From NCBI GenBank assembly GCA_003427395.1, contig BFEA01000032.1:1106316-1170315 (forward strand): 64,000 nucleotides of DNA. The letters run 5' to 3'. The position numbers and the translations under genes are program-made. This document shows positions 1-64,000 of the stretch, in pieces (the first letter of the stretch is position 1; the number at the start of each line of letters is the position of its first letter). This DNA comes from Chara braunii. Taxonomy: Eukaryota > Plantae > Charophyceae. The notes under the pieces are model-generated. The model was not told the origin of the DNA. It was given only the letters and a program-made list of their open reading frames with translations, and searched no databases.

Positions 1-12671: not shown

Positions 12672-14299
12672 TGTTCAACGTTGTGTTCATTCTCGGTTGG
12701 GATCCTTGATTTGTGCGACAGAGGCAGGCGTTTTAAGTCTTTAAGACTTTAACTAAATTTCACTTGAATTATTAGCTTCTCTTGTGCATCGTTCAGTCCA
12801 GTTTGCTGTGAAGTCCTCTCCGAGTCTGCTTTGTCATCTTGCATGCGTACAGGAACATGTTGACCCTTTGATGGACGGTGTTTCAATCAGTCACATAGCA
12901 GCTGGTATGAGAGTCGCAACGAGGTACAATCTGTGAGCGACCTGTTGGCCATCTTCCGGGAGACCGCTGGAGGTGGGGGGGGCGGTATTATGCCATCCTC
13001 AAGCGAGGAAATCCGAGGAAGGAGATGAAAGGTGGTGGGGGGCGAGGAGAGTGAAGTGAAGGGATCGGCTGGAGCAGAGTTCGTGTGGTGCAGGTTTAGT
13101 TTCGAAAAGGTGGCTGTTGGACGAAATTCCACAGGCCGTATTACGTTTTCCATAGGGGCTCCCACACAAAACGATTGCAGCGAAGACTTGACTTTCAATG
13201 TAACACTTCGTTGACGGGTAAGGTAGGTGCCGAGAGGCATTGAGATAAGGGTTTTGTAACTCCAAAATAGCTTCCAGAGTATTTTGGGGATTCCTAACCC
13301 TAAACTTGCACAGGCGCTAGCCTAATTAGGGTTTCATTTAACCTTAATTGGCTGAAGGTCGGGTGTTGAGGATTAAGTTGGCAACAGAGAAAACTGAGGC
13401 AGCTTCTCTTTCTCCGCACTGTTCTGCGTCAGGGAAGAGATTCTTCAAGAGTTTTCGACTGACAATTCGTGAGGGAGGTTTAATTGACGACGTAAGGGAA
13501 AGTCGGTATGGCGGTAGGACTGTTTTGCTATGGCGGCCGACTTCAAGTTTTTGCATGCCGCTGCTATTGCTGGATGAAAATTGGGTTGGCATGACAATTT
13601 CCCACCTACTCATTGTGTACAAACCAGACCAGCGTTGTGCTACGGCCTGATGCTAAGCTACTGCTGTAAATAAAGGTACTATAAGACCTCTGCCCCATTC
13701 GAATAGAGATTTGAATGGCTCGCCGGTTCCAGCATATGCTCTCATCTTTATTATTTTCATTTAAGATTGAGTTTGCAGTGCGCTTTAGGTGTGTTATTGG
13801 ACTCAGGTTCTCTACATGAGCTGGTAAGTACGTAAGTAATCGACATAAATAAAGAGAAGACGTCGCTTCATGTCTTACCATGTTTCGTTTGGTATCCCCA
13901 CCTACGCTTCGTGTTCACCAGTGATCTCCTTTCATGGCTAAATCCAGTGATCTCCTTTCATGACAAGATAAGTCCCCGAAATGAGTTTGTAATTCGAGGT
14001 GTCTTTCATGCATGCTCCACGCATAAAATAAGTCGTGTCCATCTCATTGCGGACATTTGCAACATCCCACTTGACTACGTCAAAGTGGTTAATTTATCCA
14101 GTGACTTGCATGGTTGCCCTCACTAAAAAACAAAAATCTGAACTACGATTCACATTGAGTGAGACTGCTATTGAATTGAATTTTTGTGTCATTATTTCGT
14201 TTTGTTTTTTTTGTATCTCAAATCAAATTTATCCTCGTGAGTTCGTTCCAAAACTACCTACCCACTGTTTTCAGTCAAAAATAGAGTCTAGGTTAAGGA

Positions 14300-15614
14300 T
14301 TCATACTACTTGATTGAAATTTGACATAAAATTGCTTTGTCTAACACCTCTCTCCATTCATCCACTCTGCTTTTTGTTATGCGTTGCAACTCTTCAACTT
14401 GCACTCAATGATTCTATCATAACATCAAAAACTTAGAATTTTGTCCACGTTCTATTTGGATGTCAACCGCTCAGTCCGATTTGCTCGTAGACAAGGGTTT
14501 GCAATCAGTAGGGTCAATTAGAGTTTGAGTGGCTCAGTCTTTGTCGTAAGAAAGTATGAAACTGAAGAGTCTATTTCCTGCAGACTACTGCGATCGGAAC
14601 TAACTAGAAGTTATTGTTTCCCCACTATAAGTGTTTGGTGATTCTACGCTGATCTAGATTGATTGGATATGAAGTTTAGCAAAATTGATAGTCTTTATTA
14701 CGATTTTACGTTTGCTATGTCGTTGAGTAGTTTAGGGTCCAGTGGTTCCATGTTCTTGCTGAAGATTAGTTTGTTGAATGTCGAGGCCAATTATGTATTG
14801 GAGGGTTGCCATATAGTTGTAATATTGCAGGGTTTTCTTTTTGTCGGTATAGTTTTTAATGTTCTACCTGAAGATTCATTACTTGAGAGGTAAAACGGGT
14901 TACGCAATTCGGGACCACTGTGTACTTGTATTGTGACTTGTATCTTTCCATGTCTAGGGGAAGATTCGTTTTGTGCGTAGAGCGAGTCACAGGTTGTGAG
15001 GTTGCCCTGTGTATCTGATCGGAGTTGTGGCACCGCATCTTTCCATGTTCTGAGGGGAAATTCGTTTAGCGAGTGAGCGCACCATGTAAAATGGACTCGA
15101 TCTGAATCGACAGACAACTGACACAAAAAAACAACAAAAAGCTAGATCCCCAAAAAAGAGGAAATTGAGATCCCAGTTGTTCTTTGCTCAAACGACTCGT
15201 CAATAGAACCCAAATTAAGTCTCACTCCAGAAGACCGATTTTACTGTGCGTCGATGGTAGGACTCCAAGATCAAAATAAGCCATACATCCTCCCCTCTGC
15301 TCAAGTCTCATTTCTTGTGAAGATGTATTCAGCGAGGGGTACCCAACTGCACCCTTCTGTGTCCAAGAAAACCTTCACATAGTATTTGCACAATAGAGCT
15401 GTATTTTGGCGCTCTGAATCCAGGAGGGCGAGACCACCTTCCTCCTTTGTATCTGTGAGTTTGTCCCAGACCAACTTGGATATGGATCTTTGATAATCCT
15501 CTGCGTCATGTTTCCAGATAAATCCGGCTGCAGACCTTGTGATACCTTTGACAATGTTCTTACTCATGCGCTTCGCCGATCCAGCGTACCAGAGTTGTGA
15601 AAAGACTATTGCGT
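14300..15614 (-). pseudogene. LINE (L1/Tx1-like) ORF2, post-RT C-terminal part
   Basis: AIVFSQLWYAGS...GFIWK...SKLVWDKLTDTKEEGGLALLD...NTALLCK is the typical L1 'W..l..pk.eGGLGl' region. The left boundary is approximate. Confidence 0.8.
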
Positions 15615-17934
15615 TGTTGAGCGCATCGGTCCGGCACCGCACGTGGCAGCGCGGGACCCTCTCGGTTGCCTCACGCAGGAGTTGGACCAACCTCGTCACG
15701 AACACACGAATGGAGCTTCCTTAGGCCGCTCTGGCCGAGTGTGCCAGCCATACCTCTCGCGAACCCCTACGACAGGATAGGGCCTACGCGAGGCACAACT
15801 TACCTCCACCTTACGGGAGTTGTCACCTCCCTTTGGTGGGCGTATCCCCGCCGAGCTACTAGTCCACAGTACGAAAGCTACTCGGTTGCAGTCGCAGAGG
15901 TGGACCAGTCGAGGGCGTTTCTCGTTCGCTGTAGCATAGGGGGTACGCGCGGTAATACGCCTATCGGACCCGCACGCGAACCGACATCTCAGGGGGGCTG
16001 AGGTCCCAAGCGCGACTCGTCGTCGGTCGACTAGGTCGCATCCCATACACCACGCGCCCGCCACTCTACGAACACACAAAAAAAAAGGAACACACACACA
16101 CAGACATACGAAACGACACAACACAAACCACACGACAATGCTCCTAGCCCCTTCAGTGGTCATCCCATAACTTTCCACTGCGGAAATCGGATAGGCGTCG
16201 CGCGCGAGACTTAGTATAAAACCGCGCAGACGGAGGGCCTACTCATATCGACTAGCAATGCAAGCGCACGCTAACAGTCGCGATGATGGCGTGCTATGTG
16301 GTACCCATACTCGCGCGGCCCTCGTTACTCTCAGGGGTCGCGTTCGACACTTAATTGTCGGCTGACACACACCTTGAGGATTAATCTCTCGACGCCGGAC
16401 AACCGTCATGCATGGTTGAAGACCACACACCCTCTTCTGCACCTTATGTAGAGCGGGTGGTACACAGGTCCATACCTGTGGTGGCAGTCGTTTCTTGCGA
16501 CCCTGGGGGTAACTCCTACTCCAGGCCTGGGCGAAAGTCAAGGGGTTTGACTTTGACGGCTGCCACGAACTAGAACGTCCAACCATGATAATCCCTAAAA
16601 AGCAACCAAAACACAAAAACAGGATGGGGTGAAGGTCCCTTACTTCAAAAGAAATCACGACCTTGGGGTACCCTCCCCTCTTCGGGTGATGCCAGTGGCC
16701 TACAATAATCCCAGGCATTGCGCCTGCGTGCGTGCCCGACGATCCTAGAACCTTTAGACGTTGGGCCGGCGAAACGTCGCGCGCAGAACTTTAACATAAA
16801 GCCGCGTGGCTACGAGCCAGTCCCATACCAACCAACGATGTCAGTCGTAAGTGGTAATCGCGGCTCCGGCCTCGCGATATTGAATGGCTGAAGGAATATA
16901 TCACGAGGGGTCACCCTTCACGATATTGAGCGGCTGAAGGATACGCCGTTCGGCCCTCGTGACATTTCCGCCTTCAGGGTGGGGTGCCTCGACGACCAGT
17001 GCAGATAGGCCCTGTACGAGGGGAAATTCCTCCCCGGGAGAGTCTAGGGTTTGGGATGTCCTGGACAAGGACCTTGAATCTCGGCCCAGGACCAACGTCC
17101 GACTAAGGAACCCCCAAGAAGCAAACAGGCTAAAGGGAAGGTCTTCCCTATGCCTCTCAATCTCAACCTTTAAGCAGGTTGTTAACATGGGGCCCCTCAG
17201 GCCACGCGAGCATTCATCGTAAGTGCACCCACACATATATGCACAAGGGAGATAGAGTTGCGATGATCACTGCTCACAGGCACAGTGAGACTCCTCACAA
17301 CCATATGTGTGTATATGGGACCGCAGGCAATCCGAATCCAAAATCCGAGCTGCAAGACATACATGCAATCACATCAAGATTTGAACGACAAAACATGCAC
17401 TACATGGAGTCAACCCCAACCAATCTCCGCACTCATACCCGTTGCTTTAGCCATGCAANCCCCAATCTCCTGTCCAACCAACCATAATTAAATACTGTGT
17501 ACCTTTGTCAAATGGTCATTCAATAAAAGTCCGGGCGAAACCCTCAACAAACAATAAAGTCACCAGGGCTAAAGCCTTTTAGGTTGGGTATGGAGAGTGA
17601 GTTGGAATTCAGTCTAGACCGACGAATCGACAATCGACCTGTTATCTGTGATAACAGAAGGTGATCCTCAAGGGATCAAGCTGACTCTAATCCCGATCCT
17701 AAATCGAACGACCAAGAGGACCTGCAACACAAAACAGACCAATTCCCAAGCTAAACCTATAAATCCTTGGAGGGTAACCACAATCTTGCTTCAAAAACCT
17801 ACCTAACTAACAAAGCCTAAATTTATCCTTAAGTCGTGCCCAAAGCAAAAGAAGCCTTAGCAAAACCTCCTCTATCCAGGGTGGGTCGCAAGGTCGCCAC
17901 CTGTTAAAATATAATCTATCTCTTCCAAACTAAG

Positions 17935-18240
17935 AAAATTTCGGCAGCGCTTTCCGTAGGGAAAGTGTTTTCTCAAAATTTATACAAGGCTAAGTTTAAA
18001 ACTTGAGACTAACCTTGATTTCTCAAGGTCCAATTTTGTCTAACTCCCTGAATTAACAAAAATTTGGGCAACACTCCCTTTAGAAAATGACACTTTTCAA
18101 ATTCTTACTAAGTCAGTTATATAGAAAAGACAAGTTGAACTTTGATAAGTCAAAATTTGTCTAACTCCTTGAACCTGTAGAAATTTCGGCAGCGCTTCCC
18201 GTAGAGAAAGTGGCTTACCAAAATTTATACAAGTCCAAGT
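17935..18240. repeat. Alternating repeat of about 120 bp inside copy 1 (aaatttcggcagcgcttcc / aaatttgggcaacactccc)
   Basis: Three units. The homologous array in copy 2 (33740-34290) has five. Confidence 0.8.
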
Positions 18241-18525
18241 ATGACAGTGAGCCTCAGAAAATGCAAGCACTAATCTAAGCAAAATAAAGTCAACCCAGAA
18301 AATGTAGGAATTGAACTAACTCCTATTGCTCTAGCACGTGGCGAGCCTCTAAAGCAACTACCTGTCAACCAAAGCCCCAGACCAAGTAGTAATCTCACTC
18401 AGCCACATGCAGGCCAAACCACAAACTTAAGGTAAGTACTCTCGCCAACCCCAAGCTCCTTAACAAACAATAGTTCCTGTTCCCTCTGTGAGTTATCCCT
18501 TTATACCCCACTTACATAAGGCATA

Positions 18526-19460
18526 GGTCAGGCCACCTGAACTTACAAAGCGCGCCCAACTTAGCCAGGCCTAAAGTCAGGATACCTAAACTAATAGAGC
18601 GTCCTGACTTAGCCAAGTATACACAAAACAGAGGGCACAACTACTTCACTCTTCTTTGGGCATATGACTAGACCACTCTAGTCGCCCTTAATTGTTTAAA
18701 TAGCCAAGTTGTATATATCTCTCTGAACTTAGCCTTCAAGGTGGACATAAGGCTGAGCCGCTCAACTTAGAACATTGCTCAGCCTGCCCAAGTTTACCTT
18801 CAGTTATACCTCTTAGCTATACTCTCTTCAATTGTGATAAGCTATAGCCAGGCTACCTAAACTTATAGAGTGGCCTGACTAGCCTGTTCTCAATAGCATA
18901 GTAATATAATATAACCAAATTATAACCATTAGGTTCCAACATGCGCGAGGCATTGGGTCAGACTACCTAAACTTATAGAGCGGTTTGATCCTCTGCCAAG
19001 TTCATTCCTCCGTGATCCAGTCTGTGCGAGGCAGTAGGCCAGGCTACCTAAACTTATAGAGCGGTCTGCCCCCTGCCAGAATTACTCCCTCAGAACGAAA
19101 CAGGAGAAGGGTTGAACCACCTAAACTTATAGAGCGGTTCAGACCTCCTCGTTCAAAATCAACGAAACTGGCAGAACTCCCAAATAAACAAGGCGACCCA
19201 AGGCACCTAAACTTATAGAGCGTCTTGGGACATGACAATCACTCACAGTCAAACCCTCACAAGTTAGAGCAGTCAGGTCACCTAAACTTATAAAGCGCCC
19301 TGACTCTCCATACAGTTCACAGCACTTGGTTTCCCCAAACTCATGGGGACATCCCAGCCTCCAGAGCTTCAGGCTACCTAAACTTATAGAGCGGCCTGAT
19401 GTTCCATGCAAATCAAAATAAACAAAGGGCTGGACTTCCCCAAACTTATAGGGACCTCCC
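18526..19460 (+). repeat. Spaced stem-loop array, conserved loop ACCTAAACTTATAGAGCG
   Basis: Core at about 18535, 18584, 18855, 18965, 19046, 19119, 19205, 19280 and 19376, plus a degenerate copy near 19438. Most copies are closed by a different complementary stem, and the spacers are unique. Confidence 0.9.
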
Positions 19461-22400
19461 AATCTCAACGACCCAATCAGACTACACACAATACTGCCTT
19501 CCTCCCAACCTTTCCCCAGATGCAACACCTTCCGTTCACAATCTGCTTTCAGGCAACCAAACAAAGTCTGAACTGAACTTACACACACATTCCTTTATTT
19601 CAGTCTGAGTTCACATCCTGAAAGTCAAACCAACCAGAATACAGGATTCACATCATACACTCAGTCAAACATTGAAAGGTTACAGATAGGGGTTATAGAT
19701 GGGTTTATAGAAGTCGTCAGGGAGTTACCACTCAGTTCCCTGCCTCCAGGACTCCGCATGAGTCCCGGCAGAGCTCCCACAATCGGTGGGGCAAACCTCC
19801 CACAAGGCCTTGGCGCGGATTACGGGCCATATGCCCGCCTGCAGCCTTCCTCTCAGAACCCAAGGGATTTAGACTTAGAGCAAGGAAGGCAGGGTGAGAA
19901 GGTGTGGGACTCTCAAACTCAAGAGGGGTACACTCAAGCTAGCTCGAGAGGGTCTTCAAGTCCTCAGTGCCTGAAGGCCCCAGAATGGTGGCCAAAGCAG
20001 CAGCAGCTCGGCCAACCTGTAGTCCAACCGCTGAGTCTGACTCCCCTGACGAACTCTCAGATCCGTAAAGATGACCTCCTTTCACAGCCGCTTCGCCTCG
20101 CTGCAGCAGCAGTCCTTCCTTATAGTTCAACTACCCCACCGTACACTATAGCACCGCCCTCCTCTGCGAAGAAACACTGCAATTCACATGAATGCGAGTT
20201 GGGCAGATCGTCGTATACAGCCGCAAGCCGTTACGGTATTCAGCAGCACCTGTAGCATTCCCAGCAGCGGCAGTAACTGACACAATGCGCCCACCCAGAG
20301 GCTGTAGTCAATGCTACGCCAGTAGCTTCACCGACCGAGCACAGCCCTGCCCTCTTCTTTAAGCCCAAACACCGCAATAAAGTGTTCTGGGAACATCCGC
20401 ATCAATTAGCAGCAACCAGTGACCAGCAGGGCGGCAAGCCAATTTGCAGCCCACCCGTCTTCAACGGTCGCGCCCAGGGTGGTGCAGCAGCCTAGAGTAA
20501 GCCCGATGATCCTGCCGCAGCAATATGGCAATTGGCCAGACTGTTGATGCTTGCAGTCAACGGTGGCGGCCCTGCCGCAGCCGATAGTCAATGCTGTAGT
20601 GGCTAGTAAGTGCCACTGCAGCAGCCAGCAACTTCGCAGTCTACAGCAAGACACAATGATCCCAGCAGCACAGTCGTCGAGGCAAGCACGAAGCCCGTAG
20701 TACACAAACAGCAAGGCTGCTGTAACTTGCCACCTTCTTGGTCTCCAAGCTTGTGGCCCGCCTGCAGTTGCCCGGCTCAATACACAGGTCGTGCAGGGCT
20801 TGGTTTTCGATACCGGTATATGACCACTAGCGATCAGCAACAGACGGTGAGCCGGGTCTGGTACCCATGATGAAGGTCAACTAGACCCTCGACTCCCGCA
20901 AGCGAGAAGGACCAACCTAGTTGGGTACCCGAACGACCATCGGGGGGAGAGGGGGGGTAAACCTCAGTCACAGAACAGACGAACAGCGCCCCGTCAGTGG
21001 TGAGTAACAACGCCCTGAACCCATGAAACGGGCACAGCGATCCTGACATGCGAACGCCCTTGGCCGTAGGCAAGCCTCCAACCCGCGAATGCATTCCCGC
21101 TAGTTGTCTCGACGGAATACGAAACACTGAATGAATCCATCCACATATGTAGTTAGGTTCATCCCCTCACCGCCAGTTTCGAAGGTACGCGCCCGCTCCC
21201 TCCTCACTCGTGCGGATGCTACTCGCCCGATCAAGCGCCGGCTAACAGGTAGGTCTCCAACACCTCGGCCGGCCCCAGGCCAATTCCGTCGATGCTGTGA
21301 GCCATTCGAATGAATCTCCCGCTAGGCTGCGGCCAGATACACTCACACTCGTAAGACTATCCCCGCAGCCTCACTCTCTATTAACTCCTAATCTACTGTC
21401 CTATTGCGAAATCTAACTCTACCATCACGTCCGTGCCGCCCCAAAACCCCGAACTTGCACCTTCCTCCACCCGTCTTCGTCAAGGAACGGGGGAGTTACC
21501 CCCTTTCTCGCTCACCACTCCCGCCGTCCGCCATAGCCCCGGCGCACTAAGTCTCTCTGCTAGTCTCGTTCTACTAACTCACTAACTATTCCGACTACAT
21601 TGCTGAACTCGCCCACCCCCAGAACGGTAGGAGCGCCCTTTTCCCCGACTGATTTCATCCATAGTCGAGTACAAATCACTCGTTTCTACTTCTCCCACTC
21701 CCTGTTTTCTTCAAATGTACCTGGCGCAGAACTGCGCCCCGATTCAACCGCCCCTTCCTCTGTGCCCTCCACTCTCCTGCATCCGCGCGCTGCTGCCGCA
21801 GTTAGCGTAGCGCCCGTCTCCCCCTTCGATCGTGCGTGCCATCCCTCCGGTCCGCTTCTGCCCGTTCCGTGGTTCAACTCCACCCCGTCCCTTCTGCGCT
21901 AGCGCCCGCCATGAGCTGGCCAGGCCCGCCGCCCCTGCGATTTACTGTTCGCCTCCTAACGCACCTTGCACCCGATACCGCCTAAATTCACCCACTGCTC
22001 TCCCCTCTGCTGTCTTCCCTTCACCTCCTTCGTTTTTGTCTTCCTCCCCGACTCCCTGTTGTCGTCAGTCAAAACCCGTATCCCGTCGTCACGCAACGCA
22101 CTCGCGGACGCCACGAGAGTTCAGCGAGGCAAACATCCGAAACAGGGAGCCACGCCCCAACTTTATACGCGCCGGCCCTACGCAGGGGCCGCGCTAAGCT
22201 TCTCTGCATCATTCCAATTTTAACGGACGTCCCGAAGGACTGCGGCCGGGGCGATGCCCCGCCGCGATCCCAAAAGTCACTCGGCCCCCTTTTTGCTCGT
22301 ACGTCCCCGGCCAGATCTGCGCCCGGGTTCATCCCGGATCTATGCACATCACCTTTGTGCAGTCGGCCATGCAGATCTTTTCTGCATCGTTCCGATTCTA

Positions 22401-23571
22401 GCGGGTACCTCGTAGGATCTGCGCGAGGCAGTGGCCCATAACACCACCAAGGCCATACAACCTCCCTCTACCCACGCCCGGCCCGTTTTGCGTCCGGGTT
22501 CACTCCCGGATTCGCACATATCCCCTGGGCTGCATATGCCATCCCTTCACGAGGCAGTCACGCCAATCCTTGCTGTACCATGACAAGTTTTAATGGATAT
22601 TACGAAGGGCCTGCCCACGGCCGTGCCCCGCGGCAGTTCAAATTCCACTCGGCCTTGCCACCGGGCCTGCTGACGGGGGAAACACCACCCTTAGGCAGGC
22701 CTGGACACCCCGCCCCTGCCCCGGGCTCGGACTCTGCCCGTATTTCAACAGTCCATGACTGTGCTTCCCGCTCTAAGCCCATGGTTCGACAGCCCGGACT
22801 CGGGGCCGGCGTCGGAACCTTAGCGGGGTCCGTGAATAACGGCAGGGGACAGAACGGCGGTATAACTTAAAGTGAAACCCAAAAATAGAGGGAATACTAC
22901 AAAACTTTCGGCCGCGCATGGGTCCTGCTGACGCTCCTCTGGCCCTGCAGCACGGGCCCGTGATCGGACTTTCTCAATAAAACGAAAGGGGGATAGTCCC
23001 ACAGGACCCTCAACCCCTTCGCCCCTCGCTGCTCCGTCGCTCCCACGCCACCGTCCGCTGGTCTCAAGCCTCGAACCTTCGTCTTACGACCCCGACACCG
23101 TAACCAATAGGGCTAAGCCCAAGCCTGTGACCTGCTGGCGCGGCTTCCCATATAAAACGGCACTGCGCGGCGCTTCGGGCCAAGATACCGCCTCGGCCAC
23201 CCTTTCAGCCACATCCGTACCCACGGCCCCTAGGTGCCCACGCCGGCCTACCTCCCCGCGTCGTGGCCGCCCCGTGCACCTACCGGCACGTAAGTCCCAC
23301 CGTCGGTCGCGCGCGCCGACCAAAGGCGGTCCTTCATCCCCTAACCAAGCCCGTAACACGATCCGGGTCGGCCGGCTACCCCGGCCGCCCACTCAATCAG
23401 AAAGATCACATGCGCGCCTTAAAATTGCGCGCCCACATGCTCCCTACTGGGACAAGGCAACCAACCCTCAGACACGGTCGGACCTCACACGACTTAGTCG
23501 GACCAAGCCCATTGTTCCTGTCATGTGCAAAAACCAGGGCGAATACCCTTGTAAGGGTATTTGTGCCGACA

Positions 23572-26184
23572 TCGTTGAGGATCAACACTCTCCCGAAGAG
23601 CGACAGATCGTAGACATTCTTCCAGTTTTGAATCCGTCATTCCACCTACTCCACCAAGAGTCTATCCTGCACATCGCCGCAGTTCTTAAGAAAAACTTGA
23701 ACTCCTAGAAACATTTCAGAATAATTCGGGAGAATCTTCTTCATTCCTAAATCCACACAATAAAGAACTGATTAGGTAAAAAAAAAACTGATTTTACCGA
23801 ATTTATATGTGCCTCACATAGTTCACAATACACTCCTAAGGTATTTTTACTGCCGTCAAGGATTTTACTATGTTTTATGTTACAATTGTCAAATCGTCTG
23901 CTAATGCACTACCCTTGAACAGGATATGGCCGCACAATCTTAAACCTTATATCTGGGGGGTTTTCCTAACATTGTTTAGCAAAACATTCATTTGTAGGAC
24001 GAACAAAACTGATGCCAACAGACAACCTTGACTCAATGAATGTTTCAGAGGAAACGCAACGAAAATTTTTCGATTGATCATAATTGAGGTTGTGGAATGG
24101 AAGTAAATTGCTTTCATTAATATACGAACCTGTGAACTACTTCTCATATGCCTCGGTGTGGTTAGAACTTGCGTAGCACAGCGAACGTGTTCGTGCCCCC
24201 TCACGTTCGCGCAAACAGCTCGCGAACATGTTCGGACGAACATATTTTTATTTCGTAAAAAAAAAAAATAATAAAAAAAAATTCGGTTTTTGATTTTTAA
24301 CTCATGATTGGCTTCGAACTTGAACATGAATCCAAGGCGAAAATTGCTTGGATTATTATTTTACATAACATATATTTTGTCAGATGTTTCTGAGATATAT
24401 TTTTTTTTTTAATATTTTTTTTTTTCACGTTCGGAGGGTTTTGGGCGCTTGTTCGTGTTCGGGCGAACATGTTCGCGTTCGCCTCTGAACGCGAACACGG
24501 TGCTATGTAGGTTAGAACAAAGTCCAACTCACTCAATCACAAGCTTTCTCTTGATTAAGAAGGGAAACTGTCATGTCGATATTTTCCTCGGCGATTACTT
24601 CCATTGACTCAACGACAGTTACAATATTGTCTAGAATGAACCTATCTTTGACAAAGACTCCCTAATATATTCCCGCTAGCTCCGGCAAGTAGTCAGCAAT
24701 TCTGAAGGCCAAATTTTTAGCCAAGAGTTTATACACAGTGTTTAAAAGGGAGATGAGGCGCCAATTACGAATATTGTTTTTGTCCTTTTTTTTTAACAAA
24801 AATGCGCCAATCCCTTTGGTCATACAAATAGACGATTTCGTTCCTAATAACACCTCATAATATATAGTAACCAAGTAAGGACAAAGCAGGTTTCAAGAAA
24901 AGAATGTAAGAAATTTATGGATAAACCATCCTCGCCTGATGTTTTCCCCTCTGCCATTTGGCTAGCGACGTGTGTGAATTCCTCCTCGGTGATTGCTCTG
25001 TTGAGAGTCAGACGTCCTTGGTTGGAGATTCTGGCTTCCGTGTTGACCCATAAGGAGGATGAATCATTTAGATTACTGTCAGCCTCATCCGCTGGTCTTT
25101 GAGAAGTCAAAGTATCTCTGAAGTTCACGCATATATGTTCGCACATTCCGTTAATCTCTACAGTTTTCCGTAGGTTGGGGTCAAAAGGGTGTGCAAGTTC
25201 TTTCATGATTCTGTGTTGAGAGGTCTGATGATTAACTAATGCGAATGTTTTTTTGGACATTCTATCAAGTTTTTCCATGCCCTTTGTCTTGCACCTCTCC
25301 TGCCATGTTTTTTCCTTGTTCAGTTGGATGGCTTCTCATTTTTCGAGCCACTAGACATGTTCCCTTGCCCATAAAATGTATGAGATGGGATAAGCGCTCA
25401 TTGGCTTTTTAATCTTCCTTTTACAAACTTGTTCTTCTTTATTTACAAAGAAAGCTTTCACAATTGAGAGAACGACTAGAACTTTGGAGATAATCATGAG
25501 TCCCGTTGTTAGTCACTCACCTTAAATTGAAAATTAATCTTTGGTTGACTGTCAAACCTCATTTTATTGTTGGATTCATGTGATTACATCAGGGTCCTTC
25601 AAGTTCTCCACATTTAATCTAAAAACACTTATTTCTTCATCGCAATATGCATCGATTAATTGTTGCCCCTCTAGGAACGCCAACAATAGTTTTGTATCAT
25701 AGTGGATCGGTCTAACCTCCTAAATATCGATGGTTGGGTTCAACACCGCGTTCCAGTTACGAACCATGACCAAATTGTCCACGTCAGGTACAACATCAAC
25801 TAAGTCTGCAAAGAAACGAAGCCTTTCTCGTTGTTCCGAGGGAGAATCTACGCTCATGAAGGCCCACATTCCATCCGTTATTATGCCTTTAACCCAAACC
25901 CAATATCCCCAATTATCAAAATATTCATCTACCAACTCAAAATTTAACTCCCTATCAATTAGGATTGTTGTCCCCCGTTTGGTACCCTCCGCCGGGACCC
26001 ACAATTGTGGCTCATCCCACCACCGACCAAACTTTGCAACTGTCCGCGAGCCTAGCTTGGTTTCATGTAGGCTGATCTGGAGCCGTTGCGAATGTATCCA
26101 AGATTTCAGTCTGCCGTGTCTGTCCTTCCTAGTTTTGTCCACTAGGCCCCTAACATTCCAAGACTCAACCGAGATGTTATTCAT
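23572..26184 (-). pseudogene. LINE (L1/Tx1-like) ORF2: APE endonuclease and reverse transcriptase, decayed
   Basis: Endonuclease motifs SWNVRGL and LHETKL. RT motifs GKTSGEDGL, NWRLISLLNTVYKLLAK, SLSQGCLLASVLF and ALADD. Many stops and frameshifts; interrupted by a MITE. Confidence 0.9.
24169..24510. mobile_element. MITE with 8-bp TSD (hAT-like) inserted in the LINE RT
   Basis: TSD gttagaac at 24161-24168 and 24511-24518. Imperfect TIR ttgcgtagcac/gtgctatgtag, many subterminal gcgaac/gttcgc motifs and an AT-rich core. Confidence 0.85.
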
Positions 26185-26189
26185 GAGAC

Positions 26190-27490
26190 TGAGGCATGAT
26201 CGGAATGATTATGGATGCGACTATTTCTTTTGGATGATGCTGGGGGTTTTCTGCGTCTGGCTTCCTCAGACTCAGTAACCTGAGACGAGACCCAAGGTAA
26301 GGTGAGACTGTCTTTGAAGAACAGGGAGGACAAACTTCTGCCCTTCAACTTTTTGTTACATTCTGCAACAAATTATGCGGGTAGGTCATCGTCAAAGGGA
26401 ATCCGTGCCAAGTCTGGGTTATCTATTTGATCAAACTAATGTCTTGATGCCCACACCACGCCTTCTACTTCCAAAACTCGATAGGCGTATGGCGGGAGGC
26501 GCAAATCCAAAAATGAGACATATAGCCTGTGACATAGTCCCGATGGGTGCTGACGTACTGCTCTTCCCATAGTGACATCGAGGACGAGTCTGCAGGGGAA
26601 ATAACTTTTCAACAGTTGTTTTATACAGTGCAAAATCATTTAATTGTTCGGGGGCAGGTTTGTGGGAAGGTAGTTATACGTAGGCCGCCACCGCCTGAGT
26701 GATAGCACAATACGAGGGCGCTCTTTAAGTCTAACACGCAGATTGTCCGAAAAATCCGTTTCTGCGAAATGCCTGTCTCCTTGGGAATCGACGCCATCTC
26801 TGTCGTGGGCTCTAAACCTGGTTCATTACTCGGATATTGGTTCTATTGCCACAAAGTTTCAGAAGGTGGGAGGATCGATGTGGTTCGGGATTCTCCTTCC
26901 GATAAGTTAAAAGTTGTATTCGACTTCTCCCCTTCTACACCATCCACACAGAGTGTTTCGTTGCTTGGCTGGACACTCCCTCTTAGATTGAGGAACACCA
27001 GTGAGCTTTGCACTTCATCGACACCCCTCTGCCATTCCTGACGAGGGATTTCCTCATTCGATTCCGCTGACCCTTTATTTTTCCTTGTCGGGACTGCACC
27101 TAGATTCCGATGAGCTTTTTGGTTGGTGCTCGGACGGAGTTTTACGCATGCAAGGTTCTGACATAGCTGCTCCTGTCAGATGAAATCTTACATCTGAATC
27201 GCGTGGCTCACTAAAGCGGACGGGTGAGGAACTGCCCATCTTCACTCCTTGGGGTGGAGGTTCGGGTTCATATGCAGGATTAGTGTTCGTGTTGTACGAG
27301 TTCGCTGGAGTAGGTGATGGGACAAGTCCCTGCCCAAAGATTGTCCCGAACTTGTGGAATTTCCCATTGTGAACTCCCATCTGGCCACCAAGCCTATCTG
27401 TCCCCCCGTACAGATACGGGGAGTACGAACGGCCGTACGACCGTACGTACGAGCCCGTTTTGGGGGCCTTCCCGAGGTGGGAAATGGCAT
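26190..27490 (-). pseudogene. Possible decayed LINE ORF1 C-terminal region
   Basis: Low-complexity Ser/Pro/Arg-rich open stretches directly upstream of ORF2 on the same strand. No diagnostic motif seen. Confidence 0.35.
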
Positions 27491-27492
27491 CT

Positions 27493-27526
<34 letters not shown>

Positions 27527-28325
27527 NNNNNNNNNNNNNNNNNNNNNNNNNNNNNNNNNNNNNNNNNNNNNNNNNNNNNNNNNNNNNNNNNNNNNNNNNN
27601 NNNNNNNNNNNNNNNNNNNNNNNNNNNNNNNNNNNNNNNNNNNNNNNNNNNNNNNNNNNNNNNNNNNNNNNNNNNNNNNNNNNNNNNNNNNNNNNNNNNN
27701 NNNNNNNNNNNNNNNNNNNNNNNNNNNNNNNNNNNNNNNNNNNNNNNNNNNNNNNNNNNNNNNNNNNNNNNNNNNNNNNNNNNNNNNNNNNNNNNNNNNN
27801 NNNNNNNNNNNNNNNNNNNNNNNNNNNNNNNNNNNNNNNNNNNNNNNNNNNNNNNNNNNNNNNNNNNNNNNNNNNNNNNNNNNNNNNNNNNNNNNNNNNN
27901 NNNNNNNNNNNNNNNNNNNNNNNNNNNNNNNNNNNNNNNNNNNNNNNNNNNNNNNNNNNNNNNNNNNNNNNNNNNNNNNNNNNNNNNNNNNNNNNNNNNN
28001 NNNNNNNNNNNNNNNNNNNNNNNNNNNNNNNNNNNNNNNNNNNNNNNNNNNNNNNNNNNNNNNNNNNNNNNNNNNNNNNNNNNNNNNNNNNNNNNNNNNN
28101 NNNNNNNNNNNNNNNNNNNNNNNNNNNNNNNNNNNNNNNNNNNNNNNNNNNNNNNNNNNNNNNNNNNNNNNNNNNNNNNNNNNNNNNNNNNNNNNNNNNN
28201 NNNNNNNNNNNNNNNNNNNNNNNNNNNNNNNNNNNNNNNNNNNNNNNNNNNNNNNNNNNNNNNNNNNNNNNNNNNNNNNNNNNNNNNNNNNNNNNNNNNN
28301 NNNNNNNNNNNNNNNNNNNNNNNNN
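27527..28325. other. Assembly gap (N)
   Basis: N run. It hides the junction between the LINE and Gypsy element A. Confidence 0.99.
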
Positions 28326-28389
28326 TTTTTTTTTTTTTTCCTGTTTTCTCTTTTGTTCTGTCTTTCCTTTGTCTTCTGTCTCTTTTCTC

Positions 28390-28611
28390 TTTTCTCTCTC
28401 CGGAGCTGGGATGGCTAGTGGGATTCGAACCGCCAGCCCTTGACGACTGAAGGCGCCATCACCTCAGGCTCGCCGTCGTCTGGCTGCTCTACGCACCTCA
28501 AAGGGGCGTTCTGTCGGAGACGCTCCTTGAGATCTGGTAGAGCGCGGTCCGGCGATGCTCAATATACAGTTTGCTCCTCGTCCGGATGTGGTCCCATAGT
28601 GTCGATTCCAT
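28390..28611 (-). pseudogene. Gag N-terminus of Gypsy element A
   Basis: Minus strand reads DTMGPHPDEEQTVY*ASPDRALPDLKERLRQNAPLRCVEQPDDGEPEVM. This is homologous to DTMGVHVDTGEYQPSPGRTLRELKERIRPNAPLGCAQQPDDREPKVM at 47286. Confidence 0.8.
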
Positions 28612-28659
28612 ATACTTGTTTTCTCTCCTGGTTGAACTTGTAAGCAGCTCAGACCTGAA

Positions 28660-28790
28660 TGCTGGACCGGCAGTCCGGACCTGATGTCAGAACTCAACCC
28701 GGACCCAATGTCAGGTCTGGCAGCACGGACCTAATGCTCGAACTGGCAGCCCGGACCTAATATCAGAACTGGCAGCCCGGACCTATTTCT
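28660..28790. repeat. Tandem repeat of about 26 bp in the element A leader (ggcagcccggacctaatatcagaact)
   Basis: About five degenerate units. Confidence 0.8.
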
Positions 28791-31272
28791 GAACAGTCCC
28801 TTATGTCCTAACAACTACGCTAGGAACTTCTTCAGTTGGGGTGTTGGGCGGGAGGGCCGCAACCCTGATCAGCGGCACCCTGCAGTATGCAAAAACTTAG
28901 TGAGAAGGGCGGGCGGGATGGAGGAACACCTCTAACAACAAACTGTCGTATGACAAAAGGAAGACTCAGAATAGTCAAAATTAGGGATGTGAGAGAAACT
29001 CAATTGACATTGATAGAGAGAACTACAGAAGGGATTAGGAAGGAGGCGCGTTGACATCCTAACTGAGACTTTCCGCAGATCGACCGAGCCCTTGCGGGAA
29101 GTTGCGGATCGGAACCGCACCGAAGTCGTACTAATCTAGACTGATATAAAAAGGAAACGATGTTGAAATCCCGGTTTCGGAATGACCTATATGCCATATA
29201 TTCTAGTTCCGTCGAATATGAGGCGTGGGCTCAACTCGAGGGAGTTTTGTTTACTGCACCCTCGAGTAGGTATCCGAGCAACGGACCCTGTCCCCTAGTA
29301 AAAAACCCAAAATTAAGAGCTGAGCGTACTTACTCTTTGAAGTTTTAAGCCTTTTTTGCAATTTTAAGAGATTTTTAATCGTTTAAATTAATAAAAATTG
29401 CTTATAAACGACAAGAGAACACTACCTCGCGGTGAGCGCATAGGGGGATGCAATGAAAACCCTAGCGAGTCCGAATATTTGATAAATAATTATAAAAAAA
29501 ATAGCTTTAATAACTGGAAATTCCCGTCTCTTACCTCAGGCCTTTGGGAACAAGCCAGTAGGTTCACCCGAACCTAGGTTACCGCAGCGTCTCTTTCCCT
29601 TCTTCCTCTAGGGAATTCTTTTGTATTTTTCAATTATATATTAAAGAAAATATATTTAGTTAGGATAAAATATATTTCTTAGTTTATATATATTAAGGAT
29701 CAATACATATATAAGCCCGCCGAGTTTGGAGATTTTTAAGGGTAGAAATAAAATTTGGGGACTTTACTAAAATTTCGTCAGCGTTTCGCCTCCCCCCGTT
29801 GGGATGGGGTTCGAGCGAAGCCCTCAAACAGCGCTGCCGACGGGGGAGTATCAAAAGGAATAATGGAAAAAAAAAGAAAATTGATTTAACTTAATTTTTT
29901 AATATTTTTGATTATTAATTAGCAAAAATTTAAATTAAAAGGAAAATTTTATAAAATTTCGACAGTAGTTTTCCTTCCCTCCCCCATTAGGACGGGTTCG
30001 GAAAAAAAGTCTCTCAAATAGGTAAAGTAGATGTGAAGTGCATTGAAGTCGAACCCTACGCAATTTTTAATATTTATTTCAATTTTTATCGATTTTAAAA
30101 ATCCAAAGTTAAATAATTCAGCAATTTCCCTCCCCCCGTTGGGATGGGGTTCAGGAGATTTTTCCTTGATTAAGAAAGAGAAAAGAAAAAAAATAAAGTA
30201 AACAAAGTCGAAATCTTGGCCGCTTGAATTTTTACTGATTTTTATTATTTTAATTTAATTTTTAATTATTTAATAAAGCAAAATTTTCCTAATTAATTTC
30301 CGCAATTTTGTGCGATATATTTAACGAAAAATAATATGCAACAAACGCGGAAGCTAGAAGCTATGGCTTCCCTCTATTTACCCGCTTCTCTCAAAATTGG
30401 GGTTAGGACTTTACCCTAATTAGGGTTTCCCGTAATTAGGGTTTGGGGTGTTGCGTGCAACCCCACGCACACCACAAAGCCCCGCTCGCCGCGAGAAAAT
30501 TTTTGTTAGCTTTCACTAGGTTTAGAAGAAAAACTTATCGGATTACATTTTTAAATTTCTTTTTCTTTTAATTTAAACAAAATTACAAAGAAATTCATTT
30601 TTTCCTTGATTTTCTTTCGCCCCTTTCTATCTGTTGGTGCCCGCCGTTTGTCCGAACGAAGTCCGTTTTCCCCGACTAGGGTCTCAAAACGTCGGGGAAA
30701 TTACAAGGAACAACTTTGCTCCCCGCGGTTTTCTCCGGATTTTACTTCCTTTTTCCGTAATTAAATAAAAATAGAAACAATAATTTGTAAGTTAATAAAA
30801 AAAAATAATTTTCTCAAAAGCTAGCCGTCGGAAGTTTTCAAGAAACATCTCGAAACGTTCGCCTCAATCAGAGGACGAACTTTGCCCCCGGGGTGGCTTG
30901 CACGAAAATGCGCAGATCGGGAGATATCGAGGAAAAACGAATTAGAAATTTAAACTAGTGATTTTTTTGAGATTTTTAATTAAAAAAATAAAAAACATTC
31001 TATATCTTTTTTTCTAGCAGTTAGAATTTTTCAAAAAACGTCTCAAAACGTTCGCCTTGACGAGAGGACAAACTTAGCTTCCGGTGTAGTTCGCACGAAA
31101 ACGCGCGGATCAGGAGTTGTCAAAGAAAAACAGATTAAATAAATAAAAGTAATCATCAAAATTCGAACTAATCAAGGAGACACGATCTAATCGGGCTAAT
31201 TAGCGACCAGCTAATCAGCCCTCGCACCCCCGTTGATTGGGGAAGGCCGCGGCCTTGGGGGTGCAGTTCCCC

Positions 31273-31290
31273 TCCCCGGCAACGACGCCA
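31273..31290 (-). promoter_or_regulatory. Primer-binding site (tRNA-Asp type) of element A
   Basis: Minus strand TGGCGTCGTTGCCGGGGA, 4 nt after the LTR end ...cctaaca. It differs by one base from the Athila-type tRNA-Asp PBS TGGCGCCGTTGCCGGGGA. Confidence 0.85.
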
Positions 31291-31574
31291 ATGTTGTTAG
31301 GAAACCTGGGGAGGGGCCCCTATCGCACGCTGAAGCCAAGGGCAACGGCGCCTGTCACTCGCCGCGCCCACTTCCGAGGTCCTCAGCGAGCGGCAAGGTG
31401 TCGGGGTTTGCACTACCTATCTTGCCCCTTTTCATACGCTTCTGAATGAAGGTTTATAAAGCCATCTAATATACGAGAAAAATAAGATAAAATACAGCAA
31501 AAAATACCACTAACCGCAGATCATAAATGTGACCTTTTACCCCTGCAAACAGTTCCAAATAAAACCAAGCAGCA

Positions 31575-32047
31575 GGAGTACCTGATTGAGAATCGCTCCC
31601 GCTAGCAGCGGGAGTACCAGATTGAGCACTTCTCCTGCTTGCAGCGGGATGATTACACTAAAGTATCCCGCTAGCAGTGGAATAATCGCACTGAAGAGGG
31701 TCTTTTCCGCTAGCAACGGGATTACAGATTGTAATGTGGTGATGATTGTTGTTCCCTGCCAACAGCGAGATGATTACACTGAAGTGTATACTGAAGTGTC
31801 CCGCTAGCAGTGGAATAATCATACTGAAGAGGGTCTTTCCCGCTAGCAGCGGGACTACTTGATTGGTTGCTCACTTAAGAACACCGTTCCCGCCAGCAGC
31901 AGGATCACCTGGTTGATCACACTGAAGAATACCGTTCCCGTTAGCAGCGGGATCTCCTGATTGGTCGTGCTGAAGAGTATCGTTCCGCTAGCAGCAGGGT
32001 TGCCAGACTGGTATTTCACTAGCGAGCACCCTTCCCGCTAGCAGCGG
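31575..32047. repeat. Satellite of about 48 bp with palindromic core CCCGCTAGCAGCGGG, left part
   Basis: Degenerate tandem units, continued at 39155-39545 beyond the insertion. Confidence 0.9.
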
Positions 32048-35000
32048 TGTCAAGCGCATCGGTCCGACACCGCACCAGGGTGGCGCGGGACCCTCCCGGC
32101 CGCGTCACGCAGGAGTAGGTTAAAAAAATCCTTCGTCGCAAAATATACATGGAGCTTCCACAAGCCGCTCCGGCCAAGTGCGCCAACCATACCTCTCGCG
32201 AGCCCCTACGACAGGATAGGACCTACGCGAGGCACGACTTACCTACACCTTACGGAAACTGTCACCTCCCTTCGGTGGGCGTATCCCCGCCGAGCTACCA
32301 GTCCACAGTACGAAAGCTAATCAGTTGCAATCGTAGAGGTGGACCAGTCGAGGGCGTTTCTCGTTCGCTGTAGCATAGGGGGTACGCGCGGTAATACGCC
32401 GCTATCGGATCCGCACGCGAACCGACAGTTTGGGGGGCTGAAGTCCCAAGCGCGATTCGACGTATACAACACAAACAACGCGACAACGCTCATAGCCTCT
32501 CGGTAACCAACCCATAACTTTCCGATGCGGAAATCGGATGGGCGTCGCGCGCTGAACTTAATATAAAACCGCGCGGACGCAGGGCTAACTCATATCGACT
32601 CGTAATGCAAGCGTATGCAAGTGGTCGCAATGATGGCGTACTATGTAGTACCCATACTCATGCGGTCCTCGTTAATCTCGAGGGTCGCATTCGACACTCA
32701 AGTGTCGGCTGACACGCACTTTGAGGGTTAATCTCTCGACGCTGGACAACCGCCATGTGCGGTTGAAGACCACACACCCTCTTCTGCACTCTGTGCAGAG
32801 CGGGTGGTACACAGGTCCATACCTGTGGTGGCAGTCGCCTCTTATTGCCCTGGAGATCAGTCCCACTCCGGGCCTGGGCGAAAGTCAAGGGGTTTGACTT
32901 TGACGGATGTCACGGAATACAATGTCCAACCATAAAAATCTCCAAAAAGCAAGGGTAAAAAAGGAATCCCCCTTTTCTCTCAAGACACAATCTGGTGAAC
33001 CCTTATGCACAATCACAGTGGCCTCTCAAACACTCAGGGCACTTATAAATATATAAGGGTTGATTTTATAAGACGATCACTTCTCAAAGTCACAGTGGGG
33101 CTCCTCTCAACCATATATGTATGAAATCGCAGACAACACATCCAGAATCCGATCCACAATCATACCTGCAATCACATCAAAAGTTCAACCAGAAGTCCAC
33201 GCACTACATGGGGTCAACTTCAACCATTCGTTGCACTCATACCCCTTGCCTTAGCCATACAAGCCTCACTCGTGCAACTCTCAAATAAAATACTCAGTAC
33301 TTTTGTTGGATGATCATTCAATAAAGTCGGGGTGAAAACACAACAAAACAGTTCAATCACAAGGCTAAAGCCTTTAGGTTGGGTGGCAGGAGTGATATGA
33401 AGTTAAATCGTAAACCGACGAATCGGCAACCGACCTGTTATCGTTGATAACAGAAAGATGATCCTTGAGGATCAAGCTGAAACTAGCCCAAATTCTGAAT
33501 CAATACGATCAAGAGGACCTGTAACACAAGACAGGTCAATCCCCAGGCTAAACCTATAAGTCCATGGAGAATAATCCCCATATCACGATCTCACTCAAAC
33601 CATCTCAATTAACTAAGTCTGAATTTACCTTTAAGCAGTGCCCAAAGCAAAGGTAAATCCTTGCACAATTTTGTCCATAAAGAGTGGATTGTCAGAATCG
33701 ACACCTGTCAAAATATAAACTATCTTCTTTAAACGAAGCAAATTTCGGCAGTGCTTCCCGTAGGAAAAGTGCCTTCCCAGAATTTATATAAGCTCAAATA
33801 TGAAAGCAGAAGTAATCTCTAACTCAAGAAAATCAAATTTTGTCTAACTCCCTGAATTAGTAAAAATTTGGGCAGCACTCCCTTTAGAAAGGGAGACTTC
33901 CCAGATTTATAATAAGTCAGATATGAACCCAAAAGACAGCTCGAGCTCAACTTTAGACATAATTTAACTAACTCCTTAATTTTGTAGAAATTTCGGCAGC
34001 ACCCTCTCTAGAAAAGTGTTATTCCAAAATTTATACAAGGCTAAGTCCAGAATTTGAAAGTAACTTTGACTTCTCAAAGTCCAATTTTGTTCAACTCCCT
34101 GATTTAATAAAAATTTGGGCAGCACTCCCTTTAGAAAATGAGACTTTCCAGATTCCTACTAAGTCAGATATATGGAAAAGACAAGTTGAACTCTAAAAAG
34201 TCAAAAGGTGACTAACTCCTTGGATTTGTAGAAATTTCGGCAGCGCTTCCTGTAGGAAAAGTAGCTTTTCAAGATTTATACAAAGCCAAGTATATATATA
34301 AAAAAAAGATCTCAGAAAATGCAGGAATTGACCTAACGCCTATTGCTCTAGCACGTGGCGAGCAACCAAAGCAACTACCTATAATACTGAAACTCAAACA
34401 GACTAACCATCTCATCCAATCACATGCAAACCAAACCACAAATGTAAGTACTCTCACCATCCCAAGTTCATTCCATATAGATAGTTCATGAATCTTCAAG
34501 TCCTTGAATCCTTATACCCATCTTACATAAGACATAGAGTTGGACCATTCGCCATGGAAACAATGCCCAACTTGTCTTTATGATATACACGAACAGGTTG
34601 CACAACTACTTCTCTCTTCTTTTTGGGCAGATGACTAGGCCATTTACCATGGAAACAATGCCTGGTCGCCCTGAGCTGTTTAATATCCAAAAATTTAGTA
34701 TTTTTATGACTTTGTTTTTCAAAAAGAAAAGGCAAATATGGGCAGGGGACTGAACCATTTACAGTAGAAACAATGTTCACCTTGCCCAAACTATTTCCAT
34801 TTATACTTTGTATTTTTCCTTTTCTCTTCTTAATGATATGGCTTAACGCTGGACCATTCACAAGAGAAACTATGTCCAGCTGCCAGTTCACATGCAAATA
34901 TAGATAAAGTACTTTCCTTTATACTTAGTTTAGTTCACGTGCGTGGTTTTCGGGCTAAACCATTCATAGTAAAAACAATGCTTATCCTTAGACCAGAAAT

Positions 35001-38000
35001 CCTCCCTCAGAATAAAACAAGAAATTAAACCCCTTCAATCAGGCAAACCCCCCGAGTTAACTAGAGTAAACAGACCATTCACAGTAGAAACAATGCCTGG
35101 TTCTCCGGAAAACAACTAGATAAACATAGCAACCATGTCATTCACAGTAGAAACAATGTCTGGTCCTTTAGAAAACATCCAAATAAACATAGCCCTGAGC
35201 CATTCTTAGAAGAAACAATGTTCAGGCTTTGGTTGACCCTTCCAATTGGATAAAAAACTGTCTTCCTCCCACCTTCCCCCAATTCATACCTTAGTCTGCT
35301 TTCAGTCAAAACAAAAGGGAAACTTAAAGTTTACTTTCACACATTCTTTCCATTCAGTCTGATTGGGTCCTGAAGGGAAAACAAAAACCATAGGGACAAT
35401 CTCATGCATACAGTCATACTACAGAGAGATAAACAAAACATGGGTGGTAGTAGGTTGTACAAATGAAAGTGGTTTACCTGACGATTCCCTGCCTCCTGAA
35501 CTCCTGCTGAGTTCCGGCAGAGCTCCCGCAATCGGTGGGTGGACTCTTCACAGAGTCTTGACGCGGACCTACGGGTTGCAATCCCGCCTGCTGTCTTCCT
35601 CTTGTAACCAAGGACTAGACTGAGACTTAGAAAGGTAGATAGACAAGGGTTTGAGACTCTCAAATCCAAGGATGGTGCTCTCAGACTCACAGGAGAGGGC
35701 CTTGTTATCTTCCAACGCCTGAGGGCCCCGCAATGATGGCAAACGAACAACTTAGATCTGGTCAAGTCAATGCTAGAGTCATCCTCCCGACGACTTCTTA
35801 ATGTTCAACACAAAACACGATCACACTGTCCCGCCGACTTTTATTCTGACGTGCACTGGCCACAAATCAGGCTGTACTTCCGCGGCCAGTCCGTCGCACC
35901 TTGCCCAATATGGTGAGCACAATACTGCTGCATGCAGTAGTCTCAGCAGGCGTCGCCAACTCACACCTTTCGTCACCGCGTACTAGGCCAAGTAATACCA
36001 CTGTCCGGTTGGCGAACACACATCCCTCCTGAGCACCGCAACAGACCAATCAGCAGGCGGAAACGCGGTAGCGGACCACCCATACTCGGTCAGCTAGTGG
36101 AACCTAGCAACTGCGGCCTGACAGTCCCCCCCAGTACTCTTCACAGTGGCTCAACCAAAGAGAAGTCCTCTGCTTTGCCAATTGCCTGTAGGTATTCAGC
36201 ACTAAGAACCGCCATGCACCGCTGACTCTCAGTCTATCCCACAGTAGCAGTCTGAAGGAAGGAAACCTGTCTGATTAAAGAAGGAGACTCACTGCTTTGC
36301 TGCACAACAATTTTGCATATAATAGCATCCCTCCAATTCTCCAATCATGCAATCCCTGCAGTCTGTGGAAAACAACAGCAGCTGCATTGACCTCAGCTTT
36401 GTGATGACCGTTGTTCTCGGTGCCACCAACGCTGCAAACTCCCATCCCTGTTCAGACTTAGCTCCCGGATCCCTGCAAGCGACTCAAACATCCGACCCGA
36501 ACGACCATTATCTCGAAGTACCTGACCCACAATAGCGGTCAGGTTCACTTTGTTTCATAATGCCCGATGGCGGGCACAACTACGCACCTTGTCAGCGATT
36601 CCCTCCAGGTACGTGCTCCGCCAACATAGTGAGTCTCTCTCTCTCTCTCTCTGCCCAAGCTTCAGCCGTCAGCGGAGCGACGCAAGGGTCAACAGGTAAG
36701 TCTCCAGCCTTATGGGTTGCCTCGCATTACCTCTGTCATTAAGATAAGCAAAATCGAATGAACCTTCCACTAACGCCTGGCCATATGCATTCAACCTTTT
36801 CCCGTTTTCACCCCCGTCATTTCCCACACGGCTCTTTCTCTCCTAACCTCCATCTGTACTAACTCTCTTGCCATTCTGGCTGTAGATCCTCTGTTGCCAC
36901 TGGATGAGACCCCAAAGACTTAGTTCGTTTGCTACTCACTCGATCTTCTCAAGGATCGAGCGAATCGACAATCTCTGGTTGCGCCAGCTCTCGTCTTCAC
37001 ACCGCGCAGCCCATGCAGACAGTGCTGACTAGACCGATTCCTAGATTAAGAATCTAACATGTCCAATCACTTTAGATCGGTCTAAAACCCCTATCTGATA
37101 TTTTGTTTCGCCCGATTCCATTACGAATCGAGCGAGATACGTGCTTTTCACTCCCACTCTTCCTTCGTTTTCACCTCCGCCATATCCCGCGCGCAACCTT
37201 TTCTATCTAACTCCTATCCTAACCAACTAATCTCAAAACTAACCACACCATCATACTTACGCCGCCCAAAAACCTCCATTTTGCATCTTATCTCGCTCGA
37301 ATCCACGACGGATCGAGCGAGATTCGAGCATTTCACTCCTACCACCTCTTCCCTCCTTGCCATCTCCGCGTAGTCTGTACTTCGTCCGGCTCTAAATCTA
37401 CTAATTTGTCCCTAAAACTAACCTCACAATCATATTCGCCCTGCTCCTAACCCTCAGATTCAACCTCGCATTCACCCGAATCCCCTTCTATCGGAGGAGG
37501 AACTCCCTTTTTCCTTTTTCCTCCTTCTTCATTCTCGTTCCCGCCATAGCGTCACGCACTACTCTTTCTACTAACCTCCTTCTACACTAACCTACTGTCG
37601 ATTCTGACTTCAGAATCGGGGTCGCGAGGCCCGAGAACCCCCGATTCGAGTCCTACCCCGCCCGTGTTCGTTAAGAAACGAGTGTGATCAGCATTCTCCT
37701 TCCTGCCTCCCCTTCCCCATCACCGTTTCCTTCTCTGCATGCACTTTGCCCGCCCGTCCGTCCAAATTCATTCGCTCTTCGTACTGCCTTCGCTTCACCA
37801 CTCCGCCTCAACACTCCCACTGCGCTATTCTTTCCATCCGCAGCTCTGTAGCGCTGCCCAGCCAGTCGGCCCAAGCTCCGACCATCCCGAGCGAAACCTC
37901 GGAGGGACTCAGCTACTAGACGGTTTGATTAGTCTTTCGCCCCTATAGTCCACCAGACAGTGTGCCTCCCGTCTGCGCCACTGCTCCGCCGCTCGGCCCG

Positions 38001-39154
38001 CTGCTGCGCCACGCTGCATTAGCGTTCGTCGGGCCTCAGTCCGACGCTACCACCTCCCCGTTGCCTTCTCCCCCGAATGCACCCGGCACGGGCCCCGTCC
38101 AGGTTCACTCTGTTCTTCTTCGTAGTCGCCTGTTCGCTACCTGGCCCGCCGGCTGCTGCATAACGCAGCACCACCGACTCCGCCGTCCAGGCTCACCCTG
38201 CCAAACTCTCTACTCATCCCGGTTGCCGGTTTCTTCGGCCTATGGTCCGGGGGCGGCCTGCCACAACCCTTTCTTGCCCCGCTCCGCTCCGACGGTGTCC
38301 ACCACCACCTCGGACCCCCAACAGACAAACTCCCGTTCACTCAGTTGGCCGTGGACCCGCGGCCCGCTGTAAGGCCTATACGTGGGCCTTGGTGAAGCGG
38401 GCCTCGTACGACCTTCGGTGGTAATTCCAATGAGAACTCTGAAGACCGAAGTGGAAGAAAAGCCCTGCGGGCGGACCGCGTGGGGACGGACGGTGCTCCT
38501 TGGCCCACGCACCAAAATAATTAGGATACAGAAATGCCGCCGGCACCCCAAGCGAGCGAGAACCCGCAGGCCAGCCTTAAAAGGCGCGCACTCAAGGTCC
38601 TTGACCGCCGCGACGACCATTAGATCCGGCGTCCCGTCCAAATCAATGCCCCGCCGGGGTATATATATATAAAAAAAAGAAAATACGGCACTTGAATAAA
38701 ACTATTTAGAAAACGCCACCACCGATCGGACGCCGCCACTAGCAAAACCGAGGGGGATAGCCCCGCGACCTTCAACCCCATCGGCTTTCTCCCCGATGCT
38801 CCGCTGCAGCGGCGTCGACGCTAGCCGGCCTCGCACGCGCGCTCTCCTCGGTCAAACGTACCAACCAAGGAAAAATATCCCTTAATCCTGCTTAATAAAA
38901 AATAAACAAACATTGATAATATCGTTGCATAAAACGACCGACGTCTGCGACGACTTTATAATCAACAACAAAAGGATTCACGCACGCCTTAAACCTGAGC
39001 GCCCACGCACCCTTTACTCTAGTCTACCATCCAGTCAACGTAATCACAGACACAGCCGCGCCTAGCGCGGTATACTTAAACTTTAAACCAAAATTATTTT
39101 CTGTCGCCTGCAAAAACCAGGGCGGATACCCTTATAAGGGTATTCGCGCTGACA
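32048..39154. mobile_element. Giant non-coding TG...CA element (solo-LTR-like), copy 2, 7107 bp
   Basis: Starts tgtcaagcgcatcggtccg and ends gatacccttataagggtattcgcgctgaca. Perfect 4-bp TSD gcgg (32044-32047 and 39155-39158). Removal restores the satellite unit ctagcagcgggatcacc. Confidence 0.9.
34538..35228 (+). repeat. Spaced stem-loop array, conserved core CATTCACAGTAGAAACAATG
   Basis: Eight copies at about 34546, 34641, 34756, 34855, 34961, 35076, 35139 and 35201. Each has a different outer stem and unique spacers. Confidence 0.9.
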
Positions 39155-39545
39155 GCGGGATCACCTGATTGGTCACTCGGAAGAGTACCGTTCCCGCTAG
39201 CAGCGCTAGCAGCGGGATTGCTGATTGGTAATTTGCTGGCGAACACTGTTCCCCCTAGTAGTGGGACCACCTGATTGATAGAACTGAAGGGCACTGTTCC
39301 CGCTAGCAGTGGGACCACCTGATTGATAGCACTAAAGGGTACTGTTTCCGCTAGCAGCGGGATCGCCTGATTGATCACGATGAAGGGTATTGTTCCCGCT
39401 AGCAGTGGGACCACCTGATTGATAGCACTGAAGGGTACTCTTCTTGCTAGCAGCGAGATCTCCTGATTGATCACGATGAAGAGTACCGTTCCCGTTAGCA
39501 ATGGGGTTGACAAATTTGTAACTCGCTGATAAGCATCGTTCCCGC
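39155..39545. repeat. 48-bp satellite, right part
   Basis: Period 48 (ctgttcc at 39246 and 39294). Confidence 0.92.
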
Positions 39546-41231
39546 TGTCTCCCTCGGCCTGCAATCCCTCTCTCTCTCTCCCTCTCTCTCTCTCTCTCCT
39601 CTTTCTCTCTCTCTCTCCCTCTCACACACCTTCAGACTAGGTTGCCGTACATGCAGCAGATTTCGGGCGCGCGTTGTGGCGTCCCTCTTAGCAGAGCGGG
39701 GCGCGCGTCACTCACTCTCTCACTCACTGCACAACCACTCTCTCTCTCTCGGTCTAATCCACTTTCACTCCCTCACTCTCCTCTTCCCTCGAACAGTCAC
39801 TTTTCACCCTTTGCTCTCTACTCTTTCTACTCTCACTTACTCAGTCCAGAGCGGGGCGCGCGCTGTGGCGTCCCTCTTAGCAGATTGTACACCAGCTTCA
39901 CCTGATGTCTGCATGCTGCCACAAGCAGCATAACCAACGAAAGTCAACTCACCTATTAGCTGCAGCACGCATGTCCTCACTGTCTGATGTCTGCCAGCTA
40001 ATGAACAGGCACAAACCCGTTCCATACAGGGGCTGATGTCACCTATCCTGCTGACGTCATCCGCTCTCCCATAGCTGTCGTGCCAGCACAGCAGCTCATG
40101 ATCGAGCATGGGGACCATCAGACCCTCGAGGTGTGCTCTTTGTGGTTGCAGTTCGCGCGCTGCAGTCCCTGCGATCACAGTTTGTGTGTTCCGTTCACCC
40201 TGGTCGCCTCTCTCCCAATCTCCCCTTGGTCACCTCGCTCTTCTCTCTCTCTCCTCCATGCCCAGGGACGCCCAACTGTTGACGCCATCTTCCCACTGAG
40301 ACGCAGTCGCTGCGTTCGATGTCCTTCCCTGCTCCGAATGCCCAGTTCCCCCTGGTCTCCCCCTGCTGAATGTCCTAATGACCCCCGTGAGTATCAACGG
40401 CCCTGGCTATATCGAGCTCCCTGCGCCAGGCTCAACCTTCGAGGCGGAGAGGTACCGGCCCTTCCGGGCAAGCACCGTGGCTGCAGGCCCTCCATCCGGT
40501 ACCCAGGGCCTGGCCCGTAAGTCCCGACAGTAGTGGGGCCCTTGTCCTTGGGCCTCTCAAATTCACGCGTTCATCATCCTAGGGTCAATACCAGATGAAC
40601 GATATCAAGTCAGCGGTACCAAACCATTCTTGAACCAGGGTGCCCCGTCCATTCCGTTCCAGCATTAACCCTGAATTTGTCGATGGGGCTACAATAACCT
40701 GCACCGTACCAATGCCAGTACCAAGCCAATGTGGGCACCGCACCGTGCAGCTAATGAACCAAGCCAATGCCGAAGCTGTAAATAGCGCAACGGTCCGCAC
40801 CACACCGATGTCGAACCATTACCAATGTTGGATTACCGAGCTGGAAGCACGTCGAGTGTCATAGAATGTCGCCACTCCGCAATAGTACTGAACCTGAATA
40901 AACCACCTTAGTACGACGTCGTACCTGCCCCAACTGAATACCGTAGAGCATAGTCATACCGGGGTAACACCAAGCCCGTCCCGAACCTGGAATAAATGGT
41001 CGTGATGATACCGATCCTGAAATAAGCCGCCGTGATGATACCGAACCTGTTCCGAACCTGTGAACCATCGGTGTCACAGACCAGCAAATAACGCGGCTAA
41101 CCGGTATGGGTAGGCCACGGGCAGGAATGTCGGCAGGCCACAGGAAGGGCAGCCCTGCTAGGCCACAACCTGGGCAGGCCTGCTAGGCCACATACAGGCG
41201 GAGCCTGCAAGGCCGCAGGCAGGGGAATCAC

Positions 41232-41641
41232 CTGGGCTAGCTCTTCATATTGATAAGCTGCTCCTGTTTAGTGTGAAACAGAAGCTAGCCCAGTAGGTTA
41301 CATCCCCCGACTCTTACCCAGCACGTACTGGGATCGAATCTGACAGGACGCATCTTTGGGTTGGCTCCTTTTTGGAGTTGGCCACCTTGCCATCAGCGCA
41401 GTCGATTTCGACCATCGATCTCGAAGATCGCACGGCCGAGATTGGTCGCGCGCAGTTCAGCAAGGCCCCTGCACAAAGGTGACACGCATAAATCAAAAAA
41501 TTGTCCAAATTTGTTTTCTCGATCCCGAAAGGGATCGAATTCGGATCCACATTTCAATAGTTCGTGGGTGAGCCCACAAACGCTGCGCGACCGTTGGCAT
41601 AAAGCCAACGGGAAAGTCTAAAGAAAAAAAAAAAAAAAAAA
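41232..41641 (+). mobile_element. Putative SINE-like structured element: tRNA-like head, U6 3' half, A-tail
   Basis: A-box-like tagcccagtagg, Lys-like anticodon arm gactctta, B-box-like gggatcgaatc, a U6 segment at 41459-41512, several hairpins and an A-rich tail at 41619-41641. No TSD identified. Confidence 0.5.
41459..41512 (+). pseudogene. U6: U6 snRNA 3'-half fragment
   Basis: agcaaggcccctgcacaaaggtgacacgcataaatcaaaaaattgtccaaattt vs plant U6 AGCATGGCCCCTGCGCAAGGATGACACGCATAAATCGAGAAATGGTCCAAATTT: 47/54 identical by manual alignment, no gaps. Confidence 0.85.
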
Positions 41642-42024
41642 CCTGCTTATGCGGTGCCAGTTGGCACACAGAGAGAGGCAGGGGCTTACAGTCCCTGAGA
41701 AGAGAGCACGACGCCGCTTTCAACGGCACCTGACTGTTGTTTTTTCTCTTTTAGATTTTCTTATTTTTTTTTTTTCTTTTTACTTTTCTTAGATTTCGTT
41801 TTAAATTCTTTAGTTAGATTTTTTTTCTGGGCTGAAGAAGCCCGTTCACAGTTCTCGTCGGGATTGCAAACCAGACAGACACTCGCTGCGCCTGAATAAG
41901 GCGTTGAAAGAGAGCAGGATGTGGGGCTGTGCCAGACTGTTTCGTCGGACTCACCGACTCATTAGGGGGTTGGACCCCGACAGTCTACATACGTGAACAT
42001 GGCTTCTAAGGCGCCTAGATACAG

Positions 42025-42061
<37 letters not shown>

Positions 42062-43399
42062 CTACCTACCCTACCTACCTCCTACCTACCGCTACCTACC
42101 TACACGCCACATATAGCGTGAGCAAAATCGAATGAATCTTCCGCAGGAACGCGGAAGAATACAGTCATGAGCAGTGGCCAAGGCCACTCCTAGTGCTGCG
42201 GCCGCCAGACACTCCCCGTTCGTGGCTGTTGAAGTACAGCCAAAAGGGAAAGAAACGGGGAAGGACTAAGAAATGAAGTTAATTTAAAAAACTGTAAAAA
42301 AAAAAAAAAACGAACGAGGCAACTGCCTCGTGGTAGGTAAACTGTGTGGGAGCACAAAAGATCCCACTTTGTTTTTTTACCAACTCACCGTGGCCGCGAG
42401 ATCTTGAATCTCACGACCCACAGTACTTGCGTGGGAAAGAGAGAAGGAGAGAGGGACGTGGGAGTTAGGAGGGGGAGGTCCTACTCCTCCCAACCTGCCA
42501 ACTGTCTTCCCCGTTTTTAGGGGAAGGTAGAGGAGAGTAAGGGAAGGTTGTTGCATGCAACAGCACGAACCTGGCTGAGGTAGAAGCCAGGTTCAGTGAA
42601 AATTAGAAAGATAGTTTTTTTCTTTTCCTTTTCTTCATTTTCTATCAGGACACTTGTCCTTACGTGGTGCTACCTCTGGCACAAGCTGCCAGAGGTAATT
42701 GTCAGGCTCCCGTTTTTGCTGGGAGCCTAGAAAATTAAAAGCCACTAAGGGAAAGGCTAGATGCAGCCTTTTCCTCGATGTATCTGCCCTGAAAAAAAGG
42801 TCCGGATACATTAAACTGAAAAGGGTTCTATCTTTTCAACCCTTTATTAGAAAATAAAAGAAAAACACTTTTGGAAATGACAGGAGACCAGCTATCTCGC
42901 CAGATTCCGAGATAGCTGGGGAAAAAAAAAGAAAAATGAAAATGGGGCGGTTAAAGAAACTGCCCCACACTAAGGCTGTGGTTGTGGTGCGGCCACAGTC
43001 AACCCTGGATCTTGGCAGATCTAAGGTTCACAGTGAGCCCGCGATTTTGCCTGGGGGCTGGAGTGACGTCCAACCCTCCTCAGCCACTATAAAACAGCCA
43101 GTTGCCCCCAGCTGCCACACAAAGCATTCGTGCTGTCATTTTGTGACGTGCACTTGAGTGCTGCTGGGCTGCTGAGGCGCTGCCTGAGGCAAGGAGGAGG
43201 AGTTGGAGATCTACAGAGGAGCGCGAAGAGGAAGACTGGGCAGCCATAGCTAAGGCAGGGAGCACTCTGCTCTTCTCCCCTCTGGCTGGTGCTGGTCCCA
43301 CGGGACAGACCCAGTAGTACTGCGGGACTGCGCCAATGCGGCGCTGTGAGATTTGGGCCTGGGGCCCAAATTTTACCAATTTTGGCCTGTCATTTTCTC

Positions 43400-43830
43400 A
43401 CTACGGTGGGGAAGTGCTGCCGAAATTTTACAGCGCCACTCCCGGTTTTTACTGCGGTGGTACCGAAGTGCTGCCGAATTTTGCCAGCGGTGGCACCGGG
43501 TTTTTCTGCGGTAGTATCGAAGTGCTGCCGAATTTCTGCAGTGGCGGCACAAGTTTTATCGGCGGTGGTGCGAAAGCGCTGCCGAAATTCTACGGCGGCG
43601 ACTACGGTTTTATCGGCGGTGGTGCGAAAGCGCTGCCGAAATTCTACGGCGGCGATTACGGTATAATCGGCGGTGGTGCGAAAGCGCTGCCGAAATTCTA
43701 CGGCGGCGACTACGGTTTTATCGGNTGTGGTGCGAAAGCGCTGCCGAAATTTTTCGGCGGCGACTCCGGTTTTACCAGCGGTGGTGCGGAAGCACTGTGA
43801 AAATTTTACGGCGGCGACGCAAGGTTACCG
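43400..43830. repeat. 54-bp minisatellite (gcggtggtgcgaaagcgctgccgaaattctacggcggcgactacggttttatcg)
   Basis: About eight units, period 54. Confidence 0.93.
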
Positions 43831-45100
43831 GCGGTAGAAGTTCCACATTTAGCGGCAGCCGGACCTTGGTGTAGGGAAGGTACCGCTGGAGCGAAGAATT
43901 GAGGTGGTGTGAATTTTGACGGTGTGGTAACGCGGTAACAGTAAAAGTTAGTGGCGGTGACACTCATTGGAAAACATAGTGAGGAGGCGTTGTGGCTGGT
44001 GGTTGTGGTGAAAGGAGTGGTGTGGATTATTTGTCGACGAATGGAAGACAACTGTCTCTTGACAGAGGGGCGTAATTTTATACAGTTTTCTTGAGTGAGC
44101 CGTTATTATCTTCATTTCAGCGTCACTCAAGGTCAGTTAAATTGACTCAGTTTCCTTCACACCTGAGTGAACCCACACTTGCTTTAACCTGCTCCACTGA
44201 ATGTTCATTGAAAAAGGGAAGAGGACGTGTGTTTTTGCGTGTATGACTGGGAGTCTAAAAATAATAAACGAATGCATGGTGGTCTGTGTGTCGTTGGGTT
44301 TTGACTGCAGGTACGACATGTGGACTGAAATAGATGAGGGTGATGACAGTGAAAGAATGGTTGACTTTTTCACATTTGTGCTTGTATTCTATGTATAAAT
44401 AAAAGAGAAAAAAGACGACGAGAAACGAAGCGAGCATAAGGAAGAGAAATTCAACTTGAATTAGACTTATCCCTGAGGTTACCCATTCTCTCCCGAATGA
44501 CCCTCTTCCATCTATGCCTGTCAGTCTGAATGATTCTATCTTTCTACGATCTCTTCTTTCTTCGTCTAAGTTTACTTTGACGCTAGGCGGCAAGACTCTA
44601 CTTGTCTGTCGTCTGGGTGTTTTTCCTTTTTCTAGGAGGCATCTGGGGCGGGGGTTCGTTGCCTTAGGGGCCGGCCCTGTTATCGACTCAGAATGGACTG
44701 CTTTGCGGGGGGGTACTATGCCGATTCGGTGGAGACGGTCCGACTTCTGAGATCCGAGTTTTGTACTCGGGCGAGGAGAAGGAGTATCCCAGAGCACCTC
44801 TTAGGGTAATGGAAAAGGCATCCACACGGAAGAAAATTATTTTCTTGACGCCTTGTGAACAAGGAAAACTGCCTTAGCAATCCTGTTTTAAGTAGTCATC
44901 TTAGGTACCATTGGCGAATGGAGAGTTGGTGTCACAAGCAGCATGACTCGTGTCCTACTAGCTGAACGGAGTACAGTTAGATAATCCTAACGTGGTTGGT
45001 CTTGTCATAAGAAGCACGGGCCGTAAGGAAGACAAAAACCGAATAATACTCGAAGGCAAGAGTTTAACTCAAAACATATTTGTCTTCCTCTTTTTTTCAG

Positions 45101-46263
45101 ATGGCTATGGGATCCACAAACTTGTTCCTTTTCTACGACCTTGATTCGGCGGCTGAAAGGGTCGAACTCCAAGGCTTAAGGGAGAAAGGGTAGAGAGGAT
45201 AGACCGACTTGTTTACAATCCGTCAGAGCTATACTATGAGGAGGACGTTCCGCGGTTTTGGGATGGTAGTGCGCAAAGACCCCCCAAACGGCTTATTTTC
45301 AGGAGACCGGCCGGCTTGGATGTTCTTCATTACGAGTTCGCGCCGCCATTGCCCGAGCATCACTTCGTCAATATGAACCTGGTGGTACTACAACCGTACG
45401 AGCTCAATCCACGAGTGGACGAGATTGCGAAAATAAGGTTGATGTTCGTCCGTTACGTGCTTTGGCTGAACGAGTGACAAGGCCCATTTTTTGACATATA
45501 CTACACGAAGCGGATGCGTGTCACTAGGTTCGCAATTATAGGGGCCGAAGCGTTATATGATGATGATTTGAAAAATGAAGCGGAAGAACTCGAGGAGTTT
45601 TTACGTGACTGATTTGGATTTGTTCTGATACGCAAATGCCTGGAGCACGACGAGACTTGACGATCCCGATGTATCTGCTGGTCCGTGATACACCCGAGGA
45701 GGATCTCATCATGAGTCAAAAGCGACTTTTACGAGTTCAAGATGGATCTTCTATCGACTGGTTCGGCTTCATTGGACTGCTTCGAAATGGCGAGGGATTT
45801 TTTCCTAATACTCGCGCGGATTTCAGAGTCAACACTGCTCGAACTTCCGACGAGCTTTACTGTTATACTGTGTATTTCCACCTCGCGAGTAACCTCCAAT
45901 GTCTCTCTCGAGTCATTGTGAGTATCAAGATTACCTCGTCCGGTAGGCGTTTGGGCGTCGTCCGGATCCGGGACACAGAGACTCGACACTTGTTTGGACT
46001 TAGTCGACCTCTCCGAGTTATAGTTTGAAGACTAGCCTCTCGGATGACCTCCTTCTATAATACTCGGATTATTAGAGTCATGCGATGTGGACGAATGTGT
46101 ACTCTGATTTTCAACGACGGCGAGCTGGCGCGTTTGGATTCGTTGGAAGCACAGGTGCGCAGCGAGCGACAGATCTATCGGGATTAGACATTGTCTTCTG
46201 AAATCTTACTCAGATTTCAGAAAACACCTCGCATGAACTTAGTCTCATTGAGGAAACCATATA
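45101..46263 (+). pseudogene. Decayed unknown ORF (about 380 aa) upstream of gag in element B
   Basis: tttttttcag|ATG, then a protein-like reading joined across frameshifts and two TGA codons: MAMGSTNLFLFYDLDSAAERVEL.../VERIDRLVYNPSELYYEEDVPRFWDGSAQRPPKRLIFRR...WLNE*QGPFFDIYYTKRMRVTRFAIIG.../...YLLVRDTPEEDLIM...WFGFIGLLRNGEGFFP... Confidence 0.6.
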
Positions 46264-47285
46264 ACTTATGGTTTCACGAGGTAGTCTAAAAAAAAACAAA
46301 TACAAAACACTATTATGTAAATAGGACCGCCGGATGGATAGTATTCGGATTACCCCGATGATTTCACTATCATGTTTTGGCATTGAGGGGTAAATAAATA
46401 GGAAGTAAAAAGTAAACAAATTTATTTCTTCAATCTAAAGTTATCTTTAGACTTTTATGAGAAACACAAGTAAAGAAAATTCCAAAAACAAATTCAGATC
46501 GAGTAAATAGATCTAAGAGGTGTTCTTTATACAGAGGAGGTTACACCTGCGACGAGGAGGAAGTAAGACATCATGATTTTTTTTCTTGTTAGATGAAATC
46601 AATCATGTTAAGTATTACTTTTTAATTGTTGGAATGATTGACTGTAAAATTGATCCATGTATGTATTGCTTTGAAAAGTTATCTATTTTGATGAGTATGA
46701 TATGCATGGACTGGGGTTGAATTGTTTGTTTTCTTAATTACCCTAGTCAACCGACGTTTGCTTCATCCTTAGGAGATCAACTCCCTAAGTGACGAACAAC
46801 GTCCGGGTGCAACACGCGTTTAATTCTCGTATACATATACTACAGCGTGCGAGCAAACGCCCTTGGTCGACCCCCCTCTGCAATTGCATATTAAGACTTT
46901 CGCATGTGGGTCGGTAGCTCGGTAGGGATACCCCCCTAAGGGTGGTGACAGCCCCTTAAGGAAGCAAGCTTATGCATCGCGGAAACCTGTCCTGTCGTAG
47001 GAGACCTCTGGAAGTACAGCTGGCGCACCCGGCTAGAGCGACGAAGGGACGACGCGACCGCCCACCGTCTCGGCGGCTCTTGGAAACTATTTCGCTCTTG
47101 TCCCTAAGTTGTCTCTGTGTTTTGTTAAAGTCGTGTAACTCCTGCGTGACATGGCCGGGAGGGCCCTCGTTTTTACGCGAGGGCCGATGCGCTCAACAAT
47201 GGACTTATAGCTCTGAGGGTAGTAGACGGTCCTACCGGGGCTTATTCATTAGCTCCAGGCTCCAAAGGAGCCACTTGCACCAAGT

Positions 47286-50057
47286 ATGGAGTCCGACACC
47301 ATGGGAGTTCATGTAGATACGGGAGAGTATCAACCGTCGCCTGGTCGAACCCTTCGCGAGCTCAAGGAGCGCATTCGACCGAACGCGCCTCTCGGATGTG
47401 CACAGCAACCCGATGATAGAGAGCCCAAAGTGATGTGCGGGCCCGTCGTTACCGAGCCAGAGAGACCGTCGTTGAAGATACGGATGAAGAACATAACGGA
47501 GTCTCCCAGTTTTCGGGGAGGGATGGACGATCGACGCTCATCTGCCTACGAGTGGAGAGACGCTAGAGAGAACCGACGCAGAGATGACTGGAGAGATCTG
47601 TGCGTCAGGGATCAAGCTTGGATAGATAGAGATAGGCCTCATGAGAGGAGCAGACCGCCTCAACGAATCTACGATCCGCAGACGGGCTAGTCATATACAC
47701 TCCCTTACGAAAGGAGAGATCGATTCATCATCTCTCACCAACCGGCAGAGTTAGATACCAGGCCACCCGTTTTCAAGGGATACGGTATCACTGAGTATCT
47801 CGAGAGGTGGGAGCTACACCCGTACCGTAGCCAGTGGTGCGAGGATGAGATTATAGACAATTTTCTGTTTAACTCGGACCCGAGCTTGAACCAGATAATC
47901 AAAGAAGCTCGACCACAGGATAGAAAGTGAACTACCTATAAGACTAGTCCTTACGAACTCTTCAAGTTGGCGGACATCAGATGCTCGATCAAGGATTTGG
48001 AGACGATGACGCAGGGTGAGGACGAGAGCGTTTAGGCGTTCGGAAAACGCTTCCAAAAGATATCGGATGCCCTGATCGCAAAGGGAAAGTTGTCGGAAGT
48101 AGATCGATGCACGATTTTCATCTGTCGACTACCCAGAGGGAAATAGAAGGGGATACTTAGGGAACTCCCTCATGACAAGTTAGATTTTTCGACGGTTCTC
48201 GATTTGGCTATGAAAGCTGGAGCAGATGACTATAAGGATTTAATTTGGAGAGGGATGCGACGACGGGACTTCTCTCTCTACCGAGACTACGATATAGAGA
48301 GGTGTCTTGACTTCAATGATCAGCCTTGGACGGATCGACGATATTTGCTGGATGGAATCCATCTGCAATGACCTACAGAGACTGTAGTAGATGAGATAAG
48401 GAAGATGAGGGAAACGATCAAGGTTTTGACGCGACAAATTGCTAGGATAGAGGCGAAGACGGAGACTATTGGTTATAAGGCGAGGTACGAATCGTCGAAC
48501 TCGCTGAGGTGCGATCGAGTTAGAACTGGTTCAGCATACTCGCTAAGGTGGGATAATCGCGACCCAGGATCATGGAGAGACGCAGAGGACAGAAACCCCC
48601 GGACACTGACCGATTATCGAGTGAGGGAGCAGCGGTATCTTATACGTCGCGACGATTCCTCTAGGTACCAGGGCGAGGATCGAGATCGACATGTTACCTA
48701 TCATAGACACTATACGAGAGATAGGGACAACGAGTATCGACGACATGGTTGGGTGGAGACCTACCCTCACAGCCCAAGGTATGATCGAGGTCTTGAAGAC
48801 CTCCCGAATGCAGAGGAGTATCTTAAGAGTCTAGATAGGTATGACCATGTGACGGGGAGAGACCGACACAACAATTCCCGCGAGCGGGACGAGAGGGGAG
48901 ATGTTGATCAGGACTATCGCAATAATGCTAGACGAGAGTCTGGCCTGCGTCCTCAAGACATACGGGTATCAGGCGGACACGAAGGATACAAACGTGTAGA
49001 GGCTCAACCTTCTTTTCCTTGTAACACATGGCATTGCGTCTACTGCTGTTCAGATGATCATATCGGGAGAGATTGCCCTGATCTTCAGAAGGCAATAGAC
49101 TATGGCATAGTGGGACTCGAGAACCGACAGCACGTCAAGAGATCCGACAACCTGAGGGATGCACCCGTATTTTCCTCAGAGGAGGTCAGACAAACACTGT
49201 TGGATGAGGATGAGGTAAAGGCGACGGTAAAGAGTCGGAGTGTCCGGTTTTTCTTACCGCCAAGAAACAAGACGCCTTTAGTCCCTAACCACGTCGCCTC
49301 TACCAAATCATCGTGGGCTCTTTCCTCAAAGAAGAAGGTCGATCCAGTGGAACTAGAGGGAGATAAAGAAGAACGAAGAATATTACGACTACGAAAATGA
49401 GGCCCTGAGGGAGTTGCTGATACAACAACTACACCCTTGAGGCTAGTGCTCAGTCGGTGTATGCGACATTTCATACGAGAAGCGCCCAAGCGAACGCAAG
49501 ATAAACCTACGATACTTATCGGTCCCGAACGAGGAAAACCAGTACCTTTGACCGATGAGATCTTCGTTGATTCTAGGTCATTAGCGGACAAACCCCTTAC
49601 CGACGTCGTTCCAGTCGCACATCAATCACGGCCTCGAGCGCTAGAGCGGACTGCACCGCGCCCGTTTTCTTTGATGCATGAGAGAACGTGCCTCATGAAG
49701 TATTTTACGTTCCTGGGAACGGTACCATGGGGACTCAGCTTAACGAACAGGTGATTCCTCACAGGGTAGTGGATAATGTCGGGGATTGTCGAGCCCTGTA
49801 ATCCTGGAGAACGTCCTTCTCCGGACAACGATTGCGGTTTGGAAGAAAAGAGAAGCGCCGACACAAGAGTCGCACTTGTATGAACACTTTAAATCTCAAA
49901 CGATTCGCTTGATTGAGACGGCGCGGGCTCAACGGGGGCGTCGAGAAGAGGTCCGGGCTTGTTTGTCAGGCGGCCGAAGGTCAGTCGGCCACCCGAATTA
50001 CGACAGATTGACCCTTGGATTAAGTGTCTAGCGAAGGATCTACCCGCACTTTCATAA
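47286..50057 (+). pseudogene. Gag of Gypsy element B with CCHC zinc knuckle, decayed; no recognisable pol
   Basis: PPVFKGYGITEYLERWE, then QGEDESV*AFGKRF (MHR-like), an Arg/Asp-rich region and CVYCCSDDHIGRDC (C-x2-C-x4-H-x4-C). Contains stops and frameshifts. Confidence 0.85.
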
Positions 50058-51794
50058 GACCTGTCGGGAAAAATTAGGGGTCGGAAGGAGACCCCTAAAA
50101 TTCCCCGCATCGACTGTTGAGACTAACCCTTGAAATTGACATGGTGAATGGTCGCGCCTGCCGCGCCTGACACCTAACGTTTTCGTCCATTCCGAGGTTG
50201 TTCCTGAAGCGGCCGGCCAAGATACTGGGATATGGTAGTAGGCCTCGGCGCGCCCCTTGTACACTAGCCAATTGATGAAGGACTGACCCTCAAAATTTTA
50301 TTAATTCTATCGACAAATTTAAAATCGAGAAAAATAATTAAAAATAATAAAAGAAAATAAAACACGAATATTTGTAATTTAATTGAATTTATTCAAGATT
50401 TATCCTTGGTGGGGTTGTCCTCAATCTTCATTAATTCTGATAATGAAATTAAAAATGAGTAAAAGAATTAAAAATAATAAAAGGAGAAAAAAAAAACAGA
50501 TGATTAATTATTATTTGATTAATTTTTGACGGGATTTATTTGTGATGGATTTTGCTTGACATTATCGATTTATCCTTGATTCTCATATTCGTATGGGTTT
50601 CCGCTGATTATAAACTGCAGCTTGATTTTACCCGATTCGTCTGATTGCTACCCTCGGTATGACCCCGCTGGTGTTGAGTGAGCGGGGCTGATCCTTGGGT
50701 TACGACGACATGGTGTTCGGATGGTGCATTCGTGGCTCGGTACGGTATACTACTTTGATCTGGTACGGCTGCAGGATCGAAACAGGTACAGTGCACTGGT
50801 TTGGAATAGGTACCGGACTCACACGCTATTTGCTGCATCACACGGGATTCGGCACTTGGTTCGAAACAGGCGTTGGTACGACATGTGCGCTCTTTGTACC
50901 GATATTTGGTACTGCGGCAACTCATGCTAGTTAGCTGAATAGCCTACGACACCCTGCGTTGTTCGTATTAAAGCCTACTGCAGTTCGACACAGGCATGGT
51001 ACGAGGACAGTTGGAGATGGGTATTTTCTGATACGGTTCCACAATCCGGATTTAGGCTGCTGCGGACCACTACTTTTGGTGCGGGTACGGCAGTTGTGCG
51101 AATTTGAACCACATTTGGCATGATCTGGTTTCACTAATATTATTTGGAGAGGCCCACTGCAGTTCCACACAATCCTGCCATGGCACAGGCTTGACAAACC
51201 GTGCCTAAAGACCCTTGTACCGCCGGTACGGGGCAGGGCCAGTCCTCAACCACGGAATGACACTGGCTGAAAAGGGCTGGGCCTTTTTTCTCCTGGACCA
51301 AAGCAGCAGCCAGGAGACAATATAGGAACCAGCAGAAGTATAGGGGGGGGGCACATTCGGCAGTGGGAGACCAGGGCGAACTGGATATTCAGGCGCAGGC
51401 GACCAAGGGGAACTGGACATTCGGAAGGGAGAGACCAGGGCGAACTGGACCTTCGGGACTGGGGCGGCCAGTGTGACCAGGATGGGCTGCAACAGGGCGC
51501 ACCAAGGGAATAGACGGCAGCGAATACAGCGAACCGTTACGTACTGGTTCGCGAAGCGAAGTGGTTCCATGCTGCTCACGATCACCGGTAGCTATGGCAG
51601 AAGTGTCTGTGTGTGTGCGAGAGAGAGAGAGTGAGAGGAAGAGACCGTGTGTGCGAGAGGCAGGGACTGTCCAGCAGGAGAGAGAGAAACTGTGCAGCGG
51701 GAAAGGGAGTGTTCAGTGAGAGAGAGAAAGATAGAGAGTGGGGGAAGAGGAGAGTGCAAAGGATGCACAAGAGAATGAAAAGGGGGGTTGAGCC

Positions 51795-52330
51795 AGGAGA
51801 CCCGCTGCTGCAGGCAGCGGAATCAATCACTACCGTATCTGAAGTGATCATATGTACCCCTTAAGCAAGAGAACCCGCTGCTGCAGGCAGCGGAATCAAT
51901 CATGACCGTTTCTGATGGGATCCTCCGTACCGCTTGAGCAGGAGAGCCACTGCTGCAGGCAGCGGGAACAATCATTAACACACTTGATGAGGTCATATGT
52001 GCTGCGTAGGAGAGCCGATGCTGCAGGCAACGGAATCAATCATGACCATTTATGATATGATCATCTGTACCGCTTGAGCAGGAGACCCGCTACTGCAGGC
52101 AGCGGAATCAATCACTACCGTATCTGATGTGATCATCTGTACCGCTTGAGCAGGAGAACCCGCTGCTGCAGGCAGCGGAATCAATCATGACCGTTTCTGA
52201 TGGGATCCTCTGTACCGCTTGAGCAGGAGAGCCACTGCTACAGGCAGCGGGATCAATCATTACCATACCTGATGAGATCATCTGTGCTGCGTAAGAGAAC
52301 CCGCTGCTGCAGGCAGCGGAACCAATCATT
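51795..52330. repeat. Satellite of about 70-73 bp (cccgctgctgcaggcagcggaatcaatcat...) in LTR B
   Basis: About eight units; core at 51801, 51874 and onward. Confidence 0.92.
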
Positions 52331-52791
52331 AAGTTATTAATTTATTTGTTTTCGAGATATCCCCAGATTAGTAAGAGTGTCATCTAGTATCTAATCCTCG
52401 GAAATCCAATGACTTTCAAGTGTTGAGCAGCCCTGATGATTGACTCAAATTTTTCGTGAAATGCCCTCAATCGAATTATTTATTTATTTATTTATTTATC
52501 TTTTTTTTTGTAATATTCGAAGATCAGGGAGAGTTCACTTTCCCCCCCCTCGACCACTGCTATTCATTCTCGAAGTACTCCTGCTGAAAGAAGAGTGCGG
52601 TCAAGTGCCTAATAGTAAGTAATTAGAAGATTTTCAAGTGGCCTGCAAGAGACTGCATTCTGATGGACCCTTGCTAAACTAAAGTAAGCATTTAACTATT
52701 TTCAAAGTGTTTTCCGAATCAGAGCTTATTGCCGGCACCCAGCTCCTAACACTTGTAGGGGCACTTGATTTCATCCAGGTGGTTTATTGAC

Positions 52792-53034
52792 AGTGAGAGA
52801 GAGAGAGAGAGTGAGTAAGAGAGAGAGAGTGAGAGAGAGAAAGAGAGAGAGTGAGGGACAACGCTGAGAGTGAGGGACTGCGCTGAGAGTGAGAAAGAGA
52901 GAGTGAGTGAGAGAGAGAGAGTGAGGGAGAGAGAGAGAGAGTGAGGGACAGCGCTGAGAGTGAGGGAAAGAGTGAGAGAGAGAGAGTGAGGGAGAGAGAG
53001 GGAGTGAGGGACAGCGCTGAGAGTGAGGGACTAC

Positions 53035-53106
<72 letters not shown>

Positions 53107-53295
53107 TGAGGGACAACGCTGAGAGTGAGGGACTGCGCTGAGAGTGAGAGAGAGAGAGAGTGAGGGAGAGAGAGAGAGAGTGATGGACGACGCTGAGAGT
53201 GAGAGAGAGAAAGTGAGAGAGAGAAAGAGAGAGAGTGAGGGGCAGCGCTGAGAGTGAGAGACCGCGCCGAGAGAGAGAGAAAGAGAGGGAGAGGA
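52792..53295. repeat. Compound (GA)n repeat with interspersed gagtgagggacagcgctga units
   Basis: Direct sequence. Confidence 0.93.
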
Positions 53296-54464
53296 AGGGA
53301 TGTTGAGTCTCTCTAGAACAAAGGATGAGACGACAGGATCAAGGGGGAGAGAGGTTGCACACGTCCAAGCAAGGGATCCAGTCCTAATAGAGGCATTAGG
53401 TGGCGCTTCGTGCTCACACCTTTGATGAACCTCTCTCTCTCCGCTTTTAGTAAGTGAGTAATTAAGTGAGCTTACAACGCTCTGTGAACTAAGCATGGCG
53501 GTATCCCTTCTCATGTCATACTAGTTGACTCATTCACTTTATTTATTTATTTATTATTTATTTATTTATTAAACGTTGATTCAGTCCCTAATGCACAGGA
53601 GAAGAGAATGGCAGTCTGTCTATTCGAGCTCCAAGAGGGGCATTGATGAGACAAGGAGTTGCAAGCTCGAAACACAACAAGGCCTCCTTCCATGTTCACG
53701 CTTGAGAGTCATTGCCTATCTTCGCTGATTGGGACAGCGACCCGCAGTCACCATGACTGACGTACGTGCAGGTCTGAAGACATGTTGAACACAGACTTTG
53801 ACCATTCAAAAATTTGAGAAGAACAAGATCTGAGCCTTACGACGTAAATTTCAAACGTGTCTTTCGTTCTGAAAAGCAGTAAACTGGCTCCTGGTGACCA
53901 GTTGAACTCATTGCGAATCCACAACGTTGTAATGACAATGGTGTGGCTAATGGTCATCAATCGAACGAAATTGAGCAATCTCTCTTGCATTTTATTCCCA
54001 CTGAACAGGCGCGCGATAAGCAAGCAAGCGCATGGATTCGAAACAGAACAAAAATGCCACAGACAAGCCAAATTGCTCCCGGGAATTTAGGTCACTCTCG
54101 TTATTATCAACAAGTATGTGGAATCTGTGTTTCGGTTTCCCATTTGGAATTTGTTGGCTATCCTGCTTGTGTCGAGAGTAGTTTCCGTTAAGGGACTCAG
54201 CAGGGACGAGTTTTCGTTAGTCCTGATCTTCGGCATCAGACTTGCGGGCTTGATCCATTTAAATAATTTTATTTTAATTTTCATTCCTTTTCAGCACATC
54301 TTCAGATCCTACAAACCTAGCCTTACAGTGCAGGCATGACAGGCAGCGCAGACACCTTACCCTGCTGTTCGCCGAGGACCTCGGAAGCGGGCGAGGCGAG
54401 TGACAGGCGTCGTAGCCCTTGGCTTCGGCGAACGGTAGGTGACCCCTCCCCGGGTTTCCTTACA

Positions 54465-57401
54465 ACGGTGAAAAATAGTTATCCCATACCTCGCGCGGAT
54501 GATTTGTTTGACCGCCTCTCCGACCACCATTTCTTCACGAAGATCGATCTTCATAGCGGATATCACCAGATCCGCGTAGCCGAGGAGGACCAGCCCAAGA
54601 CCACTTTTCGTTCTCGTTTCGGGCACTACGAGTTAACCGTCATGCCTTTCAGTCTCCGTAATGCCCCCGCCACTTTCCAGACGGCTATGAACACGATGTT
54701 CCAAGACCTTGTTGAGGACTATGTTCTCGTCTACATTGACGACATCCTGATCTACAGTCGTACCCTAGAGGATCACCTGACCCACCTTTGCACTGTCCTG
54801 CAGCGACTACTCGACCACGGGTTTTATGCGAAGCTTTCCAAATGCAGCTTCGCTCAACCCAAAGTCAACTTCCTTGGGGATCAGGTCTCCGAGCACGGGC
54901 TCCACATGGACGACTCGAAGATTCAGGCTATTGTGGACTGGCCCATTCCTACCTCTCTTCCTGCGCTGCGTAGTTTCCTTGGGTTGACCAACTACTATAG
55001 TCATTTTCTTAAAAACTACGCTCAGTATTCTTCCCAGCTTACCGCTCTGACTCACGGGTGCCTACCTTTTCATTGGACCCCGACTCACGAGGATGCTTTT
55101 CGCTCTCTCAAGCGACTTGTCACGTCAGCTTCTGTCTTACACTTACCCGACTATTCGCGACTATTCATCATCACCACCGACGCATCCGGCTTCGCTATTG
55201 GAGTTGTTGTCTCCCAGATCTACCCAGCCCACCCTACTTCTTCCGATTCCACAGAGTCTCGTCTCCCTCGCATTCCTCGCTTCCCTCCACCTTCGGCGAC
55301 TGCGGCTCATCTTGCACCCATCCAGCCCACCCCCTTATATTCCTGACGTCGCTGATAACGGTACAGTCGAGTCGCGCGATGGAGAGTGTCCGGTTGCTTA
55401 TCTATCTCGACAACTACTTTCCGCCGAGCGTAACTATACTGCCGACGAGCGCGAGGTCCTTGTGCTGGCGTCATCACTTGCACGGTCACACTTTCACCGT
55501 TTTGACGGACAACTTTATCCTCGCCGCCTTCTCGACGAAGCCTAAGCTCACTTCTCGTCAGGCTCGTTGGTGGCGTGACCTCACCGAGTTCGATTTCACG
55601 ATCAAGAAGATTTCTGGTGAAAGCAATCGCGTAGCAGATGCCTTATCCCGCCGCCCCGACCTTCAGTGCGAGGATCGTCAGCTATCTGCTATTTTAGCTT
55701 CCACCATCCACCCCGCCTTTCTGGACGAGTACCGCCTCGCATACACCTAGTGCCCTGAGTTTCAGGCCATCTACGCTGACCTACAGGCTGGCAAGTCCGT
55801 CCCTAACTTCCAGCTCGACCCCTCTGGACTCCTATACTGGCTTGGTCGTCAAGGTACCCGTTCTCCTCGCTTATGTGTGCCCTCTACTGGCCAGCTCCGC
55901 GTTCGGGCTGTCGCTGAGTGTCACGACCAGCGTGCCGCCGGTCTTCTCGGTGTCTTCAAGACACTTGACCGCCTTTACCGCCATTACTATCGGGAGCACC
56001 GTCGTCCTTTCACTAAGGAGTACGTCCGCACCTGCAGGATCTGTGAGGAGGTCAACATTCCCAACCACCCCCCCTACGGTCTTCTTCAACCCTTACCCAT
56101 TCCCACTCAGCATTGGACTTCTGTCTACATGGATTCCATCGGTCCTCTTCGTCCCTCTACCCTACGAGGTCACGACGCCATCTTCGTCGTTGTCTGTCGG
56201 TTGACTAAGCATGCTCATGCAAGTATGCTAGTTAAGCCAAAGACATCGCATCGTTATACTTCAACCGTATTGTCATCCATCACGGTCTTCCCACTAGCAT
56301 CGTCTCTGATCGCGATCCCCACTTTACTTCTCATTTCTTGCGTGGACTCCATGAGATCTATGGCTTCGAGCTCCGCTCTCCTCCTATCACCCCCAATCAG
56401 AGGGACATACCGAGGTCACCAACAAAACTCTTGGGAGTATCCTCAAGAAGTTTGTTGAGAATGACTCTGATTGGGATTTCCACCTGCTCACGCCGAGATT
56501 GCTTATAACCATGCTATTTCACCTGCCACTGGCATGTCTCCCTACTACTGTGACTTGGGATACCATCCTCGTGTCCCATTTGACCTTCTCCGTCCATCTC
56601 AGATCCATCCCGACACCAAATGCCCTGCCCTCGGTGACTAGGTAAAGGAGATGGATGCGCTTGTTAGCAAGGCTTGTGAGAGCATTGTTGACTCCCAGGC
56701 TCGCATGGCCACTTGCGCTAACCGCTCTCGCATCGACCATCCCTTCACAGTTGGCGACGAGGTTCTTGTCGACGCACGTCACTTCCAGCCCGAAGCTGAC
56801 ACGCTTCTGAAATTCAGACGTCGATATATTGGACCATTCACCATTCTTGCACCCGCCGGACCCAACCATGACTGTCCGGTGAGCTTCAAATTGAAGCTCT
56901 CCTATTTTATGTACCGCGCTAACTTAGATGACGTGTTTCATGTATCTCTTTTGCGCCCCTTCAGACGGTCTCCTCCCGAGTTCTCCCATCATCATTGAGG
57001 GTCACGAGGAGTTTGTCGTCTCTGATATCGCGTCCCGCCGTATGACTGATGGTGACCCTCCCCGCCTCGAGTATCTCGTTCGATGGAAGGGTTACCCTGA
57101 CGAGGAGTCTACTTGGGAGCCTCTTGAGCACCTGAAGCATGCTATGACTTTCGTGCGTGCTTACGATCGTGCTCATCCTTTCCCGGCATCATCCTCCCCC
57201 CCTACTTCTCGTCCTTCTACTACTGACCCATCTACCTCTGCAACCACTAACATTCCCCATCCTTCATCGATGCATCATCCTGCTCCACCGGTACCCGCCT
57301 CAAGTCCTCCTTCCCATGTGGATGTGGTTCCGCCTATTGTTGCAGTTGATTCCTCTCGCCCTCAGCGTACCTATCGACTTCCTTCTCGTTATCGTGACTG
57401 A
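54465..57401 (+). pseudogene. Ty3/Gypsy chromovirus pol (RT-RNaseH-integrase-chromodomain), 5'-truncated and frameshifted
   Basis: RT: YPIPRADDL, KIDLHSGYHQIR, VMPF.LRNAPATFQ, VYIDDILIYS. RNase H: TTDASGFAIG, RQARW, ADALSR. Integrase: C..C, LQPLPIP, W..VYMD, IVSDRD, YIGPF. Chromodomain: EYLVRWKGYPDEESTWEP. Confidence 0.97.
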
Positions 57402-58995
57402 CCTATACCCCCCATACGCTCTTTATCTTTTACCATTCCTGGACACTTATGCAGCAACTCCTGGTTTCAGCTTCTACATTCGGCTTCAACATTCGGCTTC
57501 TACATTCGACTTTTCAACCTCAGTGCTTCTCCCCAGTACCAGAGTACCTGTCGCATTGTTCAGGACTTCTACTCGGTTCTTGCGGTACTCCTACTTCATC
57601 CAGGCTACTTCGGTTCGACTTAAGTCGGGAGAGTCATCAGTTGGACTACTTCACTTTTTCGGCTACAGAGTTCCCATCATTCCCACCTATCCACCACCCT
57701 CGAGCTTACCCTTCAATCTTATGATGACCCCTAGTTTCCCTGTCTATGTGAGTGTGTCCATCTGCCGCCCTTCTGCCTTACCGTATGATGCGCGCCCTCC
57801 TCTGGAGTGTACGTTTTTTTTGCTCACAGTTTTTGGCCGTATGTCTATGCCTGCATAACCCTCTCTCCCCTTCCACGCTCACCTTATGTGTGTTCCCTTG
57901 TGTGAGTGCCCTTCCCCTTTCAGTTGGCGATACTCGATTGATGGTTTCCATTGAGCCCGGTGTCGTGCTGTTACTCTCCCTCTGAGCCTAATGACCCTTA
58001 CCTGGTTGTGTGGGTGCCCCCTTGGAGTTTAATCTAAGAGCTGTACATGTTGCCTTCCCACCCATTCCTACCCCTGGCATGCGACTGAGTTCCCTTCTCT
58101 TTTGTTCAGGCATTGTGCCAGGTTGTTTCGTACCTGGACCTAGGCCGGTATATCACTTCGGCCTAGGCCCAGGGCATGAGGTTGGTTCGTTCATTCTGTT
58201 CATTCGTTCATTCGGAGTCGGACTTGACCTTCACTCAGCTGCTGCTTCTCGTGTGTGTCCATCTCCTCTCTCTCTTTCTCTCTCTCCATCTCCATCTCCG
58301 CACGTGCCCTCCGCACGCGTGCCACAAATTTCTGGATTTCTTTATTAATTTTTATTATAGCAACGAAAGATAAATAAAAAAATATGATCCATAAGAAAGT
58401 TTGGCTATACAGCCAAGTGTAAGGATGTGAAGTTTTCTCGCGCGAAAACGGTTCGGCGCTGTGAGTGTAGACGCGCTATCGCGCCCCCACTGCTTCAAGG
58501 GTCTGGTTAGATGTTCTTCCCCGGACCGAGCTCAGTGGGTTGGAGGACTGGCAAGGTGTCGCGCATAATTTTGATAGGTATAAAAATAGAGGTGTATTCA
58601 GAGGCAGTCACACTTTGTCATACAACCGAGTAGTCAGGGTTATCCCTCCTGCCAGCGGCGACACGGCTTAGAGTGAGGCGTTCGGGTTATCGCCTGCACC
58701 TGACCCCGTATAAAGGATAGACCCAAGGTCACCGGAGTCCCTATCATTCAGGAGTCCTTCAAGCTGCCTTGAGTGTAACCTGTGTAAAATAAGAAGGAAA
58801 ATACCATATATGCATCATAGAGCAACTGACACTGACAAAATAAGAAGACCAGAACCCAAACTCTGCAAGAGTATGACCAGAGGTACGAGACTGAAGAGTA
58901 GTATATTGAGTAAGCAGGGAGCAGCCATCGAAGGGCTGCAGTCACTAATAAATCATAATGTCGTAATACATCAAAGTGACTGAAAAGAGAGAACC

Positions 58996-60231
58996 TCAAT
59001 CAATGATAATAAGTGTTACCCCCTCGTGAGTGAGTGCTGCTGTCTGGGACTCCATGTCTGGCACCTTGTCATTGAGAACCCGCGTGGCTATAGACTCTGA
59101 AACCACGTAGCTGATGTCGAGAGGCGCTGCTGGATCAATCTTGCAGATATAGGTCATGCATCTAGCCATCTCCTCGTCCGCGACGCTCCTAAGATAAAGC
59201 TCCTCCCCAAGAATGATATCGCGTGAAGCTCCAATCAATATCTCAATATGTCCTCTCCCACCAGAGTAGATGTAGGAAACCTCAAGAAAGCGATCTCCGT
59301 AAAGAGGCTTTCAATAAGCCTGCATAGCAAAATCTGTCCCGACCAAATTACTCTAGCCATCTCTGAGGTATGGGACCAGAACCTCCCCTCTTGGGGGACC
59401 AATAACTGTCTCCGACCTAGGGTCGTCTGACATGTAGGAGTCAATCACCCTCAAGAAGATACCGTGCAAGAAGATGTGCGATCCTCCTCAATGTCGCCCT
59501 CCGACGTCTCCGCTCACTGGTCTCTAGCGCTCCAGCCGCTGTCCACAAACTCAACCCCTGTGAGTGTCCCAGTCGGAATAATCGCCAAGATCAAGGTCAC
59601 TCACAGAGCAGGGCTCCAAATCGGACTCATCTGTCTCTGATTTCGGGACACATGTAGTGATTGGGATTCCGGATTTGGTTCTCTCTCTCTGGATCCGGTC
59701 GTCCTTCCACATCTTCTCCTTGCTGCGGGGCTCACTAAGGCGCTTGGGGTTGCATCCGTCAAAATCGAAGAGCACACCCCCATGTGTTGAAGGTACGCGA
59801 GGGAACACCACGTGTAGCCAGTTGTCCCTCCAATAGCTCTCCTTGCGAAATATGTAATCTGCAATCCTATCATATGTAGTGCCCTTCACTCCTGTCTCTG
59901 CCCCCTTCACCGAGTAGGTGATCACGAGAGTGTGTCTCAAGGTCGAAGACTCATTAACTCTGATGTCCCACATGCCTGTAGCAGAACCTCTCAATCAATC
60001 TACCCCACGTAGGGGTAGTCTCACGACGTCGGGCCAGCTTCGATGGAATGCACGCTCTCTAATGCAAATACTCCCTCCAAGGCCTGACCAGATAGCAATC
60101 AGCAACTTAATGTAAAGGCCTGTCTGAATGGCCTGACTGAACTCCAACTCGATATAGGGCCCGCCTGAATGGGCCCGACTGAACAGCAACTCAATATAAA
60201 GCCCGCCTGAATGGGCACGATTGAGCAGCAA
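58996..60231 (-). pseudogene. Decayed unknown ORF, probably carried by a mobile element
   Basis: Four adjacent minus-strand ORF pieces (59995-60231, 59551-59994, 59235-59444, 58996-59238) with globular protein-like composition. No recognisable family. Confidence 0.5.
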
Positions 60232-60372
60232 CTATCTCAGAAGAAAGGACCCGCATGAAGGGGTCTGACTGAAAACTGCAACAATCTCGAGAGGTGGGCC
60301 CGCCTGAAGGGGCTCGGATGAACAGCAATAATCTCAAGTAGGCTCGCCTGAAGAGCCTGGCTAAAAAGCAAC
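60110..60372. repeat. Tandem repeat of about 42-50 bp (ggcccgcctgaatgggcccgactgaacagcaact)
   Basis: About six degenerate units. Confidence 0.8.
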
Positions 60373-60639
60373 TGATCAGTAGAACATCTCATGCACAGGG
60401 ACCAGTCACAAATGTTGAATGTACTGGGGCTAGACTGAGCCAGGTCATCCGTGCAGGGACTGAACTGCGAATGCTCCCCATGAGAGGGAAAATATCACGT
60501 GCATGAGGTGTTGCTGATCAGCAAGGGAATAAATCAACGGGAGCGTGATGGCAAATCTTTCCAGCTAGCAATCCTATGCTCGGGTGGATATGGGCTCGCA
60601 CTCAAACGATAATATCTAGCCTGGGCGAACTCATATCCA

Positions 60640-61610
60640 GTGCAAGTGCACATGGGCGCGCACTCAAATAACGAAACTCTGCGTGGGCGCACATGGGCAC
60701 ACACTCTAATAGTAATGCCATGTTGGGCGCGCATGGGCGCGCACTCTTATTGCAATGCAGAGCTTGGGCGCGCATGGGTGCGCACTCTTATTGCAGTGCC
60801 AAGCTTGTGCGTCCATGGGCGCGCACTCCAACTGCAATGCCAAGCTTGGGCGCGCATGGGTGTGCACTCTAACTGCAATGCCACGCTTGGGCGCGCATGG
60901 GCGCGCACTCTAACTGCAATGCCAAGCGCGCATGGGCGCGCACTGTAACTGCAATGCCAAGCTTGGGCGAGCATGGTCGTGCACTCTAACTGCAATGCCT
61001 AGCTTGGGCGCGCATGGGCGCACACTCTAACTACAATGCCAAGGTTGGGTGCGAATGGGCGCGCACTCTAACTGCAATGCCAAGCTTGGGCGCGCATGGG
61101 CGCGCACTCTAACTGCAATGCCAAGCTTGGGCGNNNNNNNNNNNNNNNNNNNNNNNNNNNNNNNNNNNNNNNNNNNNNNNNNNNNNNNNNNNNNNNNNNN
61201 NNNNNNNNNNNNNNNNNNNNNNNNNNNNNNNNNNNNNNNNNNNNNNNNNNNNNNNNNNNNNNNNNNNNNNNNNNNNNNNNNNNNNNNNNNNNNNNNNNNN
61301 NNNNNNNNNNNNNNNNNNNNNNNNNNNNNNNNNNNNNNNNNNNNNNNNNTGGGCGCGCACTCTAACTGCAATGCCAAGCTTGGGCGCGCATGGGCGCGCA
61401 CTCTAACTGCAATGCCAAGCGTGGGCGCGCATGGGTGCGCACTCTTATTGCAGTGCCAAGCTTGGGCGCGCATGGGCGCGCACTCTAACTTCAATGCCTA
61501 GCTTGGGCGCGCATGGGCGCGCACTCTAAATATAATATCTGGTCCGGGCGAGCGCAGGTGCACACTTAAAATAATATCTGGTCTGGGCGCGCGCGGGCGC
61601 ACACTTAAAA
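60640..61610. repeat. 41-bp satellite gggcgcgcactctaactgcaatgccaagcttgggcgcgcat (contains a gap)
   Basis: Period 41 (61351 and 61392). Confidence 0.96.
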
Positions 61611-61969
61611 ATAATGTCTTGTCGCATGCTCAATCTGTTCGTCAATCGATTTTTGCTTACCGTTTACAATTTTGACGATCAATCAAACAGGATTACTCTA
61701 CGCAAAACTGGGCCTTCACAGTATGCGCAGGCTTAAAATCAGCTATTTACTATGCATCCAATTGAAATGGATACTTGTGCATCGGTTATGAAATCGGTCA
61801 TGCATGGCTCTCTGATTCAATGCTCAGTCGAAGTACCTTCGGTGCAGTTGAGACTGATTCTGCTCAATTGACAACAACTCTCAAATATGGTGTGCTTACA
61901 GCACACAATTGCAGATAAGGCAAAATTCAGGAATGACCCTCACTCATGATGCGCACATGGCGCACAATT

Positions 61970-62225
61970 GTGAAATAGCACGAATGGCTCTTGCGAATAG
62001 TACTGTTCAGAAATGACTCTTGCTAATAGCACTATTCAGAAATGGCTCTTGCGAAATGACATTGTTCAGAAATAACACTTTGCGAATAACACTGTTTAGA
62101 AATAGCACTTGCGAATAGCACTGTGCAAATAGCACTGCTCAGAAATGGCTCTTGCGAAATGGCGCCGTTCAGAAATAACACTTGCGAATAGCACTTGCAA
62201 ATAGCATTGCTCTGAAATGGCCCTC
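61970..62225. repeat. Degenerate tandem repeat of about 29 bp (gcgaatagcactgttcagaaatggctctt)
   Basis: Direct sequence. Confidence 0.85.
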
Positions 62226-62269
62226 AAGTACGGCGCAGTCGCAAAACTGTGAAATGACCTTTTAATGCG

Positions 62270-62885
62270 GTGTGCGCTGGCGCACAATTGCAAACTCGGA
62301 AAATACTCAGATATGGCTCTCCTGTATAGAGCGCATGCTGCGCACAGTTGCAAACTGCGAAATATCCCGATACAGCCCTCAAGTATGGTGCACACATTGC
62401 GCACGGTGGCAAACTGCGAAATACTCAAATGTAGCCCTCAAATGCGGTGTGCACATTGCGCACAGTGGCAAACTGCGGAATACTTAGATGTAGCCCTCAA
62501 GTGAGGTCTGCACATTGCGCACAGTGGCAAACTGCGGAATACTCAGATGTAGCCCTCAAGTGCGGTGTACACACTGCGCACAGTGGCAAACTCGGAAATA
62601 CTCAGATGTAGCCCTCAGGTGCAGTGTACACTNNNNNNNNNNNNNNNNNNNNNNNNNNNNNNNNNNNNNNNNNNNNNNNNNNNNNNNNNNNNNNNNNNNN
62701 NNAAATACTCAGATGTAGCCCTCAGGTGCAGTGTACACTCTGTGCACAACGGCAAACTCGGAAATACTCAGATGTAGCCCTCAAGTGCGGTGTACACTCT
62801 GCGCACAGTGGCAAACTCGAAAATACGAACTGCGAAATGCTCTGATATAGCCTTCAAGTGTAGTGCGCACACTGCACACAGTGAA
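62270..62885. repeat. 59-bp satellite (gcgcacagtggcaaactgcggaatactcagatgtagccctcaagtg...)
   Basis: Period about 59. Confidence 0.93.
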
Positions 62886-62964
62886 ATGCTCAATGTGACT
62901 GTGCAATCAGCCTGGTGTGACTGTGCAAACAAAATCTGAACCGGCTTGATATTTGGTATGGCTG

Positions 62965-63425
62965 GTGCGACTGCACCAGCAGTCTCCAAATCGACTTGTT
63001 ACTTAGCGTGACTGCGCTGGCAGTCTCAAAATCGGCTTGGTAATCGGTATGACTGCGCTAGCAGTCTCAAAATTGGCTTGGTACTCGACATAACTGCGCT
63101 AGCAGTCTCAAAATCTGCTTGTTACTCAGTGGGACTGCGCTGGCAGTCTCAAAATCGGCGGGTCTCTTAGTAGGACTGCGCTCGCAGTCTCAAAATCGGC
63201 TTGTTACTCAGTGGGAATGCGCTAGCAGTCACAAAATCGGCTCGGTACTCAGTGCGACTGCACTGGCAAGCTCGGTACTCAGTGCGACTGCAATGACAAT
63301 CTCAAAATCGGCTCGGCACTCAGTGTGACTGTACTGGCGGTCTCAAAATCGGCTTAGTACTCAGTGCGACTGCACTGGCAGACTCAAAATCGGTTCGGCA
63401 CTCAATGCGACTTAGTACCTAGTAA
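62965..63425. repeat. 41-bp satellite (gactgcgctggcagtctcaaaatcggcttgttactcagt..)
   Basis: Period about 41 (63010 and 63051). Confidence 0.93.
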
Positions 63426-63870
63426 GACTGTGAGGGTACAGCCATAACTCGGAGTCATTAAAACCGAGTTTTGCCGCCTTGCCGCGCAGTGTCGCACTTA
63501 AGTTCAAATGCGCACAGTCGCAGCCAACTCAAAGATCGCCAAAACGGAGATTACAACATAGGTGCGGAGTATCGCACTTTATCAAAAAAAATTACTTGGT
63601 TTGCAGATTGAGTGCGCAGTGTCGCACTACGGTTCAAGTGCGCAAAGTCGCATCATGCTCTCAGCGGAAAAAGTAATATATTCAGTTTGAGTGTTTCGCA
63701 TCCAATCATCATACTCTATTCAAGTGCCTATTGGCACGGTCGATTATTCAGTAGAGTGACGCTGATCATGTATCCAAGGTACAACATTCTGGTTCAGAGG
63801 CAATTCTGTGCGCTGCGCACAGTCCAGGATCCGCCTATAGATACATTGCTCATGGGTATACGGTACTGAG

Positions 63871-64000
63871 TCAAACCTTAATTACAGTATGTGAGCGCAT
63901 AGTTCATGGCCAGTCATCAGGTGCGTTGCTCATCGGTGCTCAGCTCACGGTCAACCCTCAATTACAGTATGTGAGCACACAGCTCATAGCCAGTCATCAG
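63871..64000. repeat. 80-bp-period repeat running off the window end
   Basis: tcaa.c..aattacagtatgtgagc.ca.ag.tcat.gccagtcatcag at 63871 and 63951. Confidence 0.8.

Follow-up and report, generated by a model that had tools for sequence, protein, structure and literature searches.

Introduction

Psi, the dispersed packaging signals of single-stranded RNA viruses, MS2, PP7, and TAR are short hairpins, each combining one bulge with a small apical stem. In signals of this type the identity of the stem is free, the bulge and loop are read, and several copies give avidity. Psi normally lies between the 5' LTR and gag; the RxRE of HTLV, a complex retrovirus, is an RNA response element carried by the LTR itself. 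How plant and algal LTR retrotransposons pick their own RNA among thousands of related copies is, to our knowledge, largely an open question. The HERV-K RcRE, as described in the excerpted text of PMC6916052, is a U3 element confined to the RNA 3' end, and its several stem-loops bind a protein that the element itself encodes.

Among Ty3/gypsy elements, the Phygy clade of non-chromoviruses is characterized in the excerpted survey text (PMC6317226) by a 4-bp NCGN target duplication, a total length of 7.7-10 kb, and mostly tRNA-Trp primer binding sites (PBS). The same excerpts give an LTR maximum of roughly 5 kb, in a survey whose search stopped at 6 kb, and describe self-priming elements (Tf1/Sushi, Tcn1, and TAR) in which the LTR transcript of the element itself yields the primer. 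According to the excerpted text of PMC3601003, no part of the LTR is less conserved than U3, and two plant copia groups have a very short R.

Here we describe an array of small hairpins inside a very long LTR of Chara braunii, analysed within a 64,000-nt stretch of DNA (the window). The array is real, selected, and of RNA type. Our preferred reading, to which we give roughly even odds (about 0.5), is that it would act on the sense RNA as a multivalent platform, specific to its subfamily, on which a protein encoded by the element (most likely Gag) docks.

The LTRs and their family

Three related LTRs and one gag set the context of the array:

15615..23571, minus strand: LTR1, a 7,957-bp solo LTR with TG...CA ends, flanked by GCGT and TCGT
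32048..39154, minus strand: LTR2, a solo sister LTR of 7,107 bp whose GCGG target duplication is perfect
46742..47198, plus strand: LTR3, the 3' end of a related LTR, 68% identical to LTR1 15718-16035
47286..49777, plus strand: broken gag of element 3, reaching to the protease region and beginning 88 nt past the LTR3 end

LTR1 and LTR2 are colinear, and both begin with TGT and finish with ACA; the 4-bp target duplication of LTR1 has one mismatch. Because gag lies 88 nt behind the homologous LTR3 end, LTR1 and LTR2 are solo LTRs whose sense strand is minus. LTR1 was inserted in an older LINE-like fragment (a call made by eye), and the insertion site of LTR2 is a 48-bp satellite.

All matches to the gag protein of element 3 are Chara braunii models (2 in one search, 15 in another). 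Several of these relatives carry PR-RT-RH-IN in Ty3/gypsy order, an order that comes from the relatives and not from the window; CCHC-type relatives were also found, and viral contigs held no gag relative. The LTR1 family is a Ty3/gypsy-type retrotransposon, with its polarity fixed through the related subfamily of LTR3 (68% identity). What the earlier note took for a giant non-coding element is thus a solo LTR of a coding family. No Pfam gene was found in the 11 LTR1 ORFs of at least 120 aa that were scanned (49 of 76 ORFs at the scale of the window), and tblastn matches between LTR1 and LTR2 fell in several frames on both strands, with no single coding frame standing out. A Dada-type U6-targeting DNA transposon, hinted at by U6 matches, was dropped on the TG...CA ends, the target duplications, and the gag.

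The LTR1 family is high-copy: in the DNA contigs of one run, summed depth was 11,570-41,533 over the array versus 8-68 for the flanks and the unique LTR middle, although summed contig depth is no copy number. Similarity among copies collapses above about 20,000. Scanning metagenomes with a two-unit pattern gave 19 loci, one of which is homologous and provides a further family copy (L001); the other 18 are unrelated and were dropped, and single matches in prokaryote genomes (13) and viral contigs (1) were taken as chance. Only three family copies were readable. In DNA contigs the middle of LTR1 (19892-22187) is near single-copy between two high-copy ends. This hypervariable, cargo-like region is different in each of LTR1, LTR2, and L001.

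Other repeats share the window. A second gag start belonging to the same family as that of element 3 lies at 28376-28842 on the minus strand (87% to P0011 over 54 aa), with A+T-rich sequence upstream and an LTR end that is only guessed. A broken chromovirus pol at 54321-57400 on the plus strand retains RT, RNase H, an integrase zinc finger, and a chromodomain, and is distant from the LTR1 family. Satellites occupy 31588-32047 and 39155-39517 (48 bp), 51788-52331 (73 bp), 60586-61623 (41 bp), and 61991-63412 (59 bp).

Anatomy of the hairpin array

The units of the LTR1 array are as follows:

18526..18560, minus strand: bulged-type hairpin unit, hexaloop 18540-18545
18575..18609, minus strand: bulged-type hairpin unit, one loop base (18593) unlike the family majority
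18666..18683, minus strand: 6-bp remnant hairpin, with a full unit at the same place in LTR2 by alignment
18748..18786, minus strand: intermediate (hybrid) unit, a UAAGUU hexaloop on an LTR2-type bulged stem
18846-18880, 18956-18990, 19037-19071, and 19110-19144, minus strand: bulged-type units, the first four of seven
19196-19230, 19271-19305, and 19367-19401, minus strand: bulged-type units, the last three of seven
hexaloop 19338-19343, minus strand: unbulged unit within 18846..19401
19428..19462, minus strand: unbulged unit with hexaloop 19443-19448, which opens the array on the sense strand

The array was first noticed as 9-10 copies of an 18-mer. With up to 3 mismatches allowed, nine occurrences are found (5 exact, 3 with one mismatch, and 1 with three), all within 18535-19393 and none elsewhere in the window; 0.01 are expected, and nine were reached in 0 of 100 shuffles. 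This count stands for the 18-mer as such, but it falls short of the array: anchoring on the central six bases—the hexaloop—gives 12 hairpin units at 18526-19462.

On the minus strand, a bulged unit has an 11-bp lower stem, a bulged U, a 3-bp stem, and the hexaloop UAAGUU. The 18-mer had been described as a fixed loop; it folds instead into stem, bulge, 3-bp stem, and hexaloop, and because this inner part folds and covaries, the supposed fixed loop itself contains a covarying stem. The unit at 18526..18560 regains its C-G, U-A, G-C inner stem with the G that the family majority carries at 18548. All eight flank pairs listed in the earlier note are present in the sequence, and arms pair better with their own partners than with the arms of other units (43 of 54 Watson-Crick pairs in 9 units; exact permutation p=6.6e-5). 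Unit spacing is uneven, at 43-175 nt, and the spacers are mostly unlike one another, as had been claimed (1 of 28 spacer pairs at p<0.01). The hybrid unit at 18748..18786 is, by its sequence, a link between the two motif types of LTR1 and LTR2.

A covariance model search found no extra unit in LTR3 or elsewhere at E<0.2, and one weak candidate at 18412-18446 (E 0.22). Rfam gave no match to the array at E<=1 and none to L001 below E 4.7, and ARAGORN reported 0 tRNA genes.

Several readings of the motif itself were rejected. A splice-site reading of the minus-strand AG/GT fails in the LTR2 units, which lack it; a METTL16/FIONA1-type target on the plus strand is matched by only a minority of units, with its bases in a covarying stem; and the variants fit no single poly(A) signal. 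Loop-loop kissing was set aside on UAAGUU not being self-complementary, as was a pseudoknot with downstream CAAGTT-like words, which lie beside some units only and show no covariation by eye.

Covariation and comparison of orthologous units

Covariation across family copies was scored in 15 gap-free, bulged-type units from two copies (9 of the 12 LTR1 units and 6 of the 10 L001 units); units of the unbulged and LTR2 types, which are built differently, were excluded for that reason. In the minus register 88.1% of 210 cells are paired, and 11 of 14 pairs have changes on both sides. The covariation score was reached by 0 of 500 shuffles, a shuffle that ignores relatedness, and slid controls were 26-48% paired. 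The inner stem occurs in compensated forms (A-U in 11 units and G-C in 4; U-A in 14 and A-U in 1), and the bulged U is invariant in all 15.

The orthologous units of LTR1 and L001 separate the parts of the hairpin. Hexaloops are identical at 57 of 60 positions (p=7e-4 versus the spacer rate), spacers at 285 of 359 (79%), and stems at 99 of 150 (66%); thirteen stem cells changed on both sides, giving eight Watson-Crick pairs, three pairs that form on the minus strand only, and two unpaired cells. As read from these alignments, the loops are held, and the stems change faster than the spacers yet stay paired. The covariation and the orthologue comparison together support the original proposal that selection has acted on a multivalent array of single-stranded hairpins within a retroelement.

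The rates of change also bear on a mutational origin, in which the hairpins are by-products: template switching would duplicate units and perfect quasi-palindromes, and any function would lie at the DNA level, as enhancer repeats before a TATA-like box or as hairpins of single-stranded cDNA. Faster divergence of stems than of spacers is what template-switch conversion would cause. Family DNA contigs join hairpin units in other orders, so units turn over; two LTR2 spacers, at 35081 and 35144, are copies of each other (p=0.003), and the array lies just upstream of a TATA-like box. However, template switching makes perfect palindromes, and it leaves unexplained the invariant bulge, hexaloops held above the spacer rate, and a stem column that varies among G.U, C-G, and A-U. 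Paired flanks would be superfluous for a site read in double-stranded DNA, and the 18-mer itself shows compensated changes. We consider a by-product origin or DNA-level role decidedly unlikely.

The strand that folds

We consider it probable that the array folds on the minus-strand (element sense) RNA. Stem column 10-26 is G.U in 11 units, C-G in 3, and A-U in 1; it pairs in 15 of 15 units on the minus strand and in 4 of 15 on the plus strand, where the same register has 79.5% of its cells paired. An RNAalifold consensus has 13 pairs at -12.9 kcal/mol on the minus strand versus 9 pairs at -8.1 on the plus strand, with the whole upper helix lost, and several units on the plus strand have three A.C mismatches in a row. 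Folding energy is lower on the minus strand in 25 of 30 unit windows (one of them centred 7 nt off, at 19331 for 19338), including 10 of 10 from L001.

Other measures do not separate the strands. Per-unit z scores favour minus in 17 of the 30 windows and plus in 12, with one tie. In-context loop-closure probability gives 8 versus 7 of 12 in LTR1 and 7 versus 7 of 10 in L001, and one-sided orthologous changes divide 15 versus 8 (p=0.21). The earlier note had held that non-canonical pairs are G-U on the plus strand, which is not general: over 12 stem columns and 15 units, 30 cells are A.C on plus (G.U on minus) versus 11 that are G.T on plus, an excess that is not significant against base composition (p=0.20). 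The three plus-strand G.T pairs of the outer flanks are Watson-Crick in the orthologous L001 units, and position 18985 is C in family DNA (18,657.7 of 19,345.6 summed contig depth).

Three poly(A) RNA runs (X5, X6, and X7; three samples of one study, added by species label) bear on the same question, with library polarity assumed. Over four bins of the array, first-mate(+) versus first-mate(-) depth is 1.5 versus 0.45 in X5 and 4.92 versus 0 in X7; in X6 it is 34.8 versus 38.2 over the array and about 1 to 2.3 over ten bins on the low-coordinate side. Given the usual library polarity, these sparse reads point to minus-strand RNA in 2 of 3 runs. At an RNA depth near 1, just 40 of the 4,677 reads reach 99% identity; the reads therefore come from other family copies. 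Reads in the sense direction are confined to 18457-19891 and to a U6-like bin (sense = minus), which leans to the minus direction in X5, X6, and X7. The strongest strand-biased RNA signal falls just beside the array:

19716..19870, minus strand: conserved, structured block on the 5' side of the array, where stranded poly(A) reads are most abundant

Here X7 has 44 reads to 0 at 19756, and Rfam gives no match to the block. Counterparts at 35462-35625 in LTR2 and at 1078-1245 in L001 form, with it, a multi-hairpin structure with compensated changes among the three copies.

An array working on plus-strand (antisense) RNA, as first proposed, would account for the shuffle-controlled fold of the whole array, which disagrees with the measures above: z=-7.9 on plus and z=-4.9 on minus (20 shuffles each), scores that control for the composition of the G+U-rich minus strand. 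One stem column is T.G on plus in 5 LTR1 units, X6 reads are about equal over the array with the other direction in excess beside it, and LTR1 and LTR2 have in common a plus-strand TATA-like box (16215) and a GTAAGT donor-like site (near 18432). The plus-strand consensus nevertheless loses its upper helix, all ten L001 units have lower energy on minus, and A.C triplets recur in several units. Element polarity, the G.U/C-G/A-U column, and the sparse reads favour minus, so the plus-strand assignment is probably wrong; we judge a plus-strand function very unlikely.

The suggestion that short RNAs are released from the hairpins fared no better. No pile-up of read ends was seen at the hairpins in these libraries, all of them poly(A), and a stem of about 14 bp would be a short substrate for Dicer.

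Position in the LTR

The sense-strand end of the array meets a promoter-like signal:

18500..18505, minus strand: TATA-like box with a putative promoter role, immediately 3' of the array in the sense direction

Counterparts lie at 34516 in LTR2 and 43088 in LTR3, and the first GCUGCCGAAAU-type repeat follows each of the three boxes by about 270-330 nt. These repeats occur as 2 copies about 245 bp apart in LTR1 (17900-18240) and as 5 about 123 bp apart in LTR2 (33700-34300); in LTR3 the core forms a 54-bp tandem array at 43351-43835. The hairpin array would then be the end of U3, or would lie within a long R starting near 19,900—either way, near the 3' end of the sense RNA. At the place equivalent to the array, before its TATA-like box, LTR3 has a run of hairpins without a fixed loop (42500-43020, plus strand, by eye).

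The LTR also carries copies that resemble a spliceosomal RNA:

22141-22240 (53.7 bits) and 22318-22429 (30.6 bits, below the gathering score), minus strand: two U6-snRNA-like copies, from Rfam

A third copy in LTR1 is visible by eye near 22500-22620, and LTR3 has one at 41452-41514 on the plus strand; the U6-like copies lie on the element sense strand with no obvious upstream TATA, and Rfam found no U6 match in LTR2. In all three runs, poly(A) reads match 22199-22240, and the flanks of these matches are of many kinds, which means that longer transcripts include U6-like sequences from many diverged copies. A type III hammerhead-like motif with one core change (48 bits against a gathering score of 48.5) lies at 41934-41986 on the minus strand, antisense to element 3.

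A sister array with a different head

LTR2 carries an array of its own:

34534..35225, minus strand: LTR2 array of 8 hairpins, in the region homologous to the LTR1 array

Its outer stems covary (87.9% of 99 cells paired), and its conserved head on the minus strand is CAUUGUUUC-N6-GAAUGG, with variable hexaloops. The exposed face is thus a fixed hexaloop in LTR1 and L001, and a variable hexaloop with a fixed larger bulge in LTR2; L001 has one LTR2-type unit. At orthologous places of LTR1 and LTR2 the spacers and outer stems can be aligned and the head is different, and since this holds across units, all heads of one subfamily move together. LTR2 units fold weakly and their inner register is uncertain: whichever strand is folded, prediction gives the inner stem in just 1 of 8 units, and RNAalifold draws the unit with a 12-nt loop.

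Downstream of the array, both LTRs have a hairpin like the LTR1 head (17750-17765 in LTR1, 33553-33564 in LTR2). The 5' arm of the LTR2 hairpin equals, over 12 bases, the sequence at the PBS position of element 3.

We propose the following mechanism for docking by an element-encoded protein. The element sense (minus-strand) RNA would fold as a twelve-hairpin array just 5' of the promoter/poly(A) region, and hence near the 3' end of genomic RNA, in U3 or a long R. Each unit would present its bulged U and hexaloop to one protein molecule, and docking of Gag would mark element RNA for packaging or export. With only shape counting, stems would be free, even favoured, to diverge, and dissimilar stems would resist recombination and cross-pairing. 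A shift in protein specificity would then drive all heads of one subfamily to change together. Gag is the simplest candidate for the partner, with CCHC-type relatives known from sequence matches.

All the structural evidence applies equally if the same sense-strand array binds a host protein—for export, stability, or anti-silencing—or acts as a decoy, in the style of a constitutive transport element. U6-like copies in the same LTR suggest mimicry of host RNAs, and LTR-borne export elements exist, the U3-located HERV-K RcRE among them in the excerpted account (PMC6916052). The main argument against a conserved host partner is the concerted, subfamily-specific head: the exposed face differs between sister LTRs, and a conserved host protein would more likely hold one motif. 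The array also matches no Rfam family. A different LTR2 head on covarying stems would fit an element-specific partner better than a conserved host one, and we regard host binding as unlikely.

Possible pairing of hairpin tips with the PBS position

In Tf1 the self-priming duplex is 11 bases long. A stretch of that length stands behind LTR3:

47199..47211, plus strand: PBS-position sequence of element 3, of which 11 bases can pair with LTR1 and L001 tips

After one spacer base, the 11 bases that follow the LTR3 end pair 11/11, with 2-3 G.U, to the tips of 9 of 12 LTR1 units and 5 of 10 L001 units, and the full match holds in both compensated tip variants. An equal match occurs by chance at 61 of 118,246 window positions (0.05%), or at 330 (0.28%) with any number of G.U, both post hoc figures. 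The tips might pair with the element's own PBS region, either as self-encoded primers cut out by RNase H or as 5'-3' cyclisation contacts, and self-priming is known in plant LTR elements from the excerpted survey text (PMC6317226).

Against a match with a chance of 0.05-0.3% stand its post hoc discovery and the fit of only one of the two PBS-position sequences tested. The match crosses subfamilies, joining an LTR3-type PBS position to LTR1-type tips, and the 8 kb upstream of element 3 itself have no site of at least 9 bp. LTR2 hexaloops vary, compensated inner stems argue for shape and not for a fixed complementary sequence, and cutting an array in U3 would damage the template. We treat PBS pairing as a long shot. 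Its fullest form is an even longer one: the array as a bank of self-encoded primers or PBS-docking loops of a tRNA-independent family, in which a dozen tips would prime or circularise the RNA. Tips and PBS would in that case evolve in step, as an "address code" of the subfamily.

Meaning and comparison with known systems

Under the docking reading, the array would be a natural cassette: sister subfamilies bear different heads on homologous stems, and an intermediate unit is still visible. With two head types, a swap test can address both how a subfamily selects its own RNA and how RNA and protein co-evolve; the cassette could also be a source of orthogonal RNA tags. More generally, LTRs of 7-8 kb can be built from RNA modules—hairpin array, structured block, and U6-like copies.

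A literature search found nothing on these Chara LTRs, and nothing on self-encoded retrotransposon primers, an LTR-U6-hammerhead combination, or compensatory stem-loop arrays; most subscription papers lay outside its scope, so absence from print is not shown.

As an element, the LTR1 family resembles Phygy in its 4-bp NCGN duplication, present in 2 of 2 insertions (GCGT/TCGT and GCGG), and in its relatives with PR-RT-RH-IN. One LTR alone, however, measures 7.1-8.0 kb, which exceeds the survey's LTR maximum of roughly 5 kb, and the length and short non-coding parts given for Phygy in the excerpted survey text (PMC6317226) differ from this; since whole Phygy elements measure 7.7-10 kb, we do not place the family in Phygy. 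Self-priming elements, as described in the same excerpts, have one site at the RNA 5' end, and the array would instead offer many internal hairpin tips.

The likeness to CRISPR noted at the outset is superficial and extends to the repeat-spacer layout only. The array lies in a eukaryotic LTR with spacing of 43-175 nt, and it pairs between variable flanks, not within the repeat. Its spacers are vertically inherited (79% between orthologues), and, as the earlier note had stated, there is no cas gene, here among the 11 LTR1 ORFs scanned.

By analogy, the array would work like a multi-copy packaging or response element. It shares with signals of the Psi/MS2/PP7/TAR type, as these are generally described, short bulged hairpins, free stems, and multiple copies. 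We know of no concerted head switch between sister subfamilies in such signals. In contrast to Psi, the array lies within the LTR, 2.9-3.8 kb from the LTR 3' end. The RcRE and RxRE differ from it in host and in partner: the array belongs to an algal Ty3/gypsy-type element, and no Rec/Rex-like gene was identified by Pfam in the LTR ORFs scanned. With the HERV-K RcRE it has in common that both are structured RNA elements inside an LTR; the RcRE is one branched fold, whereas the LTR1 and LTR2 arrays consist of 8-12 separate copies of one small hairpin, each on an independent stem.

Follow-up and report, generated by a model that had tools for sequence, protein, structure and literature searches.

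Bulged stem-loops in LTR or leader RNA are familiar from the psi-Gag packaging hairpins of retroviruses and Ty1 and from HIV TAR and RRE; psi and RRE lie in regions that are spliced out and so mark unspliced RNA. Little is known of how LTR retrotransposons of the plant lineage select their own RNA, or of how their subfamilies retain or evade one another's machinery. In the zebrafish LINEs ZfL2-1 and ZfL2-2 the element-encoded protein is described as recognising the stem of the 3' stem-loop in a general way and its loop in a specific way (Hayashi et al. 2014, PMC4176376). The LTR of Sireviruses (Copia), about 1.3 kb long, is described as carrying conserved arms around a variable centre (Bousios et al. 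2016, PMC4728375). VANDAL elements are DNA transposons in which a 9-bp double-stranded motif in tandem repeats is paired with an element-encoded protein, VANC (Hosaka et al. 2017, PMC5735166). The hairpin arrays considered here lie in a 64,000-nucleotide stretch of Chara braunii contig BFEA01000032.1 (the window). We found no description of this feature in a literature search that covered mostly papers outside subscription, without supplements.

Two sister elements of a Chara family

The arrays sit within two related elements, and a relative of these elements lies further along the window.

15615..23571, minus strand: copy 1, a 7957-bp TG..CA sister element, likely a solo LTR (termini, target duplication)
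32048..39154, minus strand: copy 2, a 7107-bp TG..CA element, likely a solo LTR (termini, target duplication, colinearity with copy 1)
33698..34297 in copy 2 and 17894-18246 in copy 1, minus strand: second repeat block 3' of the hairpin array, period about 123/245 bp
46742..47198, plus strand: 3' end of an LTR from a sister family, 67-68% identical to the left ends of copies 1 and 2; a PBS-like site that starts with TGG and a broken gag come after it

Sequence comparison showed that copy 2 is colinear with copy 1. Copy 2 is bounded by the target duplication GCGG (32044-32047 and 39155-39158) and lies within a 48-bp tandem array that flanks it on both sides and is its insertion site. The duplication of copy 1 is GCGT/TCGT, with 3/4 bases alike; 4-bp duplications of NCGN type were seen at 2/2 sites, a small sample. 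Self-comparison found no second repeat of the element ends inside either copy, and models of a two-LTR or an internally deleted element were rejected on this ground. A retrozyme was likewise rejected, as neither copy contains a ribozyme match. Neither copy has an intact, recognisable ORF, and the four ORFs of the two copies that were among 15 proteins scanned had no Pfam match. No pol gene linked to the family was found in the window, and a tRNA gene scan found none.

About 460 bp at one end of copies 1 and 2 match the sister-family LTR end with 67-70% identity, and from the position of that LTR end both copies are oriented on the minus strand. The sister-family gag match (47286-48815) is broken and carries a CCHC knuckle; P0002, a relative of this gag, contains a Retrotrans_gag domain. 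No protein match was obtained for an ORF-like stretch that lies upstream of the sister-family LTR end. The most likely identity of copies 1 and 2 is that of giant solo LTRs from a Chara family of Ty3/Gypsy type with a very high copy number. Exact-word scans of metagenome contigs, viral contigs and prokaryote genomes found no DNA of this family.

Hairpin arrays and their heads

In each LTR the array lies towards the middle, with 3.9-4.1 kb on one side of it and 2.5-2.9 kb on the other.

34537..35228, minus strand: copy 2 hairpin array, type B, 8 units in which the frame is constant, the central hexamer varies and the 7-bp outer stems covary
18527..19465, minus strand: copy 1 hairpin array, 12 heads of three kinds (9 type-A, 2 third-type, 1 hybrid) and 1 empty stem
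18750..18785, minus strand: hybrid unit of copy 1, combining a hexaloop of type A with a frame resembling type B; its ortholog is copy-2 unit 3
18666..18683, minus strand: headless stem of copy 1, orthologous to copy-2 unit 2

An earlier note on this DNA had reported eight units in copy 2, and all eight were located (34545, 34640, 34755, 34854, 34960, 35075, 35138 and 35200). The five stem pairings it quoted for copy 2 are all present in the sequence, and its account of the anchors and of a first unit equally long in the two copies holds. The 20-mer that it gave as common to the units stands as an approximate motif, being found within 3 mismatches in 6/8 copy-2 units versus 0 in 100 shuffles of the window. 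It is exact in only 2/8 units, and two units have 4 mismatches and a different core. The invariant part of type B is instead a frame of 11 columns, within which the central six loop bases take 6 forms in 8 units. Copy 1 carries not eight units but the 12 heads and headless stem listed above, its third-type heads lying near 19334 and 19438.

A plausible copy-1 partner was available for 6/8 copy-2 positions. The two arrays thus align as orthologous at about six positions, an alignment on which the earlier proposal depended, and at these positions the flanks are orthologous whereas the tips differ. The copy-1 partners are the main copy-1 motif at three positions, the hybrid at one, a third-type head at one and the empty stem at one. 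Hence, the claim that every unit had changed motif in concert was overstated, as only three of the six partnered positions face the main motif. The same is true of the claim of a completely different loop. Types A and B are related, both fitting a single shape of stem, bulge, 3-bp stem and hexaloop, and the hybrid and third types exist beside them. Such intermediate heads, which the note had proposed to seek, were found not only inside copy 1 but also in genomic contigs and RNA reads of the wider family. Other family members have a type-B head at the position of the headless stem (loose end at 18699).

The tip differences over kept stems and flanks would fit a recognition site that differs between subfamilies. 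Of the proposed subfamily "lock", the part that survives is that tips follow the element while stems and flanks are kept. The lock is not binary, given the hybrid and third-type heads, and the type-B loop is not fixed; the variable type-B hexamer and the three head types within one copy argue against a strict lock.

U6-like units are present in copy 1. That the heads might pair with them was suggested by visual inspection alone, and the idea was dropped, as copy 2 has no clear unit of this kind.

Stem covariation, folding and transcripts

As the earlier note had stated, the outer stems vary in sequence yet pair. Own-arm Watson-Crick pairs numbered 44/56 in type B versus a mean of 30.3 with arms permuted (p=0.0005) and 48/63 in type A versus a mean of 34.5, the left arm of each unit fitting its own right arm far better than the arms of other units. 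When the arms were slid as a control, pairing dropped to 26-47%. Double-sided changes occurred in 8/13 type-A pairs (0/500 shuffles) and in 14 type-B cells (2/500 shuffles), the number of type-B pairs having a double change (5/11) not being significant (184/500 shuffles); relatedness can inflate such covariation counts. The structure is kept by compensatory changes, more weakly in type B. Within an array, identity is 0.92/0.81 for heads, 0.44-0.61 for arms and about 0.30 for spacers.

The covariation points to a single-stranded structure, although a neutral origin must be weighed. Repair of quasi-palindromes could keep neighbouring arms complementary, and conversion among the repeats could make the tips uniform, without any selection acting on the structure. 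The inflation of covariation counts just mentioned is in accord with this, as are the gain and loss of units (12 versus 8 heads, a single stem left empty, and joints in genomic contigs that skip units) and the folding of copy 2. The whole copy-2 array showed no folding excess over shuffles (z -0.17 on the minus and +0.56 on the plus strand, 20 shuffles each), and single type-B units gave z values from -2.6 to +1.0. However, repair of this kind should eliminate bulges and mismatches, yet every unit retains the same ones. Compensatory change extends to the loop-closing stem, where A-U became G-C in unit 18536, and the upper stem of the third-type head is C-G rich. Moreover, at 16 stem positions, hand-picked from the rows listed in two read tables, the commoner family letter restores a Watson-Crick pair at 11 (it is the majority letter at 15), and in 4 further rows it restores the head motif. 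The family is thus better paired than copies 1 and 2, which have decayed. We consider the neutral explanation quite improbable.

The array could instead be a cis-regulatory region acting as DNA, where host transcription factors or an anti-silencing protein would bind at repeated sites, with the hairpins as by-products or cruciforms. Its position in mid-LTR would suit such a role, and Sirevirus LTRs are described as having about 7 family-differing palindromes in their cis-region (PMC4728375). VANDAL units are said to have "often diverged together" (PMC5735166). The whole copy-1 array folds alike on both strands (z -5.6 minus, -6.0 plus), and wobble pairs occur on both, so that folding does not decide the strand. 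Against this explanation, covarying arms are not needed by a double-stranded site, and the arms reported for Sireviruses are conserved (PMC4728375), whereas here the arms covary and the tip is fixed. Nor are the units tandem repeats, as the spacers are only about 30% alike and Tandem Repeats Finder reported no tandem array over either hairpin array. A DNA-level role seems unlikely to us.

The transcripts bear on a further possibility, that a host factor recognises the hairpins in RNA (in splicing, export, stability or transcription elongation, as with TAR or RRE), or that the hairpins act in an antisense transcript of which the array is an intron.

35478..35600 in copy 2 and about 19730-19851 in copy 1, minus strand: conserved exon-like block that adjoins the array on its 5' side and has a donor-like GT at its end

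This block, with its donor-like GT, favors such roles, and it showed relative RNA enrichment in run X6. So do plus-strand features of both copies, namely an acceptor-like site, a GTAAGT donor ahead of the array and, following the array, a pyrimidine tract with CAG. Reads of run X7 fall on both strands, with antisense excess in many bins. The bulge-plus-hexaloop shape resembles the TAR and IRE hairpins. Family transcripts appear to be mostly sense. All run X8 reads placed on array A, and most run X6 reads, have the first mate on the plus strand (low counts, from relatives) and, given the usual library design, would represent minus-strand RNA. However, no spliced joint around the arrays was present among the RNA rows listed, neither array matched an Rfam 15 family at E up to 5, and head changes that are array-wide and subfamily-specific are not easily explained by a single host factor. 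This explanation, too, we judge to be unlikely. A loose end in run X6 (9 reads) involves an 11-base word common to 17397 and 33201 only, the junction not aligning cleanly; it could be a splice that skips the array and is only a lead.

A candidate docking array and known systems

Our preferred explanation, held tentatively at close to an even call, is that the array is a repeated docking site on retrotransposon RNA for an element-encoded protein, most plausibly Gag. The hairpins would form in the sense (minus-strand) transcript, each with a six-base loop on a 3-bp upper stem that a bulge separates from the outer stem. Lying just 3' of the donor-like site, the array would be retained chiefly in genomic RNA that has not been spliced, like retroviral packaging signals, and the many hairpin copies would provide avidity. 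Template switching or gene conversion may carry heads from unit to unit of an array and leave the stems where they are, and subfamilies would then drift stepwise via hybrid heads with no jump between two codes. Protein searches found no partner of the hairpins. The ORF beside the array had no match among longer proteins. A search of 1.84 billion representatives gave a single match, to a chimeric gene model of Chara braunii in which the block beside the array corresponds to a 41-residue stretch, one exon-sized segment.

A more ambitious form of the docking explanation, possible but rather doubtful, is a multivalent RNA address in which heads are rewritten in place stepwise (type B, hybrid, third type, type A) as the specificity of the subfamily Gag changes, in LTRs longer than any we found in print. 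If so, living intermediates would record the switch of a packaging code without loss of function. With thousands of copies, orthologous hairpin positions and intermediate heads, RNA-protein co-evolution would become testable in this family. A major survey of plant LTR elements used a 6-kb LTR limit (PMC6317226), and LTRs of 7-8 kb would escape standard searches of this kind.

Among Ty3/Gypsy elements, an NCGN insertion preference has been reported for the Phygy lineage (Neumann et al. 2019, PMC6317226) and fits both Chara target duplications (n=2). However, Phygy elements are described as short and even the very long Ogre LTRs as 1.9-6.5 kb (PMC6317226, PMC6431247), whereas the Chara LTR-like units are 7.1-8.0 kb. 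The VANDAL/VANC analogy drawn in the earlier note proved a poor fit. VANDAL arrays are like the Chara arrays in having family-specific motifs in non-coding arrays with units changing together, but the motifs that VANC binds are double-stranded DNA within tandem repeats (PMC5735166), and binding of that kind has no need of stems that covary. Membership in that system was rejected, as the Chara copies have LTR-type ends and a 4-bp duplication in place of a Mutator-like transposon with VANC, no VANC ORF was found and the array is not tandem. Sirevirus LTRs also have several hairpin-forming units that differ among families, members and loci (PMC4728375), although in the Chara elements, 7-8 kb long, it is the head that is conserved, between arms that covary.

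The arrays showed no sequence likeness to hairpins of the psi, TAR and RRE type (no Rfam match), and those systems have one or a few distinct hairpins, whereas Chara has an array with one homogenised head and covarying stems. The LINE stem-loops, as described, are single 3' hairpins of non-LTR elements with a proven partner, in contrast to the 8-12 dispersed LTR hairpins of Chara with their mixed heads and putative partner. Even so, an element protein that reads both stem and loop, giving family-specific self-recognition, provides a precedent for the docking explanation.

The two elements and their family

The hairpin array with subfamily-typical heads carried by these giant LTR-like elements is real and apparently undescribed; no published description of such an array was found in the literature searched, the coverage of which is incomplete. 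The window is repeat-rich eukaryotic DNA, within which copies 1 and 2 align colinearly from end to end; their identity is 84-86% at the left end, ~74% in the stretch leading up to the array and 58-67% in the part to the right.

Elements and related sequences (window coordinates, strand where assigned)
15615-23571: copy 1; TG start, CA end, short imperfect inverted ends, 4-bp target duplication GCGT/TCGT
17894-18246: 123/245-bp repeats of copy 1
32048-39154: copy 2; TG start, CA end, short imperfect inverted ends, 4-bp target duplication GCGG/GCGG
33698-34297: 123/245-bp repeats of copy 2
46742-47198, plus: third related end, 67-70% similar to the ends of copies 1 and 2, then a TGG-starting PBS-like site and a broken gag that encodes a CCHC knuckle

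Self-comparison found no internal repeat of its own ends in either copy. The third end, with its downstream gag and PBS-like site (which may resemble an initiator-Met site), suggests solo-LTR status for copies 1 and 2, in minus-strand orientation. They would be longer than Ogre LTRs (given as 1.9-6.5 kb in PMC6431247), and their two target sites agree with the NCGN insertion preference described for Phygy (PMC6317226).

The family is clearly very large. Summed contig depth in genomic run X1 was 320,000-440,000 at the left end of the element, 22,000-37,000 on array B (the copy 2 array, 34537-35228) and 4,000-43,000 for the larger part of array A (the copy 1 array, 18527-19465), values that are not copy numbers, the single contigs listed having depths of 5-16. 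Region 35850-38900 is nearly unique. Among 1107 candidates the gag-like ORF at 48372-49397 matched two Chara braunii proteins only, and in the protein search the block adjoining the array matched a C. braunii gene model only; these matches identify Chara as the host.

Other features in and near the elements
21358-21712: diverged copy 1 match to the ~180-bp repeat at 37084-37700
22141-22240 and 22318-22429, minus: tandem U6 snRNA-derived units in copy 1, one of 53.7 bits, which exceeds the gathering score, the other of 30.6 bits
22539-22608, minus: weak third U6-like unit in copy 1
28454-28603, minus: second gag start, related to that at 47286, adjoining an assembly gap
37084-37700: second repeat in the variable part of copy 2, ~180-bp period, containing long hairpins
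41452-41514, plus: U6 3' half, ~400 bp from the hammerhead match
41934-41986, minus: match to a type III hammerhead ribozyme, 48 bits versus a gathering score of 48.5
42567-42919: five clustered hairpins, each a perfect stem of 8-12 bp, the loops being unrelated
43351-43818: 54-bp tandem array sharing a 12-base motif, in the same sense orientation, with the 123/245-bp repeats of both elements
54321-57400, plus: broken chromovirus-type pol (RT, RNase H, integrase zinc finger, chromodomain), without link to the hairpin family

Copy 2 has no clear U6-like unit. The U6 3' half and the hammerhead match (41452-41986) may lie in a further giant LTR. The presence of U6 pieces in an LTR is reminiscent of Cassandra/Helenus/Ajax; the word snRNA is absent from the accessible part of their paper (PMC10886601).

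Heads and paired positions of the arrays

Each head is a hairpin tip on a variable outer stem, type A and type B being the main heads of copies 1 and 2, respectively. All eight copy 2 units claimed in an earlier note were found, and the 20-mer it gave as their motif lies within three mismatches of six of the eight (0 in 100 shuffles) but is exact in only two. Alignment of the eight gave 11 invariant columns, all in the frame of fixed bases around a central hexamer, the six bases of which vary. Copy 1 has nine type A heads, two of a third type and one hybrid, plus one stem lacking a head. At the first-unit position loose ends carry another head, which joins the type-A hexaloop to an upper stem rich in C-G and a 3' side like that of type B (32 X1 contigs, 64 reads of RNA run X7). 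Among the loose ends, 16 contigs have a type-B head at the empty copy 1 site, and four contigs of run X5 have a type-B-like head at the hybrid site. The head types form a graded series of more than two codes, the intermediate case for which the note proposed a search.

When heads were masked, arrays A and B aligned in register at both ends. Arm-plus-flank similarity averaged 23.0 for six chosen pairs, whereas the remaining 90 cross pairs averaged 15.9 (sd 3.0) and reached at most 22, a partly circular comparison in that the six were taken from that same alignment. Four of the six score above every other cross pair, the downstream flank of pair 19047/34960 scores 32 versus a null maximum of 15, and pair 18856/34854 is plausible as orthologous positions. 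The copy 2 units at 35075 and 35138 fall outside the six. As copy 1 has three type A heads, a hybrid, a third-type head and an empty stem at the paired positions, the proposal that every unit changed in concert stands for replacement in place and falls for uniformity; units were also gained and lost.

Pairing and covariation

Own-arm pairing in type A was 48/63 versus 34.5 on average for permuted arms (p=0.0001), a count lowered by two units one base out of register; in type B it was 44/56 versus 30.3 (p=0.0005). Double-sided changes on the named structure affect 8/13 type A pairs (0/500 shuffles). For type B the 5/11 pairs are not significant (184/500 shuffles), the count by cell is 14 (2/500) and the covariation score was matched by 0/500. 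Slid controls brought the paired fraction down to 26-47%. For type B RNAalifold preferred the fold given in the earlier note, with a 12-base loop; the alternative fold, having a 3-bp upper stem and hexaloop, fits the variable-base block and gives one register for all head types.

At 16 stem positions picked by hand among the rows listed (40 per read table, beside 1209 and 226 further rows), the family letter restored a Watson-Crick pair at 11, produced wobble or A-C pairing at 4, of which two are the partners of a single G-C/A-T pair, and left a mismatch at 1. Four more listed rows had the head motif restored. Folded whole, array A gave z -5.6 and -6.0 on the two strands; array B gave -0.17 and +0.56, which counts against structure. 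The array folds do not fix the strand of folding.

Transcripts, candidate partner and known systems

The RNA reads derive from relatives of the two copies, only 3/269 (run X6) and 0/46 (run X8) being 99% alike. X8 first mates across array A lie on the plus strand only, and X6 first mates stand at 29 plus versus 1 minus at 35372-35609 and at 0.25-0.47 versus 0 on array B; given the usual library type, these are minus-strand, sense RNA. X7 reads come from both strands, antisense often in excess. Relative to DNA depth, the X6 signal on the block adjoining the array on its 5' side is ~20-fold that on the array itself (29 vs 1.1-1.8), a rough measure and a difference absent in X7. This enrichment, together with a Chara gene model in which the residues matching 35600-35478 form one segment ending at a donor-like GT, suggests that a splice donor may precede the array.

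Plus-strand splice-like signals (acceptor-like site, GTAAGT ~90 bases on, pyrimidine tract and CAG past the array)
18316-18437 and 19490-19553: copy 1
34332-34449 and 35255-35315: copy 2

Kept in both copies, these signals hint that the array may form an intron of an antisense transcript.

ORF scan and protein searches found no recognisable intact accessory ORF in copy 1 or copy 2, and the sister-family Gag is the only candidate partner in view. A putative lock-and-key mechanism is plausible but less clean than the earlier note had it. By analogy, the hairpins may act as RNA recognition sites of a retroelement, a role best documented for stringent LINEs (PMC4176376) and for retroviral psi, here multiplied into an array. 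The array lacks the features that define VANDAL/VANC, and Sirevirus palindromes (PMC4728375) have a conservation pattern opposite to that of the Chara arrays.
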